Source of the DNA: an uncultured SAR116 cluster alpha proteobacterium | Lineage (GTDB): Bacteria; Pseudomonadota; Alphaproteobacteria; Puniceispirillales; GCA-002684695 | Reading direction: 5' to 3' | Assembly: GCA_902612965.1 (NCBI GenBank) | Contig: CACMFN010000002.1 | Location: forward strand, 30,456-94,455 | DNA length: 64,000 nt | Part shown: positions 1 to 64,000 of the stretch, one piece after another | Layout: each line of letters opens with the position of its first letter | How positions within the stretch are numbered: position 1 is the first letter of the stretch | Notes under the pieces: generated by a model | What the model saw: only the letters and a program-made list of their open reading frames with translations | Database searches by the model: none | What the model was told of the DNA's origin: nothing | Program-made: the position numbers and the translations under genes

Positions 1-71
1 CATTTTATATGGTAGGGACAATTGAAGAAGCTGTTGAGAAAGGTGCAAAACTTGAAGCTTCTGCAGCTTAG
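1..71 (+). CDS. atpD: F1F0 ATP synthase beta subunit, 3' end (partial)
   Basis: Frame from base 3 reads FYMVGTIEEAVEKGAKLEASAA*, the typical AtpD C-terminus; lies directly upstream of atpC. Confidence 0.92.
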   Translation, partial: FYMVGTIEEAVEKGAKLEASAA

Positions 72-92
72 TTTATTGGTAAATATTTATAA

Positions 93-497
93 ATGGAAAA
101 TAAAACTAAATTAGAGGTTATTACACCCACTCAAACCATGATCAATGAAGAAGTTGAGATGGTGATTGTGCCAGGTAGCGAAGGTCATTTTGGCGTTCTT
201 CCATTGCATGCACATACATTATCTACACTTGATAGAGGCATTGTTACAGTATATGAAAATAATGATGCATCAAATGAAATCATAATTGATGGTGGTATTG
301 CAGATGTTACACCTCAAGGATGCTCTATTTTAGTTGAAAGGGCTGAAATTGTTAAAAGCTTAGATAAAAATGAAATTGAAAAAAAATATCAATTTCATAA
401 AGACAAAGAAAATAGTTTTGAAAACCCTATAGAAGAAAAAGCAAATAATGATGAGCTTAAATGGCTTGAATTTGTTTTAGAACAAGTTAAAAATTAA
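93..497 (+). CDS. atpC: F1F0 ATP synthase epsilon subunit
   Basis: LEVITP, VPGSEGHFGVLPLHA and GGIADV motifs; follows atpD. Confidence 0.95.
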   Translation: MENKTKLEVITPTQTMINEEVEMVIVPGSEGHFGVLPLHAHTLSTLDRGIVTVYENNDASNEIIIDGGIADVTPQGCSILVERAEIVKSLDKNEIEKKYQFHKDKENSFENPIEEKANNDELKWLEFVLEQVKN

Positions 498-505
498 TTT
501 AATTT

Positions 506-973
506 TTAGCTAATATATTTTTTGAAACCTGCAATTACTTTTAAATATATATCTCTTTTAAACGGAACTGCTAAACTGGGTAAATTCTTATGGCTTTCCC
601 ATTTCCAATCAGTAAATTCTGGATTTTTAGTTTTAATATTTATTTCATCATTTTTTCCAAGAAACCTATAAGCCAACCACTTTTGAGTTTGGCCTCTGTA
701 TTTTCCGTTCCAGAGTTTTTCTGAAAGATTTGATGGAATGTCATAATTCAGCCACGAATTAATTTCATCCAAATACTCAACATTTTTTGTTCCAATTTCT
801 TCTTCCAATTCTCTTAAGCCAGCTACAAGAGGATTTTCTCCTGGTTCAATACCACCTTGGGGCATTTGCCAAGCATTCAAATTAGAGTCAATTCTTTTCC
901 CAACAAAAATTTTATTATCCTTATTTATTACAACTAATCCAACACATTTTCGATAAGGCTTTGATTGATGCAT
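506..973 (-). CDS. rppH: RNA pyrophosphohydrolase (Nudix)
   Basis: YRKCVG, WQMPQGGI, Nudix box RELEEEIG, YRGQTQKW, VPFKR. Confidence 0.95.
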   Translation of the reverse strand: MHQSKPYRKCVGLVVINKDNKIFVGKRIDSNLNAWQMPQGGIEPGENPLVAGLRELEEEIGTKNVEYLDEINSWLNYDIPSNLSEKLWNGKYRGQTQKWLAYRFLGKNDEINIKTKNPEFTDWKWESHKNLPSLAVPFKRDIYLKVIAGFKKYIS

Positions 974-981
974 AATAAATT

Positions 982-2352
982 TTATTTTTTTAGACTATTA
1001 AAAACAGATGCTCCTCTAATCAAGTCTAGTGCCCTTGATAATTGAAAATCTATTTCATCTTGCCTTTTCTCTGAAACGTCTAAGTTGTCACCAAGTGATG
1101 TTTCATTATCATTACTTAAGGTTTCAGATATATTATCTTCATTATCAGCATTTTTATTAGCTTTATCGTCTTCTTGTTTTTTGTCTAGGGCTCCTCTGAT
1201 ATCTTCTTCTCTAACTATCCCAAAATCTATTGGCTCTATCTTTGCCACTTCGACCTCTATATCAGGTGAAATTCCTTTTGCTTGTATAGAAATACCTGAT
1301 GGTGTGTAATATCTTGCAGTAGTTAATCTCATAGCTCCATGTCCAGGTAGAGGAATAACAGTTTGGACAGAACCCTTTCCAAAAGATCTTGTTCCAAGAA
1401 TAACTGCTCTTTTGTGATCCTTAAGTGCGCCAGCAACAATTTCAGAGGCTGAAGCTGAACCGCTGTTAATCAAAACAACCAATGGCAAACCGTTAATAAT
1501 ATCACCTGGTCGAGAATAATGATGAGTTGAGTCTTTGCCGTCCCTTCCTCTAGTAGATACAATTTCACCTAATTCCAAGAAAGAATCTGACACAGAAATA
1601 GCCTCAGATAATAAACCACCTGGATTATTTCTTAAATCTAAAACAATCCCTTGGAACTTATCACCTAATTCTTTTTTAAAATTTTGAACTTCTTTTACAA
1701 GACCAGGTGTTGTTTGCTGACTAAAAGTTGTTAATCTTATATAACCAATATTATCAAAAATTTCACTTTTAACAGATGATATTTTAATTTCGTCTCTAAT
1801 TATTTTTACTTCGAAGGGGTCTATATTCCCTCTTCTAATTGTTATGACAACTGGTTCGCCAATTTCTCCTCTCAATTTTTCTACAGCTTCATCTAGGGTC
1901 AAGCCATAAACGCCTTCATCATCTATCCCAATTATTAAATCACCTGGCTGAATATTAGCTTTATCTGCAGGAGTATCATCTATAGGTGAAACGACCTTAA
2001 CAAATCCATCCTCCATTGTAACTTCGATACCAAGACCACCAAAAGCTCCTTTGGTTTGAACTTGCATGTCTTCAAAGTCTTCATCATCCATAAATGAAGA
2101 ATGAGGATCTAAATTCGCCAACATTCCATTTATAGCTGATTTAATTAATTTCTTATCAGGAACCTCCTCAACATAAGCTTCTCGCACTCTCTGAAAAACA
2201 TCTCCAAATAAAGTTAATTGTCTGTAGGTTTCTGAATTTTTAGCCTCAACACTTAGATTGAATGGAGAAAAATAACCAACAGCTAAAAGAAAAAAAGCTG
2301 AAATCAATGAAATTGAAATAATTTTTTTTGAAACAAACAAGTAATTCTCCAT
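982..2352 (-). CDS. ctpA: S41 family carboxyl-terminal processing protease
   Basis: N-terminal signal/TM, LDPHS, PDZ GGLGIEV, DLRNNPGG, SASASEI, FGKGSVQ. Confidence 0.95.
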   Translation of the reverse strand: MENYLFVSKKIISISLISAFFLLAVGYFSPFNLSVEAKNSETYRQLTLFGDVFQRVREAYVEEVPDKKLIKSAINGMLANLDPHSSFMDDEDFEDMQVQTKGAFGGLGIEVTMEDGFVKVVSPIDDTPADKANIQPGDLIIGIDDEGVYGLTLDEAVEKLRGEIGEPVVITIRRGNIDPFEVKIIRDEIKISSVKSEIFDNIGYIRLTTFSQQTTPGLVKEVQNFKKELGDKFQGIVLDLRNNPGGLLSEAISVSDSFLELGEIVSTRGRDGKDSTHHYSRPGDIINGLPLVVLINSGSASASEIVAGALKDHKRAVILGTRSFGKGSVQTVIPLPGHGAMRLTTARYYTPSGISIQAKGISPDIEVEVAKIEPIDFGIVREEDIRGALDKKQEDDKANKNADNEDNISETLSNDNETSLGDNLDVSEKRQDEIDFQLSRALDLIRGASVFNSLKK

Positions 2353-2396
2353 TTAATGTTTTTTATTCAGACTTAACATACTAATATTATATTTAA

Positions 2397-3929
2397 TTAT
2401 GAAATAATCAAACTTTTACCCTCTATTTCTTTTGGTTTATTTATTTTTAATAAATCTAAAATTGTTGGTGCAATATCTGATAATTTTCCATTTCTTAATT
2501 TTATATTGGGTTCTCCATTTACTAAAATAAAAGGTACAGGGTTATATGTATGAGCTGTGTGCTTTGAGGATTGTTTTTCATCCCACATAACTTCACTGTT
2601 TCCATGATCAGATGTCAAAATTAAAATACCATTATTATTATTTACAGCTTTTAAGATTGAACCTATACATCTGTCAACGAACTCTACTGCCTTTATAGTT
2701 GCTTCATAATTACCTGAATGGCCTACCATGTCTGGATTTGCAAAATTAGCAATTATAATATCAAATTGCTTCGAATTAATGTTTTCAATAATTGAGTTTT
2801 TTATTTCATTAGCGCTCATTTCAGGACGTAAATCATATGTTGCAACCTTTGGAGACGGTATTAATATTCTTTTTTCACCCTGAAAGGCCGTCTCATTACC
2901 ACCATTGAAGAAAAAAGTTACATGTGGATATTTTTCTGTTTCAGCAATTCTTAATTGTCTTAAACCTGAATTAGATACTAACTCTCCTAAAGAATTTTTT
3001 ATTTTATGTTTTGGGAAAAGACTTGGCAAAATCTTATCAATTTTATCTGAATAAGGCACCATTCCTACACAGGCAGAAAAATTAACAAATTTTTCTCTTT
3101 TAAATTTTTTAAAATCTTTATCTATCAATGTTGAAATAATTTGCCGAACTCTATCTGATCTGAAATTGCCTATTAATAAGCCATCACCATTATTCATGCC
3201 TTCAAATTTTTTAATTTTGTCTTCTTCAACTAGTGAAGGAGAAATAAATTCATCTGTTTCCCCTCTACTATAGGCTTCTTGAATAAGTAATTTAACATTT
3301 TTATAACAATGTTTGGCCTTTCCTAGCATTAACGTTTCCCAAGCGATAAAAGTTCTTTCCCATCTGTTATCTCTGTCCATTGGGTAGTATCTACCCATTA
3401 CAGAAGCTATTTTCACACCATTTGGAAGCTTGTCATTGAAACTAACAAGATTATCTAAAGCTGAATTAGGTAAAGTATCACGACCATCAGTAAATGCATG
3501 AATCAAAACTTTAATATTTCTTTTTGCTAATGATTGTGAAATTTTGAGTATATGTTCATCTTTGGAATGAACTCCGCCATCACTTATCAGAGCAATAATA
3601 TGTGCAACACCTTTATTTATTTTCACTTTGCTTGCAAAGTCGTCTATCAGATTATTTTTGTCAAGAAAACTTGACTGAAAAGCTTCATCGATCCTAAGTA
3701 AATCTTGTTTAATAACTCTTCCGCATCCTATATTCATATGTCCTACTTCAGAATTTCCAACTTGACCTTTTGGCAATCCAACTTCATTGCCTGATGCTAA
3801 AATTTGCGTTGAAGGAAAATTTTTTTCTAAATGACTAAAGTTGGGAGTTTTTGCATGCTTTACTGCATTTTTTAGTGATTTTTCTGAGATTCCCCACCCA
3901 TCAAGTATACAAAATGTTATTGGTTTCAT
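2397..3929 (-). CDS. gpmI: 2,3-bisphosphoglycerate-independent phosphoglycerate mutase
   Basis: ILDGWG, GNSEVGH, DGRDT, AETEKYPHVTFFFNGG, DMVGH, DHGN. Confidence 0.97.
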   Translation of the reverse strand: MKPITFCILDGWGISEKSLKNAVKHAKTPNFSHLEKNFPSTQILASGNEVGLPKGQVGNSEVGHMNIGCGRVIKQDLLRIDEAFQSSFLDKNNLIDDFASKVKINKGVAHIIALISDGGVHSKDEHILKISQSLAKRNIKVLIHAFTDGRDTLPNSALDNLVSFNDKLPNGVKIASVMGRYYPMDRDNRWERTFIAWETLMLGKAKHCYKNVKLLIQEAYSRGETDEFISPSLVEEDKIKKFEGMNNGDGLLIGNFRSDRVRQIISTLIDKDFKKFKREKFVNFSACVGMVPYSDKIDKILPSLFPKHKIKNSLGELVSNSGLRQLRIAETEKYPHVTFFFNGGNETAFQGEKRILIPSPKVATYDLRPEMSANEIKNSIIENINSKQFDIIIANFANPDMVGHSGNYEATIKAVEFVDRCIGSILKAVNNNNGILILTSDHGNSEVMWDEKQSSKHTAHTYNPVPFILVNGEPNIKLRNGKLSDIAPTILDLLKINKPKEIEGKSLIIS

Positions 3930-3958
3930 ATTTCTATTTTTGATTAAATTCTAAGTCT

Positions 3959-4411
3959 TTATATTTTGTGATAAGGATGATTATTTATAATGGTTTCAGA
4001 CCTATATATTTGCTCAACAAGAACAATACGAGCAAGCATGTGTGGAAAAGTCATGTTTGATAAACTTATAGTTAAATCAACATTTTTACTAATGTTTTCA
4101 TTAACGCCATCAGCTCCACCAATTAAAAAATTTATTATATTATTACCATGGTTTCTCCAATCTGAAATCAATTTTGAAAATTCAAAAGAAGATAATATTG
4201 TTCCTTTCTCATCAAGCAAAATTTTTTTTCCATTATTTTTTATCATGGATAATAGTTTTTTTGATTCATCATTTATTTTTTTGTTTTTTTCGTCAAAATT
4301 CGAAACGTACTCAAAAAATTCTATATTTTTAATTCTTTTGGAATATTTTAAAAAAATTTCTGCTTCTGGAGAACGTCTCATATTTCCAATTGCATAAATA
4401 TTGTACTTCAT
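3959..4411 (-). CDS. rlmH: 23S rRNA pseudouridine-1915 N3-methyltransferase
   Basis: LDEKG, IGGADG, SLSNMTFPHMLAR, EQIYR, HPYH. Confidence 0.95.
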   Translation of the reverse strand: MKYNIYAIGNMRRSPEAEIFLKYSKRIKNIEFFEYVSNFDEKNKKINDESKKLLSMIKNNGKKILLDEKGTILSSFEFSKLISDWRNHGNNIINFLIGGADGVNENISKNVDLTISLSNMTFPHMLARIVLVEQIYRSETIINNHPYHKI

Positions 4412-4420
4412 TTTGATAAA

Positions 4421-4801
4421 TTAATTTTCACTTCCTATCAAAATAGTTTCAGCCTCACCTTTTTGAGTCCACATTTTTTCTAAATTATAAAATTCTCTTG
4501 TTTCATGTTGGAATAAATGCAAAACAACATCGCCAGCATCAATTAAAACCCAATCAGAATTTTTCATCCCCTCTATAGAAATATTTTTTACTTTATTGTC
4601 TTTTAAAAACTCAACTGATTTTTGTGCCATTGAGTTAACATGTCTTGATGAATTGCCACCTGCAATTATCATAAAATCAGCTAATGGGCTTTTATCTTTT
4701 AGATCAATAAGGACAATATTGTTAGCTTTAAGTTTATCTAATTCAGAAACTAATAATGAGTGAATATTTAATGATTTTTTCTTTTTATTAATAGTAAACA
4801 A
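4421..4801 (-). CDS. rsfS: Ribosome silencing factor
   Basis: LKANNIVLID, SSRHV, WVLIDAGDVVLHLF, REFYNLEKMW; conserved nadD-rsfS-rlmH order. Confidence 0.95.
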   Translation of the reverse strand: MFTINKKKKSLNIHSLLVSELDKLKANNIVLIDLKDKSPLADFMIIAGGNSSRHVNSMAQKSVEFLKDNKVKNISIEGMKNSDWVLIDAGDVVLHLFQHETREFYNLEKMWTQKGEAETILIGSEN

Positions 4802-4840
4802 ACTCCTTAATTTAAATATAGTACATCATTAATAAAAATT

Positions 4841-5476
4841 CTATTCTTTTGATCCTCTGATTATAGTTGAAGAAATATTGATATTAACATTATGAAAATA
4901 TCCCCAAATAGGTGGTTCTGAAATTGAAAGCAACTTTAACCTACTAGAATTTATTCGTTTGCCCAAAACATATGCTCCCTTTGAGTTAATTGATCTAAGT
5001 GGGCTGCCCCTTCTGTTAAAAACTGCAAAAGGAATCAAGTTTGATATTTTTTTTGCTTTATACCATTTACTGAAATTCAATAAGTTATCAGAACCCATTA
5101 TCCAAATTAATTTCATATTAGATAAACGTGGTAATATTTTTTTTAACAAATCATAGCTATTTTTAGTTTTAAGATTATTTTCTAAATTTAAAACTTTAAA
5201 TTTTGGATGATTTGCAATTTTTTTTGTAAGTTCTACCCTTTGTGAAAGTGACATTAGACCTTTAGAAGTTTTTAAGGGGTTTTTTGTAGATACCAGCCAC
5301 CACACCTCATCTAAGTTAAGGTTTTTAAGTGCTAATTTTGCTATTTTCAGATGTCCATTATGCGGCGGATTGAACGAACCCCCCATCAAACCAATTTTTA
5401 AACCCTTATTATTATAGATGTATTTTGATAATATTCTTATTTTACTAAGGTCTGATCTGGCCATTACCGTGAACAA
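4841..5476 (-). CDS. nadD: Nicotinate-nucleotide adenylyltransferase (start uncertain; overlaps proA 3' end)
   Basis: GGSFNPPHNGH, WWLVS-NPLK, IMGSDNL, ISSTIIR. Confidence 0.93.
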   Translation of the reverse strand: MFTVMARSDLSKIRILSKYIYNNKGLKIGLMGGSFNPPHNGHLKIAKLALKNLNLDEVWWLVSTKNPLKTSKGLMSLSQRVELTKKIANHPKFKVLNLENNLKTKNSYDLLKKILPRLSNMKLIWIMGSDNLLNFSKWYKAKKISNLIPFAVFNRRGSPLRSINSKGAYVLGKRINSSRLKLLSISEPPIWGYFHNVNINISSTIIRGSKE

Positions 5477-6698
5477 CGTATTTAAAACTTGTCAACTGTG
5501 CAGCGCCTACAGGACCTCTTGCATGCAATTTGCCTGTTGAAATCCCTATTTCTGCACCTAGTCCAAATTCACCGCCATCAGCAAATTGTGTTGAAGCGTT
5601 TACTAAAACTATCGCACTATCAACTGCATTTGTAAAAACTTTGGCTATTTCTTCATTTTCTGTCATTATTGCGTCTGTATGTTGCGTTCCAAATGTTTGA
5701 ATATGTTCTATAGCATCATAAACATCCCCAACAACCTTGATTGATATTTTTGGAGCTAAATATTCAGTTGACCAATCTTCTTCAATAGCAGGATCAATGT
5801 AAGGAACTATTGATTTAGTTACCTCATCACCTACAATTTCACACCCTTTTTCATTAAGTTCAGAGCAAATTTTAGGAAGGAATTTTTTTGCAATGTGTTC
5901 ATTAACTAATAATGTTTCTGTAGCGCCACAGATCCCAGTTCTTCTCATTTTACCATTAATAACTACAGAACATGACTTTTCTAATTCAGCAAACTGGTCG
6001 ACATAAATATGGCATATACCTTCAAGGTGTGAAAATACAGGAACTCTTGCGTTTTTTTGAACCTTTTCAACCAATGATTTACCACCTCTAGGAATAATAA
6101 CATCAATAACATTTGACATCTTCAACATATAATCTACAGCATCTCGATCTTTAGATGGAATCAGTTGAATTATGTCTTTTGAAAGATTGCATTGCTGTAA
6201 GGCATCTCTGATAAGTTCAGATAAAATATAACAAGAGTTATAACTATCTGAGCCACACCTTAAAATAACTGAATTTCCAGATTTTATACAAAGAGCTGCA
6301 GCATCAACTGTTACGTTTGGCCTAGACTCATAAATAATACCTAAGACACCAAGTGGTGTCGGTTGCTTAGAAATAACTAATCCATTTGGTCTTTCCCATT
6401 TTGTAATTTTACTAGATAGAGGATCAGGTAATGTACTAATACTGATTAAGCTTTCAGATATTGCGGAAATCCTTTTTAAATCTAAAAGTAGTCGGTCAAT
6501 GTATGATTCTTTCAATCCAGCTTTATTTGCTAAGAGTAAGTCTTCTTTATTTGCTTCAATAATTTTATTAGTATTTTTGCTTATTATTTCTGAAGACAAT
6601 TTAAGCACAGCGTTTCTTCTTTCATGTGCTGCTGAGGCTATTTCTTTTTGTGAGATTATTGAATTCTTACCTATTTTTTTTAAAATTTTTTTTATCAT
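5445..6698 (-). CDS. proA: Glutamate-5-semialdehyde dehydrogenase
   Basis: IYESRPNVT, IPRGG, CGATET, NASTQFADGGEFGLGAEIGIST, HARGPVG. Confidence 0.97.
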   Translation of the reverse strand: MIKKILKKIGKNSIISQKEIASAAHERRNAVLKLSSEIISKNTNKIIEANKEDLLLANKAGLKESYIDRLLLDLKRISAISESLISISTLPDPLSSKITKWERPNGLVISKQPTPLGVLGIIYESRPNVTVDAAALCIKSGNSVILRCGSDSYNSCYILSELIRDALQQCNLSKDIIQLIPSKDRDAVDYMLKMSNVIDVIIPRGGKSLVEKVQKNARVPVFSHLEGICHIYVDQFAELEKSCSVVINGKMRRTGICGATETLLVNEHIAKKFLPKICSELNEKGCEIVGDEVTKSIVPYIDPAIEEDWSTEYLAPKISIKVVGDVYDAIEHIQTFGTQHTDAIMTENEEIAKVFTNAVDSAIVLVNASTQFADGGEFGLGAEIGISTGKLHARGPVGAAQLTSFKYVVHGNGQIRP

Positions 6699-6718
6699 TT
6701 GAAAATATTCTAAAATTT

Positions 6719-7900
6719 TTATTTCCCTAACACTAAGTCATCTCTGTGGATTAATTCATCACGCCCCACGTAACCAAGTAAGGTTTTAATATCATATGTT
6801 TTTTTCCCAGCAATTGTAACAATTTCTTGAGAGTTATATGATGTTAATCCAGATGCTATTTTAATTCCATTATGGCTAAAAATCTCAATTAAGTCACCTT
6901 TTTCAAAACTTCCATCAACCTTAATTACGCCAGCTGGCAAAAGAGAGCTTCCATTTTTTAAAGCTTTGGATGCACCCGCATCAACAGTTACTCTGCCCGA
7001 GAAATTCAATCCAGCAGCAATCCATTTTTTACGCGCTGATAAAGGAGTATCTTTTACTTCAAAAATTGTATATTTACGTTTTTTAGCTAATTCTAAAATT
7101 GCATGGTTTTCCTCTCCATTACAAATAATCATTTTGCATCCGGAAAGATTAGAAATTTTAGCTGCTTCAAGCTTAGTTATCATTCCTCCAGAGGAAAATT
7201 TATAATGAGATGAACCAGCCATTTTCAATATATCATCATTAATTTCCTTTACTTTGGGAATATGATTTGCCTTTTCTGACAAATGAGGGTTTTTATCATA
7301 GAGACCATCAATATCTGATAACAAGATCAGCAAATCTGAAGATGACATTTGCGCTACCCTAGCAGCCAATCTGTCATTATCACCAAATTTTATTTCGCTT
7401 GTTGTAATTGTATCATTTTCATTTATTACAGGAATTATATTTGCTTCAATTAATTTAGCTATAGTCGCTCTTGCATTTAAATGTTTTCTTCTTGTTTCAG
7501 TATCATCAGGAGAAAGTAAGATTTGAGCACATTTTAAATTAAATTTTTCAAGTGCCGCTTTCCAAGAGTATGCAAGTTCTATTTGGCCTATTGCAGCTGC
7601 TGCCTGATTTTCTTCTAAGTTTAAAGTTTTATTTTCTGCTCCAAAAGAACTTCTGCCTAAAGCTATTGCTCCAGAAGAAACAATTATGATCTCTTTTTTG
7701 AAACTTTGAAGCCATGATATATCTTCAGATAAAGCATTAAGCCATTTATTTCTGATTTTTAGACAGTCTTTATTTATGAGTAATGAACTACCTACTTTAA
7801 CTATTATTCTTTTATAAGGTAAAAAAAATTTTTTTATGCACGCTGTGTCTGACTTAGATAATGTAAATTGTTTTTTCATTACTTTTGATATAAACCACAA
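6719..7900 (-). CDS. proB: Glutamate 5-kinase with PUA domain (start uncertain)
   Basis: VKVGSS, VSSGA, NENDT, FGDNDRL, GGMITKL, SLLPAG, IHRDDLV. Confidence 0.97.
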   Translation of the reverse strand: MWFISKVMKKQFTLSKSDTACIKKFFLPYKRIIVKVGSSLLINKDCLKIRNKWLNALSEDISWLQSFKKEIIIVSSGAIALGRSSFGAENKTLNLEENQAAAAIGQIELAYSWKAALEKFNLKCAQILLSPDDTETRRKHLNARATIAKLIEANIIPVINENDTITTSEIKFGDNDRLAARVAQMSSSDLLILLSDIDGLYDKNPHLSEKANHIPKVKEINDDILKMAGSSHYKFSSGGMITKLEAAKISNLSGCKMIICNGEENHAILELAKKRKYTIFEVKDTPLSARKKWIAAGLNFSGRVTVDAGASKALKNGSSLLPAGVIKVDGSFEKGDLIEIFSHNGIKIASGLTSYNSQEIVTIAGKKTYDIKTLLGYVGRDELIHRDDLVLGK

Positions 7901-7948
7901 TTGTTGATTAAGAACTTACATAGAATTAACACAATGCTATAAAAAATT

Positions 7949-8971
7949 TCAATGTATATGAGAAATATTGGTTTCTGATTTGTCATAATTAACTATAATT
8001 TTTGATACTTTTCCTAAGAGACTTTTTAGACCTTTTCCCGTAATAGAAGAAATTCTAATTACTTCTGTTACACCTGCTTTTTTTAAATTATGTTCAATTT
8101 CATCATTTAATTCATCAAGCAAGGCATCTGTCTTAGTCAATACTGTGATACATTCTTTTTCTTTGAGATCAGCTCCGTATTCTTTAATCTCTTTTTGGAT
8201 TATTTTCCATGATTTAACAGGATCCTCATCACAGCAATCAATCATATGCAATAGAACCTTACATCTTTCTATGTGACCCAAAAATCTAGTTCCTAAACCT
8301 GACCCTGTATGAGCTCCTTTTATTAATCCAGGAATATCAGCAATTATAAACTCATGATCATTTATTTCAGCAACCCCTAAACCTGGATATAAAGTTGTAA
8401 ATGGATAGCTTGCTATTTTAGGCCTTGCAGCTGTAACAACTGATAGTAAAGTAGATTTCCCTGCATTTGGCAAACCCACTAAACCTACATCAGCAATAAG
8501 TTTTAATCTAAACCAAACCCATTGTTCCTCTCCAGGAATCCCGGGCTGTGAAATTCTAGGGCTTTGACGTGTCGAAGATTTAAACCAAGCGTTTCCTTTT
8601 CCGCCTTTTCCACCTTCCAAAAGTACTTCTTTTTGGCCAATTTTTACCAAGTCAGCTAATAGGAATTCTTTATCTTCAGATAGAATTTGAGTTCCTAAAG
8701 GGAGTTTAATTATCGTTGGCTGGCCATTTTGACCAGTTTTATTTCTACCAGCACCAGAATGACCAGTTTTAGCTTTAAAATGTTGTTTATATCTAAAATC
8801 AATTAATGTGTTAAGTCCTTCAACACATTCAACAATAATATCAGCGCCTTTGCCTCCATCGCCGCCATCAGGACCACCATAAGGAACGTTAGCTTCGCGC
8901 CTAAAACTTACAGCACCGGGGCCACCATTGCCACTTTTTAAAAAGATTTTAACTTCATCAAGGAATTTCAT
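7949..8971 (-). CDS. obgE: GTPase ObgE/CgtA
   Basis: MKFLDE, GGPDGGDGG, GLPNAGKST, YPFTT, DIPGLI, FLGHIERC. Confidence 0.98.
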   Translation of the reverse strand: MKFLDEVKIFLKSGNGGPGAVSFRREANVPYGGPDGGDGGKGADIIVECVEGLNTLIDFRYKQHFKAKTGHSGAGRNKTGQNGQPTIIKLPLGTQILSEDKEFLLADLVKIGQKEVLLEGGKGGKGNAWFKSSTRQSPRISQPGIPGEEQWVWFRLKLIADVGLVGLPNAGKSTLLSVVTAARPKIASYPFTTLYPGLGVAEINDHEFIIADIPGLIKGAHTGSGLGTRFLGHIERCKVLLHMIDCCDEDPVKSWKIIQKEIKEYGADLKEKECITVLTKTDALLDELNDEIEHNLKKAGVTEVIRISSITGKGLKSLLGKVSKIIVNYDKSETNISHIH

Positions 8972-9003
8972 TTAAACCGCCAAAACGGTTAAATAATTTA
9001 ATT

Positions 9004-9273
9004 TTATTCAGCTGCTTTTGTCTCTGAGACAACATTAACAAACATTTTGCCTTTAGATTTCTGACGAAACTTAATTACACCAGCTGATGTTGCAAAAAGA
9101 GTATGATCTTTGCCAATACCAACGTTTTCACCTGGATGAACTTTAGTTCCTCTTTGTCTTATAATAATGTTGCCAGCAAGAACTTTTTCTCCACCAAATT
9201 TTTTTACACCAAGCCTTCTACCGGCTGAGTCACGACCATTCCTAGAACTTCCTCCTGCTTTTTTATGTGCCAT
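9004..9273 (-). CDS. rpmA: 50S ribosomal protein L27
   Basis: [29 protein letters not shown]. Confidence 0.99.
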
Positions 9274-9286
9274 AGATAACTCCTAG

Positions 9287-9814
9287 TTATTTTTTCTTTG
9301 TACTTGTTTTAGTTGCTGTTGATTTAAGTGTATCATCTTTCTTAGTTGTAGATGTTTTTTTCACAGCTTTCGAATCAGTTTTTTTTGTTGAAACTGATTT
9401 TTTAGTAATTTGTTTTTCTTCTGATAATCTTGATGTAGAAACTTTGTTTTTATTTTCAACTTTTTTATTAGTTGCTTTTTTTTGGTCTTTAATTACAAGT
9501 TTTTTAGGATCTCCAATACCTACAACTTTTAATAAGGTTAGATCTTGTTTATGTCCTTTAACTCTTCTAGAGTTTTTTCTTCTTCTATGCTTTAAGGTAA
9601 TAATTTTTGGACCACGGGTTTGCTTTACAACTGTAGCTGAAACTGCCATATTTTGTAAATCTTTACCTTGTGAGATTTTGCCTGAATCAACAACCATTAA
9701 AAGATCTGATAAAGTAACAATTGACCCTTCATCAGCATTAATTCTATCAACAAGGATTTTCTGTTCATTTTCAACTTTATATTGTTTTCCACCAGTTTTA
9801 ATTACTGCGTACAT
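9287..9814 (-). CDS. rplU: 50S ribosomal protein L21 with Lys/Thr/Ser-rich C-terminal extension
   Basis: MYAVIKTGGKQYKV, RRRKNSRRVKGHKQ; upstream of rpmA. Confidence 0.97.
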   Translation of the reverse strand: MYAVIKTGGKQYKVENEQKILVDRINADEGSIVTLSDLLMVVDSGKISQGKDLQNMAVSATVVKQTRGPKIITLKHRRRKNSRRVKGHKQDLTLLKVVGIGDPKKLVIKDQKKATNKKVENKNKVSTSRLSEEKQITKKSVSTKKTDSKAVKKTSTTKKDDTLKSTATKTSTKKK

Positions 9815-9870
9815 TTCTCTATATCCTATTCACAAAATGTATACTTAAAATACTACATACTAAAGGACGA

Positions 9871-9898
9871 AATATATCTTTTACATTAAATTTGTCAA
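9871..9898 (-). promoter_or_regulatory. Sigma70-type promoter of rplU-rpmA
   Basis: Minus strand reads TTGACA-16 nt-TATATT, about 56 nt upstream of the rplU start. Confidence 0.6.
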
Positions 9899-9949
9899 GT
9901 AAATGTTAGCTAATAAGTGAGTAAAAATTCAAATTAATAATATTTATTT

Positions 9950-10669
9950 TTGAAATTTAATTGTAATATATTTCCCATGAGCAAATCATTAGTTACAAAC
10001 TTAGTAGCACTAGTATTAACTGTAATTGGATTTTTAGAGCCTTTTGATAGTAATTTGATTTTAATGATTGGATTATTCAGCCTTTCTGGTGGAATAACAA
10101 ATTGGCTTGCAATTCATATGCTTTTTGAAAAAATACCTTTTATATACGGTTCTGGAATTATACAAATAAATTTTAAATTTTTTAAGATTGCTATAAAAAA
10201 ACTAATAATAAACGAATTTTTCTCAGACAAGAATATTCAAAAATTTACAAGTAAAATTGGCAATGAAACTATTTTATCAATTTCATCAAACATAAATTAT
10301 AATAGTATATTTGAAGAGTTAACAGATTCAATTGAAAAATCCCAATTAGGTGGGATGCTTGCAATGGTGGGTGGAAGAAAAGCTTTAGAACCACTTAGAA
10401 AACCGATAATTAAAAGGTTAGAAAGTCTAATAAAAAAAATTATTGAAAAAAACAAAACTTCATCTTTAGACAATAAGTTAACAAATGATGTTAAATTGAA
10501 TATTGAAAAATTAATAGATGACAGATTAAATGAATTATCACCTCAAGATATAAAAATCATAATAAGAGACGTTATTGATAAGCACCTTGGCTGGCTTGTT
10601 ATCTGGGGTGGCGTTTTTGGAGGTATAATTGGAGGCATAAGTTTCTATGTTTCATCAATTATATTGTGA
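9950..10669 (+). CDS. DUF445-like membrane protein (likely start ATG 9977)
   Basis: GGITNWLAIHMLF near the N-terminus and HLGWLVIWGGVFGGIIG at the C-terminus. Confidence 0.8.
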   Translation: MKFNCNIFPMSKSLVTNLVALVLTVIGFLEPFDSNLILMIGLFSLSGGITNWLAIHMLFEKIPFIYGSGIIQINFKFFKIAIKKLIINEFFSDKNIQKFTSKIGNETILSISSNINYNSIFEELTDSIEKSQLGGMLAMVGGRKALEPLRKPIIKRLESLIKKIIEKNKTSSLDNKLTNDVKLNIEKLIDDRLNELSPQDIKIIIRDVIDKHLGWLVIWGGVFGGIIGGISFYVSSIIL

Positions 10670-10730
10670 ATAATATTTTTTTGAAAATATATTTTAAAAA
10701 GATATATAAAAATAAAGTATGGAGATTAAT

Positions 10731-11552
10731 ATGAACTTTGTTCCAGCACCTATGCCAGATAATGAAAGCCGAAGACAAGAGGCTGTAGAGCGTTTACAAA
10801 TTAAAGGCACTGACCAACATGATGTTATGATTGTTTACAGTGAAATGGCACAAGAATTAACTGGGTTTGCAGCAGTTGCTGCAACTTTATTTGACGCAGA
10901 TAGCCAATACTCACTTGCATCTTGTAATTTTCCTGGAAAAAGTGGTGATAAATTAATGGATAGGGCACAAAGTATTTGCTCATACACCATACTCAGCAAT
11001 AAACCAACTCTAATTCCAGATACTTCTTCAGATCATAGGACGGCCAATCATCCAGCAGTTTTATCAGGCATGTGTAAATCTTATGCAGGTTTTCCTATAA
11101 TCAATAAAGACAACTATGCATTGGGTAGTTTTTGTTTAGTTCATCCAGAAAAAAAGGAGTTAAACAGTCAGCAGATTATTTTAATTCAAAAATTAGTTGC
11201 CCGTCTTGCACATCAATTGGATACTCAAAGTGAGCAAAGAGAAGTAACTTCAAATAAAATACAAAATGCTATTAATATATTTTCTGAAGTTGCGCCAGGT
11301 GCATCTTTAGATGATTTCAAATACTTTATTAGTTTATGTAGTGACAAAAAAGTGTCTTCATCACTGCTACAAAATTTGATAGATCTAGATTTATGCATTC
11401 TTAAGGAAAACAACATAACATTAACTCAAAAAGGAAGAGAAACTCAACAAAAGATGGGGCTTCAAACTAGGATCCTTCAAAAAATGAAAGTTGAAGGAGA
11501 CGCAGCTGATAGTATGGTCAATGATATGCTCTCAAAATTAGGAGAAATATAA
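10731..11552 (+). CDS. GAF domain protein with a possible degenerate winged-helix C-terminus
   Basis: PAPMPDNESRR N-terminus, SICSYTI, D-RTANHP, YAGFPII, LGSFCL are typical GAF motifs; GGAG at 10721 favours ATG 10731 over 10719. Confidence 0.8.
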   Translation: MNFVPAPMPDNESRRQEAVERLQIKGTDQHDVMIVYSEMAQELTGFAAVAATLFDADSQYSLASCNFPGKSGDKLMDRAQSICSYTILSNKPTLIPDTSSDHRTANHPAVLSGMCKSYAGFPIINKDNYALGSFCLVHPEKKELNSQQIILIQKLVARLAHQLDTQSEQREVTSNKIQNAINIFSEVAPGASLDDFKYFISLCSDKKVSSSLLQNLIDLDLCILKENNITLTQKGRETQQKMGLQTRILQKMKVEGDAADSMVNDMLSKLGEI

Positions 11553-11893
11553 TGTATGCTAAAGTTTACCAGTACAAATTTCCAGGAATAAGTGAAGCTA
11601 AAGTAGCGGCTGCGTTTTGTTCTGATTATTTAGGTCAAAAAATTGATGAACATAATTTTCATGGTTTAAGTGTCTTAATAAGCCAGGAAGGTGATTTAAC
11701 CATTTTAATTAAATTTGATGATGTAACTAAGTTGAAGTCGTTTGATAAGGTTGCAGATCAATTTGTAGAAGATTTAAAAAATTCATTTGTATTTAAAGAA
11801 AATAAATATGCAGGTATTTACGTATATAATTATGAAAAAGAAGCCACTATCAATGAAATCAAACTGACTGGCCCTGCAAAAGTATCAAATTAG
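11552..11893 (+). CDS. Hypothetical 113-aa protein, translationally coupled to the GAF gene
   Basis: TAATG stop/start overlap with GGAG upstream; composition of a soluble alpha/beta protein. Confidence 0.75.
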   Translation: MYAKVYQYKFPGISEAKVAAAFCSDYLGQKIDEHNFHGLSVLISQEGDLTILIKFDDVTKLKSFDKVADQFVEDLKNSFVFKENKYAGIYVYNYEKEATINEIKLTGPAKVSN

Positions 11894-11939
11894 AATAATT
11901 TAAGTTTTTATTGCAAAATAATATTTCTTAGTTTAAAAA

Positions 11940-11954
11940 GAACATAACAAGAAC
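11940..11954 (+). promoter_or_regulatory. Putative LexA (SOS) box, alphaproteobacterial type
   Basis: GAACataacaaGAAC (minus strand GTTCTTGTTATGTTC) = GTTC-N7-GTTC; intergenic, just downstream of a TTGCAA(11911)-17-TAAAAA promoter-like element. Confidence 0.75.
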
Positions 11955-11969
11955 AAATTTTTAGTAGTA

Positions 11970-12116
11970 ATGTTTATTTTAAAACTTTCTCAAAGCTTAA
12001 GTATTTTAATTATTGTATTAAATCTCTCATTAATCTTGGGTTTTGCATTTAGTATTTCGCTATTTTTATCATTTTCAGCATTAATTGTATCAAATTTTTT
12101 AATTGATATTAATTGA
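11970..12116 (+). CDS. Unannotated 48-aa hydrophobic small protein
   Basis: ATG 11970 to TGA 12116: MFILKLSQSLSILIIVLNLSLILGFAFSISLFLSFSALIVSNFLIDIN; fills a 266-bp gap in an otherwise compact window; no clear Shine-Dalgarno. Confidence 0.55.
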   Translation: MFILKLSQSLSILIIVLNLSLILGFAFSISLFLSFSALIVSNFLIDIN

Positions 12117-12159
12117 GAACTTATTATGAAGTATTTATATTTTTAAAGTATAAATACCT

Positions 12160-13101
12160 ATGAATAATCAATTAAAAAAATTAGTAGCAGACTTTGGGGG
12201 CACTCACTTACGCATTGGCATATCAAACGAATTAGAAATAAATAACATATCTAAAATTAGATATAATAACGAAACTTCATCCATAAAATTAATTTCAAAC
12301 TATATAAACGATTTTAAAGACATTGATCAAATTAGAATATGTGCCGCTGGACCGATTGAAAATGAGAAAATTGAGATAACAAATAGTAACCTTGTAATTT
12401 CCAAAAAAGAAATTTCTGAATTCAGTAAAATTGATGATGTTGTAATTTTTAATGACGCTGAAGCCGCGTGTAATTATTTACCTGTGATTAAAAAAGAATC
12501 TTACAAAACTGTTAACTATGGAAAGTCTTTGAATAATAACTTTGCATATATTGCTTTAGGCACTGGTTTAGGTGTTTCAGGTGTGCAAAAATTAAAAAAT
12601 AAGTCAGTAGTTTTTTCAGGGGAAGGTGGGTATTGTCATATTCCTTATACAGAAAATGATACAATTTCGCGAGATGTAATTAATATTATTCAGGAGTACT
12701 ATCCAAGAATTTCATCTGAAAGACTTATTAGTGGCCCAGGACTGTCTTTAATTTTTAAAGCACTTTGTTTGTTAAAAGATTACAAATCAAATCTTTCATC
12801 AGAAGAAATTGTACTGAATGCTGTCAAAAATAAAAAAGGATTTGAATATGATGCTTGTAAAATATTATTCGAATTACTTGGTAAATTTTCTGCCTCTATT
12901 GCTTTAGTATATGGAGCCAGAGGTGGAGTATTTTTAAGTGGGGGTCTTTTGGAGAGACTTTTCCCAATTTTACCAAATGACTTACTTTTAAAAAATTTTT
13001 TAATTAATGGCAGAATGCAAGAATATGTGAATAATATACCCCTTCATATTATTAATGATGATTTAGTATCTTTAAAAGGTTGTGCGGCCTATCAAGAATA
13101 A
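12160..13101 (+). CDS. glk: Glucokinase (Glk family)
   Basis: LVADFGGTHLR, AAGPI, NDAEA, GTGLGV, GEGGY, SERLISGPGL, GGVFLSGG. Confidence 0.85.
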   Translation: MNNQLKKLVADFGGTHLRIGISNELEINNISKIRYNNETSSIKLISNYINDFKDIDQIRICAAGPIENEKIEITNSNLVISKKEISEFSKIDDVVIFNDAEAACNYLPVIKKESYKTVNYGKSLNNNFAYIALGTGLGVSGVQKLKNKSVVFSGEGGYCHIPYTENDTISRDVINIIQEYYPRISSERLISGPGLSLIFKALCLLKDYKSNLSSEEIVLNAVKNKKGFEYDACKILFELLGKFSASIALVYGARGGVFLSGGLLERLFPILPNDLLLKNFLINGRMQEYVNNIPLHIINDDLVSLKGCAAYQE

Positions 13102-13103
13102 GC

Positions 13104-14201
13104 TTATAATAATAAATTTTTTTCTGATATTTTATCGAATTGATATATCTTTTCCTCTTTTATAATAAGTTTGACTTTCATGTTTTCTTTTAGAGTATGG
13201 CTACTTTCTACTTTGCCTGTAAGTTCTCCATAATTACTATCACATATTACTACTGTTTCGTGACCCATTGGCTCAATAACTGAAATTTCTGCATCTAATT
13301 CAATTGAATCTTTCATTTTACTTTTTTTATCAAGATTTACACTTATGTCCTCTGGTCTTATCCCAAATATAATATCTTGATCTTTTTCATATATATTACT
13401 GCTAAGTTTTATATCTTTTTGATCTTTTAAAGTAATTGTAGTTAATGATTTTGAGCAACTCTTTACTTTTCCTTCAAAAAAGTTCATAGCAGGTGTTCCT
13501 ATAAAACTTGCAACAAAAATGTTATTTGGTTTTTTATATACTTCGTTTGGCGTGCCTACTTGCTCAATTACTCCATCTTTCATAATAACAATCCTGTCTG
13601 CTAAAGTCATTGCCTCAATTTGATCATGAGTGACATAAATTGTAGTTGTACCAACCTGCTTATGAAGCTTTTTCATTTCAGCTCTCATTTTATGCCTCAG
13701 TTTGGCATCTAAATTAGACAATGGTTCATCGAATAAAAAAACCTTAGGATTTCTCACGATGGCTCTTCCCATAGCTACACGTTGCTTTTGGCCTCCTGAT
13801 AGTTCTCCTGGTCTTCTTGACAAAAGCCCTTGCAAACCTAATGTTTCCGAAGCCTCTAAAACTCTATTTTCTACCTCCATTTTGGGTAACTTTTGTGCCC
13901 TAAGTCCAAATGAAATATTATCTTTAACTGATAAATGTGGATATAATGCATAGTTTTGAAAAACCATTGCTATATCGCGGTCTTTAGGATGAACTTTATT
14001 GATTAGGCTATCATCAATGTAAATATTACCAGCAGTTATATCTTCTAACCCAGCTATCATTCTAAGTGTAGTAGATTTTCCACATCCAGAAGGACCTACT
14101 AATACAATAAATTCTCCATCTGCAATTTTTAGATTGAAGTCTTCTACAGCTTTTACTTCACCATAATTTTTAAATAGATTTTCAAATTGAACATTAGCCA
14201 T
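13104..14201 (-). CDS. Carbohydrate ABC transporter ATP-binding subunit (MalK/UgpC family)
   Basis: GPSGCGKST, VFQNYALYPH, LSGGQKQR, DEPLSNLDAKLR, C-terminal TOBE region. Confidence 0.95.
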   Translation of the reverse strand: MANVQFENLFKNYGEVKAVEDFNLKIADGEFIVLVGPSGCGKSTTLRMIAGLEDITAGNIYIDDSLINKVHPKDRDIAMVFQNYALYPHLSVKDNISFGLRAQKLPKMEVENRVLEASETLGLQGLLSRRPGELSGGQKQRVAMGRAIVRNPKVFLFDEPLSNLDAKLRHKMRAEMKKLHKQVGTTTIYVTHDQIEAMTLADRIVIMKDGVIEQVGTPNEVYKKPNNIFVASFIGTPAMNFFEGKVKSCSKSLTTITLKDQKDIKLSSNIYEKDQDIIFGIRPEDISVNLDKKSKMKDSIELDAEISVIEPMGHETVVICDSNYGELTGKVESSHTLKENMKVKLIIKEEKIYQFDKISEKNLLL

Positions 14202-14215
14202 ATTTGCCTCTAACT

Positions 14216-15700
14216 TTAGGAATGATTTTTGTAAAAATTAATCAATTTATTTTTGCTTTCATCAATCGAATTTTCACATTTAACTATTATATTTTTATAT
14301 TCTGATAAGTCTTTTTTATAAATTTCTAAACTATTAGTAATTGATTGTTTTGAGGGACCACCAGGTAAATTTCTTACATTGATAAAATGTTCAGGTGAAC
14401 AAACCTCTTTAAAACGTTTTTCATTCATCTTTAGCGGAGCTCCCACTAATTTTTCAAATAATTTTGAGAAGATAGTAAAGTCAATATCATCTAAAGATGT
14501 ATTTTTAGAAATTAGTTTCTTTGATAATTGTTGGGATACTTCATGCGCTTGACGGAAACTAATATTTTCATCTCTTACTAATGAATCTGCTAATTCGGTA
14601 ATTGTCGCCATTGACAACTTTATTCTATTATCAACTGAATTCTTATTTATTTGAATGGATTCCACAAACCCTGCTAAAAGAGGAATTATTGTAGACATAA
14701 AACCAAATGCCTTATGACCTTCAGATTGAACTTCCCTCTCGGAGTCATTCATATCTGCAAAAGGTGTATTATGCATAGTATTAATGATTTTATCACATTC
14801 TCCATTACATAATGATAGTTTTAATCTTAAATGTTCCAATGGAACAGGATTTCTTTTTTGTGGCATAATTGATGATATTTGCACAAATCCATCTGGGACG
14901 TAGATTTGACTAACCTCGAAACCTGTCCATGTAACTAATTCTTGAACAAATCTGCCAAGGTTTATTGAAGCAATCTTTAAAGAGGAATAGGTCGAAGTAA
15001 TGTAATCACAACTTGCAATTGCGCCATAAGAGTTTTGGACAATTCTCTCAAATCCTAACAGATTTGCCATTCGCTCTCTTTTTAATGGAAATCCAGTGGT
15101 TGTAATTGCAGCAGCACCCATTGGTGACATATTTACTAAATTTAAAGAATATATTAATCGATCAACGTCTCTTAATGAAAACTCAATCACTGCACAGAGA
15201 AAATGAGCAAGTGTTGAAGCTTGAGCTGGTTGTCCGTGTGTATACATTAAAATAATTTCTGAAACGCCTTTTTCAGTTCTTGCAACAAGTTGTTCTATAA
15301 GAGCGATCATCTCCTTTAATAAAGAAATTAATTTCTTTCTTAATTCGATTCTAAACATGGTATGTTCCATGTCATTGCGTGAACGTCCTGTATGAAGTTT
15401 ACCTGCTATATCAACTCCTATTTTTTCAATTAAAGTTTTCTCAACTAGAAAAAATAGATCTTCAAACTTTGCGTCATATTCTAAGTTATCAAAATCAAAT
15501 TCATGTTCAATTTTATAAAGATTTTTGAAAATTAGTTTGGCTTCTTCATCATTAATTATGCTTTGCTCATTCAACATAATACACTGAGCATAATTAATCT
15601 GAAAAAGAGCGTCTCTAAATATGTTTTTATAAATAAAAAGGTCTGGCTTTAAAAAACTGTCTACATAAATTTTTGCAGGAAATTTGTCATATTTATCCAT
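14216..15700 (-). CDS. Aspartase/fumarase superfamily lyase, argininosuccinate lyase-like but non-canonical
   Basis: HTGRSRND and SSIMPQKRNP signatures; lacks the ArgH N-terminal WGGRF, and has YTHGQPAQ instead of YTHLQ; embedded in a sugar ABC operon. Confidence 0.85.
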   Translation of the reverse strand: MDKYDKFPAKIYVDSFLKPDLFIYKNIFRDALFQINYAQCIMLNEQSIINDEEAKLIFKNLYKIEHEFDFDNLEYDAKFEDLFFLVEKTLIEKIGVDIAGKLHTGRSRNDMEHTMFRIELRKKLISLLKEMIALIEQLVARTEKGVSEIILMYTHGQPAQASTLAHFLCAVIEFSLRDVDRLIYSLNLVNMSPMGAAAITTTGFPLKRERMANLLGFERIVQNSYGAIASCDYITSTYSSLKIASINLGRFVQELVTWTGFEVSQIYVPDGFVQISSIMPQKRNPVPLEHLRLKLSLCNGECDKIINTMHNTPFADMNDSEREVQSEGHKAFGFMSTIIPLLAGFVESIQINKNSVDNRIKLSMATITELADSLVRDENISFRQAHEVSQQLSKKLISKNTSLDDIDFTIFSKLFEKLVGAPLKMNEKRFKEVCSPEHFINVRNLPGGPSKQSITNSLEIYKKDLSEYKNIIVKCENSIDESKNKLINFYKNHS

Positions 15701-15703
15701 ATT

Positions 15704-16552
15704 TTAACCTTTTAAACCTGCCAGCATTATTCCCTTGATGATATACTTTTGAAGAAAAATAAAAACAAACAAAGTTGGAATTGTAGCTAAACATGAAGCA
15801 GTCATTACAATTTCCCAATCCATTTGAAATTCACCGTTGAAGGAGGCTAAACCTACAGGTATAGTATACATATCAGGATCATTAACTATTATTAAAGGCC
15901 AAAGAAAGGCTGTCCAATTACCTAAAAAATGAAAAATTGCTAATGCAGATAAAGCTGGAATAACAAGAGGCATTGCAATTTTCCACCAAATGGCAAATTC
16001 AGACCAACCATCAATTCTAGCAGCTTCTATTAGTTCGTCTGGCAATGTCAAAAAAAACTGCCTCATTAGAAATGTCCCAAAACCAGTCATTAGTCCAGGG
16101 AAGGCAATGCCCCAATAAGTATCAATCCAACCGAATTCTCGTGACATCATATACCATGGAATTATAAGCATTTCTGTTGGGATCATTAATGTGCTTAAAA
16201 TAGCGACAAAAACAATTTCTCTACCTCGAAATTTAAATTTTGCAAGTGTATATCCTACGAGGCTATCAAAAAATAAAACAGAAGCAGTACTAAACGATGC
16301 AACCCATAATGAATTTAGTAACCAAATTAAAAATTTGGACTCCTTTAAAATGAAGATATAGTTTTCAAATGTTGGTGACTTTGGAAATAATGAGAGAGTA
16401 TATACTTCTTGGCCAGTTTTAAATGAGGTACTTACCATAAATATTATTGGCGTAACCATAACTATGCTTCCGATGAATAAAAGTGTCCATGTTAAAATCT
16501 TTGAGGGATTTAAATGCTCTAATCTTTCAATTATTTGATCATTTTTTTTCAT
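15704..16552 (-). CDS. Carbohydrate ABC permease (MalG-like)
   Basis: EAA loop ELIEAARIDG; multiple TM segments. Confidence 0.95.
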   Translation of the reverse strand: MKKNDQIIERLEHLNPSKILTWTLLFIGSIVMVTPIIFMVSTSFKTGQEVYTLSLFPKSPTFENYIFILKESKFLIWLLNSLWVASFSTASVLFFDSLVGYTLAKFKFRGREIVFVAILSTLMIPTEMLIIPWYMMSREFGWIDTYWGIAFPGLMTGFGTFLMRQFFLTLPDELIEAARIDGWSEFAIWWKIAMPLVIPALSALAIFHFLGNWTAFLWPLIIVNDPDMYTIPVGLASFNGEFQMDWEIVMTASCLATIPTLFVFIFLQKYIIKGIMLAGLKG

Positions 16553-17450
16553 ACTGATCTCTTGCTAACCATAATTGTAAAAGACTTACAAATAACAATA
16601 GTAGAAATAAAATAACTGTTAAAGCTGAAGCTCTACCAAGCTTATACATATCAAATGCATACTCATAAATCATTAAGACTAGAGGTTTTGTTGAATTTAG
16701 AGGTCCCCCGGCACTATCTGCTGACATATTATAAACTTGATCAAAAATTCTCAAAAACCCAATTGTAGAAATAATTACAAGAAAAACAGTTGTTGGTTTT
16801 AGAGCGGGTAAAATTATTTCTCTTAAAATTTGAAACCTACCTGCTCCATCAATTTCAGCAGCCTCAAAGTGACTTTTTGGTATTGCCCGAAGACCAGCAA
16901 TAAAAATTACAATTTGAAAGCCAAGTCCAGCCCATACTGCTGGGGCCATTATTGAATAAAGACCTTGCTCTACTGATCTTAAAAAAGGTTGTTGCTCAAT
17001 TCCAAACCAAGAAAGAATTATATTGAAATATCCAATTGGCATTGGCTGGTAAAACCACCTCCAGACCCAAGCCATTGCAACTGCCGTTGTTAAAAATGGA
17101 ATGAAATATAATGCTCTTATAGTTTGATGACCAAATCTTATTTCATTTAGATAATATGCAACTGTAAAAGAGATCAAAAGACTTATTGGCACACCTATTA
17201 TTGCGTATTTTATAGTATTCCAGAATACTATCCAAAAATCTTCATCCCCAAAAATGCGAGAGAAGTTTTTAAATCCTATATATTTTTGGGTACCTAATAA
17301 GTTCCACTTCATAAATGAAACATAAAAAGCTTCAAAGGTAGGGTAAAATCTTATTGTTACATAAAAAATTATAGGAACTGCTAAAAAGAACCAAGCTGTG
17401 ATAGCTAATTTTTGATTTATTGTAAGATTTTCCCAGAAACTCTTAATCAT
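16539..17450 (-). CDS. Carbohydrate ABC permease (MalF-like)
   Basis: IGFKNF and EAAEIDGA motifs; TM segments. Confidence 0.95.
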   Translation of the reverse strand: MIKSFWENLTINQKLAITAWFFLAVPIIFYVTIRFYPTFEAFYVSFMKWNLLGTQKYIGFKNFSRIFGDEDFWIVFWNTIKYAIIGVPISLLISFTVAYYLNEIRFGHQTIRALYFIPFLTTAVAMAWVWRWFYQPMPIGYFNIILSWFGIEQQPFLRSVEQGLYSIMAPAVWAGLGFQIVIFIAGLRAIPKSHFEAAEIDGAGRFQILREIILPALKPTTVFLVIISTIGFLRIFDQVYNMSADSAGGPLNSTKPLVLMIYEYAFDMYKLGRASALTVILFLLLLFVSLLQLWLARDQYEKK

Positions 17451-17475
17451 TACTTTTAATTATTAATGTAACTAA

Positions 17476-17502
17476 AGGGAAGGCCTTTAAAAGACCCCCC
17501 CT
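17476..17502 (-). terminator. Stem-loop after the SBP gene (mRNA stabiliser or attenuator)
   Basis: Minus strand AGGGGGGGUCUU-loop-AAGGCCUUCCCU pairs using G-U; lies between SBP and permease. Confidence 0.6.
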
Positions 17503-17511
17503 ATATTGAAT

Positions 17512-18762
17512 TTAATTGCCAAAAAAATCATCAAGTAATTCTTGTTCTTTTTTAGCAACTTTAGCGAGTGCGTCTTCTGGAGACATACCTTGTAAAACTA
17601 CCATATCATATGAATCAATTACTGATTGTCTTTGTGGTTTTTCTGAGATAAATGTAGTCGCAGTTGCGTAATCTAAACCTCTTATAAAAGGACCATACTG
17701 AGGGTGACCTTTATTTGCATCTACAAGTGCAACAGAGGGTTTTGCAGGCAACTCACCAACAGTATCAAGCCATACCTGCATCGCTTCTTCCGAAGTTAAG
17801 TATTTTAAAAATTTTGCAGCAGCTTCTTTTTTTTCACCTTTGGCTTTAGTACTTAATGCGTTTGCCCAAAATGATGAGAAGTTGTATCTGGTGCCATTAT
17901 GACCTGGCAATTCTGATATTGAAAAGTTCAAACCATCCGTTTTGTTAAACTTAGAAATTCTAAAAGAACCATCCAAAACCATTCCTGCCTTACCAGCTGC
18001 AAATGCATCCTGACCTCTATTCATAAAACCATTACTGCCGGTCTTATGAGTTTTTTCAAAATCAGTAAGATATTTTAGTGCCTCAGCACCTGCATCAGTA
18101 TTGTAGGTTACTTTTTGCCCATCATTAGAATATGGTTGACCTCCAAAATGTCTAATTAGAACTTCTCTCCAAAAATGGTGGTCTTGACCATCTGTATCTA
18201 CCGCAAAGCCTACTTGAATATAGTTTCCAGCAGAATCAGTTTTGGTAAGTTTTTTTGCGTATTCAACCATTTGGTCTAATGTTTCAGGTGGTCCAGAGAG
18301 ACCTGCTTCAGAAAATAGATCATTGTTGTAAAATAGTGCTAATGATCTAACAGCAGTTGGTAACCCCCAATAATCACCATCAACTTTCATAGATGAAACC
18401 ATTTTAAAGAAATTACTTTCTATTTCATCATGTGGGAAAGTGTCTTTTGGTAAAGGTTGTATTAAACCACCATCTCTATAGTCATTCAGCCACCCATAGT
18501 AAAGCTGAACTAAATCAGGTCCATCACCTGAGGATATGGCAATAGAAACCTTTTTTCGATAATCAGCGTAAGGAAAAGAGGTGTGTTTAACAGTTATGTC
18601 AGGGTTGGCTTTTTCAAAATTCGCAATTAATTTGTCAATTGCTTCAACCCTTGCCTTGTAAGTGTATTGCCAATATTCTATTTCCACTGCGTTTGCAGTT
18701 ATGCTACTGAAAATAAAAATTGAACCAATTATAGAAAATAAGAATAATTTTATATTTTTCAA
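17512..18762 (-). CDS. Carbohydrate ABC solute-binding protein (family 1)
   Basis: Signal peptide, FEKANPDITV, GPDLV, ALFYNNDLF; GGAGG upstream suggests TTG start at 18762 rather than ATG 18774. Confidence 0.92.
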   Translation of the reverse strand: MKNIKLFLFSIIGSIFIFSSITANAVEIEYWQYTYKARVEAIDKLIANFEKANPDITVKHTSFPYADYRKKVSIAISSGDGPDLVQLYYGWLNDYRDGGLIQPLPKDTFPHDEIESNFFKMVSSMKVDGDYWGLPTAVRSLALFYNNDLFSEAGLSGPPETLDQMVEYAKKLTKTDSAGNYIQVGFAVDTDGQDHHFWREVLIRHFGGQPYSNDGQKVTYNTDAGAEALKYLTDFEKTHKTGSNGFMNRGQDAFAAGKAGMVLDGSFRISKFNKTDGLNFSISELPGHNGTRYNFSSFWANALSTKAKGEKKEAAAKFLKYLTSEEAMQVWLDTVGELPAKPSVALVDANKGHPQYGPFIRGLDYATATTFISEKPQRQSVIDSYDMVVLQGMSPEDALAKVAKKEQELLDDFFGN

Positions 18763-18873
18763 TGTATCCTCCATTACATAAATTATTTATAATTAATCTA
18801 TTTTATCATAAATTATTGATTTTAATAATACTATTACACTAATATCAAATATTGAATTTCTACAAGTTATATT

Positions 18874-21324
18874 ATGCGAAAACAAGATATTGAAAATCAG
18901 GAACATCGCTACCTTAACAGGTCTTTGTGGGCTAATTTACAATCACTAAAATCCACAGTTTCATTTATGCAAACTGGTGCTCATCCTGATGATGAAACTA
19001 GTCGTCTTCTTGCTAAGTTATCTCTTGGTGAGGGTTATCACGTGTCTTATGTAAACGCAGTAAGGGGCCAGGGCGGCCAGAACAGCATTGGTCCTGAGAG
19101 AGATGACAATTTAGGTGCGTTGCGAACTTATGAATTACTAAAAGCTATGTCAGTATTAAGAGTTGATATTGGATGGCTTGCTGATAATAGAAATAATAGT
19201 ATTTTTGACTTTGGTTTATCTAAATCAGCAGAGGAAACATTTGAATTTTGGGATAAAAATTATACCATTAAAAGAATGATCAGAATGGTCAGAGCTTATA
19301 AACCTGACATAATTATACCTACCTTTTTAGATGTTAATGGCCAACATGGACACCACAGATCTATAACAAGAGCTACTATTGAAGCATATGATAAATCTAA
19401 TGATCCAGAGATGTTTCCAGATGACAATTTTAGCCCTTGGAAAATATCTCAGATATTTCTACCTGCTTGGAGTGGGGGTGGAGGTTCCTATGACGATGAG
19501 GAAGATCCACCAAAGGCAACACATTCTATAGATGTTGGTAATTTTAATCACATGTATGGTGGAACATATAATCAAATTGGTGAGTGGTCTCGCTCATATC
19601 ATGCTACTCAAAATATTGGGAAATTAGCTTATGAAGACAAAATGGAAGTCCCCCTTCACTTGCTTAAAGGTACATATGTTGATGGAGATATCACAGGTGG
19701 TTTAATACCAAAGAATTTTCTTGAACTTTCAAATTTTGCAATAAATGTAAATGGAAAAAAGATACTTCGAGAATGCCATAAACTTGCTAATGATGCCATT
19801 GAAAACTTTAGCAAACCTGAGCACTTAGTCTCTTCTTTGTGCAAACTAAAAAACTTATTAGACACAAAAGAACCTTTACTTACCGAGAATCATTCTCATA
19901 GAATTATTCTGAAACAGAAACAGTGCTCATCAGCGATGGTTGATTGTATAGCTCTATTGCCAGATCTAAATTTTACTCATGATATTCATTATACAGGAGG
20001 AAATATTGAAGCAAATTTATCAATACATAAAAATGAAAATTTTAAAATAACTGATATTGAACATGAAATTATAGCTCCTTTCAATACTGACTTAAAGTTT
20101 TCAAATGAGAACAAATTGGCATCTAATAGAATTAACTACTTTTATAAAGGATTAATAAATCAGAAAGAGAGTTATCAGGATCTTTATCAAGAATGGCATG
20201 GAATTGCTCTTGAACCTAATTGTGTCCACGCAAAGCTAAATTTTAATGTTAATGACACTTCCTTCTCAACAAATGTAATGCCTAAAAATAATTTTGCCAT
20301 TATCCCAGATATTATTGGGTCTTTAGAAAATGATAAAATAATTAATTTAATAAAGGGGGGTAAAAAAAGTAATGATTTAACAAAATTACCAATAAAATTT
20401 CTCATTAAAAAATATTCTCCTGGCCCTGCTAAATTAATACTCAATATCCCAGACAATTGGGTTTGTAGTAATACGTCTTTTAAATTGGAAGACAATCATA
20501 ATTTTGAAACAACTCCATTCAATTCTGAAATACATATACCATCACAAATTAGTGAAGGTGTAGAGAAACTATATATTACTTCTGAAAATGATAAAATTTT
20601 GGGAACATCTGTATTTGGTTATAGCCATACTGGAGAAATAAGTCTTGAAGACAAGTGTGAACTATCAATACTTAATTTAATAAGCCAAGATTTAAAAGGC
20701 ATCAAAATCGGCTGGATAGACGGCTACGCAGACAAAGCCTGGAAATGGGCAAGAATGCTTGATGCAGATGTTCACCTACTCTCTGATGAAGAGATTATTT
20801 CTGAAGACTTTTCTAAGTTTGATACAATAGTTTCAGGTGTTTTTGCAGGTGCTTCTAGGCCAATTCATAAAGTATTTAATAAGATAAATAAATGGATAGA
20901 AAATGGTGGAAACTATGTAACTGAATACCAAAGGCCACAAGACAACTGGAACGAGAAACTGAGTGGCCCCTATTTTTTAAAAATAGGAAGCCCGTCAATA
21001 AGGTGGCGAGTAACCAACCCTTCAGCTGAAGTTGGTTTTTTAGACTCTAACCATCCAATACTAAACTTTCCTAACAAAATTTCCTCAAAAGATTTTAATA
21101 ATTGGATAAAAGAGAGGGGATTATATTTTGCCTCTAGTTGGGATGAAAAATATAAGCCATTATTTATGATGTCTGATGATAATGAGCAGCCTTTATTTGG
21201 AGGTTTATTGGCTGCAGATTACGGATCTGGCAGACATATACATTGCGCTCTAAATCTTTTTTATCAAATGGATAATTTGGTGCCAGGGGCTTTTAGAATT
21301 TTTGTAAACATTCTGAAAAAATAA
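18874..21324 (+). CDS. Large PIG-L/LmbE family metal-dependent deacetylase/amidase
   Basis: GAHPDDE, RGQGGQN and HGHH motifs; C-terminal region with WIKERGLYF; no signal peptide. Confidence 0.88.
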   Translation: MRKQDIENQEHRYLNRSLWANLQSLKSTVSFMQTGAHPDDETSRLLAKLSLGEGYHVSYVNAVRGQGGQNSIGPERDDNLGALRTYELLKAMSVLRVDIGWLADNRNNSIFDFGLSKSAEETFEFWDKNYTIKRMIRMVRAYKPDIIIPTFLDVNGQHGHHRSITRATIEAYDKSNDPEMFPDDNFSPWKISQIFLPAWSGGGGSYDDEEDPPKATHSIDVGNFNHMYGGTYNQIGEWSRSYHATQNIGKLAYEDKMEVPLHLLKGTYVDGDITGGLIPKNFLELSNFAINVNGKKILRECHKLANDAIENFSKPEHLVSSLCKLKNLLDTKEPLLTENHSHRIILKQKQCSSAMVDCIALLPDLNFTHDIHYTGGNIEANLSIHKNENFKITDIEHEIIAPFNTDLKFSNENKLASNRINYFYKGLINQKESYQDLYQEWHGIALEPNCVHAKLNFNVNDTSFSTNVMPKNNFAIIPDIIGSLENDKIINLIKGGKKSNDLTKLPIKFLIKKYSPGPAKLILNIPDNWVCSNTSFKLEDNHNFETTPFNSEIHIPSQISEGVEKLYITSENDKILGTSVFGYSHTGEISLEDKCELSILNLISQDLKGIKIGWIDGYADKAWKWARMLDADVHLLSDEEIISEDFSKFDTIVSGVFAGASRPIHKVFNKINKWIENGGNYVTEYQRPQDNWNEKLSGPYFLKIGSPSIRWRVTNPSAEVGFLDSNHPILNFPNKISSKDFNNWIKERGLYFASSWDEKYKPLFMMSDDNEQPLFGGLLAADYGSGRHIHCALNLFYQMDNLVPGAFRIFVNILKK

Positions 21325-21342
21325 ATATTTAGAAACTGTATT

Positions 21343-22200
21343 GTGTCAATAAAGGATAATAATTTTAACGGCCTTTACTGGCTGATATTTAATGAACTTT
21401 TTTTGATTGTTCATATTATTCTAATAAAGACACTCGTAGCAGATTTACCGATATTTCAGATTGTTTTTATGCGCTCTATTTCAAGCTCAGTTATTCTAAT
21501 TCCAATACTATTCTCTACAGGCAGACAAAAAAATATTTTTTCTAATCTAGGAGTAAATCTATTAAGGGTAGTGTTATCTTTTTTAGCTATATCTATTCAA
21601 TTTTTTACAATATCCAATATTCAATTAGCACAAGTAAGCACAATTGGTTACTTAAGACCAAGTATAATGAGTATCTTTGCGTACTTTATTTTAAGTGAAA
21701 AACAGTCAAAAGGTAGATGGCTTGTTTTAATAATTGGTTTTTTATCAATTTTATTAGTTTTTTCACCAGAAAATCAATCAATTCAGCTAGTTGCTTTAAT
21801 AGCATTATTGGGAACATGTTGTGGCGCTTTATCGACAATTGTCCAAAAGTATCTATCAAAAAGCTTTTCTGAAATACAACTGATGACCTGGTATTCACTT
21901 GGGATTTCTTTTCTATCGCTGCCTTTTTGCCTTTATTTTTGGGTAGACATTTCTTTTAAAGAAACGTTGTTCATGATTTCAACAGGATTACTAGCAACAA
22001 GTGCACAATATTTTTATATTCGGGCTTTTAAGCTTTCTCAAGCCTCTTTCCTCGCACCAATTCAATACTTCCATATAATTCCAGTTTTGATTATAGGCTA
22101 CGTAATTTTTCTTGAAGTGCCAAGTATTCAAACACTTATAGGGGCATTAATAATTATTTTATCTTTAATTGGTTTACTGATTTGGGAAAAGAATAGATAA
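21343..22200 (+). CDS. EamA/DMT family transporter
   Basis: About 10 TM segments, QIVFMRS, ILSEK, ASFLAPIQY, FLEVP. Confidence 0.88.
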   Translation: MSIKDNNFNGLYWLIFNELFLIVHIILIKTLVADLPIFQIVFMRSISSSVILIPILFSTGRQKNIFSNLGVNLLRVVLSFLAISIQFFTISNIQLAQVSTIGYLRPSIMSIFAYFILSEKQSKGRWLVLIIGFLSILLVFSPENQSIQLVALIALLGTCCGALSTIVQKYLSKSFSEIQLMTWYSLGISFLSLPFCLYFWVDISFKETLFMISTGLLATSAQYFYIRAFKLSQASFLAPIQYFHIIPVLIIGYVIFLEVPSIQTLIGALIIILSLIGLLIWEKNR

Positions 22201-22232
22201 TAAACAAAGAATAATTGATCATTGGAGATTTA

Positions 22233-22673
22233 ATGTTTTACCTGCACACTATGGTACGAATTACAAATGAAGAAGAGTCACTAAAATTTTATTGTGATAT
22301 CCTGGGGATGGAACTAGCTAGGAAAGTTGAAAGTGAAAAAGGAAGATATACTAACTATTTTCTACATGCTCCTGAGGATAAAGATAATTATCATTCCAAA
22401 AAGGCACCAGCTTTAGAATTAACTTATAATTGGGACCCAGAGGACTATACAGGAGGTAGAAATTTTGGTCACCTTGCTTACAGAGTAGACAATATCTATG
22501 ACTATTGTCAAAAATTAATGGATTATGGAGTAGAAATAAATAGACCACCGAGAGATGGCAACATGGCATTTATTAAATCTCCTGATGGCATTTCTATTGA
22601 ATTATTGCAAAATGGTGATCCATTAGAAATAAAAGAACCATGGTCATCAATGAAAAATATTGGCACTTGGTAA
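22233..22673 (+). CDS. gloA: Lactoylglutathione lyase (glyoxalase I, VOC family)
   Basis: YLHTMVR, LELTYNW, FGHLAY, INRPPRDG, SPDGISIEL; GGAG before ATG 22233. Confidence 0.88.
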   Translation: MFYLHTMVRITNEEESLKFYCDILGMELARKVESEKGRYTNYFLHAPEDKDNYHSKKAPALELTYNWDPEDYTGGRNFGHLAYRVDNIYDYCQKLMDYGVEINRPPRDGNMAFIKSPDGISIELLQNGDPLEIKEPWSSMKNIGTW

Positions 22674-22737
22674 AATTAACCATATTGAGTTAACTTAAAT
22701 TTAATAAATTAATTCAATTACTTAAAAGAGATTTATT

Positions 22738-23253
22738 TTGAAAGAATTTGTTAGAACAATTAAAGACTACCCAATAAAAGGCATTCAATTTAGAGACATA
22801 ACCACACTATTGCAACGAGCAGATTTATTTCATGACTTAATTGATGAAATGACAAAACCTTGGGAAAATAAAAATATTGATGCAATTGTAAGCATTGAAG
22901 CAAGAGGTTTTATTATGGCAGGAGCAATAGCCTATAAATTAAATACTGCGTTTATTCCAATGCGTAAGCCTGATAAATTACCTGCTGAAACATTTAAAGT
23001 AAAATTTGATTTAGAATATGGTTCAACTGAAATGCACCTTCATAAGGACGCCCTTGACAACCATCAAAATATTTTAATAATTGATGACTTGCTTGCGACT
23101 GGCGGAACTGCTGTAGGAGCTGTTAAGCTTATTAATATGTTTGAAAACAAAAATATTGTTGGTGCGGGGTTTATAATAAATCTACCTGAATTAAAAGGTG
23201 AAGAAATTTTGAATAAAATGGGTATAAAAACTCACTCACTTATGGAATTTTAA
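22738..23253 (+). CDS. apt: Adenine phosphoribosyltransferase
   Basis: GIQFRDITTLL, EARGF, RKPDKLP, LEYG, DDLLATGGT. Confidence 0.97.
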   Translation: MKEFVRTIKDYPIKGIQFRDITTLLQRADLFHDLIDEMTKPWENKNIDAIVSIEARGFIMAGAIAYKLNTAFIPMRKPDKLPAETFKVKFDLEYGSTEMHLHKDALDNHQNILIIDDLLATGGTAVGAVKLINMFENKNIVGAGFIINLPELKGEEILNKMGIKTHSLMEF

Positions 23254-23456
23254 ATTTTAGCCTTTGAAAAGTCTTTATGGTATAGCCTGTGTAATTCAAG
23301 GGCTAGTTCCATAGCTGGATGATCCACTCTTACAGATGCCTGCCCTAGTAACCCACTAATAGCTTCTTGCTCAGTCAAACCCATTGAAACTAAATCTGAT
23401 ATAGCTATTGAAAAAACGTCTAATATTGCCTGAGCATGATTTGGAGATGAATACAT
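23250..23456 (-). CDS. Hypothetical 68-aa protein
   Basis: Fills an otherwise empty gap; ATG start with upstream AGGA; no recognised family. Confidence 0.55.
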   Translation of the reverse strand: MYSSPNHAQAILDVFSIAISDLVSMGLTEQEAISGLLGQASVRVDHPAMELALELHRLYHKDFSKAKI

Positions 23457-23591
23457 ATTGTGGGGATCCTTTTATCTTTTTATTATTAAAGGCTATGAGC
23501 AAGATCAATGCCATTAAATAACAAAATTAAAATTTTACTCTTTTAATATTTATCCGTTATATATAGAGAAATAATTTTCAAAATTTGCGTT

Positions 23592-23888
23592 ATGTGCCAC
23601 AAATATAAATATATTTTTTTAGTACTATTTTTATTTAAAGCTAACACATCGTTAGCACAATCAGTCTCATCAAATGTAACAATTATCTCATCACCAGAAA
23701 AAACGGTGGCTGCAAGTGCACAAAGTGGGGCAAATACTCTACAAGTGATAAACTCTTATGGTCTAGGTCTAACTTCAACTATAAACTTAAGTTGGCTTTC
23801 ACTGGCATTAGGCTTGGCTGTGGCTTCTGTGTGGGATGGAGAAAGTGGAGGTAGTAATAATTCTACTTCAACATCAACTACTAATTAG
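23592..23888 (+). CDS. Hypothetical exported or membrane-anchored small protein
   Basis: Signal peptide ending SLA|Q, C-terminal hydrophobic helix, Ser/Thr tail STSTSTTN. Confidence 0.6.
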   Translation: MCHKYKYIFLVLFLFKANTSLAQSVSSNVTIISSPEKTVAASAQSGANTLQVINSYGLGLTSTINLSWLSLALGLAVASVWDGESGGSNNSTSTSTTN

Positions 23889-23889
23889 T

Positions 23890-24444
23890 TTATCCAAATA
23901 ACTCTATCTCCAGAGCATTAATAAGCTTGGAACTTTCAGGTTTTGTCATTGATGAAAAAAAGTTTACAGGAATACCGTTCTTATCAATAATATATTTATA
24001 AAAATTCCACTTGGGAGAACTACGTGATCCCAAATTCTTTTCTATATATTTAAATAGAGGATGAGCATTTTCTCCCCTAACATTACTTGTTTCTGTCATT
24101 ATGAAATCTACATTAAAGTTAACTTCACAAAAGTTTTTAACTTCAGTATTTGTTTTAGCCTCTTGATTAAAGTCATTAGACGGCACTCCAATAACTACAA
24201 GTCCATCTTTTCTGTATTTGTTCCAAATATTTTGTAATCCAGTAAACTGTCTTGTAAAGCCGCAAAATGATGCAGTGTTTACAACAAGGAATGTTTTATC
24301 CCTATAATTTTCCAAAGAAATTTTATTACCATCGATAGAATTAAATTTAATATCATAAAATTCGTCTACAGAAATTTTTGCATTAGTTTGTAAGGCAGCA
24401 AACATAATAATTGTTCCAAAGATAAGATTTAAAAATAAATTCAT
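23890..24444 (-). CDS. Glutathione peroxidase family protein (Cys type, with signal peptide)
   Basis: VNTASFCGFT, PSNDFNQE, WNFYKY. Confidence 0.93.
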   Translation of the reverse strand: MNLFLNLIFGTIIMFAALQTNAKISVDEFYDIKFNSIDGNKISLENYRDKTFLVVNTASFCGFTRQFTGLQNIWNKYRKDGLVVIGVPSNDFNQEAKTNTEVKNFCEVNFNVDFIMTETSNVRGENAHPLFKYIEKNLGSRSSPKWNFYKYIIDKNGIPVNFFSSMTKPESSKLINALEIELFG

Positions 24445-24495
24445 TTTAGAGAGATAGTATTGATTTTAAATAAATCCAGCTTTAAGATAATTTTT

Positions 24496-24756
24496 TTAAT
24501 TTTTGCGAGGATTTGAAGCTCTTCTTAAAGCAAAATTTTCTTCTCTTTTTGCTAGCATTTCTTCTCGTTTTCCTAAAGCAAGACAATCAGGGCAAACACA
24601 TTCACCAGCTAAATCCCAACTCTCAAGTAAATTAGGCGAGTGATGGCACCAGCAACTTCCAGGTGGACCTGAAGTACAAACAAATTCAGCACCACATTTT
24701 ATACATTTCAGATCTTTGTTCCTGACTTCATTATTTTTGTTATAAGCTTTTGTCAC
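24496..24756 (-). CDS. Cysteine-rich CWC family protein
   Basis: CxxC...C...CWC...CxCxxC pattern. Confidence 0.8.
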   Translation of the reverse strand: MTKAYNKNNEVRNKDLKCIKCGAEFVCTSGPPGSCWCHHSPNLLESWDLAGECVCPDCLALGKREEMLAKREENFALRRASNPRKN

Positions 24757-25606
24757 TTTTTTTTAAATTAACCTCAGATTTTTTCCAAATATCTTCAATC
24801 CACAATTTAATTTTTAATGCTTCCTCCCATCGATTGGATAATTCTTTTCCATTTTTATCCGTCATCGCATACTCAGGAGGTCCTAATTCACATAAAAAAT
24901 AACAAGTTCCTTCTGAATTTCTTAGACGCCATTTTTCAATGCCTTCATACCACCAATCTTTAAAAAGATTAACCCATTTCTGATGCTGTGGAAAGTCAAT
25001 TTGTAGTTGAATTTGCTGCCTACTTGCTACACGCCCTTGAAAACTATCTGACCTATCTAAAATTCTTGAAATCATTCCCAAGTCTCTTTCTGAAAGTGGA
25101 TACCAGAATTCTCTATCTACAACATAGTGAGAAAGATCTGAACACATTCTCATTTCAGGAATTGCATCAAGCAATTGAAGTGTTGAATAAAGATCATTTG
25201 TAATGCAATTGCGGTGTGTTTCAAATTGGATAGGGATACCAATTTTATCAGCCATATCAATCCACTTTCTTATTACTGGAATCATACCATCAACTGATAT
25301 TGGCATAACTTGCCCAATCACATTAATAAAAGGTGAACCAAAATCTTTAGCCATTTTCATAGTGTCATTTAGAGAATTAATAGTTTTTGGGAAAGCTACT
25401 ATTAATGGTGTAAGGCCAATTTTTTCCATAAGCGGTTGTAATTCAAATGCTTTTTTAACATCTGAAGCACCTAGGTCTATAGCCATACCATTATAACCAG
25501 CTTCAAAGACTAGCTCACATATTTTTTCATCAGGCAGTTTATTACCTGTATCATCGTGAGGCGACATTGCCCAATAAGAAGTGAAAACTTCTAATTTTTG
25601 TTGCAA
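24740..25606 (-). CDS. Xylose isomerase-like TIM-barrel protein (sugar phosphate isomerase/epimerase family)
   Basis: ETHR, DLSHY, GRVA and CELGPP metal-binding-type motifs. Confidence 0.75.
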   Translation of the reverse strand: MQQKLEVFTSYWAMSPHDDTGNKLPDEKICELVFEAGYNGMAIDLGASDVKKAFELQPLMEKIGLTPLIVAFPKTINSLNDTMKMAKDFGSPFINVIGQVMPISVDGMIPVIRKWIDMADKIGIPIQFETHRNCITNDLYSTLQLLDAIPEMRMCSDLSHYVVDREFWYPLSERDLGMISRILDRSDSFQGRVASRQQIQLQIDFPQHQKWVNLFKDWWYEGIEKWRLRNSEGTCYFLCELGPPEYAMTDKNGKELSNRWEEALKIKLWIEDIWKKSEVNLKKSDKSL

Positions 25607-25608
25607 GT

Positions 25609-26592
25609 TTATTCAGCAGGCACTCTAACTTCAGTGCCGTCCTTTCTTGATACAACCCATACTTCGTTCATGGGCCATTGACTTTCATCTTTTTGCCAAA
25701 GCCTTTTTATGACTTCAATTTGAAATTCAAAGTAGCCCATACTGTAAACATTTCCTGATTTTTTTTCTATTTTTGAATTAAGCTCTTTTAACTTCCAAAA
25801 AGGCACTGATGGAAAAGTATGGTGTGCAGTGTGGTAAGGCATTTGCCAGCATAACCATTTCATCAAAAAGTTTGTTCTAGTTGAACGAGTGTTTTGAAGA
25901 ATGTCTTTTTTGTGTGTTAAACCGAGATGCTCAATAGTATTTTGCATTTGATGAATTGGCTTTGTAATTAGCATTGGGAGTATCCAAAAAGTTAAAGCAG
26001 CCCAACTGTTAAAGTATAAAGATAAAATAAAAATTATAAGATAACCAAAAACATGCAATCTAGATTCTAAAATTACCTTTTTATATTCAGTCGAATTGAT
26101 GTAAGGCTCGATTACAACACCTCTTGCCCTCCTTAATATGCCAACAATTCTGTTACGCCAATATGTTACACCCCAAAACCATAAAAGATATGTTTTAATG
26201 GTAAATGGTTCTCTAACTAATTCACCATCTTTTTCCCAGTCTTGTGTCCATTTGTGATGAGCAAAATGCATAATTTGATCAAAATCTCTTGGAAAGAGCA
26301 TAAAAAATCCAATTATTCTTCCAAAAAATTCATTCAACTTAAATGTTTTAAATACAGTCCCATGACTTAATTCGTGTTGACCAGCATAAAGAAAATTTAT
26401 CAACACACCTAAAGCGAAACCAGAAGCAAGCGACCACCAAGAATATATTAATTTGTAATGTAAAACACTTATTAAGAGGATAGCAATAAGATGACTAAAC
26501 AGTTGAAAAAAACCCATAAAGTTAGATTTTTCATTTAGCCTTCTCAATTCGCTTGGTTCAATTAGTTCTCGCCGTGAAAAATTTTCCTGCAT
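25609..26592 (-). CDS. Membrane di-iron fatty acid desaturase-family oxygenase (MocD-like)
   Basis: His boxes HELSH, HFAHH, EHLG, HTAHH; NTRST; PSVPFWKL. Confidence 0.85.
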   Translation of the reverse strand: MQENFSRRELIEPSELRRLNEKSNFMGFFQLFSHLIAILLISVLHYKLIYSWWSLASGFALGVLINFLYAGQHELSHGTVFKTFKLNEFFGRIIGFFMLFPRDFDQIMHFAHHKWTQDWEKDGELVREPFTIKTYLLWFWGVTYWRNRIVGILRRARGVVIEPYINSTEYKKVILESRLHVFGYLIIFILSLYFNSWAALTFWILPMLITKPIHQMQNTIEHLGLTHKKDILQNTRSTRTNFLMKWLCWQMPYHTAHHTFPSVPFWKLKELNSKIEKKSGNVYSMGYFEFQIEVIKRLWQKDESQWPMNEVWVVSRKDGTEVRVPAE

Positions 26593-26671
26593 ATTTTTAC
26601 CATCAATGAATTATTTTAATCTTTATAATTAATACTATATTATATTATTTAATGTAAATTTCTAAAAAAAA

Positions 26672-27262
26672 ATGAATAATTTATTTTTAAAAGTATCAAT
26701 TTTATCTGCTTCTATTTTATTAATCATAGCCTTAATAACATATTTTAAAATTGATGAAGTTTCAAAAAAAAATGATTTGAAGTTTGACACTCCATTTAAT
26801 CTCACATCACATAAAGGTGAAAAAATTTCTGAAAAGATACTTTCTTCCAGACCAACTATTGTATTTTTTGGTTTTACGCATTGTCCCGAGGTTTGTCCAA
26901 CAACCTTATATGAGATTTCTTCTTGGATTGATGAAATAAAACTATCAAAGGAACAGATTCAAGTGTTGTTTATTTCACTTGATCCTAAAAGAGACACAGT
27001 CCAAAAATTAGAGGAGTACTTATCAAACTTTGATGAAACCTTTAAAGGCCTCACAGGTGATGAAAATGAAATACTTAAATTAGCAAATTCTTGGGGTATA
27101 TACAGGAAAATTGTATCTACAGACGATGATTACACTATTGACCACACATCTACAATATTTCTAATTAATCAAAACTTTTATTTAAAAGGTACTATAGCAT
27201 ATAGAGAACATTCAGATGTAGCCATAGCCAAAATCAAAAACCTTATCAAAGAAAACCAATAG
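26672..27262 (+). CDS. SCO1/SenC copper chaperone
   Basis: FGFTHCPEVCP, DPKRDT, YTIDH; N-terminal TM. Confidence 0.95.
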   Translation: MNNLFLKVSILSASILLIIALITYFKIDEVSKKNDLKFDTPFNLTSHKGEKISEKILSSRPTIVFFGFTHCPEVCPTTLYEISSWIDEIKLSKEQIQVLFISLDPKRDTVQKLEEYLSNFDETFKGLTGDENEILKLANSWGIYRKIVSTDDDYTIDHTSTIFLINQNFYLKGTIAYREHSDVAIAKIKNLIKENQ

Positions 27263-27269
27263 ATTATAA

Positions 27270-28679
27270 CTACGTTCTTTCAGATTTCTCTTTTATACAT
27301 TCGTATGCAACGTCAATATCATTTTCCTCCATTTCTAAAGTTCCAGCCATAAATCTTATAACAAATTTTTCTCCAACTTTTGTGGGCGTTAGATAGATAA
27401 GCCCCTCATCATTAATCTCTTTAACAATTTTTTCATTAATCTCATTAATATTTTCGCTATTTTGATTTATGAAACGAAAAGTAAACAGACCCAAGACTGG
27501 TTCAGTAATTACTTCTATATTGTTCAATAATTTTATTTTGTGGAAAAGTTCTTCAGACCAATTTATGTGATCACGAATTAATTTTCTTATCCCAGACAAC
27601 CCTTCTGATCTAATTAAGAACCATAATTTTAATGCTCTAAATCGTCTTCCTAATGGAATAGTATAATCTGACAAATTCGTAATACCCTCTACTCCTGAAG
27701 TCTTTAAATATTCTGGTGTGAGTGATAATGTATTTTTCTGAACATTCATATCTTTTAAAAAATGTACTGAACAATCAAACTGAGCACCTAGCCACTTGTG
27801 AGGATTAAATACAATAGAGTCTGCCTTACCAATTCCTTGCCATAAGTATTTATATTCGTCACATATAATCGCTGAGCCAGCCCATGCTGCATCAACATGA
27901 AAATATAAATTTTCATTGTTAGCTATTGTACCAATTTCATCTAGGTTATCATATGAACCGGTTGAAGTGCCACATGTCACTCCCACAATTCCAGCGGGAA
28001 TAAATCCTTTTTTTCTATCATTGTGTATTGCATCAGACAAAGCGACTGGATCCATAGATCTATATGCACCATAAACGGGGACTCTTACTAAATTATCTTC
28101 GCCAATGCCAGAGAACCAGATTGCTTTATCCAAAGAGCTGTGGTTTTCAGTTGATGCATAAATTCTAAGCTTCCCTTGACCCGATAAACCAACTTTATTA
28201 CCTTTCCAGTTTAATGCCTTTTCTCTCATTGTTAATATAGCTGTTAGGGTGGCAGAAGAAGCTGTGTCTTGAATAATGCCCCCAAACCCTTCAGGTATAT
28301 CTAAAGAAATTCTTAGCCATTCAATAACTTTTTCTTCTAGTTCAGTAGCGGATGGAGAAGTTTGCCAAAGCATACACTGTAAACCCATTGTATTTGTTAA
28401 AATTTCTGCAAACACAGAAGCTGGGGCAGCATTTGCAGGGAAGTAAGCAAAAAATCTGGGATGTTGCCAGTGAGTTACACCAGGTAAAATAATTTTTTTA
28501 AAATCGTCAAAAATTTGTTCTATGGATTCTGGATTTTCAGGAGGATTTGATGGTATTGAATTAAATGTTTCTCCTGGTTTATTTTGGGATCTAACAGGAT
28601 AATTACGAAGATTTTTTCTGTATTCAGACCCCCAAACCACAGCCTCTTTGCCCCATTTGATATACTCATCCCAATCCAT
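27270..28679 (-). CDS. PLP-dependent group II decarboxylase (aromatic L-amino acid decarboxylase-like)
   Basis: THWQHPRFFAYFP, SPSATELE, HVDAAWAG, NPHKW, GRRFRALKLW. Confidence 0.92.
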   Translation of the reverse strand: MDWDEYIKWGKEAVVWGSEYRKNLRNYPVRSQNKPGETFNSIPSNPPENPESIEQIFDDFKKIILPGVTHWQHPRFFAYFPANAAPASVFAEILTNTMGLQCMLWQTSPSATELEEKVIEWLRISLDIPEGFGGIIQDTASSATLTAILTMREKALNWKGNKVGLSGQGKLRIYASTENHSSLDKAIWFSGIGEDNLVRVPVYGAYRSMDPVALSDAIHNDRKKGFIPAGIVGVTCGTSTGSYDNLDEIGTIANNENLYFHVDAAWAGSAIICDEYKYLWQGIGKADSIVFNPHKWLGAQFDCSVHFLKDMNVQKNTLSLTPEYLKTSGVEGITNLSDYTIPLGRRFRALKLWFLIRSEGLSGIRKLIRDHINWSEELFHKIKLLNNIEVITEPVLGLFTFRFINQNSENINEINEKIVKEINDEGLIYLTPTKVGEKFVIRFMAGTLEMEENDIDVAYECIKEKSERT

Positions 28680-28778
28680 TTACGTACCTTTCTTATGATA
28701 ATTTTAATTCTTTTATTTACTTGACGCTATCTGCTAAACTAATTTTGTCAAATTATAATAGTATGTTAGGAGAAGTAA

Positions 28779-29222
28779 ATGCGTGCTTTAATTCAAAGAG
28801 TAACTCAAGCAAGTGTTTCAATAGATAATAATACAATTTCCGAAATAAAGCAGGGACTCCTGATTTTAGTTTGCGCTATGAATGATGATAATGAGGAAGA
28901 TGCTGCAAAAATGGCTTCAAAAATCTCAAAAATAAGAATTTTTAATGATGAAGCAGGAAAGTTGAATAAATCAATTATAGATATTAATGGAGATGCTTTG
29001 GTTGTTAGTCAATTCACTTTAGCTGCGGACACTTCTAGGGGCAACAGGCCTGGATTTTCGTATGCGGCTCATCCAGAGCAAGGTGAAAAGCTCTACGAAT
29101 ACTTTACACAGCAACTTCAAAATCAAAATATAAATTGCAAAAAAGGTGTTTTTGGAGGTGATATGAAAGTTTCATTAGTAAATGATGGACCAATAACAAT
29201 TTGGTTGGACAATAAGGATTAA
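28779..29222 (+). CDS. dtd: D-aminoacyl-tRNA deacylase
   Basis: MRALIQRV, SQFTL, GNRP, NDGPIT. Confidence 0.97.
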   Translation: MRALIQRVTQASVSIDNNTISEIKQGLLILVCAMNDDNEEDAAKMASKISKIRIFNDEAGKLNKSIIDINGDALVVSQFTLAADTSRGNRPGFSYAAHPEQGEKLYEYFTQQLQNQNINCKKGVFGGDMKVSLVNDGPITIWLDNKD

Positions 29223-29280
29223 ATTATTATTATACAGTCAATTAAATTAAATATGCAGTCAACTAAAATGAGAGGTTAGT

Positions 29281-30342
29281 ATGGGTAAATTTATTTCACT
29301 ATTTATAAAAATAGGCACTTTAATTATTTTGGTGTCTTTCAATTCTTTTGCCGGTGGATTAGAAGTTAGTCGCCAAAATAATATGATTTTGTTTTCAGAA
29401 GGCAAAACTGTCAATTTTTCAACTAGGCAAACTTCTTCAACTGTAACTGATAATCTTTACACTTCGCTAGACAGCCAATCAATAATAAAAAAACTCAACC
29501 TAATGTCTGCAGCATTTAAATCTGATTATAATGAAAATATTTCTTATGCTTTTGAAATGTACGAACCTATGGCTTCAACCCTTCAATATCCAGCTACAAT
29601 TGGTGGAGTGCCCGCAGGTCAAAAAGCTTTGTTAAGATCACAGGCTTTGAGTTTAACTGGCAAATATAACTTATCAAATTCAGGTTTTGGTTTAGTTGCC
29701 GGGGTAAGACAATTGACTATTAAAAGATCAACACTGAACATCAATCCTGCTCAAGGTGACTTAGTTACAACACCGGATAGTGGCATTGGTTATGTGGCAG
29801 GTGTTAGTTATGAAATGCCAGAGATTGCTCTTAAAGTTTTATTAACTCAGGCTCCAGGTATAGATATTGTTGTGCCCACAACTGTAGTAGGTTCAGGAAC
29901 AGTTTCTCAACCCTCTTTTACAACTTTAGAATTTGAAACCGGAATTGCTAATAACACACTGATGTTTGGCTCTATTCACCAAGGTGAACATGCAAGTGCC
30001 CAAGTTAAATTAAATGGCATAGGAGCGATTAGCTCATTTACAGATGGAGAAAAGTATAATATTGGCGTTGGAAGAAAATTTAGTGAAAAATTAAGTGGAA
30101 GTTTTTCATATACTACTGAAGAAGGAAGCTCTGCTACTGGCACAAGTCTGTTGTCACCCACAAATGGAACTGACACTTATAGTATTGGTGTAAATTACGT
30201 TACTGAAAGTGTTGATGTTGCGTTTGGTTATGCAATGTCTTCTTTTGGTGATAAAGCGGTTACAACAGCATATGGTACTGGAAATTTTACAAATAATGAC
30301 GCAACAACTACAGGCTTGAGAGTAAAATTTAAATTACCTTAG
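29281..30342 (+). CDS. Outer membrane beta-barrel, FadL/OmpP1-like
   Basis: Signal peptide then AGGLEVSRQ..LFSEG; YVAGVSYEMPEIAL; alternating beta-strand pattern. Confidence 0.7.
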   Translation: MGKFISLFIKIGTLIILVSFNSFAGGLEVSRQNNMILFSEGKTVNFSTRQTSSTVTDNLYTSLDSQSIIKKLNLMSAAFKSDYNENISYAFEMYEPMASTLQYPATIGGVPAGQKALLRSQALSLTGKYNLSNSGFGLVAGVRQLTIKRSTLNINPAQGDLVTTPDSGIGYVAGVSYEMPEIALKVLLTQAPGIDIVVPTTVVGSGTVSQPSFTTLEFETGIANNTLMFGSIHQGEHASAQVKLNGIGAISSFTDGEKYNIGVGRKFSEKLSGSFSYTTEEGSSATGTSLLSPTNGTDTYSIGVNYVTESVDVAFGYAMSSFGDKAVTTAYGTGNFTNNDATTTGLRVKFKLP

Positions 30343-30366
30343 TAAATTTTAAAGTAACGGTCTGTT

Positions 30367-31779
30367 TCAATTATTAAATTCAAATAGACCGTTATATCTT
30401 ATATTAGGATCGAGAAGAGTGGCTAAATCTGTTTCATTTTTCTTGTGTTCACACACATTCATTCCGCATAAGCGACAACTAATATGTATCTTTGATACTT
30501 TTTGAACTTTATTTTGAAGCAGAGTATCTGCATAAACAAGATTTTCCATATATCTTATTTCACAGCCCAAAATTATCGAAAATAGTGGGCTGGTTTCATT
30601 TATATTAACTAGGGATCTTTTAATAGTTTTTGAAATATTAATAAATTTTTTGCCTCCTTCTAGTTCAGACACTTGTACTAATGTGCTTCCTGGATTTTTA
30701 AAAATTTGATGAACAGACCAATCAGGATTAGCCCCTGGATTTTTTGGAAAATTCATGTCTTTTGAAAATAGCCTACTATGAATGTTTCCAGCCTCATCAA
30801 ATTTAAAATAAAAAAAAGGCACACCTAAATTTGTTCTTTTATTAAGTGTAGTTAATCGTTGGCAAACATGCTCTATATTTGTAGAAAAACGAGCAGATAG
30901 AATTTCTAAGTCGTATCTAAGCTCAACTGCTGATGATTTAAATTCATCATAAGGCATAATAAGGGAAAGTCCAAAATAGTTTGCAAGAGACATTTTTAGG
31001 AGATATTTTTCGTCAGATGATTTGAAATCAGACTTAATAATAATTTCATTTATTAAATCATCAAACTCAATAAGAGCAATTTGTGACGCAATTTGAAAAC
31101 TTCTATTTGCTATGTTAAGCGCCTCAGAAATAAGTATACGGCCTCTATGGGGATCATATCTACTAAATAAGTTTTCCATAATTGACTTAGGCAGAACTTT
31201 AATTTGAATTTTTAATTTATCCTCAACATACTTACATAAGTTAAAATAATTACTTGATGCGTCATTTATATTTGATTTTGCCCTAATTGACATTGATGCT
31301 TGCTCTAGTGTTGGAAAATAATTTTTTGAGTTATTTAAAAAACTTCTTGTACTCTCAAATGGTGTAAGCTTTAAACTTTGCGGGTCAGCATTATGATTTG
31401 TTTCCTCTTTTAATTTAAGATAAGTTTCAAAAAGCTTTATTATAGCATTTCCAATTACTGGAGAGGATTGTGCTAGATTTTTAATATCTCTTTTTGTAAT
31501 ATCAACTGATTTAAAAACTGGATCTAAAAAAATTTCATTTAGTTCAACACTCAGCTTTCCAGTTTCATCCTCTGTAAACTCTTTAAAATCAATGCTGTAT
31601 AATTGACCTAGTTTGAAAAGTAAGTTAACTGTGATAGGCCTCTGATTATTTTCTATTAAGTTTAAGTAGCTTGCTGAAATATTAAGTTCTTGCGCCATCT
31701 CAAGCTGACTTATATTTAAGTTTTGCCTTAGCCTCTTAATTTTGTGACCTAATATTATTTTTTCAGATTTAGATTGCAT
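30367..31779 (-). CDS. XRE-family short-chain fatty acyl-CoA regulator (ScfR; RamB/PrpR-like)
   Basis: N-terminal HTH ISASYLNLIENNQRP, NYFPTLE, VCQRLTTL, DEAGN, LGCEI, C-terminal CRLCxxxxC; divergent from aceA. Confidence 0.9.
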   Translation of the reverse strand: MQSKSEKIILGHKIKRLRQNLNISQLEMAQELNISASYLNLIENNQRPITVNLLFKLGQLYSIDFKEFTEDETGKLSVELNEIFLDPVFKSVDITKRDIKNLAQSSPVIGNAIIKLFETYLKLKEETNHNADPQSLKLTPFESTRSFLNNSKNYFPTLEQASMSIRAKSNINDASSNYFNLCKYVEDKLKIQIKVLPKSIMENLFSRYDPHRGRILISEALNIANRSFQIASQIALIEFDDLINEIIIKSDFKSSDEKYLLKMSLANYFGLSLIMPYDEFKSSAVELRYDLEILSARFSTNIEHVCQRLTTLNKRTNLGVPFFYFKFDEAGNIHSRLFSKDMNFPKNPGANPDWSVHQIFKNPGSTLVQVSELEGGKKFINISKTIKRSLVNINETSPLFSIILGCEIRYMENLVYADTLLQNKVQKVSKIHISCRLCGMNVCEHKKNETDLATLLDPNIRYNGLFEFNN

Positions 31780-31787
31780 ATTGTGAA

Positions 31788-31843
31788 TTTGTAAAAATTA
31801 TAATTTGTAAATATTTACAAAATAGTTTTTTGTAAATTTTACA
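31788..31843. promoter_or_regulatory. Putative ScfR/RamB operator array
   Basis: Perfect 18-bp palindrome TTTGTAAATATTTACAAA (31804-31821), flanked by TTTGTAAA at 31788 and 31829; resembles the TTTGCAAA boxes of ScfR regulators. Confidence 0.7.
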
Positions 31844-31923
31844 TTATTACAACTTTGCACTTATTTCAATGATTTTTATTTTTCCACAATATAAAAACTT
31901 AATTAATTTATATGGAGTTAACA

Positions 31924-33225
31924 ATGAATGAAGATTTTGAAAAGCTTAATAATGCTAAACTAGGTAGATTCAAAAATAAAAAAAGAGATTACACAGTAGC
32001 AGATGTCAAAAAGCTCTCAGGTTCAGTCAAAATTGAACATACTCTCGCACACAGAGGTGCGCAAAAATTATGGTCACTACTTCATAATGAAGATTACGTA
32101 AATACATTAGGGGCTTTGACTGGTAACCAGGCGATGCAACAAGTGCGTGCAGGACTTAAAGCAATTTATCTTTCTGGATGGCAAATTGCTGCAGATAATA
32201 ATTTGGCTGGTGGAATGTATCCTGATCAATCTATTTACCCTGCAAATTCTGGCCCTGAACTTGTAAAAAAAATAAATCGAACGCTTTCTAGAGCTGATGA
32301 AATTGAAGTCATGGAAAATGGCTCACCACAAAGAGATTGGTTTGCTCCAATTATAGCTGATGCTGAAGCAGGATTTGGTGGTGTTTTAAACGCATTCGAA
32401 ATTACAAGAAATTATATTGAAGCTGGAGCATCAGGAGTGCATTTTGAAGATCAATTAGCCGCTGAAAAAAAATGTGGTCATATGGGTGGGAAAGTACTGA
32501 TACCAGTCAAACAACATATATCAAATTTAAATGCTGCAAGACTTGCCGCTGATATTTCTGGAACACCAACTTTGATAATTGCAAGAACAGACGCAGAATC
32601 AGCCAAATTAATTACTTCAGATGTAGATGACAGAGACAAACCCTATTTAACAGGAGAAAGAACTGCTGAAGGTTTTTATACTTTGACTCCTGAAAGTTCT
32701 TTTGAACGATGCGTGACTAGAGGAAGGGCTTATGCAGAATATGCAGATTTGATTTGGATGGAAACTTCTACACCAAACTTAGATCAAGCAAAGAAATTTT
32801 CAGAAGCTATACGAAAAGAATATCCAGACCAGTTACTAGCTTATAATTGCAGTCCAAGTTTCAACTGGACAGCAAACTTAAGTAAGGATGACATAGCTCG
32901 TTTTCAAAAAGAACTCGGAGCTATGGGATATAAATTTCAATTTATTACTCTCGCTGGTTTTCATACATTAAACTACAGCATGTTTGAATTAGCCCATGGC
33001 TATAAAAAGAAAGGGATGACAGCCTATAGCGAACTTCAAGATGCAGAGTTCTTAGCTGAAAATATTGGTTATACTGCTCATAGGCATCAAAGAGAAGTTG
33101 GCGCTGGATGGTTTGATGCTATATCTTTAGCTGTTAAGGGGGGCGCGTGTTCTACAACTGCTTTATCAGGTTCAACTGAGGAAGATCAATTCCATGAAGA
33201 AACTATTGCAGATGTCGCTGAATAG
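31924..33225 (+). CDS. aceA: Isocitrate lyase
   Basis: [51 protein letters not shown] favours ATG 31924. Confidence 0.98.
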
Positions 33226-33254
33226 CTAATTTCAATCAAAGAAGGTTAATTATA

Positions 33255-33458
33255 ATGTCAGAGAACAAAATAACAATTATTGCAGAAAGTTTTGAGGCAG
33301 CTGCATTAGAATTTCACAGAAGCAAACTATCATCAAAAGGTTACAGAATGGATGGTAAGATAACTTCACAAAAGTTTGAATATATGGATGGACCTGAAAG
33401 AAAGGACCTTTTTGATGGTAAACCAATGTATTCAGTTTGTTTTATAAAAGACAGTTAA
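33255..33458 (+). CDS. Hypothetical 67-aa protein directly downstream of aceA
   Basis: ATG 29 nt after the aceA stop with GAAGG upstream; no recognised family. Confidence 0.7.
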   Translation: MSENKITIIAESFEAAALEFHRSKLSSKGYRMDGKITSQKFEYMDGPERKDLFDGKPMYSVCFIKDS

Positions 33459-33525
33459 AAATTTATTGATTTCTTAAATAAGATATTATCAAATATTCTT
33501 AAATGTAATTTAAGGATCAAGATTT

Positions 33526-34473
33526 TTGGAAAATAATAAAATAAAAGATAAAGGGTATACACCCGAAAATGAAATAAAAATACCACCAATATACAGAATA
33601 CCTCCTCCAGTTATACAGTCAATAAATTGGCTGTATAACTTTTTCTTTCCATGGTGGATTTTATATTTAGCTATGGCTTACCTTGGATATTTATTTATTC
33701 AAGCAAATCCTCAAATAATGCTAAGTTTTGATTTTAAATTGATTGCACTCATCTGGCTAAAAAACTTTTTCTTTCTATTTTTATTTGCTGGTGGAATTCA
33801 TTGGTGGCTTTATATTAGAAAAAAACAAACACTTGACTATAAATACTATGCAAAATGGCCAACAGAGAATAATTCTAAATTTCTTTTTAAAAACCAAGTT
33901 AAGGATAACATGTTTTGGAGCATTGTTAGTGGTTGCACTATCTGGACAATTTTTGAAGCATATGTATTGTGGAAGCAGGCAACTGGGGGAGTAACAGTTT
34001 ATTTTTGGAGTGAACAACCTATCTATTTATTTTTATGTATGATTTTGATGCCTTTTATTGGAGGTATTCATTTTTATATCATTCATAGGTTTCTTCATAT
34101 TCCAATCATTTATAAGATTGCACATCAGTTACATCATAGGAATATTAATACTGGACCTTGGTCTGGGATATCAATGCATCCAATTGAACATATTTTATAT
34201 TTCAGCATGATTGCTTTGTGGGCATTTATTCCCGCTGATCCATTTATTGTAGTATTAACTGGAATTTGGTTTGGTGTTGGGCCTGCGCAAAGTCATGCAG
34301 GATTTAATAAATTAGTTCTATTTAAGACAAAAACTTTAGAGCTTGCAGATCATTTTCACCATTTACATCATAAACATTTCGAACTTAATTATGGAAATAT
34401 TTATGCGCCTATTGATCCTATATTCAAAACTTTTCATAATGGAAAAATATTCCCCAAAAAAAAAGTAAATTAG
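33526..34473 (+). CDS. Sterol desaturase / fatty acid hydroxylase family protein
   Basis: HRFLH, HQLHH, MHPIE, HHLHH, NYG motifs; TM segments. Confidence 0.88.
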   Translation: MENNKIKDKGYTPENEIKIPPIYRIPPPVIQSINWLYNFFFPWWILYLAMAYLGYLFIQANPQIMLSFDFKLIALIWLKNFFFLFLFAGGIHWWLYIRKKQTLDYKYYAKWPTENNSKFLFKNQVKDNMFWSIVSGCTIWTIFEAYVLWKQATGGVTVYFWSEQPIYLFLCMILMPFIGGIHFYIIHRFLHIPIIYKIAHQLHHRNINTGPWSGISMHPIEHILYFSMIALWAFIPADPFIVVLTGIWFGVGPAQSHAGFNKLVLFKTKTLELADHFHHLHHKHFELNYGNIYAPIDPIFKTFHNGKIFPKKKVN

Positions 34474-35582
34474 TTTATTTCAGTTACCTGATAATCTGAG
34501 TTTTCAAGCCATTCTAAATTAATTTCTACTCCCCAACCTGGATCTGTTGTAACTTCAACGAAACCATCTATTACTTCAAATGGGTTTCCATTAAAAATAT
34601 CTTTTTGCCAAGGATAATATGTCTCATCTTCTATGCTAAACTCTAAATACTTTCCTGCATTAGGTATAGCAGTCAACAAATGTTTAGTGCAAATTGTCAC
34701 TAAAGATAAATTCGCAGCATGTGGTGTACAAGGAAGACCTATTTCGTTAGCCATGCTTGCCACTTCCAATGTTCTGTAAAGCCCTCCCATATACATTACA
34801 TCTGGTTGAACAATATCAACTACTTTCTTTTCCAAGGTAGACTTCCAAGTTGACATATCACAATCCTGTTCTCCACCTGCAACATCTATATCTAATGCAT
34901 CTTTAACAACTTTAGTTTGATTATGCTCCCAGTATGGGCAAGGTTCCTCAAAATGAGAAACACCATAGTCTTGCATATACTTACCCAAAGCAATAGCCTT
35001 TTCAGGACTAAAGCAGCTGTTGCCATCAACTAATTTTTGAACATCCGCACCTAAATCATGAGAGAGAACTTTGACAATATCCTCTGAACGGCCCTCCCAT
35101 TCATCTTTGTCTCTTCCACACTCAGCACCAACCCTGAACTTAAATGCTGAAATACCTAATTCATCTCTCAATTTACATAGCCTTAAAGACTCCTCTTGTG
35201 GTGTAATATCTCTCCTCATTGAGGAACCATAAATTTTTACTTTCTCTGGTTTCCCTCCGATTAGACTGGCAACAGGCTTATCTAACAACTTTCCATAGAG
35301 ATCCCACAAAGCTGTATCTAACCCAGCTATGGCCCTCAATAAATATGACCCTGGAAATTTGTGTTCTTTTTCTATTATAAGTTGCAAGTGATCTGCAAAA
35401 TTTGGTTGTTCTTCTAATATAAGACCAATTGATTTTGGTGCTACTTGTCTATGAAATATTTGGGATGTTATATCAGCATGATAAGTTGACATTTGGCCCC
35501 AACCAACATCACCTGTATCTGCCGTTGCTTTTACGAAAGACAAGTATTGATTTGAGAAGGTCTCAAGTTTATTTATTTTCAA
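34470..35582 (-). CDS. Mandelate racemase/muconate lactonizing enzyme (enolase superfamily)
   Basis: DTALWDL, KFRVG, VDGN, FEEP, GGEQD, QPDV, PHAAN, PGWGVE. Confidence 0.9.
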   Translation of the reverse strand: MKINKLETFSNQYLSFVKATADTGDVGWGQMSTYHADITSQIFHRQVAPKSIGLILEEQPNFADHLQLIIEKEHKFPGSYLLRAIAGLDTALWDLYGKLLDKPVASLIGGKPEKVKIYGSSMRRDITPQEESLRLCKLRDELGISAFKFRVGAECGRDKDEWEGRSEDIVKVLSHDLGADVQKLVDGNSCFSPEKAIALGKYMQDYGVSHFEEPCPYWEHNQTKVVKDALDIDVAGGEQDCDMSTWKSTLEKKVVDIVQPDVMYMGGLYRTLEVASMANEIGLPCTPHAANLSLVTICTKHLLTAIPNAGKYLEFSIEDETYYPWQKDIFNGNPFEVIDGFVEVTTDPGWGVEINLEWLENSDYQVTEIN

Positions 35583-35592
35583 ATTCTCACCT

Positions 35593-35623
35593 AAAAAAAA
35601 GAGCGGTATATAATACCGCTCTT
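35593..35623 (-). terminator. Rho-independent terminator after the family-5 SBP
   Basis: Perfect stem AAGAGCGGTAT/ATACCGCTCTT running into a U-tract on the minus strand. Confidence 0.85.
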
Positions 35624-35644
35624 ATAAATTTAATATTTGATAGT

Positions 35645-37252
35645 TTAAGCAAACCACCAACGCTCTGTAATCTTACAACCATCAAGATGCCAGTTGCCAC
35701 CAACAGTTGCAGGATGTGCAATTCTCTTATTATGAGCAGATAAGTTTTGGCCATAGGACCAAGTAATATACCCACCATCCTCATTCATAAGTCTTTGACA
35801 TTCAAAATACATTTCATGTCTCTTCTTATCATCTAATTCACCTTTGGCAGCTGTAACAAGAGCATTAAATGCGTCAGCAGCTGGAGTATCTCTCCAAGCC
35901 ATATCATTCCATTCAGATGCAGCTATACAGCAAGTTGAGAACATCCAGTCTGGTGTTGGTCTTCCACTCCAATATGAAGTACACATTCCTACACCTGGCT
36001 TATTCCAAATATTTGACCAATATCCATCATTAGGTTCTTTTTTAACTTCAAGGTTAATGCCACACTCTTTCGCCGAAGCCTGGAGTAATAATGCACAATC
36101 AACAGAACCATCAAGTGATGCACCTGAAGCGTGAACAACAACTGGCTTGTCACCAATTCCTGTTTTCTTCCAATGAAACCTTGCTCTTTCAGCATCAAAT
36201 TCTCTCTGAGCTAATTCTGTATTAAAGTATTTTTGAGTAGGTGAAATTGAATGGTCATTCCCAATTTGGCCATAACCTAATAATACTTTATCAACCATTT
36301 CCTGTCTTCGAGCAGCATATTTAAGCGCTAACCTGACATCATTATTATCAAATGGAGGTGTGTCTAAACGCATTGCAAATACTCTATGCATTGTTCCAGT
36401 TACGGCAAGCAATTCAAGGTTTGCATTTCTCTTCAACAAGTTAGCTGTTGGAGCAGAAACGTCATCAATACAATCAACTTGGTCAGTCATTAAAGCTTGC
36501 TGCCTAGCAGTTGCATCACTAACAATTGTTGTTTCAACAGCATCAAAATGTGCGTGACCAGCTTTCCAATAATTTGGGTTTCTTGTAAAGGAGGCACTCA
36601 CACCAGGATTAAATTCTTTAAGAACGTAACCAGCAGTTCCAATTCCAGCGAGTGGATCTTTTAGCTTACCATTAGAGTCTCCAATTTGAACTGGTGCGTG
36701 ATAATCACTCAGCATAACAGGAAAATCAGAGTTTGGACCTTCTAGTTCAATTACTAAATAATCACCATCAGCCCTAACATCTGCAATTTCTGCTAATTGA
36801 CCCTTAATAGATGACTTACTATCATCTCCTCTGTGGTAGTTTACTGATGCCATCATGTCGTTAACATCTAATGATTTACCATTATGCCATTCAACACCCT
36901 TTCGGACTTTAAATCTCCATGTTTTTGCGTCATCTGTTTCCATTGTTTCAGCTAACTCAGGAACAACTGAACCATCAGCAGCAACTTCAACGATATTATT
37001 ATATATAGCATATCCGTGAACTAATTCAGATGTAGCACCTGTAGACACAGACATGTCTAGAATGTCAGTTGTTGTTCCAGAACTCATGGCAAGTCTTAAC
37101 GTTCCACCCTTTTTAGGAGAAGCCATAACAGAAGACGACATTGATGTCGCAGCTGATATTGTGGCTCCGAGCGCAACAGCGCCCTGGATAAAGTCACGTC
37201 TACCAATTTTGCCTGAAGCAAATAGACCTTTCAACTTTTCTATTGTATACAC
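35645..37252 (-). CDS. ABC solute-binding protein family 5 (Opp/Dpp type), Tat-exported
   Basis: GRRDFIQG Tat motif, PKKGGTL, PELAE, WHNGK, PPFDNNDVRLALK; GTG start with AGGGAG. Confidence 0.93.
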   Translation of the reverse strand: MYTIEKLKGLFASGKIGRRDFIQGAVALGATISAATSMSSSVMASPKKGGTLRLAMSSGTTTDILDMSVSTGATSELVHGYAIYNNIVEVAADGSVVPELAETMETDDAKTWRFKVRKGVEWHNGKSLDVNDMMASVNYHRGDDSKSSIKGQLAEIADVRADGDYLVIELEGPNSDFPVMLSDYHAPVQIGDSNGKLKDPLAGIGTAGYVLKEFNPGVSASFTRNPNYWKAGHAHFDAVETTIVSDATARQQALMTDQVDCIDDVSAPTANLLKRNANLELLAVTGTMHRVFAMRLDTPPFDNNDVRLALKYAARRQEMVDKVLLGYGQIGNDHSISPTQKYFNTELAQREFDAERARFHWKKTGIGDKPVVVHASGASLDGSVDCALLLQASAKECGINLEVKKEPNDGYWSNIWNKPGVGMCTSYWSGRPTPDWMFSTCCIAASEWNDMAWRDTPAADAFNALVTAAKGELDDKKRHEMYFECQRLMNEDGGYITWSYGQNLSAHNKRIAHPATVGGNWHLDGCKITERWWFA

Positions 37253-37292
37253 TTATTTTCTCCCTTTAGTATTTGACAATATATAAGCAAAT

Positions 37293-37306
37293 TAACTTAT
37301 CAAAAT
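37293..37306 (-). repeat. 14-bp motif copy 1 (ATTTTGATAAGTTA), extended -10-like
   Basis: Identical to 43473-43486; 40 nt upstream of the SBP start. Confidence 0.5.
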
Positions 37307-37453
37307 ATAAAACTTAACAGCTAAATATCTTATGTAGAGTATCAATACATACTATTAACCTATTTTCAAGGTATAAAGCTAATAAAACCTTAATTTTGTT
37401 TAATTTCAGACATATAATAAAGTAGAAACCAAATTTTGATGGAAAATTGATAA

Positions 37454-38626
37454 TTGACAAATAATTTACATAAAAATGTACAAGGTGATAAAATATCTTT
37501 AGAAAATTGGAGAACTTACCCGTATAACCGGATAGCATTTTCCAAAATAGATAATATTCTACCTTATGAAGTTATTTATAAAGGAACAAAAGAAATAAGG
37601 TTTGATTCTAAAATCGAAGATATTTCATTATTAGAGTTTTCTAACAAATACAATGAAAAACAAACAATAATTGATTTTTTTGACAAGAATTTGACTGATA
37701 GTTTTCAACTTTTTAAAAAAGGAAATAAAATTTTTGAATGGTTTGGCAATTATAACCTTAGAAGTAATAGACATATTTTATTTTCTGTTTCTAAGTCACT
37801 TACTTCTCTCGCGGTCGGATTGCTTGTAGAAAATAAATTAATAGATACTAATCAAGAAATTACTTTTTATATTCCTGAAGTCAAAAATAGTGCCTTTGAC
37901 AATGCTACTATTCGTAATTTGTTAGACATGACTATTTCTACAAATTTTAAAGAAGAGTATCTTGATAAAACTGGAATGTTTAATTTATACAGGGAAGCTA
38001 CAGGGTTTAATCCAAAAATATCCAATAATAATATAGGATTGAAAGATTTCTTAAAACTTATGCCTAAAGCCAAAGAGAAACATGGTACTCATTATCATTA
38101 CTGCTCTCCTAATACAGACCTTCTAGGATGGATCATTGAAAAAGTTGCAGGAACTAGTTTTGGAAATTATTTTTCAAATGAAATATTCCAAAAATGTGGC
38201 CCCCAATATGATGCATTCATCACTTTAGACCATGAAAAATCGCCGAGAACAGCAGGTGGTATTTGCATGGTTATAGATGATTTAGCAAAAGTAGCTGAAA
38301 TGGTAAGATGCAAAGGGTCTTTTGAAAACAAACAAATTATTAAAGAAAGAACTATATCAGAACTTATTGATTATAATAATGATTATAGTTGGCCCAGCAT
38401 AGAAAAGGGAAATCTATTTCCTAATGGCTCATACCGTTCAAAATGGTATCAAACAGGCCTTGAGAATAAACAAATATATGCTAGTGGAATTCATGGCCAA
38501 AAAATTTGGATTGACCCTATTAATGAAATTTCAATTATTATGTTCTCATCAAGAAAACAGCCCCTAAGCCCAAGCTTTGAGCAAAACTTTTCATTGATGT
38601 GCTTAGAAATTTGTAAAATTTTCTAA
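37454..38626 (+). CDS. Serine hydrolase, beta-lactamase-like (NylB-like)
   Basis: FSVSKS (SxxK), LLDM, YCSPNTDLLGW, GIHGQ. Confidence 0.88.
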   Translation: MTNNLHKNVQGDKISLENWRTYPYNRIAFSKIDNILPYEVIYKGTKEIRFDSKIEDISLLEFSNKYNEKQTIIDFFDKNLTDSFQLFKKGNKIFEWFGNYNLRSNRHILFSVSKSLTSLAVGLLVENKLIDTNQEITFYIPEVKNSAFDNATIRNLLDMTISTNFKEEYLDKTGMFNLYREATGFNPKISNNNIGLKDFLKLMPKAKEKHGTHYHYCSPNTDLLGWIIEKVAGTSFGNYFSNEIFQKCGPQYDAFITLDHEKSPRTAGGICMVIDDLAKVAEMVRCKGSFENKQIIKERTISELIDYNNDYSWPSIEKGNLFPNGSYRSKWYQTGLENKQIYASGIHGQKIWIDPINEISIIMFSSRKQPLSPSFEQNFSLMCLEICKIF

Positions 38627-38722
38627 ATTAGTTTGTTTTTTTGAATTTTTATCATGAATTTTTTGCATAGTGTCATATAAGTATAAATGTTATTATTTGA
38701 TTATTAAAATGATAAAATAAAA

Positions 38723-39901
38723 TTGATTAAAATTGTAAATAAATTAATTTTTTCGCCCACATCAAGATATCCAGAAAACTGGAAGCCTGCCTATGTTGCC
38801 ATGCAATTAGGATTTATCGCCGGTGGGTTCGGATTATTGGGAAGAGATTTACTAATAATTACAACAGTTGATGCATGGAATGTTATAATTTTTTCAGAGC
38901 TTTTTTTTGCTAGTTTTATTGCTTTAGGCTTTCTTCTTCATACTTTAGGTTTTGCCCAATGGGGAATAATTATATCTTGTGTAGCAGGAATAGGTTCAGC
39001 CACGGCATTTAATTTTTTAATAGGATGGTCGACTTTCTTCCATCTTTGGTATATTAACTTAGCAATTTTAATAATCGCTGTACCGCTGAAAATTTGGCTT
39101 AAATTGAGTTTAGCATTATCATTTATAGGTGTTTATTGTTTATTCTATCTATTTTTTTCTGAAAACAAACCAATCTTTGAGATACCATCAATTACTGAAA
39201 ATATTTTAGGATTAAGTAATATATTTGGAAGTTTATTGGTTTTGGGAATGCCGATGGGAATGTACTCACTTTATTTAGAGAAAGAGAGAAATAAGTCTGA
39301 ACAACTATTACATAACATAATGCCCAAAGCAATTGCTGATAGGTTGAAGAAAACGAATGAGACTATATCTATAGACAATCCCGAAATATCAGTTTTGTTC
39401 GCTGATATAGTAAATTTTACTGTAATGTCAGAAAAACTTTCAGCAGAAAATATTGTTGGATTTTTAGATGATATGTTCTCTAAGTTTGATGAATTAACTG
39501 AAAAATATGAAGTAGAAAAAATAAAGACAATAGGTGATGCCTACATGGTTGTGTCAGGCCTTACTTCTGAGAACAGAAGTCATGCTTCTATTTTATTCGA
39601 ATTTGGACAAGAACTTCTAAAAATTGCTTCAAATTATAAAGATCATAAAGGTGAGCCTATAACATTAAGAATTGGAATTAATTCAGGACCTGCTGTGTCT
39701 GGTGTTATAGGCAAATCAAAATTTTCATTTGATATTTGGGGAGATACAATTAACACTGCAGCTAGGTTAGAAAGTTATGGTATACCTAGCAAAATTCATA
39801 TGTCTGAAAAAACATTCGAACTAATTAATCAAAACATCGAACACCAGAAGAAAACTATCGAAATAAAAGGAAAAGGTTTAGTGCAAACTGTCCTAATTTA
39901 G
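38723..39901 (+). CDS. Membrane-bound class III adenylate cyclase
   Basis: N-terminal TMs, SEQLLHNIMP, FADIVNFT, KIKTIGDAYM, FDIWGDTINTAARLES. Confidence 0.92.
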   Translation: MIKIVNKLIFSPTSRYPENWKPAYVAMQLGFIAGGFGLLGRDLLIITTVDAWNVIIFSELFFASFIALGFLLHTLGFAQWGIIISCVAGIGSATAFNFLIGWSTFFHLWYINLAILIIAVPLKIWLKLSLALSFIGVYCLFYLFFSENKPIFEIPSITENILGLSNIFGSLLVLGMPMGMYSLYLEKERNKSEQLLHNIMPKAIADRLKKTNETISIDNPEISVLFADIVNFTVMSEKLSAENIVGFLDDMFSKFDELTEKYEVEKIKTIGDAYMVVSGLTSENRSHASILFEFGQELLKIASNYKDHKGEPITLRIGINSGPAVSGVIGKSKFSFDIWGDTINTAARLESYGIPSKIHMSEKTFELINQNIEHQKKTIEIKGKGLVQTVLI

Positions 39902-39923
39902 GTTATCAAATTTTCTTAAAATA

Positions 39924-41537
39924 TTATTTTTTAGATGATAGTATTTTTGTAAGCCAATTAGGATCCATTTCGGGCACTGAAGAAAGAAGAAGTTTAGTAT
40001 AATCAGGATGTGGCGGAGAAAATATCTCACTCTTCATTCCTTGCTCTACAACTAATCCATTATGCATAACAACAACTTCATCTGAAATCGCTTTTACAGT
40101 AGCTATGTCATGCGTTATAAAAATGTAGGTGATACTTAATTCTTTTTGAAGTCTTAATAAGAGTTTAAGTATTCCCTCCTGTACAATCTGATCAAGTGCT
40201 GAAGTTACTTCATCACAAATGATTAAGTCAGGTTCAGCTGCTAAAGCCCTTGCGATACAAATTCTTTGTTTTTGACCACCGGATAATTCACTTGGCAATC
40301 TGTCAATGAATGTTTCATCTAATTCAATCATTTTCAAAAGATCTATAACTCTATTTGTATATTCTTTTCCTTTCATATTATGATAAAATTCTAAAGGCCT
40401 GCCAATTATGTCCCTAACGGTATGTTTAGGGTTCATTGAAGTGTCAGGTGATTGGTAAACCATCTGTATTTTTCTCAGATCTTCCTTTGATCTATCTGAA
40501 AGATTTGGTGTTAATTTTTGGCCTTGAAAAATTATCTCACCTTTGTCTGGAGGTAATAAGCCTGTAACAACTCGAGCTGTTGTTGACTTTCCAGATCCAG
40601 ATTCACCAACAATTGCAACAGTACCACCTTTTGGTACTTCAATAGATACATTTTGAAGTACCTTTGGACCAGAACCATAGGAGGCATCAATATTGTTGAT
40701 AGTTAATATTTTTTCTTTATTTTTATTTTCTTTCTTCTTTATAGAACGCACAGCCCATAAAGATTTTGTATAATCTTCTTTAGGTGTTTTAAGCATTTTG
40801 TTAGTTTCAGATTCTTCAATGGTATTCCCGTAACGGAGGACTTGTATACGATCAGCCATTTGCGCCACCACCGCCAAATCATGCGTTATATATATAGCAG
40901 CAGTATTGTGTTCTTTAACAATATTTCTAATAGTTGCTAAAACATTAACTTGGGTTGTAACATCTAAGGCAGTTGTTGGTTCATCAAAAATAATTAAATC
41001 AGGCTTTGAAGACATCGCCATTGCAGTCATTGTTCTTTGCAGCTGCCCACCAGAAACTTGATGGGGGAAACGGTCGCCAATTTCTGTAGGGTTAGGAAGT
41101 TGCATTTCCTCGTATAACGTTATTGCTTCTTGTTCAAGGGTTTCAGTCTTAGAAATTCCATGGCTTATAGAAGCTTCAATAGTCTGGTTTATGAGTCTAT
41201 GAGCAGGATTAAATGCTGCTGCTGCTGACTGCGCAACGTAAGAGAATTTTGTACCCCATAATTCTCTTTTTTCAATTTCATTCATTTTTGTTAAATCTTG
41301 GTCACCAAATAGAACAGATCCACCAGTAAATCGGCAACCAGCCCTCACAAAACCCATTGCAGCTAATCCTAAAGTAGACTTTCCAGCACCAGATTCTCCA
41401 ATCAGCCCTAATATTTCTCCACGATGAATTTGAAGATCTACCCCTTTTATAATGGGATGCCATACCTCATCGCTGTAACCCTCAATTGAAATATTTTTCA
41501 TTTCAAGCAAAATTGAATTTTCTCTATTTTTGCTCAT
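39924..41537 (-). CDS. Opp/Dpp-type ABC ATP-binding protein (two fused NBDs)
   Basis: GESGAGKS and GESGSGKS Walker A motifs, two SGGQ signatures. Confidence 0.95.
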   Translation of the reverse strand: MSKNRENSILLEMKNISIEGYSDEVWHPIIKGVDLQIHRGEILGLIGESGAGKSTLGLAAMGFVRAGCRFTGGSVLFGDQDLTKMNEIEKRELWGTKFSYVAQSAAAAFNPAHRLINQTIEASISHGISKTETLEQEAITLYEEMQLPNPTEIGDRFPHQVSGGQLQRTMTAMAMSSKPDLIIFDEPTTALDVTTQVNVLATIRNIVKEHNTAAIYITHDLAVVAQMADRIQVLRYGNTIEESETNKMLKTPKEDYTKSLWAVRSIKKKENKNKEKILTINNIDASYGSGPKVLQNVSIEVPKGGTVAIVGESGSGKSTTARVVTGLLPPDKGEIIFQGQKLTPNLSDRSKEDLRKIQMVYQSPDTSMNPKHTVRDIIGRPLEFYHNMKGKEYTNRVIDLLKMIELDETFIDRLPSELSGGQKQRICIARALAAEPDLIICDEVTSALDQIVQEGILKLLLRLQKELSITYIFITHDIATVKAISDEVVVMHNGLVVEQGMKSEIFSPPHPDYTKLLLSSVPEMDPNWLTKILSSKK

Positions 41538-42447
41538 CTTTTAAACCACTTGTTAAATATAAAAACCAGTCGACTACAAAATTTACTCCAATAGTTAAGA
41601 TCCCAATTGCAGCCGCTGGAAGAATAGGAGTTAAAGCAGCTGTTATATCATATTGGGCGTATTGAATAAGTTCACCTGTTTCTCTAACCATTGACCCCCA
41701 ATCAGCTGTTGGAGGTTGAATGCCAACACCTAAAAAAGAAAGTGATGCAATCATCAAGAATACATAACAGAATCTCAAACCAAATTCAGCTACAAGAGGG
41801 GGTAAAATATTTGGCAAGATTTCTCTTCCCATTATCCAACCAATTTTTTCTCCTCTGAGTTTTGCAGCTTCAACGTATTCCATAACTGCTACGTTCATAC
41901 CAACAGCTCTAGATAATCTAAATACTCTAGTTGAGTCTAATACAGCAATAATGATAATCAAATTAAGAGCTGTTGATCCAAAAATTGATAAAAGCATCAA
42001 AGCAAAAATAAGACTTGGAATTGCCATTAAAACATCAACAAATCGGGCTAGAAGTTGATCAACCCAACCTCTTAGTATAGCTGACAACAATCCAAGACCA
42101 CCACCTATTAAAAATGCTAGCAATGTAGTGAGAATAGCTATTCCCATGGTATTTCTAGCTCCATAAATTAGTCGGCTTAAAATATCTCTTCCTAATCGAT
42201 CCGTCCCAAAAATATGAACCTCATCCCATGGTGCATAAGGCGTTTTAAATATTTCTGCCTCTCCGTAAGGAGCAATTAAAGGGGCAAATAGAGCCACAAA
42301 AAGATAAAATACAATTATAGTCATTCCCAACCAAGCAGTGAATGGAGCTTTTTTGAGAGTGATAAAAGTTCTCTGCAAGAAAGTTCTTTTTATAAATACT
42401 GAAGCGACCTCATCTTTAGCCGAATATTGATTATCAACTTTGCTCAT
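41524..42447 (-). CDS. Opp/Dpp-type ABC permease (DppC-like)
   Basis: FGTDRLGRD, YVEAAKLRG, EILPN, QPPTADWG. Confidence 0.95.
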   Translation of the reverse strand: MSKVDNQYSAKDEVASVFIKRTFLQRTFITLKKAPFTAWLGMTIIVFYLFVALFAPLIAPYGEAEIFKTPYAPWDEVHIFGTDRLGRDILSRLIYGARNTMGIAILTTLLAFLIGGGLGLLSAILRGWVDQLLARFVDVLMAIPSLIFALMLLSIFGSTALNLIIIIAVLDSTRVFRLSRAVGMNVAVMEYVEAAKLRGEKIGWIMGREILPNILPPLVAEFGLRFCYVFLMIASLSFLGVGIQPPTADWGSMVRETGELIQYAQYDITAALTPILPAAAIGILTIGVNFVVDWFLYLTSGLKDEQK

Positions 42448-43439
42448 TTTGGATACAACAACCTTGGGTTGGTAATTATAGAAATTACATCAGCTAATAA
42501 GTTAAGAAGAATATAAGTTAGAGCGAAAACAAGTGCGCATCCTTGTACAACTGGTATATCTCGTTTGATAACTGAATCTACCATTAACTGACCAACGCCT
42601 GGATAAACAAAAACAACTTCAACAACAACAACCCCTACAATTAAATAAGCTAAATTAAATGCTATAATGTTTGAAATAGGGGCCCATGCATTAGGTAATG
42701 CATGTTTTATAATTACCTTTGATCTTGATAGCCCTTTAAGCTCAGCCATTTCAATATATGGTGAAGATAATAAGTTTATTATAGCGGCTCGCGTCATTCT
42801 CATCATATGTGCAACTGTAACTAAAGTAAGTGTTAAAGCTGGTAGGATAGAAAGATACACACGTTCTAAAAACGGTGTTGAGGACGTTACATTAGATAGT
42901 GATGGAAAAAACTGATAAATGGAGGCCAGAAAAATTATTAATATATACGCAACAAAAAATTCAGGCATAGAGATTGTAGTCAATGCGGACGCATTTACAG
43001 CGCGATCATAGAAGGTGTTTCGATAAAGGGCAGCAGTTATCCCCAATAATAAAGACAAAGGAACAGCTATAATTGCAGTCATAGCTGCTAAGAAAAAAGT
43101 GTTATATAATCTTGGCTTTAATAAACTTGTTACCGTTCTAGCAGTACTTTGCTGCGGCTGATTAGCATATGACGCGTTTCGCCCTGAAAAAGTACTACCT
43201 AAGTCCCCTTGAACAGCTGCTGTAACCCAGTTCACATATCGAATGTGGTATGGCTTATCTAATCCAAGTTCTTTTCTAAATGCTGCTACAGTTTCTTCCG
43301 TTCGCGCCTGTCCTAATTGCGCTTCAACAAAGTCACCTGGCAATAATTGAATAGAGCTGAAGATGATTAAACTAACAAAAAATAAAGAAACAATACCTAA
43401 ACCTATTCTCTTTATTAATGTACTTAAAATTGGATGCAT
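42444..43439 (-). CDS. Opp/Dpp-type ABC permease (DppB-like)
   Basis: LPGD, LGLDKP, GDLG, KHALPNA, YPGVG, RDIPVVQ, NPRL. Confidence 0.95.
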   Translation of the reverse strand: MHPILSTLIKRIGLGIVSLFFVSLIIFSSIQLLPGDFVEAQLGQARTEETVAAFRKELGLDKPYHIRYVNWVTAAVQGDLGSTFSGRNASYANQPQQSTARTVTSLLKPRLYNTFFLAAMTAIIAVPLSLLLGITAALYRNTFYDRAVNASALTTISMPEFFVAYILIIFLASIYQFFPSLSNVTSSTPFLERVYLSILPALTLTLVTVAHMMRMTRAAIINLLSSPYIEMAELKGLSRSKVIIKHALPNAWAPISNIIAFNLAYLIVGVVVVEVVFVYPGVGQLMVDSVIKRDIPVVQGCALVFALTYILLNLLADVISIITNPRLLYPK

Positions 43440-43472
43440 AAAATTTTTGGATTTATCTTTTATTTAAGAAAA

Positions 43473-43486
43473 TAACTTATCAAAAT
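43473..43486 (-). repeat. 14-bp motif copy 2 (ATTTTGATAAGTTA), extended -10-like
   Basis: Identical to 37293-37306; 33 nt upstream of the permease start. Confidence 0.5.
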
Positions 43487-43516
43487 CAGAAGAAAAGTAA
43501 ATATATATGTTAGAAG

Positions 43517-44278
43517 TTAGAATTTTGGATCTGGCACCTCTGTATTACCATCAACAGCAATGACCTGGCCACTTACAAGCCTTGACTTTGAACTCGATAA
43601 AAATAATGCCATGTCAGCAATATCGTTTGGATGAATTAACTTTTTCATTGAAGTTCCTTTGGTATAAGCTTGATAAATTTTATCTCTCGTCATGCCTTTT
43701 GACTTAACTTCTGCTTCAATTACTCTTTCCAATCTCTCGCCCTCAACCGACCCTGGACAAATTGCATTTACTTTAACATTGAAGGGACCTAACTCGATAG
43801 CTAAAGATTTCATTAGGCCAATTACACCCCATTTTGAAGTAACATATGGTGAGCGGTGACTAAATCCAAAAATTCCTGCTGTAGATGAAGTAATTATTAT
43901 TGAGCCTGATTTCTGTTTTTTCATTAAAGGAACAGTCAGTTTACAAAATAAAAAAATACCATCAATATTAACTTCGATGCATTCTTTCCATTCGGTTAAA
44001 CTAATATCCTCAATTAAAGCAGTTGGGCCTTTTATACCAGCATTTGCGCAAAGAACATCAATGGTTCCCCAGTCATTTTCTATATATTTAAAAAGTTTTT
44101 TTACTGCACTTTCATCACGTACATCAGTGTGCGATTTCTTCCATTTTTTTGGGCAATTATTGAGTTGCTCTTTATTACTGTCAGCTATCCAAACATTATC
44201 TCCATTAAAATCAAAAGCCTTAGCCATAGCCTTGCCTATGCCAGAGCCACCCGCAGTAATTAAAACATTACGAGACAT
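43517..44278 (-). CDS. SDR family oxidoreductase
   Basis: TAGGSGIG, NAG, YVTSK, NAICPG; abuts the carnitine dehydrogenase stop. Confidence 0.92.
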   Translation of the reverse strand: MSRNVLITAGGSGIGKAMAKAFDFNGDNVWIADSNKEQLNNCPKKWKKSHTDVRDESAVKKLFKYIENDWGTIDVLCANAGIKGPTALIEDISLTEWKECIEVNIDGIFLFCKLTVPLMKKQKSGSIIITSSTAGIFGFSHRSPYVTSKWGVIGLMKSLAIELGPFNVKVNAICPGSVEGERLERVIEAEVKSKGMTRDKIYQAYTKGTSMKKLIHPNDIADMALFLSSSKSRLVSGQVIAVDGNTEVPDPKF

Positions 44279-45727
44279 TTAACCTTTGTGTCCAACTGAA
44301 CGCCCAACTCCTTCAGGTAATGATAATTTTGAATGCTTTTTATAAAGTTGATCTAAATTTTCAGCTATTTTTTTACTTGGTAAACATGAAGCTCTTGTTT
44401 TAAGGCTTACATGCAAAAGCATATGCTCCCCTGTTGCAACTAAAATCCCACCATCTGTTTCTAACATATGAAAAAGTCTAAGTTTTTTTCCAGATGCTTC
44501 TAAAACTTGCGTTTTTGCTATTATTAACATCCCCTCTTTGGCTTCATTTAGATGGCGTATATGCGTCTCAACTGTGAAATAACTCTCTTTTTTTGTTTTT
44601 ATGTAGTCAACATCCATTCCCATCATTTCCATAAACTTATCAGTAGCCTGACTGCAAACTTCTAAATAATTTGTCTCATTCATATGGCCATTAACATCTG
44701 TCCATGTCTGAGGTATTTGTCGTTTTACAGTCAAATACAACTCAGCATCATGACAAAGATCAATATTTAAATCATCATTGTGTTCATTAATAGTTTTTCC
44801 AGCAGCTCTCTCAGTTGCCCTTAATGCTCGGATTATTCCAACGAGAGTATCATCTCGGCTCATTTCAAGTTCCTGAATTGATCTGCCCTTTGCTTGATTA
44901 TCAGATTGTGTTGCAATTTTCGTAACAAACTCATCCGTGAGGTCAGGAACATCCATCAATTTAGTCCATGGCCATTTTAAACAAGGACCAAACTGCTTTA
45001 AAAAATGATGCATTCCCTGTTCACCTCCAGCTAATCTCATATGCTCAAATACTCCCATTAATGCATATCTTAAACCCATGGCGTATTTCATAGCATCATC
45101 TACTTCCTCAGTTGTAGCTATATTATCATGGACGAGCCAAAGCGCCTCCCTCCAAATAGCCTCAATCAACCTGTCAGCTATATGTGCGTCAATTTCTTTT
45201 CTAACAAGAAGTGGTTTCATTCCTATGTCTTTTAAAATTTTACAACAGTCACTTGAGATATTTTTATCTGTTAATAATGATGGAACAACTTCAACTAAAG
45301 GAAGAAGGTAAACAGGGTTAAAAGGATGGCAAACAAGTATTTGCTTTGGGTTATTCGAGCCCTCGTTTAATTCTGATGGCTTAAATCCCGAAGTTGAAGA
45401 CGCTATAATTACATTACTATCACAAAATTTTTGAATTTCTTTATAAACATTCTGTTTAATATCTAATCTTTCAGGAACACTTTCTTGTATCCATTTAACT
45501 CCCTGAACAGTTTCTTCTATTGTGCTACAAAAAGCTAATTTACCTTCTTCAGGCAATGCGAAGTCATATAATGATGGAAGGCTTCGTTTTGCATTCTTCA
45601 ACATAGCATCCAGTTTTCTCTTGGCTTCCTTATCTGGATCATAGACCTTTACATCATAACCATTGAGTAAAAATCTAGAAGCCCAACCACCACCAATAAC
45701 ACCCCCACCTATAATTGCTACCTTCAT
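44279..45727 (-). CDS. lcdH: L-carnitine 3-dehydrogenase fused to a C-terminal thioesterase
   Basis: GGGVIGGGW, ESVPE, SSTSG, HPFNPVYLLPLVE, CLKWPWTKLMD; hot-dog domain WTDVNGHMNE; next to a BKACE gene. Confidence 0.88.
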   Translation of the reverse strand: MKVAIIGGGVIGGGWASRFLLNGYDVKVYDPDKEAKRKLDAMLKNAKRSLPSLYDFALPEEGKLAFCSTIEETVQGVKWIQESVPERLDIKQNVYKEIQKFCDSNVIIASSTSGFKPSELNEGSNNPKQILVCHPFNPVYLLPLVEVVPSLLTDKNISSDCCKILKDIGMKPLLVRKEIDAHIADRLIEAIWREALWLVHDNIATTEEVDDAMKYAMGLRYALMGVFEHMRLAGGEQGMHHFLKQFGPCLKWPWTKLMDVPDLTDEFVTKIATQSDNQAKGRSIQELEMSRDDTLVGIIRALRATERAAGKTINEHNDDLNIDLCHDAELYLTVKRQIPQTWTDVNGHMNETNYLEVCSQATDKFMEMMGMDVDYIKTKKESYFTVETHIRHLNEAKEGMLIIAKTQVLEASGKKLRLFHMLETDGGILVATGEHMLLHVSLKTRASCLPSKKIAENLDQLYKKHSKLSLPEGVGRSVGHKG

Positions 45728-46635
45728 TTTGGCGCCCTCTTTGTTAATTTAAGTTTTTCTCTAACCTCACTGGGTCCAATGATTTTTGCCCCAAGATTAG
45801 TAATTATTTTACATGCTCTCTCAACGAGCTGAGCATTGGTAGCCAGAACTCCTTTTTCTAGAAAAATATTATCTTCCAATCCTACTCGAACATTGCCCCC
45901 AGATAGAACAGCTGCCGCAACATAAGGCATTTGATGACGCCCAAGAGAAAACGCTGAAAATGTCCAGTTACTTGGAACATTATTTACCATTGCTAAAAGG
46001 GTATTCAAATCATCAGGAGCACCCCAAGGAACATTCATACAGAGTTGGACCATAACTGGATCTTCAATTAATCCTTCTTTGACAAGTTGCTTTGCAAACC
46101 AAAGATGCCCTGTATCAAAGGCTTCTATCTCAGGCCTTACTCCCAAATCAGTCATTTTTTTTGCCATTGCTCTCAACATACCAGGAGTATTAGTCATTAC
46201 GTAATCTGCTTCAGCAAAATTCATCGTTCCACAATCTAGGGTACAAATCTCAGGTAGACATTCCTCTAAGTGCTTTACTCTTTCAGAAGCACCAGCCATA
46301 TCAGTACCATTTTGAGAATACGGTAATGGTGATTCAGTAGAACCAAAGACCATGTCTCCACCCATTCCTGCAGTAAGGTTTAACACCACATCTGTGTCAG
46401 CTTCTCTAATGCGTTCAGTAACCTCTCTGTAGTATTCAACCTTTCTAGATGGAACCCCTGTTTCAGGATCTCTTACATGGCAATGCACTACAGCTGCCCC
46501 AGCCTTTGCAGCCTCAATTGCAGAATTTGCAATTTGTTCTGGGCTTCTTGGAACATGCTCACTTCTATCTTGAGTGCTTCCAGATCCTGTTACTGCGCAA
46601 GTTATAAAAACTTCACTATTCATATTTAGTGGCAT
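45724..46635 (-). CDS. Beta-keto acid cleavage enzyme (BKACE/DUF849), probably 3-dehydrocarnitine cleavage
   Basis: ITCAVTG, HCHVRDP, LDCGTMNF, RVGLEDN; 4-bp overlap with carnitine dehydrogenase. Confidence 0.9.
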   Translation of the reverse strand: MPLNMNSEVFITCAVTGSGSTQDRSEHVPRSPEQIANSAIEAAKAGAAVVHCHVRDPETGVPSRKVEYYREVTERIREADTDVVLNLTAGMGGDMVFGSTESPLPYSQNGTDMAGASERVKHLEECLPEICTLDCGTMNFAEADYVMTNTPGMLRAMAKKMTDLGVRPEIEAFDTGHLWFAKQLVKEGLIEDPVMVQLCMNVPWGAPDDLNTLLAMVNNVPSNWTFSAFSLGRHQMPYVAAAVLSGGNVRVGLEDNIFLEKGVLATNAQLVERACKIITNLGAKIIGPSEVREKLKLTKRAPK

Positions 46636-46699
46636 TCTTTACTCCCTTTTTGTTCAATTAAGTTAGAAATAAACTATTCAAATTTAATTGAAAGAAAAA

Positions 46700-47368
46700 T
46701 TAGACATAAGTTATGATATCTGAATTAAGCTCCATCTCTAGGTGATTAATACAGTTAAAAAGCGAAAGCGCCATTCCATTTTCATTAATTTTTATTTTTG
46801 AGTAACTAGAATTGTAAATTTGAAAATGAAAATTAGCAAATTGATCAGATGGTAGATTTAGTAATAACCTGAGCATCATAGAGATTGTTCCACCTGATGA
46901 AATAACCAAGATGTTATTTTTTCTGGTTTCTTTAAATAAATTCAAAAAAGTTTCTGCTCTTTTCTCAAACTGATCCCATGTTTCATTAACAGGGTAAGTG
47001 AATTTATTTTGTGACCAGGCCATAACTGAATTTCTAAGAAGATTAAAATGAGTTTTTTTATTATGAAGCTCCTCATATGAGAGTTCTCTTCCATTCACAA
47101 ATCCAGTTAAAATTGACTTAACATCGTATTCATTTAGTAACTGTGTTCTTTCAATATTAATTTTGTTTTCATAATTTTTTAAAATTTGCTCAGAAGTTTG
47201 TATTTGTCTTTTGAGAGTTCCAACATACATTTTATCAAAATTTAACTTTAGTTTCTTAAAATGTTCACCAAGCAGAAAACTTTGCTTCTCACCAATTTCT
47301 GATAAGTTATCATAATCTTTTTTGCCAAAAGAAGCTTGCCCATGTCTTACAAGATATATACTAGTCAT
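46700..47368 (-). CDS. Histidine phosphatase family protein
   Basis: LVRHGQASF, YDNLS, LNEYD, SSGGTI. Confidence 0.88.
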   Translation of the reverse strand: MTSIYLVRHGQASFGKKDYDNLSEIGEKQSFLLGEHFKKLKLNFDKMYVGTLKRQIQTSEQILKNYENKINIERTQLLNEYDVKSILTGFVNGRELSYEELHNKKTHFNLLRNSVMAWSQNKFTYPVNETWDQFEKRAETFLNLFKETRKNNILVISSGGTISMMLRLLLNLPSDQFANFHFQIYNSSYSKIKINENGMALSLFNCINHLEMELNSDIITYV

Positions 47369-47443
47369 TAAATTACTTATACATTAATTGAATTAAAATG
47401 AATAACAAATGATACATACGAAAGAATAAGGGTCAATTATATT

Positions 47444-47908
47444 ATGGAAAGTATTGATAAATTATTTGATAATTTTAAGAGTAAAATTGGTACTACTATC
47501 GGACAATCTGAATGGATAAATATTAACCAGAATTTAATCAACAACTTTGCCAATTTAACAATGGATAATCAATTTATTCACGTTGACCCAGAGAGAGCCT
47601 TAAAAGAAACACCCTTTGGTTCAACAATCGCTCACGGTTTTTTAATTTTATCACTCTCTACAAAATTATTTGTAGATGTAATAGGTGAAATTGAAGGAGA
47701 GAAAATGGGCATAAATTATGGATTTAATAAATTAAGATTTGTGAATCCAGTAAAATCAAATGATATGATTAGAGGTGTTTTCCAACTGAAAGAAATTACA
47801 AGACGGAACCCAAATGAAATCTTATTTACGCATGATTTAACAATTGAAATAAAAAATATTAAAAAACCTGCAATTATTTGCGAATGGTTAAATTTATCAA
47901 TTTTTTAA
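47444..47908 (+). CDS. MaoC family dehydratase (NodN-like)
   Basis: DNQFIHVDPE, TIAHGF, NYGFNKLRF. Confidence 0.9.
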   Translation: MESIDKLFDNFKSKIGTTIGQSEWININQNLINNFANLTMDNQFIHVDPERALKETPFGSTIAHGFLILSLSTKLFVDVIGEIEGEKMGINYGFNKLRFVNPVKSNDMIRGVFQLKEITRRNPNEILFTHDLTIEIKNIKKPAIICEWLNLSIF

Positions 47909-48676
47909 TTATGTTAAAGTTGACGTAATTGTTTCGCCACCGTCAGCAACGATTAACTGCCCCGTAATAAAAGATGATGCTTCACTAGCTAAGAAATGAA
48001 CAATGCCAGATATATCCTCAGGGTAGCCAATTCTTTGAAGTGGTGTATTTTCATTTTGTTTTTTTAATTTGTCTTTATCAGACCATAAAGCACGTGAGAA
48101 TTCTGTTTTTATTAATCCTGGTGCGATAGCGTTCACCCTTATTCCATAAGGGCCTAACTCCACTGCTAAATTTTTTACTAAAGAAACCTCTGCAGCTTTT
48201 GAAATTCCGTATGCACCAATATCCTTTGTTCCAATTAGAGCAGAAATACTCGACATAATTATAATTGAACTTTCTTTGTTTTGTTTTAAATAAGGGCTAG
48301 CTTCATTCACCAACCAGATAGATGATTTGAGATTAACATCTAAAACTTTATCAAAGGCATTATCATTGAGCTTTTCTAATGGCCCGAATGCAGGATTTGT
48401 TCCTGCATTACTTACTAAAATATCAATGCCATTATACTTGTTGATAGTTTCTTTTACTAAATTTCTTATTTCCTCTTTTCTGCCTACATGGCAGGGAATC
48501 ACTTCAGCTTTATAACCTTTGCTTTTTATTTCATTGGCAACTTTTTCACATTCCTCATATTTTCTTGATGATATGATCACTTTTGCCCCAGCTTCTGATA
48601 ATTGAATTGCTATAGCTTTGCCAATTCCTCTTGATGCCCCTGTAACTATTGCTATTTTGTCATTTAGGCTAAACAT
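47909..48676 (-). CDS. SDR family oxidoreductase (DHRS4-like)
   Basis: TGASRGIG, ISSRK, CHVG, NAGTNP, YGISK, APGLIKTEFS. Confidence 0.9.
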   Translation of the reverse strand: MFSLNDKIAIVTGASRGIGKAIAIQLSEAGAKVIISSRKYEECEKVANEIKSKGYKAEVIPCHVGRKEEIRNLVKETINKYNGIDILVSNAGTNPAFGPLEKLNDNAFDKVLDVNLKSSIWLVNEASPYLKQNKESSIIIMSSISALIGTKDIGAYGISKAAEVSLVKNLAVELGPYGIRVNAIAPGLIKTEFSRALWSDKDKLKKQNENTPLQRIGYPEDISGIVHFLASEASSFITGQLIVADGGETITSTLT

Positions 48677-48814
48677 AATAATTTTTCATTTTATCTAATT
48701 AGTAATAGTTTATTTAATATTTAAATCTTTAACTTAAAATATTGAATAAACAACTTGAAACTTTTTCGGTTCTTTGTTTTGTTAATTGAAATAATTTAAA
48801 TATTTGGAGGAATT

Positions 48815-50047
48815 ATGAAAATTATAAAATTATTAATATTATCATTTTTTGCTTTAGGAATGATAATTAATTCAGCTTTTGCTGGTGGTAAGTTAGTGAT
48901 AGCGTCAAATGCTTCAGACGCTGCGCCAAGACAAGCAATGGAGGATATTGTAGCAAAGTTCCAAGCTGCTAATCCTGATATAGAAGTTGTATTAAACACA
49001 ACAGAACATGAAGCATTTAAAACTGCAATTAGAACTATATTGGCTGCTGACAAAGGACCTGATGTTGCCACATGGTTTGCTGGAAACAGAATGGCGGGTT
49101 TTGTTGCAGATGGTCTTTTCGCAGATGTTTCTGATGTTTGGGCTAGTGAAGGATGGGGCAATTCTATGTCGTCAACAATGCCTTCGGTTACGTTTAATGG
49201 TAAACAATATGCTGTTCCTTTCTCATATTATCAATGGGGTGTTTACTACAGAAAAGATATCTATGATGCGAATGGTATTTCAATTCCAAAAACATATGAT
49301 GAGTTTTTAGATAACTGTAAAAAGCTAAAAGCTAATGGAATTGCTTCAGTTGCAATTGGAACCAAATATTTATGGACAGCTGCAGGTTGGTTTGATTATA
49401 TTAATCTTAGAACAAATGGTCTTGATTACCATATTGATCTAATGCTTGGTAAAACCAAATATACTGACGAAGGCGTTGTCAATACATTTAAAAATTGGGC
49501 AAGGGCAATTGATGCTGGTTGTTTTATGGATGATCACCAAAATTATAGCTGGCAAGAAGCGCAAGCTCCTTTAATAAATGGTGAAGCTGCATCCTACCTT
49601 ATTGGGAATTTTATAGTTGCTAATTTACCAGAGGAAACTCAAGAGCAACTTGATTTTTATCAATTTCCACCAATCGATCCAAACATGGAGTTAGGTGAAG
49701 ATGCGCCAACGGAAATCATTTTTATGCCGGCTAATGCACAAAATGTTGAAAATGGTAAAAAATTCATGGCTTTTTATGCACAACCTGAAAATTTAACAGC
49801 AATGAATAATGTTCTTGGCCAACTTTCACCTCATTCTGGTTCGGCAGCTCCATCAGATCGTTTTCAAAAGGCTGGGGCCGAGATGCTTTCAAAATCAAAA
49901 ACTGCACAATTTTTTGATAGAGACACTACACCTGAAATGGCAAAAGCAGCAATGCAACTTATGGTTGATTTTATGCTAGAGCCTGAAAGTATGATGGAAA
50001 TTCTTGAGGAAATAGAAGAAGAGCGTTCAAGAATTTTTGGCGGATAA
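48815..50047 (+). CDS. Carbohydrate ABC solute-binding protein
   Basis: Signal peptide, FQAANPDI, GPDVATWFAG, YYRKDIY; GGAGG RBS. Confidence 0.93.
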   Translation: MKIIKLLILSFFALGMIINSAFAGGKLVIASNASDAAPRQAMEDIVAKFQAANPDIEVVLNTTEHEAFKTAIRTILAADKGPDVATWFAGNRMAGFVADGLFADVSDVWASEGWGNSMSSTMPSVTFNGKQYAVPFSYYQWGVYYRKDIYDANGISIPKTYDEFLDNCKKLKANGIASVAIGTKYLWTAAGWFDYINLRTNGLDYHIDLMLGKTKYTDEGVVNTFKNWARAIDAGCFMDDHQNYSWQEAQAPLINGEAASYLIGNFIVANLPEETQEQLDFYQFPPIDPNMELGEDAPTEIIFMPANAQNVENGKKFMAFYAQPENLTAMNNVLGQLSPHSGSAAPSDRFQKAGAEMLSKSKTAQFFDRDTTPEMAKAAMQLMVDFMLEPESMMEILEEIEEERSRIFGG

Positions 50048-50059
50048 ATAATTAAAAAC

Positions 50060-50089
50060 AAAAGGGGCTTTTTTAAAGCTCCTTTTTTT
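50060..50089 (+). terminator. Stem-loop with U-tract after the SBP gene
   Basis: AAAAGGGGCTTT-loop-AAAGCTCCTTTTTTT. Confidence 0.75.
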
Positions 50090-50095
50090 AATCTG

Positions 50096-51184
50096 ATGAA
50101 AATAAAGTTAAATCTTACTCCCTGGTTATTTCTTGCTCCAGCTTTGATATATTTTACAATAATGGTGATTTATCCAATTATTGGAAGTGTTCACATAAGT
50201 TTTCATGACTGGAATGGAACACAATTTAAATGCGCAGATGGCAGGGATATAAAATCTCTTCAAGAAAATGAATTTTGTAGAAAAATTCCTGATATGAAAT
50301 ATGTTGGTTTCGAAAACTATGAGAGATTTTTTAAAAAAACACCAAAAGATTTAAATAAAATTAAAAAATATTGGCAAAGGGTTTTTGATCCCGGAGATAA
50401 TATGATTGGAGTACCAGTATTAGATCAAGGAATAGGCTTAATAAGCACTTTGACTGATGGTAAAAAAACTAAATGGCCAAGACTTTCAATTGAAACAAAA
50501 ATAATTTTAAATACAATTAAATGGTTAATATTTTTTCCCTTGGCAATCCCAATAGGTTTGGGATTAGCATTGTTTTTGAATCAGATAGGATGGTTTGTTA
50601 AACTAAGTAAATCACTAATATTTTTTCCTTTCGTTATTTCAGCAGCTGTAATTGGTTTTGTATTTCAATTTTTCTATGATCCAAACGGCGGTTTGCTCTC
50701 TCCAATATATGAATATCTTGGTTGGAAAGATGGAATAATTGGTGATAAAGATAAAGCTACTTACGGTATTATAGCTGCAGCATGGTACAGACAAATTGGT
50801 TATTGTCTTATCATTTACTTAGCTGGCCTAACCTCAGTTAATTCTGAACAAATTGAAGCTGCTAGAATGGATGGTGCTTCTGGTTGGAAACTTTTCAGAT
50901 ATATAGTTTTGCCACAATTGTGGCCTTCTACATTTGTTGCGCTTGTTGTAACTATAATTGGAGCTTTGCGAACTGACTCATTTGATATGACCCAAATAAT
51001 GACAGAAGGTGGTCCTGGACGAGGAGCTTCAGATGTAATGTCTAGGTATATGTTCCAAAAAACATTATTTGATCAAGACTATGGATACGGATCAAGTATT
51101 TCGGTTTTATTGTTTATGTTTATGTTGATATTTATAATCGCATTTATTATTCGAATGTATTATCAAGATGAAAATTTAAGGTAG
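50096..51184 (+). CDS. Carbohydrate ABC permease (MalF-like) with enlarged first periplasmic loop
   Basis: PWLFLAP, VGFENY, EAARMDGA, MTEGGP. Confidence 0.92.
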   Translation: MKIKLNLTPWLFLAPALIYFTIMVIYPIIGSVHISFHDWNGTQFKCADGRDIKSLQENEFCRKIPDMKYVGFENYERFFKKTPKDLNKIKKYWQRVFDPGDNMIGVPVLDQGIGLISTLTDGKKTKWPRLSIETKIILNTIKWLIFFPLAIPIGLGLALFLNQIGWFVKLSKSLIFFPFVISAAVIGFVFQFFYDPNGGLLSPIYEYLGWKDGIIGDKDKATYGIIAAAWYRQIGYCLIIYLAGLTSVNSEQIEAARMDGASGWKLFRYIVLPQLWPSTFVALVVTIIGALRTDSFDMTQIMTEGGPGRGASDVMSRYMFQKTLFDQDYGYGSSISVLLFMFMLIFIIAFIIRMYYQDENLR

Positions 51185-51187
51185 TTT

Positions 51188-52045
51188 ATGTTCCCAGTAC
51201 CAATTGAAAAAGCTACTAAAACAAATAGGGTTATATATTACTCTTCAGTTGCACTAGTTTTGCTTCTTTGGTTAATTCCGCTGATGATAATAACACTTGC
51301 TGCATTTAAGACCGCAGATCAACTGAATGCTGGTGGTAGGGGATTTGTTCTTCCAGATCCTTTTACTTTAACTGCATTTAAACGAACCTTAACGAATGAG
51401 CCTTTCATGGCCTCAATTTTAAATTCATTTATGGTTGTAATTCCTGTGACAGTCATCTCAATATCACTTGCGACCATGGCAGGATATGCTTTGTCTAAAT
51501 TTCGTTTTAGAGGAATGATAATTATTTTTGCAATTTTTGTGGGGGGAAATTTTATACCATATCAAGTGTTAATGATACCAGTTTTAAGGCTAACACAAGA
51601 TATTGGTATTTGGAATACAAAATACGCTATAATCTTATTCCATGGCGCTTTCCAAGCTGGTTTCTGTGTTTTCTTCATGAGAAACTTTATTTCACAAATA
51701 CCAAATGAATTATTAGAATCCGCTCGTGTTGATGGAGCTACAGAGTTTGAAATCTTTTATAAAATTGTATTGCCACTTGTCAGACCAGCGATGGCTGCAT
51801 TAGCTGTTCTAATTTTTTCTTTTGTTTGGAACGACTTTTTCTGGTCTCTAATTCTTTCACCAATTTCACCATCTGGAATGCTTGCCCCAGCTGGTCTGGC
51901 AACAATTATAAAAGGGAGGTTCTATAATGAATATAATGTTATGGCTGTGGGCTCTATTTTAGTTGCACTTCCACCTGTTGTCTTATTTTTCTTGTTACAA
52001 AAGCAATTTATAAGTGGCCTTACAATGGGAGCAACCAAAGGCTAG
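51188..52045 (+). CDS. Carbohydrate ABC permease (MalG-like)
   Basis: ELLESARVDG, WNDFFW, LQKQFISGL. Confidence 0.95.
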   Translation: MFPVPIEKATKTNRVIYYSSVALVLLLWLIPLMIITLAAFKTADQLNAGGRGFVLPDPFTLTAFKRTLTNEPFMASILNSFMVVIPVTVISISLATMAGYALSKFRFRGMIIIFAIFVGGNFIPYQVLMIPVLRLTQDIGIWNTKYAIILFHGAFQAGFCVFFMRNFISQIPNELLESARVDGATEFEIFYKIVLPLVRPAMAALAVLIFSFVWNDFFWSLILSPISPSGMLAPAGLATIIKGRFYNEYNVMAVGSILVALPPVVLFFLLQKQFISGLTMGATKG

Positions 52046-52821
52046 GCATTAATTAGTTTTGATACTTCCGCAACTCTTTCTGCATTTGAAGAAGCTACAG
52101 TTCCATTTTGATTGTAAAAATTATTTTCAAATCCAACTCTGACTTTCCCACCGTGAAGATTTGATTTGATTAAACAATCAGTTTCAGATCTACCAAAAGC
52201 GCAAATCCCCCAGTCAATTTCATAGGTTATATTTTTATGCTCATCGAGAAATAAATCCAGATCCTCTTTTTTGCTTTGAAAATTTTTATCATATCTACCC
52301 AGAACATAAAGAAGTTGCAAGTTTGTTTTTGGTATAACGTTTAATTCAACAGCTTTTTTAAACAACTTTAAATCTTCTACTGAATATAAAATATGCTGAA
52401 TTTGAATGTTATTTTCAATTGCAAAATTATAAAAATTTTGTGCTAGCTTGGGTTCCTTAATATTTGGCATCATCTCTATTAAGGCTACTGAGGCCGCTTC
52501 AGGTCGGACTAGTTTCACAACTTCAAATTGCTCTTCAGGAGAAAATTTGCCAACAGCTTCAGTTGTAATTTGAACAGGTAATTCAGGAACTTTAATATCC
52601 AATTCACTTAATAACTCTTGATACATCCCAACATCTAAAGAATGGCTCCCTTTTTTATCTCTTACATGCGCATGAATTGCATTTGCACCTTTATGAAAAC
52701 AATTAAATGCTTCTTCAACAATTTCTGAGATAGAGATAGGTAGATTTGGATGATCTTTTTTGGTTTTTCTTGCTCCATTTGGAGCAACCATAATCTTAGG
52801 GAGAATTGAAAATCTGTTCAT
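52042..52821 (-). CDS. Second BKACE/DUF849 family enzyme
   Basis: VAPNGAR, HPNLP, HAHVRD, QITTE, RVGFEN. Confidence 0.88.
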   Translation of the reverse strand: MNRFSILPKIMVAPNGARKTKKDHPNLPISISEIVEEAFNCFHKGANAIHAHVRDKKGSHSLDVGMYQELLSELDIKVPELPVQITTEAVGKFSPEEQFEVVKLVRPEAASVALIEMMPNIKEPKLAQNFYNFAIENNIQIQHILYSVEDLKLFKKAVELNVIPKTNLQLLYVLGRYDKNFQSKKEDLDLFLDEHKNITYEIDWGICAFGRSETDCLIKSNLHGGKVRVGFENNFYNQNGTVASSNAERVAEVSKLINA

Positions 52822-52870
52822 ATTAAATTAAATGTATAAAATGAAAACTTATGCAAGGTAAAATATTTTA

Positions 52871-53908
52871 ATGAAATATAATGAATTAGGTCAAAGTGGA
52901 ATTAAAGTAAGTGAGCTCTGTTTAGGAACTATGACATGGGGATCACAGAATTCACAATCAGATGCAAATAGACAAATTGAAATATCAATAGATCATGGAA
53001 TAAACTTTTTAGATACGGCGGAGATGTATCCAACAACACCAATCTCATCCAAAACGCAAGGTGATACTGAAAGAATAATTGGAAACTGGCTACAGAAAAT
53101 AAAAAGAAGATCTGAAGTATTTATAGCTACTAAAATCACAGGAAAAGGTTTTAAATCAATAAGAAATGGAGAACCAATTTCAGTTTCAAATTTAAGACCA
53201 GCTTTAGAAGGAAGTCTAAAAAGATTAAAAACTGAATATATTGACCTTTATCAACTTCATTGGGCTAATAGAGGTTCATATCATTTTAGGCAGAATTGGA
53301 ATTATGACCCTTCAGGCCAAGAAAAAGAATTAGATGAAATGTATAATATTTTAAGTGAATTAGATAAATTTGTTAAGGAAGGTAAAATTAGAACAATTGG
53401 TTTATCAAATGAAACAGCATGGGGCACAATACAATTTTCTAATATTGCAAAAGAAAATAATTTTCCTAAAATTGTAACAATCCAAAATGAATACAGTTTA
53501 ATGTGCAGACACTTTGATCTGGACCTTGCTGAAGTTTGTCATCATGAAAAAATAGGTTTGCTTTCTTTCTCACCTTTAGCTTGTGGTATTCTCTCTGGTA
53601 AATATTCAAATAATGAAATACCCAGTGGCTCAAGAAAAAGTATTAATAATAGTCTAGGAAATAGGAATTCAAAGTTAACTAATTTAGCAGCTGAAGAATA
53701 CTTTAGATTGGCAAAAAAATATTCTTTAGACCCTTGCCAAATGTCTTTATCTTTTTGTTTAAGCAGACCATTTATGACCTCAGTTATTTTTGGAGCTACA
53801 AATGAAAATCAACTACTCAATAATATTAATTCAAAAGATTTAGTTTTAGACAAAAATCTTCTTAATGAAATATCAATTATACATAAGAAATACCCAATTC
53901 CTTTTTAA
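52871..53908 (+). CDS. Aldo/keto reductase (Tas-like)
   Basis: LCLGTMTWG, DTAEMYP, DLYQLHW, GLSNETAWG, IQNEYSL, SPLACG. Confidence 0.93.
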   Translation: MKYNELGQSGIKVSELCLGTMTWGSQNSQSDANRQIEISIDHGINFLDTAEMYPTTPISSKTQGDTERIIGNWLQKIKRRSEVFIATKITGKGFKSIRNGEPISVSNLRPALEGSLKRLKTEYIDLYQLHWANRGSYHFRQNWNYDPSGQEKELDEMYNILSELDKFVKEGKIRTIGLSNETAWGTIQFSNIAKENNFPKIVTIQNEYSLMCRHFDLDLAEVCHHEKIGLLSFSPLACGILSGKYSNNEIPSGSRKSINNSLGNRNSKLTNLAAEEYFRLAKKYSLDPCQMSLSFCLSRPFMTSVIFGATNENQLLNNINSKDLVLDKNLLNEISIIHKKYPIPF

Positions 53909-53919
53909 ATGAATTAGTT

Positions 53920-55224
53920 CTATTTTTTTCCTAAAGGTATATATTCTAGTTTAGCATCAGCCATAGATTTAGAATCAAAAATATTTCTTAAATCAATTAC
54001 AATGTTTCCTTTCATTAATTGTGATATTTCTAATGGATTTAGTGCTCGAAACTCGTTCCACTCAGTCAGAACTACAAGCATATCTTTGCCAGAAATACAT
54101 TCCTGAGTATTTTGTAAATAGTTAATTTTGTCTGAAAAAATTTTTTTTGCCTCATTCATTGCTTCTGGGTCATAAGCAAAAATATTAGCATTGAGATTTA
54201 AAAGACCGTTAATTATATCTATTGAAGGGCTTTCTCTCATATCATCAGTTTCAGGTTTAAAAGACAATCCTAAAATTGCTATGTCCTTATTTGATAGACT
54301 ATCTACACTAGATTGAATTTTTTTAACCATATGTTTTTTTCTTAGATCGTTATATTTTATAGTTTGTTCTACTATTGAAACTTCTGATTTATATTCATTA
54401 GCAGTTTTCACTAATGCAAGTGTATCTTTTGGGAAACAGCTACCTCCATAACCCGGACCAGTATGCAGAAACTTATTACCAATTCTTTTATCTAATCCCA
54501 TCCCTTTGGCGATATCATCAATATTTGCACCTACTTTTTCGCACAAATCTGCCATTTGGTTTATGTAAGAAATTTTTACTGCTAGAAAAGCATTAGAAGC
54601 ATATTTTATTAATTCCGCACTTTCTAATGAAGTATATACAATTGGAGTTTCCAATAAGAACAATGGCCTATATAATGTTGCCATCATTTTCTTTGCCTTT
54701 TCAGTTTCAACTCCAACAACAACTCTATCAGGCCTCATAAAGTCTTCAATAGCAGATCCTTCTCTTAGAAATTCAGGATTTGAAGCTATGTCAAATTCTG
54801 CTTTATTATTTGCTTTTTTAATAATTTGTTTAACTTTATTACCTGTACCAACAGGAACCGTTGATTTTGTAACAATTATAGTATAGCCATTAATAAATTT
54901 TGCAATTTCTTCGGCTGCATTAAAGACAAAACTTAAATCAGCGTGACCATCACCTCTCCTCGATGGAGTCCCAACTGCAATAAAAACTATATCTGCACTT
55001 CGAACAGCACTTTCTAATTCTGTTGTAAAGGTTATCCGGTTAGCATCAATATTTCTTTTAAGCATTGCTTCTAATCCTGGTTCATATATAGGAACTTCAC
55101 CATCTTGTAGTTTTTGAATTTTTTTTACCTCTTTATCTACACAAGTAATATTAAAACCAAACTCAGCAAAACATATTCCTGATACAAGACCTACATAACC
55201 TGTTCCAATGATTGTAATATTCAA
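53920..55224 (-). CDS. ugd: UDP-glucose 6-dehydrogenase
   Basis: GTGYVGL, AVGTP, KSTVPVGT, NPEFLREG, GYGGSCFPKD, FKPETDDMRES. Confidence 0.95.
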   Translation of the reverse strand: MNITIIGTGYVGLVSGICFAEFGFNITCVDKEVKKIQKLQDGEVPIYEPGLEAMLKRNIDANRITFTTELESAVRSADIVFIAVGTPSRRGDGHADLSFVFNAAEEIAKFINGYTIIVTKSTVPVGTGNKVKQIIKKANNKAEFDIASNPEFLREGSAIEDFMRPDRVVVGVETEKAKKMMATLYRPLFLLETPIVYTSLESAELIKYASNAFLAVKISYINQMADLCEKVGANIDDIAKGMGLDKRIGNKFLHTGPGYGGSCFPKDTLALVKTANEYKSEVSIVEQTIKYNDLRKKHMVKKIQSSVDSLSNKDIAILGLSFKPETDDMRESPSIDIINGLLNLNANIFAYDPEAMNEAKKIFSDKINYLQNTQECISGKDMLVVLTEWNEFRALNPLEISQLMKGNIVIDLRNIFDSKSMADAKLEYIPLGKK

Positions 55225-55342
55225 TTATTTTACCTTTATAAAAAAAATCTGATTTTGAGTATAATTTTAATAATTACTGTATTTATATATCTTAATAAGT
55301 TATATACAATCAACTATTCAAATGATCAATTTTAGTTAAGTT

Positions 55343-56347
55343 ATGAACAAAGTTTTAGTAACTGGAGCAGCTGGGTTTATCGGGTTTTCAATCTGTAATA
55401 AACTAGTAGAATTAGGAATAGATGTTTGTGGTTTAGATAATTTAAATAATTACTATGACCCAAGATTAAAAAATGCAAGATTAGAAATTCTTACAAAAAA
55501 AGGCATGCCATTTTCAAAAATTGATCTTGCGGATGCGGAAAAAGTTAAAAAAGTTTTTAATTCATATAAACCTAGCCATGTAATAAATTTAGCTGCCCAA
55601 GCAGGTGTGAGATATTCACTAGAAAATCCTCATGCCTACATAAACAGTAATATTATAGGATTTTTAAATATTTTAGAAAATTGCAAAAATAACTCTGTAG
55701 AGCACTTGATATATGCAAGTTCTTCATCAGTTTATGGATTAAATAAAACTTTTCCTTTTTCAGAAACAAATAATGTTGATCATCCAGTGAGTCTTTATGC
55801 AGCATCAAAAAAGTCAAATGAAGCTATTGCCCATTCATACTCGCATATATTTAAATTACCTTGCACAGGCTTAAGGTTCTTTACTGTGTATGGTCCATGG
55901 GGTCGACCTGACATGGCGTTATATATTTTTACGAAAAAAATACTAGCGGGTGAGCCAATTGATGTTTTTGGTTTTGGAAAAATGAGAAGAGATTTTACTT
56001 ATATAGATGACATTGTTGAGGGTATTTTTAAACTTTTAGATAAAAAACCATCTGGTTCTCCAGACTGGACTGGTAAAAAACCTAATCCTTCAAACAGTAG
56101 CGCTCCTTGGGAAATTTATAATATTGGAAATAACAAACCAACAGAACTTGAATACTTTATTTCTCTTATTGAAAAAAACTTAAATAAAAAAGCAATTAAA
56201 AATTATTTAGATATACAACCTGGAGATGTTGAAGAAACCGCAGCTGATATAAGTAAATTGAATAAAGCAACTGGCTTTGTTCCTTCAACCTCTATTGAAA
56301 TAGGTATCCCAAAATTTATTTCTTGGTATAGAACATTTCATAATTAA
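55343..56347 (+). CDS. UDP-glucuronate 4-epimerase-like NAD-dependent epimerase
   Basis: TGAAGFIG, LAAQAGVRYS, YAASKK, RFFTVYGPWGRPDMA. Confidence 0.9.
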   Translation: MNKVLVTGAAGFIGFSICNKLVELGIDVCGLDNLNNYYDPRLKNARLEILTKKGMPFSKIDLADAEKVKKVFNSYKPSHVINLAAQAGVRYSLENPHAYINSNIIGFLNILENCKNNSVEHLIYASSSSVYGLNKTFPFSETNNVDHPVSLYAASKKSNEAIAHSYSHIFKLPCTGLRFFTVYGPWGRPDMALYIFTKKILAGEPIDVFGFGKMRRDFTYIDDIVEGIFKLLDKKPSGSPDWTGKKPNPSNSSAPWEIYNIGNNKPTELEYFISLIEKNLNKKAIKNYLDIQPGDVEETAADISKLNKATGFVPSTSIEIGIPKFISWYRTFHN

Positions 56348-56364
56348 GTATATGAATTATCTAA

Positions 56365-57243
56365 ATGCTAGAAACTTCAAAAAAAATACGTAAAGCAATT
56401 TTTCCAGTAGGAGGATTAGGTACACGCTTTTTGCCAGCGACTAAATCTATACCAAAAGAGATGCTTCCAGTTCTAGACAAACCATTAGTTCAATATGCAG
56501 TTGATGAAGCTTTGGAAGCTGGAATTGAAGAATTTATATTTGTTACTGGAAGGGGCAAAAGTGCCATAGAAGATTATTTTGATCATTCAATAGAGCTAGA
56601 AAAAACACTTAAAGATAACAATAAGTTACAAAAACTTGATTTAATAAAAAAAACCATCTTAAAACCTGGTTCCGTTTCTTTTGTAAGACAACAAAATCCT
56701 TTAGGCCTAGGTCATGCTGTTTGGTGTGCAAGAAATTTCATTGCTAATGAACCAGCAGCTATAATTTTAGCTGACGATTTAATTGATAGTAAACCAGGCT
56801 GCATGAAGCAAATGATTGAAAATTGGAATGGTGGTAATATGGTAGCTACAATGGAAGTTGAACCTGAAAAAACATCCTCATATGGCATTATATCACCAGG
56901 AAAAGTAATCCAAGATAAAATTGAAGTAAAAAATATTATTGAGAAACCAAACACTAAAGATGCACCCTCCAATATAGCCGTAGTTGGAAGATATATTGTT
57001 GAACCTTCTGTTTTTGATCATCTAGGTCTTCAGAAAAAAGGAACTAATGGTGAAGTACAGTTAACAGATAGCCTTTCTTATCAAATTGGTAAAGCTCCTT
57101 TTTTTGGATATAATTTTCATGGGACGAGGTATGATTGCGGCACTAAATTAGGCTTTGCAAAAGCTAATACTAGTTTAGCAATTAAGGATTCTAATATTGG
57201 AAATCAATTTAAAAATTGGATTACCAAATTAAATAAAAATTAA
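56365..57243 (+). CDS. galU: UTP-glucose-1-phosphate uridylyltransferase
   Basis: GLGTRFLPATK, PKEML, LGLGHAV, EKP, GEVQLTD, YDCG. Confidence 0.95.
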   Translation: MLETSKKIRKAIFPVGGLGTRFLPATKSIPKEMLPVLDKPLVQYAVDEALEAGIEEFIFVTGRGKSAIEDYFDHSIELEKTLKDNNKLQKLDLIKKTILKPGSVSFVRQQNPLGLGHAVWCARNFIANEPAAIILADDLIDSKPGCMKQMIENWNGGNMVATMEVEPEKTSSYGIISPGKVIQDKIEVKNIIEKPNTKDAPSNIAVVGRYIVEPSVFDHLGLQKKGTNGEVQLTDSLSYQIGKAPFFGYNFHGTRYDCGTKLGFAKANTSLAIKDSNIGNQFKNWITKLNKN

Positions 57244-57244
57244 A

Positions 57245-58636
57245 ATGACTGAAAACTTTATTTCAAAGAGTATTTTCAGAGAATACGACATAAGAGGCAT
57301 AGTCAATGAAACTCTTTTTCAAAATTGTGCTTATTTTATTGGGAAAGGTTTTTGTTCTCTTAATAAAGAGAAAAAAATTGATTCTATTGCAATTTGCCGA
57401 GATGGCAGATTATCAAGTCCAGAAATTTCAGAAGCATTAGTTAAAGGAATTTTAGAATCTGGTGTCAATGTTATTGATATTGGATGTGGACCAACTCCAA
57501 TGCTTTATTTTGCTTCAGTCTCTCTTCAAGTAGATGCTGCAATTATGGTAACTGGCAGTCATAATCCAAAAAATCACAACGGTTTTAAGATTGTTTTAAA
57601 AAATAAAAGTTTTTATGGAAAGAAAATACAACAACTGTATCAGTGTATTAATAAACAAAAATTTCAAAATGGTGTTGGAAAACTTATTACTAAAGACATA
57701 AAAGATGATTATATTTCTGACCTATTAAAACGTTCAGGACCTTTTCCAAATCTTAAAGTAATTTGGGATTGTGGAAACGGTGCAACTGGAGAAATTATCT
57801 CAAAAGTTGTTAAAAAAATACCTGGCAAACATAAAGTTTTATTTGATAAGATAGATGGCAATTTTCCAAATCATCACCCAGACCCAACAATAGAAAAAAA
57901 TTTAATTCACCTTAAAAACTCCTTAAAAACAGAAAGGGCGGATTTAGGTATATCATTTGATGGTGATGGTGATAGGATTGGTGTTGTGTCAAAAGATAGT
58001 AATTTAATATCAGGTGACTTACTAACTTCTTTCTTAAGTGGTAGTATTTTAAAAAAAAATAAAGATCAAAAAATAATTCTGGATGTTAAGTCTAGTGAAA
58101 AAGCTATTAAGTCCATAGAAGAGCAAAATGGTGTTGCTGTTATTTCTAAAACTGGTCACAGTCTAATTAAAGAAAAAATTAAAGAACTAAATGCACCCTT
58201 GGCAGGAGAAATGAGTGGGCATATTTTTTTCAATGACAATTGGTATGGTTTTGATGATGCAATATATACAGCACTAAGATGTCTACAAGAAATAAATTTT
58301 AGAAAAGGTGGATTAGAAGGTTTTATTGAAACTCTACCAAAGTCTTTTTCAAGCCCTGAAATTAGAATTGAATGCAAAGAAGAAGAAAAATTTAAAATAA
58401 TTGAAAATATTAAAGCTTTAGCTTTAAATAATTATGATTTATCAGACTTATTACTGATAGATGGTGTAAGGGCAAAAACAACTATAGGATGGTGGTTAAT
58501 TCGTGCTTCAAATACTCAAGCTGCTCTAATTGTATGTGCGGAAAGTGATACAAATGAAAATCTTAAGCAACTACTCATTAAGGTTAAAAATTACTTAAAA
58601 CTTGTAGGAATTAAAGAGATAAGTGAAAAAATATGA
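57245..58636 (+). CDS. Phosphomannomutase/phosphoglucomutase
   Basis: FREYDIRG, TGSHNP, DGDGDR, GEMSGH, RASNT. Confidence 0.95.
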   Translation: MTENFISKSIFREYDIRGIVNETLFQNCAYFIGKGFCSLNKEKKIDSIAICRDGRLSSPEISEALVKGILESGVNVIDIGCGPTPMLYFASVSLQVDAAIMVTGSHNPKNHNGFKIVLKNKSFYGKKIQQLYQCINKQKFQNGVGKLITKDIKDDYISDLLKRSGPFPNLKVIWDCGNGATGEIISKVVKKIPGKHKVLFDKIDGNFPNHHPDPTIEKNLIHLKNSLKTERADLGISFDGDGDRIGVVSKDSNLISGDLLTSFLSGSILKKNKDQKIILDVKSSEKAIKSIEEQNGVAVISKTGHSLIKEKIKELNAPLAGEMSGHIFFNDNWYGFDDAIYTALRCLQEINFRKGGLEGFIETLPKSFSSPEIRIECKEEEKFKIIENIKALALNNYDLSDLLLIDGVRAKTTIGWWLIRASNTQAALIVCAESDTNENLKQLLIKVKNYLKLVGIKEISEKI

Positions 58637-59619
58637 AATACGTATTGGTAACTGGTGGTGCTGGTTATATTGGAAGTTATATTTGTAAATTATTCTATGA
58701 TAAAGGATATATTCCAGTTACTTTTGATAATCTTTCTTTAGGAAACAAATGGTCAGTAAAATGGGGACCTTTAGAAGTAGGAGAATTATGTAGTGAAAAT
58801 GATCTACAAAAACTTTTTGAAAAATATAATTTTATGGGTGTAATTCATCTAGCAGCTCTATCTAATGTTTCAGAATCAGTAAATAATCCATCTATATATT
58901 ATAAAAATAACGTTATTGGTTCTTATAATTTAATAGAGAAAATGATTAAGTTTAATGTAAAAAATATTGTTTTTTCAAGTACTGCTGCTGTATATGGGAA
59001 CCCTATTCACTCACCTATTTGTGAAAACCATCCAACTCAACCGATAAACCCATATGGTGATAGCAAACTTACAATTGAGAAATTGATTTGTAATTATTCT
59101 AAATGTCACGAATTAAATTTTGTTATATTAAGATATTTTAATGTTTCTGGAAGTGATTTTTCAAATAATCTTGGAGAAGCTCACTTACCAGAAACTCATT
59201 TAATACCTCTAGCCCTTGAAGCAGCTCATCAAAACACTATTTTTAAAATTTATGGGGATAACTACCAAACAACTGATGGAACTTGTATTAGAGACTATAT
59301 TCATGTGAAGGATTTAGGGAATGTTCATTTATTAAGTTTTGAAAAATTAAACTCTTCAAAAGTAAATCAAATTATAAATGTTGGAGGAGGAAAAGGTTAT
59401 ACAGTTTATGAAATAATTAAATATGTAAAAAAAATTACAAATTTAGATTTAAAAACAGACGTAATAAAAAGAAGAAAAGGTGATCCAGATATTTTAGTTT
59501 CAGACATTAGCATGTCAAAAAATATTCTATCTTGGGAACCAGAGTATTCTGATGTTGAGCAGGTGATTTCAGATTCATGGGAATGGTACAAATATTATAA
59601 AACTCTAAGTCAAAGTTGA
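58633..59619 (+). CDS. galE: UDP-glucose 4-epimerase
   Basis: TGGAGYIG, FSSTAAVYG, PYGDSK, LRYFN, ETHLIP, DGTCIRDYIHV. Confidence 0.9.
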   Translation: MKYVLVTGGAGYIGSYICKLFYDKGYIPVTFDNLSLGNKWSVKWGPLEVGELCSENDLQKLFEKYNFMGVIHLAALSNVSESVNNPSIYYKNNVIGSYNLIEKMIKFNVKNIVFSSTAAVYGNPIHSPICENHPTQPINPYGDSKLTIEKLICNYSKCHELNFVILRYFNVSGSDFSNNLGEAHLPETHLIPLALEAAHQNTIFKIYGDNYQTTDGTCIRDYIHVKDLGNVHLLSFEKLNSSKVNQIINVGGGKGYTVYEIIKYVKKITNLDLKTDVIKRRKGDPDILVSDISMSKNILSWEPEYSDVEQVISDSWEWYKYYKTLSQS

Positions 59620-60536
59620 TTAATTTCATTTCTTAATGGAGCAGATAAAGCAGCTCCTTTTCTTGTGACTGATAAAGATGCTGCTTTATTTGCAAAATTT
59701 AGAGCATCCTCTAGTTCCATTTGTTCAGAAATTGCTGTTGCAAAGGTGCCATTAAATACATCACCTGCTCCTACAGTATCTATTACTTTTTCTTTAAGAT
59801 TAAAAGAAGGGATATAAATACCTCTAAGATCATTAGCATTTCTTGTACACAAAACGCCTTTTTCACCCATAGTAATAATAGATGTCCCAACACCTAATTC
59901 ACAAATTTTTCTTCCCGCAACCCTAGCATCATCTATACTTTGAACTCGAATTTTAGTTAGTGAACTAGCCTCATGCTCATTTGGTGTTAAATAGTCAACT
60001 AATTTGTAAGTGTCATGATTAATATTAAAGTAAGGTGCAGGATTTAATATTGTCGTTATGTTTTTAGATTTTGCCAGCATAAGGCAATATGATGCGATTT
60101 CTAAAGGTATTTCAAATCCTGTTAACATAATTGATGCATTATTTATTAAACTTATATTGTCATCGATCATTGATTGGTTAAGCCCTAATGCAGCACCTGG
60201 AACTACTATTATTGAATTCATACCATTTTTATCTACTGAGATTGCCGCTGAACCAGTGTTTTCGCCTTTTGCTATAATTAAACCTTCAGTATTAACATTT
60301 TCTTTTTGGTAAAGATTTAATCCAATATTAGCAAAATGATCATCTCCTATCCTTGCAATTAATGATACTTTTCCAGCAGCTCTAGAAATTGCTACTGCTT
60401 GGTTAGAACCTTTACCTCCAGGACCAATTGTATAGTTTTCACCAATTATTGTTTCACCAGGTGAAGGTAATTTATTTGCTTTAAAAGATAAATCTACAAC
60501 AAAGATACCAACTACAAGAATATTTTTTTTGTTCAT
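59610..60536 (-). CDS. rbsK: Ribokinase (PfkB family)
   Basis: LPSPGETI, GGKGSNQAVA, LNPAP, PNEHEA, DTVGAGD. Confidence 0.85.
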   Translation of the reverse strand: MNKKNILVVGIFVVDLSFKANKLPSPGETIIGENYTIGPGGKGSNQAVAISRAAGKVSLIARIGDDHFANIGLNLYQKENVNTEGLIIAKGENTGSAAISVDKNGMNSIIVVPGAALGLNQSMIDDNISLINNASIMLTGFEIPLEIASYCLMLAKSKNITTILNPAPYFNINHDTYKLVDYLTPNEHEASSLTKIRVQSIDDARVAGRKICELGVGTSIITMGEKGVLCTRNANDLRGIYIPSFNLKEKVIDTVGAGDVFNGTFATAISEQMELEDALNFANKAASLSVTRKGAALSAPLRNEINQL

Positions 60537-60609
60537 AAAACCTCAATTAAATAGACAAAATTAATATAATAAATAAAATATTCTAAATTTGATCAAAAAG
60601 TTAATCTAA

Positions 60610-62775
60610 ATGCAAGAATATAAAAAGATTCATAATCACTATATAAATAAATCGTTACATGATTTTATTTGCAAAGAACTTAAAAGTGAAAAAATTAAAT
60701 TAGATAGAATCTTTTGGAACAATTTAAGCAATATTATTTCAGAGTTAGAAAATAGTAGAAAAAATCTAATTGAAAAAAGAGCATTCTTGCAAAACAAAAT
60801 CACAAATTGGCATAAAAAAAATAAAGGTAAGTTTTTTAATAAAAATGAATATAAAAAATTTCTATTTGAAATAGGCTACATAGTTGAAGAAAAAAAAGAT
60901 TTTAAAATTAATACTAATAATATTGATCCAGAAATCTCATCTATCCCTGGCCCACAATTAGTAGTTCCTCTTTCTAATACAAGATACGCAATTAATGCTG
61001 CAAACAGTAGGTGGGGTAGTTTATATGATGCAATATATGGAACTGATATAATTCCAAATAAGAACAAATTTAAAATTACTAAAGATTATAATGAAAGCCG
61101 AGGAAGAGAAGTAATAAAGTACGCGAAAGCTCATCTAGATACTTTTTTTCCAATAGATAGTTGTTCTTATAAAGAAGTAACAAAAATTCAAATTATTAAT
61201 AATGAATTAATTTTTAAGGATACGAACTCTAATCTAAAGAAATTGCTTAATCCTATTCAGTTTTATGGTTATATTGGATTTGAGTCAGATCCTGAAGAAA
61301 TTATTCTTAACAAAAATGGTCTTCGTCTTCGTCTTCAATTAGATAATGAGCATCCTATAGGTAAGATTGATAGCTTTCAACTCAAAGATATAGTTATAGA
61401 ATCAGCACTATCAGTAATTATGGACTGTGAAGATTCAATTGTCTCAGTAGATACTACTGATAAAATAGAAACTTTTAGAAATTGGCTGAAACTATTAGAT
61501 GGGACAATTAAAACTGAATTTAAAAAAGATAAAAATTCTTTTGTAAGGGAGCTAGCTAAAGATATAGCTTACAAGAAGCCCAATGGAGAAGCTCATTATA
61601 TGAGCGGTTTATCACTTCTTTTAATTAGAAATGTTGGCCATCTGATGACTTCTTCTTCAATTATTGATCACAATAAAAATGAAATTGGTGAGGGTATCAT
61701 AGATACCTTACTTACCGCATTATGTTTTTTAAAAACTATTAATATTTCTAAAAACTCTAAATTTAAATCACTCTACATTGTAAAACCAAAAATGCATGGT
61801 CCTGAGGAAGTAAAATTTTCAGTTGATACATTTTCAGAGATTGAGAAACTTCTAAAGCTACCAGAAAACACAATTAAAATTGGGATAATGGATGAAGAAA
61901 GAAGAACAACCTTAAATTTAAAAGAGTGTATTAGGGCTGCAAAAAATAGAGTCTTTTTTATAAATACAGGCTTTCTTGATAGGACTGGAGATGAAATTCA
62001 TACCTCTATGGAGGCAGGCACAATGATAAAAAAGACTGAAATGAAAAATGTTAATTGGATAAAAGCATATGAAGAGTGGAATGTTCAAATTGGGTTAAAT
62101 TGTGGATTTTCTGGATTAGCTCAAATTGGAAAAGGTATGTGGGCTATGCCTGACATGATGTCATTAATGATGAAGGAAAAGATTGCACATTGTCAGTCAG
62201 GAGCAAATACTTCTTGGGTTCCTTCGCCTACAGCAGCAACACTTCATGCGTTACATTATCACAAAGTGGATGTAATAGAAGTACATAAAAAAAATATTAA
62301 AAAAAGATGTGTTACTATAGACGATTTATTAGATTTACCAATTATAAATAATCCAAACTGGACAGAAAATGAAATTAACAATGAACTTGAAAACAACATT
62401 CAAGGTATTCTTGGATACGTAGTTAAATGGGTTAATAATGGTATTGGTTGTTCAAAAGTACTAGATATTAATAATATAGGATTAATGGAAGATAGAGCTA
62501 CCTTAAGAATTTCTTCACAACATATTGCTAATTGGTTGTATCACGGTATATGTGACGAATCTAAAGTTCTTGAAGTTTTCAAAAAAATGGCTGTGATTGT
62601 TGACAAACAAAATGAGCATGATTCTGACTATATTCCAATGTCTAAAAATTTAAATAATTCTATAGCATTTCAAACGGCTGTTGAATTAGTTTTAATGGGA
62701 AAAGAACAACCATCTGGATATACTGAGCCTATTCTTCATGATGGTCGCTTGAAGTTTAAGAACAGTTGTAAATAA
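60610..62775 (+). CDS. glcB: Malate synthase G
   Basis: GPQLVVP, RWGSLYDA, DCEDS, RNVGH, KPKMHGPEE, NTGFLDRTGDE, MEDRATLRISSQ. Confidence 0.97.
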   Translation: MQEYKKIHNHYINKSLHDFICKELKSEKIKLDRIFWNNLSNIISELENSRKNLIEKRAFLQNKITNWHKKNKGKFFNKNEYKKFLFEIGYIVEEKKDFKINTNNIDPEISSIPGPQLVVPLSNTRYAINAANSRWGSLYDAIYGTDIIPNKNKFKITKDYNESRGREVIKYAKAHLDTFFPIDSCSYKEVTKIQIINNELIFKDTNSNLKKLLNPIQFYGYIGFESDPEEIILNKNGLRLRLQLDNEHPIGKIDSFQLKDIVIESALSVIMDCEDSIVSVDTTDKIETFRNWLKLLDGTIKTEFKKDKNSFVRELAKDIAYKKPNGEAHYMSGLSLLLIRNVGHLMTSSSIIDHNKNEIGEGIIDTLLTALCFLKTINISKNSKFKSLYIVKPKMHGPEEVKFSVDTFSEIEKLLKLPENTIKIGIMDEERRTTLNLKECIRAAKNRVFFINTGFLDRTGDEIHTSMEAGTMIKKTEMKNVNWIKAYEEWNVQIGLNCGFSGLAQIGKGMWAMPDMMSLMMKEKIAHCQSGANTSWVPSPTAATLHALHYHKVDVIEVHKKNIKKRCVTIDDLLDLPIINNPNWTENEINNELENNIQGILGYVVKWVNNGIGCSKVLDINNIGLMEDRATLRISSQHIANWLYHGICDESKVLEVFKKMAVIVDKQNEHDSDYIPMSKNLNNSIAFQTAVELVLMGKEQPSGYTEPILHDGRLKFKNSCK

Positions 62776-62836
62776 ATTAGCTTTTTATAAAAATTGTATT
62801 AGAGTTAAATCATTACTTAAAATACTGTGAAATAAA

Positions 62837-64000
62837 ATGGCAAATATTGATAATTCTAAAGAGAGATATAATTGGAAGGGTGTTTTAGGATACGCTTTTT
62901 ATGATTGGGCTTCCTCGCCAGTTCCGACATTACATGCTACATTTATTTTTGCAGTTTATTTTACAACTCAAATAGCCCCTGAAAATGGAACATCTTACTG
63001 GGGCTATATGACAGCTCTGGCCTCACTATCAGTAGCTTTTATTGCTCCTTTTCTTGGTGGCTTTGCGGACGCTAGATCAGTTAGAAAGTTTATGCTTTTA
63101 ATTTTCACTTTAATTGGTGGTATTAGTACGTGTTTTTTATGGAATATCTTTCCAGAAAATTCGTACATGATGCAAGCTTTGATAATTTCATTCATCTCAA
63201 TTTTTGCAATGGAAATAACATTTGTATTTTATAATTCACTTTTATCTTCCGTAGCCAAACCAAATCAAATGGGATTTGTCTCTGGAATTTCATGGGGATT
63301 TGGATATTTTGGAGCTATTGCGTGTCTTTTATTAGCTCTATTTATTTTTATTCAAGCTAAAGAGCCACCTTTTGGGCTAACTTGGGATAATGCTGGTCCT
63401 GTTAGAGCAACGATGATTTTGGCAGCTGTTTGGCTTTTTGTTTTCAGTATACCTGCATTTATTTTTATATCTGAAAAGAAAACTAATATTGAAAAAGTAA
63501 GCCCAATTAAAAGATTGATTAATGGGTTCAATATTATATTAAATATCCCTGGTTTATTGAGATTTATGGTTGCAAGAATGTTATATACTGACGGCTTAAC
63601 TGTTGTTTTTGCTTTTGCAGGTATATATGCTGCTAAAGTGTTTAATTTTCCTCAAGATAAAGTAATAATGTTTGCGATAGCTGTAAATATTTTTTGTGGA
63701 ATTGGCGCTATTGCTGGTGGGTTTATTGAAGATAGAATAGGCGCATTTAAAACTGTTAGATTATCTCTTTTTTGTTTATTAGTACTTGGAACCGGAATCT
63801 TACTTGCACCAACTGAAATTTGGTTTTGGTTTTTTGCTTTACTAGTAGGTATATTTATTGGTCCAGTTCAATCATCTAGTAGGTCTTTGGTTGCAAAATA
63901 TGCTCCTACTGAACATAGAGCACAAATATTTGGCTTCTATATGTTTGCTGGAAAATCTACATCATTTATTGGCCCCGCCATATATGGATGGTTAGTAATG
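62837..64000 (+). CDS. MFS transporter (UMF1/Atg22-like), partial; runs off the window end
   Basis: Not in the ORF track; ATG 62837 reads MANIDNSKERYNWKGVLGYAFYDWASSPVPT..., with FYNSLL, GPVQSSSRS and GKSTSFIGP motifs later in the gene. Confidence 0.88.
   Translation, partial: MANIDNSKERYNWKGVLGYAFYDWASSPVPTLHATFIFAVYFTTQIAPENGTSYWGYMTALASLSVAFIAPFLGGFADARSVRKFMLLIFTLIGGISTCFLWNIFPENSYMMQALIISFISIFAMEITFVFYNSLLSSVAKPNQMGFVSGISWGFGYFGAIACLLLALFIFIQAKEPPFGLTWDNAGPVRATMILAAVWLFVFSIPAFIFISEKKTNIEKVSPIKRLINGFNIILNIPGLLRFMVARMLYTDGLTVVFAFAGIYAAKVFNFPQDKVIMFAIAVNIFCGIGAIAGGFIEDRIGAFKTVRLSLFCLLVLGTGILLAPTEIWFWFFALLVGIFIGPVQSSSRSLVAKYAPTEHRAQIFGFYMFAGKSTSFIGPAIYGWLVM

Follow-up and report, generated by a model that had tools for sequence, protein, structure and literature searches.

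LexA blocks SOS promoters until RecA on single-stranded DNA triggers LexA self-cleavage. To our knowledge, the means by which most alphaproteobacteria arrest division after DNA damage are not known outside Caulobacter.

The SOS division inhibitors reported outside the gammaproteobacteria are small membrane proteins of 29 to 165 amino acids that show no homology to each other and that are encoded divergently from the SOS repressor; according to the same account, further inhibitors of this kind are likely to be undiscovered (PMC13689564). Two small Caulobacter proteins are described in PMC4211646, SidA (29 amino acids), which acts on FtsW, and DidA (71 amino acids), which binds FtsN. YneA is reported to bind transmembrane helix 7 of FtsW, and its transmembrane segment alone does not block division (PMC13396833). 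Short hydrophobic SOS peptides of another kind are TisB (29 amino acids) and DinQ (27 amino acids); TisB is described as having a strip of alternating charges, a long processed leader and an RNA antitoxin (PMC8309996).

This report concerns a small gene in a 64,000-nucleotide stretch of DNA (the window) from an uncultured alphaproteobacterium of the SAR116 cluster, whose genome is 2.14 Mb in size, has a GC content of 31.5% and is 83% complete. The gene encodes a hydrophobic peptide of 48 amino acids behind a LexA-type box. The family that it belongs to is new and has no name; the LexA-boxed small membrane protein as a kind is already known. By analogy with the inhibitors listed above, the peptide may be the lineage's own brake on cell division. 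A literature search that combined SAR116 or Puniceispirill with LexA or the SOS response, with supplementary tables outside its reach, found no report on this lineage.

The small gene resembles sidA of Caulobacter crescentus (NF033228) in its GTTC-N7-GTTC-type control and in the very small, hydrophobic and membrane-predicted product, but there is no sequence match and the product has 48 residues instead of 29. It also resembles the YneA/SosA/ChiZ/DivS class, i.e., small, LexA-boxed, lineage-restricted, predicted membrane proteins without homologues. However, it is not divergent from lexA, which is on another contig beside gltX, the product has no LysM or other extramembrane domain, and the type of operator differs. 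DidA is a small membrane protein too, with a proposed role after damage, but it is SOS independent and activated by DriD, whereas the small gene has a LexA-type box. Finally, the E. coli type I toxins of the TisB/IstR-1 and DinQ/AgrB systems are also short hydrophobic peptides under a LexA-type box; unlike them, the peptide has no charged strip, and neither a long structured leader nor an antitoxin RNA was found at the locus.

The locus and its LexA-type box

The features of the locus are listed in Table 1. The box and the small gene are located in a 266-nt gap within a region of 20% GC, with a GAF-domain gene and a 113-amino-acid gene without a known family upstream and glk downstream. An earlier note, made from the letters of the window alone, had described the promoter, the box, the 15 nt between the operator and the ATG at 11970 and the 48-codon reading frame, and all of these are where it had placed them. 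The single Lys and single Asp that it counted in the peptide are K5 and D46 (GRAVY 1.83), but the gap that it called the largest in the ORF track is the third largest in the window (338, 300 and 266 nt).

Table 1. Features of the small-gene locus, in window positions
Feature	Position	Strand	Evidence
Predicted sigma-70-type promoter: -35 TTGCAA (11911-11916), 17-nt spacer, -10 TAAAAA (11934-11939)	11911..11939	+	sequence
Putative LexA-type operator, core GAAC-N7-GAAC = GAACATAACAAGAAC (11940-11954)	11939..11955	+	matrix rank, column conservation, Caulobacter match
Small gene: hydrophobic 48-aa protein, orphan family of one genus, predicted membrane helix	11970..12116	+	conservation, pN/pS, AlphaFold2
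AT-rich inverted repeat separating the small gene from glk	12131..12157	+	fold score
Glucokinase gene (glk), constant 3' neighbor of the small gene, possibly co-transcribed	12160..13101	+	Pfam PF02685

The operator directly follows the -10 element and overlaps the predicted start site. A consensus promoter scanner, which requires a T at position 6, did not call this -35/-10 pair. In all 10 loci compared, the box is immediately preceded by an element of the form TTGCA/TTGATA ... TA(A/T)AAA. The leader is predicted to have about 24 nt and to be unstructured (fold z +1.66), and no Shine-Dalgarno sequence precedes the ATG in the host genome. The GAF-domain gene and the 113-amino-acid gene (window positions 10719-11893) are an insert that is missing from two congeners (G002 and G006) and from one further locus (L141); the 113-amino-acid protein has matches, often multiple ones, in 30 of 61 genomes.

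The motif by itself proves nothing, since the bare GAAC-N7-GAAC form is not enriched in the host genome, where it occurs at 24 sites compared to 15 to 44 sites for other spacer lengths. The box was judged with a 17-column matrix, trained on 35 distinct lexA and recA boxes of relatives with the host and small-gene boxes left out; because the training boxes were chosen by their closeness to the known consensus, only the spacer and the flanks are learned by this matrix. The small-gene box ranks first in the host genome with 23.3 bits, ahead of two recA boxes (19.9 and 19.7 bits) and a site before mraZ (18.8 bits). With each of 20 column-shuffled matrices, no site in the host genome scored as high as the small-gene box. 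The four sites just named are the only intergenic ones above 15 bits, and so, the strong LexA regulon of the host looks minimal.

The box is conserved as well. In five aligned loci, 15 of its 17 columns are invariant, compared to eight of 45 just upstream and three of 14 in the leader. Five of the seven congeners have the full box (G001, G002, G004, G007 and G006, the last at a contig end); of the other two, the contig of G003 stops within the box and G005, which is 61% complete, also lacks glk. The box keeps company with the small gene and glk even where the upstream genes differ, as in G002, G006 and L141, which have a DUF445 gene directly upstream. Of 121 genomes of the order, 99 contain a strict form of the box, a pattern partly shaped on the small-gene site itself; read backwards, this pattern occurs in none of them. 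In the loci examined, the strict form is mostly ahead of umuD, whose promoters in the order are built like that of the small gene: a TTG hexamer, then a -10 element in direct contact with the box, and an ATG 9 to 25 nt later.

GTTCN7GTTC is given as the Caulobacter consensus, and GTTCttgttatGTTC is listed for two Caulobacter SOS genes (PMC12700426); read on the opposite strand, the small-gene box is identical to the sequence listed there. The first rank in the matrix scan, the conserved columns and this match point to a genuine LexA-type operator, as the earlier note had supposed, and the small gene is very probably repressed by LexA.

Does the host have LexA? Contig C34 begins with the C-terminal half of lexA, which adjoins gltX; this half scores above the TIGR00498 cut-off and is 99% identical to the full-length LexA of two congeners (G001 and G003). 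A search for the LexA DNA-binding domain was blank in the host, which is explained by the contig break inside lexA; the gene is present but truncated by the contig end, and the part encoding the DNA-binding domain lies beyond the assembled sequence. The domain was found in five of the seven congeners and in 53 of the 61 genomes searched. In line with the check that the earlier note had proposed, the same type of box precedes recA and lexA, and it precedes umuD as well. Two boxes are located before recA in five of five loci, including that of the host, while lexA is preceded by two inverted boxes in five of five congeners and by boxes in 12 of 12 loci of the order. The lexA and umuDC promoters of the host fall in assembly gaps; umuD is not in the assembly, and contig C50 begins inside an apparent umuC.

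Coding evidence and predicted product

In a region of such low GC content, and with a bare motif that is not enriched genome-wide, one might suppose that a hydrophobic ORF and a motif had come together by chance. The first-ranking box, which is conserved while its flanks diverge, speaks against this explanation, and so does the reading frame. The ORF (47 to 48 codons) is kept in frame in five of the seven congeners with 45 to 100% identity, as well as in four of four further loci, and its frame is the only one that is free of stops in all seven distinct sequences. Counted inside three clades, the changes are synonymous in 19 cases and non-synonymous in 11 (pN/pS about 0.17); the synonymous excess has a binomial p of about 2e-6 under a simple site model, with relatives that are not independent of each other. 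One congener pair runs against the trend, with two synonymous and five non-synonymous changes. The variable columns are distributed 22/10/34 over the three codon positions (43 codons). Among the 162 intergenic ATG ORFs of 30 to 69 amino acids in the host genome, only two reach a GRAVY of 1.5, and the small gene is the higher of the two. Coincidence, which we would give next to no chance, is thus effectively refuted, and the sequence comparisons make the small gene almost certainly a real gene. The conservation of box plus ORF and the purifying selection that the earlier note had proposed to look for were both found in the congeners, and the findings that it had named as adverse at the sequence level, i.e., a genome without lexA or a box or frame that is not conserved, did not turn up. 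The other of the two highly hydrophobic short ORFs is located at G000:C14:17854 on the plus strand of the host genome and has 49 amino acids.

The earlier note had also considered the gene to be missed by gene callers, which is true in part. Relatives are present in gene catalogues, but the three that were looked up are unnamed and 23 of the 32 catalogue clusters are mis-started, being calls of 70 to 71 amino acids that begin upstream and run through the box. These 23 over-long proteins have 0.5 departures per site in the 47-amino-acid core compared to 2.8 in the extension upstream of it, and the start is accordingly assigned to the second Met. One call of 87 amino acids (P0033) shares its first 38 residues with the family and then diverges; it was treated as chimeric or frameshifted.

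AlphaFold2 predicts that the peptide is a single helix from residues 2 to 47 (pLDDT 93). About 37 hydrophobic residues form an unbroken run, which is long for a single transmembrane pass and makes a kink or a hairpin at about Gly24 plausible. The invariant residues include S11, N18, G24, A26, S30, S34 and S41; the peptide has nine serines and no soluble domain.

The homologues appear to be confined to one genus, in agreement with the earlier description of a lineage-specific small membrane-protein gene. The family has five representatives among the 1.84 billion proteins searched, and a search of 184 further genomes of the order gave no convincing homologue. Four weak matches outside of the genus (E 0.002-0.008) are in ORFs of 131 to 897 amino acids and were dropped as chance. 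With 11 family members, neither Pfam (best E 0.093) nor NCBIfam (best E 0.023) returned anything named, and none of these 11 aligned members matches the SidA profile at E<=10. The best match in the ESM Atlas has an E of 0.85, which is lead level only, and Foldseek found no match to the peptide model in the PDB.

Candidate roles of the peptide

The role that we favor, though with a confidence somewhat short of even, is that of a SidA-like brake on the late divisome. LexA on the operator would block the small-gene promoter, and after damage RecA on single-stranded DNA would trigger its self-cleavage and so release the gene; repression by LexA with release on DNA damage is very likely, since the evidence on the operator, combined with what is established about the SOS response, leads to it. 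The peptide is predicted to insert into the inner membrane, where the conserved S11, N18, G24, A26, S28, S30, S34 and S41 could serve as small or polar residues of the helix-packing kind. It may then bind the late divisome (FtsW/FtsI/FtsN) and halt septal wall synthesis, as reported for SidA, DidA, YneA and SosA.

Several observations favor a division brake. Neither SidA nor SulA was found: the SidA profile, which recovered its Caulobacter positive control, matches none of 61 genomes, and SulA was not found in the one genome searched for it, the 83%-complete host. A full dcw cluster with ftsW is present. There is also the precedent of small, unrelated SOS membrane inhibitors outside the gammaproteobacteria. 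On the other hand, the small gene is next to sugar genes and not divergent from lexA, and it is restricted to one genus although LexA is present in 53 of the 61 genomes. The peptide also lacks a soluble domain, while the transmembrane segment of YneA by itself fails to block division, a comparison that would count against a brake. The boxes sampled in other families have no equally hydrophobic small ORF directly behind them, with one weak candidate (L112, see below), and so, related bacteria may manage without such a peptide. In the absence of homology to the known inhibitors, a positive result would represent another independent origin of a checkpoint made from a small membrane protein. The small gene is a conserved and concrete candidate inhibitor from a marine lineage that is found in seawater metatranscriptomes.

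A peptide of this size and hydrophobicity under an SOS box would also fit TisB and DinQ as they are described in PMC8309996, and it is conceivable, although rather unlikely, that it lowers the membrane potential or slows growth generally, leading to dormancy under damage. The nine serines and the invariant Asn18 could line the polar face of an oligomer. However, K5 and D46 are the only charged residues, compared to the alternating-charge strip given for TisB in that source, and the predicted leader is short and unstructured, unlike the long processed one of TisB. Rfam had no matches in the 266-nt gap, and promoter-like matches are at chance level (three found, 2.6 expected), likewise on the minus strand. 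The missing charged strip, the leader of about 24 nt and the lack of an Rfam RNA all weaken the case for a TisB-type toxin; the blank Rfam search also leaves the small RNA that the earlier note had offered as an alternative target of the box without support.

The neighborhood of the small gene brings up sugar metabolism. glk follows the small gene in five congeners and four further loci, a sugar ABC transporter cluster adjoins the locus, and no canonical terminator was found between the small gene and glk. The RNA runs carrying this stretch are marine or aquatic metatranscriptomes. Assembled contigs partly cover the ORF in five of the eight runs examined (X1, X3, X4, X7 and X8, from four studies) and do not cover it in the other three (X2, X9 and X10); the eight are taken from 14 runs that contain the stretch, and such contigs carry no level, strand or start and may include DNA. 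One contig spans 11986-12308, bridging the small ORF into glk, which is possibly co-transcribed with it. The peptide might therefore be a LexA-induced modulator of some other membrane complex (the sugar ABC transporter, the elongasome, the respiratory chain or a membrane protease) that, jointly with a co-induced glucokinase, ties carbon flux to damage. We regard this as unlikely, to about the same degree as a depolarizing peptide. A promoter-like site of glk's own (TTGAGA-17-TATATT, 12113-12141), which overlaps the inverted repeat, and the intervening hairpin would separate the two genes, though both are weak. In 24 loci, the glk homologues of other families have neither the small ORF nor a comparable box, the best match (15.1 bits) being inside a coding region, and a literature search for glucokinase with a LexA box and the SOS regulon found nothing.

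The inverted repeat has a fold z of -2.45 in the host and of -0.45, -1.63 and -1.76 in three congeners. The congeners have hairpins of differing sequence at the same place before glk, none of them significant alone, and the hairpin was rejected as a conserved element. Matches of 10 to 15 bits about 230 nt before the glk homologues of family f3 are inside coding sequence and were also rejected.

The earlier note had considered glk as another possible target of the box. If the box served glk, or if the RNA came from read-through, the small gene would be damage independent or a mere leader. Two RNA-library contigs (11889-12073 and 11873-12022) begin upstream of the predicted promoter and cross it, and so, read-through or DNA may contribute to the coverage; the missing Shine-Dalgarno sequence would also be in keeping with a leader. 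However, any RNA that starts at the boxed promoter runs through the small ORF before it can reach glk, the 15 nt from box to ATG are within the umuD range, and the contrast between the core and the extension of the over-long catalogue proteins indicates that the protein sequence is under selection. We therefore consider a box that serves mainly glk to be quite improbable.

LexA-type boxes before mraZ and other genes

The 18.8-bit site before mraZ in the host genome has counterparts elsewhere. In the host and three congeners, the dcw cluster has a LexA-type box at its head, just after the 3' end of rnpB and ahead of mraZ. Boxes in this position are about 100 to 290 nt upstream of mraZ and occur in families f1, f2 and f4 (G000:C8:16817, i.e., L225:518; L119, L123 and L131; L099, L100 and L107; L205-L222). 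Among 20 further loci of the order, picked for spacers that are not of the umuD type, 12 have the rnpB-mraZ box. This distribution of sites suggests an order-wide SOS control of the division operon through the mraZ box. A literature search on mraZ with a LexA box and the dcw cluster found nothing relevant; in E. coli, the dcw cluster is documented to carry LexA boxes at its 5' end (PMC3265435).

Taken together with the division brake discussed above, one could imagine an independently evolved, nearly purely hydrophobic division-checkpoint peptide in a streamlined marine alphaproteobacterium that has kept strong LexA sites only at lexA, recA, umuDC, the peptide gene and the head of the dcw cluster (mraZ). 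This combined picture is doubtful, but if it were true, damage would reach division by two routes, a new membrane brake and the LexA-controlled division operon, and three families of the order would have the second route in common.

Some boxes precede genes of other kinds. At L112 (G022:C1:1451367), a box is followed after 47 nt by a 51-amino-acid ORF that has a hydrophobic stretch at its C-terminal end and may be an analogue from another family. At L217 (G138:C9:20053), a TTGCAT hexamer and a box precede a cysteine-rich ORF of 69 amino acids. In family f4, a strong box is located before a protein of about 90 to 110 amino acids that has a WC(N/H)RC motif and a later CxxC, resembling a zinc ribbon (L211, L214, L215, L224, L103 and L118).

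Follow-up and report, generated by a model that had tools for sequence, protein, structure and literature searches.

A conserved importer, amidase and lyase gene cluster of Alphaproteobacteria as a candidate route for scavenging bacillithiol-type compounds

Closest described systems and anatomy of the locus

The described systems closest to the locus studied here are found among LmbE-like amidases and in the aspartase/fumarase superfamily, whose SS-loop motif GSSxxPxKxN carries the catalytic serine (PMC13411527). Argininosuccinate lyase (ArgH) and delta-crystallin (EC 4.3.2.1; PDB 2E9F, 1TJ7, 1K7W) share with the lyase of this locus the fold (TM about 0.8), the SSxMPxKxN loop and the SRN and THxQ regions. 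The cluster lyase, however, lies in a catabolic importer operon and occurs alongside a canonical argH. EDDS lyase (PDB 6G3D, 6RX8), deposited as an argininosuccinate lyase, is likewise a catabolic fumarate-releasing enzyme, but its reaction is C-N cleavage in aminopolycarboxylates; the cluster lyase is accompanied by sugar kinase and deaminase genes and by a PIG-L protein. In the breakdown of S-(2-succino)cysteine by the yxe cluster, a hydrolase and a superfamily lyase (2SL) release fumarate from a thiol-related succinate adduct; as far as the available text of PMC9706529 describes it, that system differs in cleaving a C-S bond after acetylation and in lacking amino-sugar genes, and it is likened here by description only. 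XcbC of coenzyme M synthesis is an ASL homologue that eliminates an oxygen-linked group, phosphate, although its substrate is phosphosulfolactate and its role biosynthetic (PMC9457059). Among the amidases, Bca/BshB2, BshB1, Mca and MshB have the PIG-L fold, metal motif and GlcN-binding residues in common with the PIG-L protein of the locus, and Bca yields GlcN-Mal from BS-conjugates, according to the available part of PMC4101496. Unlike these small enzymes, the cluster PIG-L is 816 aa long and has at least three additional domains, occurs in organisms without a BshC match and would be coupled to the destruction of GlcN-Mal, not to recycling.

The window analysed is a stretch of 64,000 nucleotides from the genome of an uncultured SAR116 cluster alphaproteobacterium. 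The features of the locus are as follows.

12160..13101, plus strand: glucokinase (PF02685, Pfam 187 bits), convergent with the ATPase gene
13104..14201, minus strand: ABC ATPase of the UgpC/MalK type (profile matches)
14216..15700, minus strand: aspartase/fumarase-superfamily lyase (Lyase_1 and ASL_C2), ArgH-like but of a separate group
15704..16552, minus strand: ABC permease of the UgpE/MalG type (profile matches)
16539..17450, minus strand: ABC permease of the UgpA/MalF type (profile matches)
17512..18774, minus strand: solute-binding protein (SBP) of a CUT1 carbohydrate ABC importer (Pfam SBP_bac_1/8)
18775..18873, no strand: AT-rich divergent intergenic region between SBP and PIG-L
18874..21324, plus strand: large cytoplasmic PIG-L/LmbE metallo-amidase, divergent from the SBP gene
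21343..22200, plus strand: EamA/DMT exporter, in line with PIG-L after an 18-bp gap
22215..22673, plus strand: glyoxalase I-like gene, 14 bp after EamA

Coordinates and profiles agree with the layout given in the preliminary description, namely a minus-strand run of SBP, permease, permease, lyase and ATPase, a divergent PIG-L gene and a glucokinase gene that converges on the ATPase gene with the stops 2 bp apart. The permease genes overlap by 14 bp, the lyase gene follows the second of them after 3 bp, and 14 bp separate it from the ATPase gene. A family 1 SBP, two MalF/MalG-type permeases and a MalK-type ATPase with an OB domain identify the transporter as a CUT1 importer. The likely true start of the SBP gene is a TTG at 18762, preceded by GGAGG, with which the divergent spacer would measure 111 bp; from the first ATG it measures 99 bp. 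Most relatives have a ROK, GntR or LacI regulator gene in this spacer, whereas the window locus has none; a sigma-70-like site at 18848-18819 (minus strand, 10/12 match) did not rise above the shuffle background. The PIG-L unit runs beyond 21324, where the preliminary description had ended it, into the EamA exporter and then glyoxalase I. That description had also reported no glycosidase, and none was seen among the 14 window proteins scanned (9950 to 26592, apt and two small ORFs excepted). The same gene order recurs in 16 GTDB loci over the length that each contig covers, and the arrangement is therefore not due to chance. Across these loci the SBP is 69-85% identical, which exceeds the conservation of lyase and PIG-L. 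No solved structure matched it above 95 bits. Near-identical SBP contigs are present in seawater RNA libraries from four studies.

The cluster lyase and its pairing with the amidase

The lyase is separate from the genome's ArgH. The canonical gene lies elsewhere, next to a lysA-like gene, and scores 624 bits against 305 for the cluster lyase, to which it is 33% identical; the lyase is thus not the genome's only ArgH, a case that the preliminary description had raised against its own reading. Canonical ArgH was likewise found in 10/10 other carriers tested (573-610 bits versus 278-314 for the cluster lyase). The catalytic residues are identical in 38/38 members of the lyase group and 11/11 ArgH, the cluster lyase retaining S107, R108, N109, T154, H155, Q157, S276, S277, K282, N284 and E289. 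Its SS-loop, ISSIMPQKRN at 275-284, has the superfamily motif with Ile for Gly. By contrast, five positions that are invariant in 11/11 ArgH (H, R, Y, Q, K) are kept in none of the 38 group members and read F83, C231, D316, E321 and V324 in the cluster lyase. We take these positions to be the arginine-side pocket, with H91 and presumably R238, Y323, Q328 and K331 as the duck residues. The residues for fumarate elimination are thus kept, while the ArgH-specific ones are exchanged for an acidic set. In a quick IQ-TREE analysis, with 5 ungrouped rows and the outgroup on a long branch, the 11 ArgH and 38 group rows are split by a long branch with 100% SH-aLRT.

The predicted lyase structure (pLDDT 92) has the superfamily fold and resembles both ASL and EDDS lyase, at TM about 0.8. 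The latter, a C-N lyase, is the closest solved structure in the profile comparison (300 bits) as well as in fold, at about 25% identity and barely ahead of ArgH structures. On the XcbC model NF052535 the lyase reaches 179 bits, far from the cut-off of 575. We predict that the enzyme is a GlcN-malate lyase.

Lyase and large PIG-L occur together widely. Among 400 sampled Alphaproteobacteria, PIG-L was found in 9 genomes and the lyase in 10; 9/9 PIG-L genomes have both, adjacent in 8, a second genome sample has them adjacent in 4/4, and on plasmids the lyase lies 2.8-4.7 kb from PIG-L in 22/22 PIG-L records, counts that overstate independence because the carrier genomes are related. The pair stays together while the transporter changes among three ABC types, some lyase loci having peptide/opine-type (family 5) systems. 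No large PIG-L lies near the lyase in at least five loci whose flanks are long (L028, L029, L032, L033 and L052), and a Bacillus member of the lyase group (L164) stands alone. Co-occurrence of lyase, PIG-L and ABC genes, which the preliminary description had made a test of its reading, thus extends over GTDB loci, Alphaproteobacteria samples and plasmids. Together with the separate ArgH, it supports the proposed sequence of import, deacylation, fumarate elimination and sugar phosphorylation.

The large PIG-L protein and the link of its exported sister subfamily to bacillithiol genes

The PIG-L protein consists of a PIG-L domain, a helical part, two beta-sandwich domains and a GATase1-like C-terminal domain (Z 16.3, rmsd 3.1, 189 aligned). 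Its predicted structure (pLDDT 94.9) has the LmbE Rossmann-like fold; the top Foldseek matches are MshB and BC1534, and structural alignment gives Z 21.4 (rmsd 3.9, 243 aligned) for MshB and Z 18.7 for BC1534. The metal motif HxDD plus H is present as H37-P-D39-D40 and H161, and R84, D112 and H158 are equivalent to Arg68, Asp95 and His144, the reference residues of LmbE-like enzymes in the available part of PMC4101496. All of these are invariant or nearly so across the family. The protein scores far below the curated NCBIfam cut-offs (Mca 42.8/277, MshB 26.6/224, BshB2 24.6/195), and the BshB1 model was not listed among its matches. By hydropathy score it has no hydrophobic N-terminus.

An exported sister subfamily connects this family to bacillithiol synthesis. 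It adjoins bshA, bshB1 or bshC in 11/71 metagenome loci (chance 0.11-0.33), of which 10 have bshA; several gene orders are represented, and the loci fall at no fewer than four tree positions. The fetched flanks of the other 60/71 loci, many of them short, hold no bsh gene; with at least 4 kb downstream, 8/30 have one. The two subfamilies form separate branches and are homologous over their full length (about 750 aligned columns, 24-28% identity), with 67 columns at least 90% conserved in both and only 7 differently fixed. Unlike the exported form, which carries a signal peptide and is found in a module with a sodium symporter, the window PIG-L has neither a hydrophobic N-terminus nor an SSS symporter or bsh neighbour, and no lyase-linked locus examined contains a bsh gene. 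BshC (PF10079) was found neither in the source genome (83% complete) nor in 10 carriers (88-99% complete), in a profile search whose controls were positive in 3 known producers. According to the available text of PMC6282198, N-methyl-bacillithiol has been measured in Polaribacter MED152 (Bacteroidetes), and the bacterial thiols predicted to occur most widely are bacillithiol derivatives. The papers listed in our literature search include none on bacillithiol in seawater. We predict that the large PIG-L is a bacillithiol(-conjugate) amidase. Among the substrates suggested in the preliminary description, the GlcN(Ac)-malate/bacillithiol option is favoured over the opine/Amadori option by the comparative evidence.

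Proposed pathway and alternatives

From what was observed, namely how the genes are arranged and co-occur, which residues and folds the proteins have and how the amidase family is linked to bsh genes, it is rather probable that the locus, a conserved cluster of importer, amidase and lyase, scavenges bacillithiol-type compounds made by other bacteria; we infer every substrate and reaction below. The ABC system would import Cys- or N-methyl-Cys-GlcN-malate, S-conjugates of these, or GlcNAc-malate. The Zn-type PIG-L amidase would then hydrolyse the amide bond at the nitrogen of glucosamine to leave GlcN-L-malate, with cysteine, a cysteine conjugate or acetate as the second product, and EamA may export unusable product, either released cysteine or its conjugate. 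In the lyase, Ser276 or Ser277 of the SS-loop would take the malyl beta-proton and the anomeric oxygen would be eliminated, yielding glucosamine and fumarate in place of a glycosidase reaction, while the conserved acidic D316, D319 and E321 may hold the freed ammonium group. C-O elimination has precedents in the superfamily in fumarase (PMC13411527) and in phosphate elimination by XcbC (PMC9457059). A hexose kinase and GlcN-6-P deaminase would deliver fructose-6-P to glycolysis, and the fumarate would enter the TCA cycle.

The neighbouring genes are consistent with such an ending. Sugar kinases of four unrelated families occur in 19/45 lyase loci and GlcN-6-P deaminase-like genes of two families in 10/45, and no glycosidase was seen in the clusters. 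Of the NagB-like proteins scanned, a single one passes a curated cut-off, and the motif GH[IV][AG]FNEP is absent from 2/7. The candidate deaminase gene of the pathway, NagB-II-like, lies on contig C7 in the source genome and inside the cluster in others. The glucokinase, placed in the pathway by the preliminary description, falls below all NCBIfam glucokinase cut-offs, and its link to the pathway is weak. The gene is convergent, the assembly has no other of the Glk type, and none but the two closest relatives (L009 and L010) have it at this place, so that it is probably a housekeeping kinase borrowed by the pathway to supply the GlcN kinase step. EamA has an orthologue in 11/51 tabulated loci, with another DMT in 5/51. 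The glyoxalase I-like gene, the only copy in the assembly, has counterparts in 10/51 and accompanies the cluster in a single marine subclade.

An N-linked substrate, such as an N-succinyl (1,2-dicarboxyethyl) amino sugar or a sugar-aspartate/asparagine glycation or opine-type compound, seems unlikely but deserves weight: the lyase would perform C-N cleavage like EDDS lyase, its top solved match, and an acyl or amide group would be taken off by PIG-L. The acidic leaving-group pocket suits an amine too, and the family 5 ABC systems and the PfkB kinases of 8 loci point the same way. These kinases, however, score no more than 52-60 bits with the fructoselysine kinase model, whose cut-off is 247; the SIS neighbour protein is best matched by NagB-II (313 of 430), and its matches listed at E 1e-10 include no model of the FrlB type. 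The low identity to EDDS lyase and its narrow lead over ArgH structures also count against this reading, and it leaves the amidase family's place beside bshA/B/C unexplained. Characterised LmbE-like hydrolases, moreover, act on N-acyl-glucosamine amides, according to the available part of PMC4101496.

Less probable still is the repair or scavenging of succinated thiols, in which the amidase substrate would be S-(2-succino)-bacillithiol or -mycothiol, and the lyase, as a 2SL-like C-S lyase, would free cysteine from S-(2-succino)cysteine. 2SL itself belongs to the superfamily and to a breakdown cluster linked with an importer, as the available text of PMC9706529 has it. EamA, glyoxalase I, a gamma-glutamyltransferase and one persulfide-dioxygenase-like gene among the neighbours suggest thiol handling. 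In this scheme the glucosaminide would stay intact, although kinases and deaminases are recurrent neighbours and no glycosidase was seen; no recurring acetyltransferase was found among the cluster neighbours, though 2SL prefers the N-acetyl form. The loss of the Arg and Lys of ArgH, which we assume to act in the leaving-group pocket, and the gain of acidic residues fit a leaving group without a carboxylate. As for a redundant second ArgH that lies by accident in an amino-sugar uptake operon beside an unrelated deacetylase, the lyase does pass the TIGR00838 argH cut-off (304.8 versus 279.5; canonical copies 573-624) and public records name it argH. We nevertheless hold this to be very improbable, given a canonical ArgH in 11/11 carriers tested, five replaced ArgH-invariant positions, the long branch, and a lyase and PIG-L that remain paired as the transporter type changes.

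The wider form of the scavenging proposal, on which we stand evenly balanced, is dedicated bacillithiol degradation and cross-feeding. Non-producer Alphaproteobacteria, including streamlined ocean plankton, would live partly on (N-methyl-)bacillithiol from Bacteroidota or other producers and cut its O-glycosidic bond by fumarate-forming beta-elimination, the amidase being a cytoplasmic re-use of an exported enzyme with which producers appear to recycle the thiol. In the literature searched we found no description of glycoside cleavage by the aspartase/fumarase superfamily and no route degrading the GlcN-malate core of bacillithiol. If true, the proposal would provide a sink for this core in bacillithiol derivatives and a new superfamily reaction that cleaves glycosides without a glycosidase. 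The PIG-L family, very large (973 representatives at E 1e-30) and so far unstudied, would gain a function, a set of genes now annotated as argH would be renamed, and cross-feeding between bacteria in seawater and soil would have a new currency.

Layout and recurrence of the cluster

The window (G000:C2:30456-94455) was taken from an assembly of 2.14 Mb that is 83% complete, and its closest relatives carry the label marine Alphaproteobacteria. Window annotation and profile scans placed all seven genes of the preliminary description where it had put them. The following features are discussed here:

14216..15700, minus strand: lyase of the aspartase/fumarase superfamily
17512..18774, minus strand: SBP gene
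18775..18873: interval between SBP and PIG-L genes
18874..21324, plus strand: PIG-L, a large LmbE-type amidase
10719..11893: GAF-domain protein and 113-aa ORF, overlapping by 1 bp
24740..26592, minus strand: tandem of a xylose-isomerase-like TIM-barrel gene and a fatty-acid-desaturase-like gene

The minus-strand genes are ordered SBP, permease, permease, lyase and ATPase; the spacing between successive genes is 61, -14, 3 and 14 bp. PIG-L (816 aa) is divergent from the SBP at a distance of 99 bp and is followed in the same unit by EamA and then glyoxalase I. A glucokinase gene converges with the ATPase gene, 2 bp from its stop. The absence of a glycosidase was also borne out, with none among 14 scanned window proteins. 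Elsewhere, no glycoside hydrolase was annotated within the cluster in ten annotated records of the lyase group (ArgH-like lyases set apart from ArgH), and none was found among 15 further scanned neighbours. Most relatives carry a regulator gene (ROK, GntR or LacI) between SBP and PIG-L; at 18775-18873 it is missing from the window, as it is from L009 and L010 of this lineage and from loci L011, L013, L014 and L016. A promoter and terminator scan gave 78 sites, where shuffled sequence gave 58.5 on average (sd 9.4), and nothing specific. No solved structural relative of the SBP exceeded 95 bits, so that structure gave no clue to its ligand. The GAF-protein/113-aa ORF pair has paralogues (39% and 48% identity), likewise paired, on contig C1 of the same assembly, at ~145300-146500.

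The preliminary description had treated lyase, PIG-L and ABC importer as one system, and the three do occur together elsewhere. Gene order was common to 16 of 16 GTDB loci, as far as contigs extend. Among 400 evenly drawn Alphaproteobacteria, large PIG-L was present in 9 genomes and the lyase in 10; all 9 PIG-L genomes also carried the lyase, in 8 of them next to PIG-L and in one on another contig. A phylum-level sample (n=400) added four carriers, all Alphaproteobacteria with the full cluster. In PLSDB, the lyase lies 2.8-4.7 kb from PIG-L in all 22 PIG-L records, 9 of them from Aminobacter. The cluster is therefore real and conserved. Lyase and PIG-L are its core and the importer type varies: it is sugar-type in most loci, but three (L046, L047, L049) have a peptide/opine-type system and two Bacillus-like loci a PhnS/iron-type one. 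Five long loci have lyase and importer with no large PIG-L nearby, and the Deinococcus loci have other PIG-L types.

Some single loci depart further from this arrangement. At L025:14039-16552 and L079:9508-10914 (Bacillus-like), the lyase is found with a PhnS/iron-type ABC transporter and a BadF/NagK kinase; the hydrophobic N-terminus of the L079 PIG-L suggests deacylation outside the cell there. L164:8938-10464 (Bacillus sp. N5-665) encodes a group member alone, with importer and PIG-L both absent, which may be a glucosamine-malate (GlcN-malate) turnover enzyme of a producer.

Part of the stretch is contained in seawater RNA libraries (15 RNA rows). Parts of the locus are matched by contigs in four libraries, each from a different study. 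Three of these contain fragments of the SBP gene (535-1103 nt, >=99% identity), and lyase and PIG-L are represented by shorter pieces. As these matches are contigs, they do not show transcription, its level or strand, or the operon structure; DNA in the libraries is possible, and uncovered parts carry no meaning.

The lyase compared to ArgH

The source assembly contains three Lyase_1 genes, namely a canonical ArgH, PurB and the cluster lyase, as well as ArgG. A lyase that was the only ArgH of its genome and complemented an argH mutant would have undone the preliminary reading, but the cluster lyase is not the only one: the canonical ArgH, whose gene adjoins a lysA-like gene, scores 624 bits with TIGR00838, compared to 305 for the cluster lyase. 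A separate ArgH was likewise found in all 10 other carriers (573-610 bits, versus 278-314 for their cluster lyases).

Residues were compared in an alignment of 54 proteins, including 38 group members and 11 ArgH; the ASL-like plasmid loci L160 and L161 yielded none with the motif applied and are absent from it. S107, R108, N109, T154, H155, Q157, S276, S277, K282, N284 and E289 are identical in 38/38 group members and 11/11 ArgH. On the other hand, five ArgH-invariant residues (H, R, Y, Q and K) are replaced in 38/38 group members, in the window lyase by F83, C231, D316, E321 and V324. We take these positions to be the lining of the arginine-side pocket. Since the 38-row group was defined by a pattern that includes D316, the 38/38 at this position is circular; D316, D319 and E321 are also invariant in a 34-row alignment (A2), with rows picked by similarity and locus. 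A quick IQ-TREE run, built without XcbC, 2SL (the lyase of S-(2-succino)cysteine, 2SC) or EDDS lyase sequences, split ArgH from the group with an SH-aLRT of 100%, the outgroup being on a long branch and the careful search unfinished. The lyase model (pLDDT 92) matches EDDS lyase best, with ASL structures close behind, all at ~25% identity. The SS-loop serine and the beta-elimination mechanism of the superfamily are described in the available portion of PMC13411527.

The cluster lyase is not ArgH. Because the catalytic residues are kept and the ArgH-specific ones are replaced by an acidic set, its fumarate-forming chemistry looks intact and its leaving-group pocket looks to have turned acidic. 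A role as stand-in fumarase was considered and rejected: the assembly has no class II fumarase match among its three Lyase_1 genes, but with two PF05681 matches present, such a need is not evident.

The amidase family and bacillithiol genes

The PIG-L model (pLDDT 94.9, pTM 0.94) shows a helical part and two beta-sandwich domains besides the PIG-L domain itself, and its C-terminal domain is GATase1-like. The HxDD+H metal site is retained, as are equivalents of MshB Arg68, Asp95 and His144. According to the excerpt available of a review (PMC4101496), the substrates of the LmbE-like hydrolases that have been characterised are N-acyl-glucosamine amides, and Bca frees the GlcN-malate core from bacillithiol conjugates. 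The large PIG-L family (973 representatives at E 1e-30) splits in the tree into a lyase-linked branch, mostly cytoplasmic, and an exported branch, locations called by hydropathy only. The two branches are ~28% identical and share 67 columns conserved at >=90% in both, including R64, Q69, N70, S116, K117, R240, H243, Q246, R712, W744 and R748; only 7 columns are differently fixed.

A metagenome scan was evaluated for the best 80 of 361 confirmed stretches, of which 9 are of the lyase-linked type and 71 are others. Among these 71, an SSS symporter adjoins PIG-L in 39, DUF2911 accompanies the exported PIG-L and symporter in 26, and bacillithiol genes occur in 11 (bshA 10, bshB1-like 8, bshC 5). 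By chance, one single-copy gene would be expected 0.11-0.33 times in the 653 kb of flanks. In profile checks, 6 of 10 BshA scored 400-539 bits (cut-off 274) and 3 of 5 BshC scored 387-501 bits (cut-off 266); 3 of 8 BshB1 were scored, two above the cut-off and one below.

L084, L086, L136 (~10001-17800); L087, L100, L110, L116; L101; L109; L124: exported large PIG-L and sodium symporter with bshA/bshB1/bshC, in several gene orders

The orders include PIG-L-bshC-bshB1-bshA-SSS, PIG-L-SSS-orf-bshB1-bshA, orf-bshA-PIG-L-SSS, and bshC-bshA divergent from PIG-L-SSS. Explaining the positions of the 8 full-length bsh-linked rows in the tree takes at least four label changes on starred branches. These operons are a candidate module for extracytoplasmic bacillithiol recycling. 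In 6 loci (e.g. L110:14135-14968, L116:14315-15085, L101:1531-2472), an ORF of 256-313 aa separates the symporter gene from bshB1/bshA; it had no Pfam or NCBIfam match and was left out of the bsh gene counts. A recurring 'DinB-like 1' ORF was discarded, as it lies antisense to the DUF2911 gene and overlaps it.

Further neighbours were noted in single or few loci. In L096, L105 and L128 (~4000-7200), genes for a DUF1572 protein (DinB superfamily) and a gamma-glutamyltransferase are found upstream of those for the exported PIG-L and symporter, a hint of thiol-conjugate handling. In L078, PIG-L and DMT are followed immediately, at 12470-13639, by a gene of N-methyl-L-tryptophan-oxidase type that scores above cut-off (426 bits); its product could demethylate N-methyl-cysteine from N-methyl-bacillithiol. 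This locus encodes a further PIG-L, possibly with an export signal. L026 has a persulfide-dioxygenase-like neighbour. The L078 and L026 genes fit a thiol reading and, being one case each, were given no weight. N-methyl-bacillithiol was measured in Polaribacter MED152 (PMC6282198) and is predicted in Bacteroidetes, Acidobacteria and Firmicutes (PMC6282198; commentary PMC6336425), as far as the available parts of these sources go. BshC had no match in the source assembly or in 10/10 carriers, so bacillithiol, if it is the substrate, comes from outside.

A probable route through glucosamine-malate

A sugar kinase is present in 19 of 45 tabulated lyase loci (PfkB 8, Glk 7, ROK 2, BadF/NagK 2), and a GlcN-6-P deaminase-like gene in 10 of the 45 (NagB 9, NagB-II 1); only one of the NagB genes meets its cut-off. 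NagB-I had no match in the source assembly. Its contig C7 carries at 85600-93300 (L153) a sugar ABC transporter with nanE-, nanK-, nagA- and nagB-II-like genes and a SIS protein, an operon of N-acetylmannosamine/sialic-acid type that could supply GlcN-6-P deaminase in trans. The window glucokinase is a plausible borrowed kinase and not a proven cluster member, because the assembly has no other Glk-type gene, the gene is convergent, and only L009 and L010 share its position. In five loci, the other end of the cluster is flanked by an unrelated Glk (24-31% identity).

We infer that a bacillithiol-type compound would be imported and its amide hydrolysed to GlcN-L-malate, from which anti-elimination of the anomeric oxygen from malyl C2 would yield glucosamine and fumarate; phosphorylation and then deamination would follow. 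This scheme is, in our judgement, probably correct, as it accounts together for the presence of amino-sugar genes without a glycosidase, for an acidic pocket in the lyase, and for the tie between the PIG-L family and bsh genes. The C-O cleavage it calls for is precedented, since L-malate is the natural substrate of fumarase, of the same superfamily. XcbC, an ASL homologue, provides a further precedent by eliminating phosphate (available text of PMC9457059). An N-linked amino-sugar succinate or aspartate is an unlikely substrate, even though EDDS lyase is structurally nearest. C-S cleavage of succinated thiols, of the kind treated in the accessible part of PMC9706529, appears improbable, and a second ArgH, beside the canonical one and with the arginine-side residues replaced, hardly credible. 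Whatever likelihood is left falls to unforeseen chemistry.

The GlcN-malate scheme resembles 2SC and EDDS breakdown systems in relying on a superfamily lyase that releases fumarate, and the window PIG-L resembles Bca and Mca as an amidase; the cluster proteins fall outside ArgH, XcbC, BshB, Mca and MshB. The literature searched, with most subscription journals and all supplements outside its scope, described neither the cluster nor any GlcN-malate lyase. The link tested here connects the lyase-linked cluster with the exported PIG-L-symporter-bsh module.
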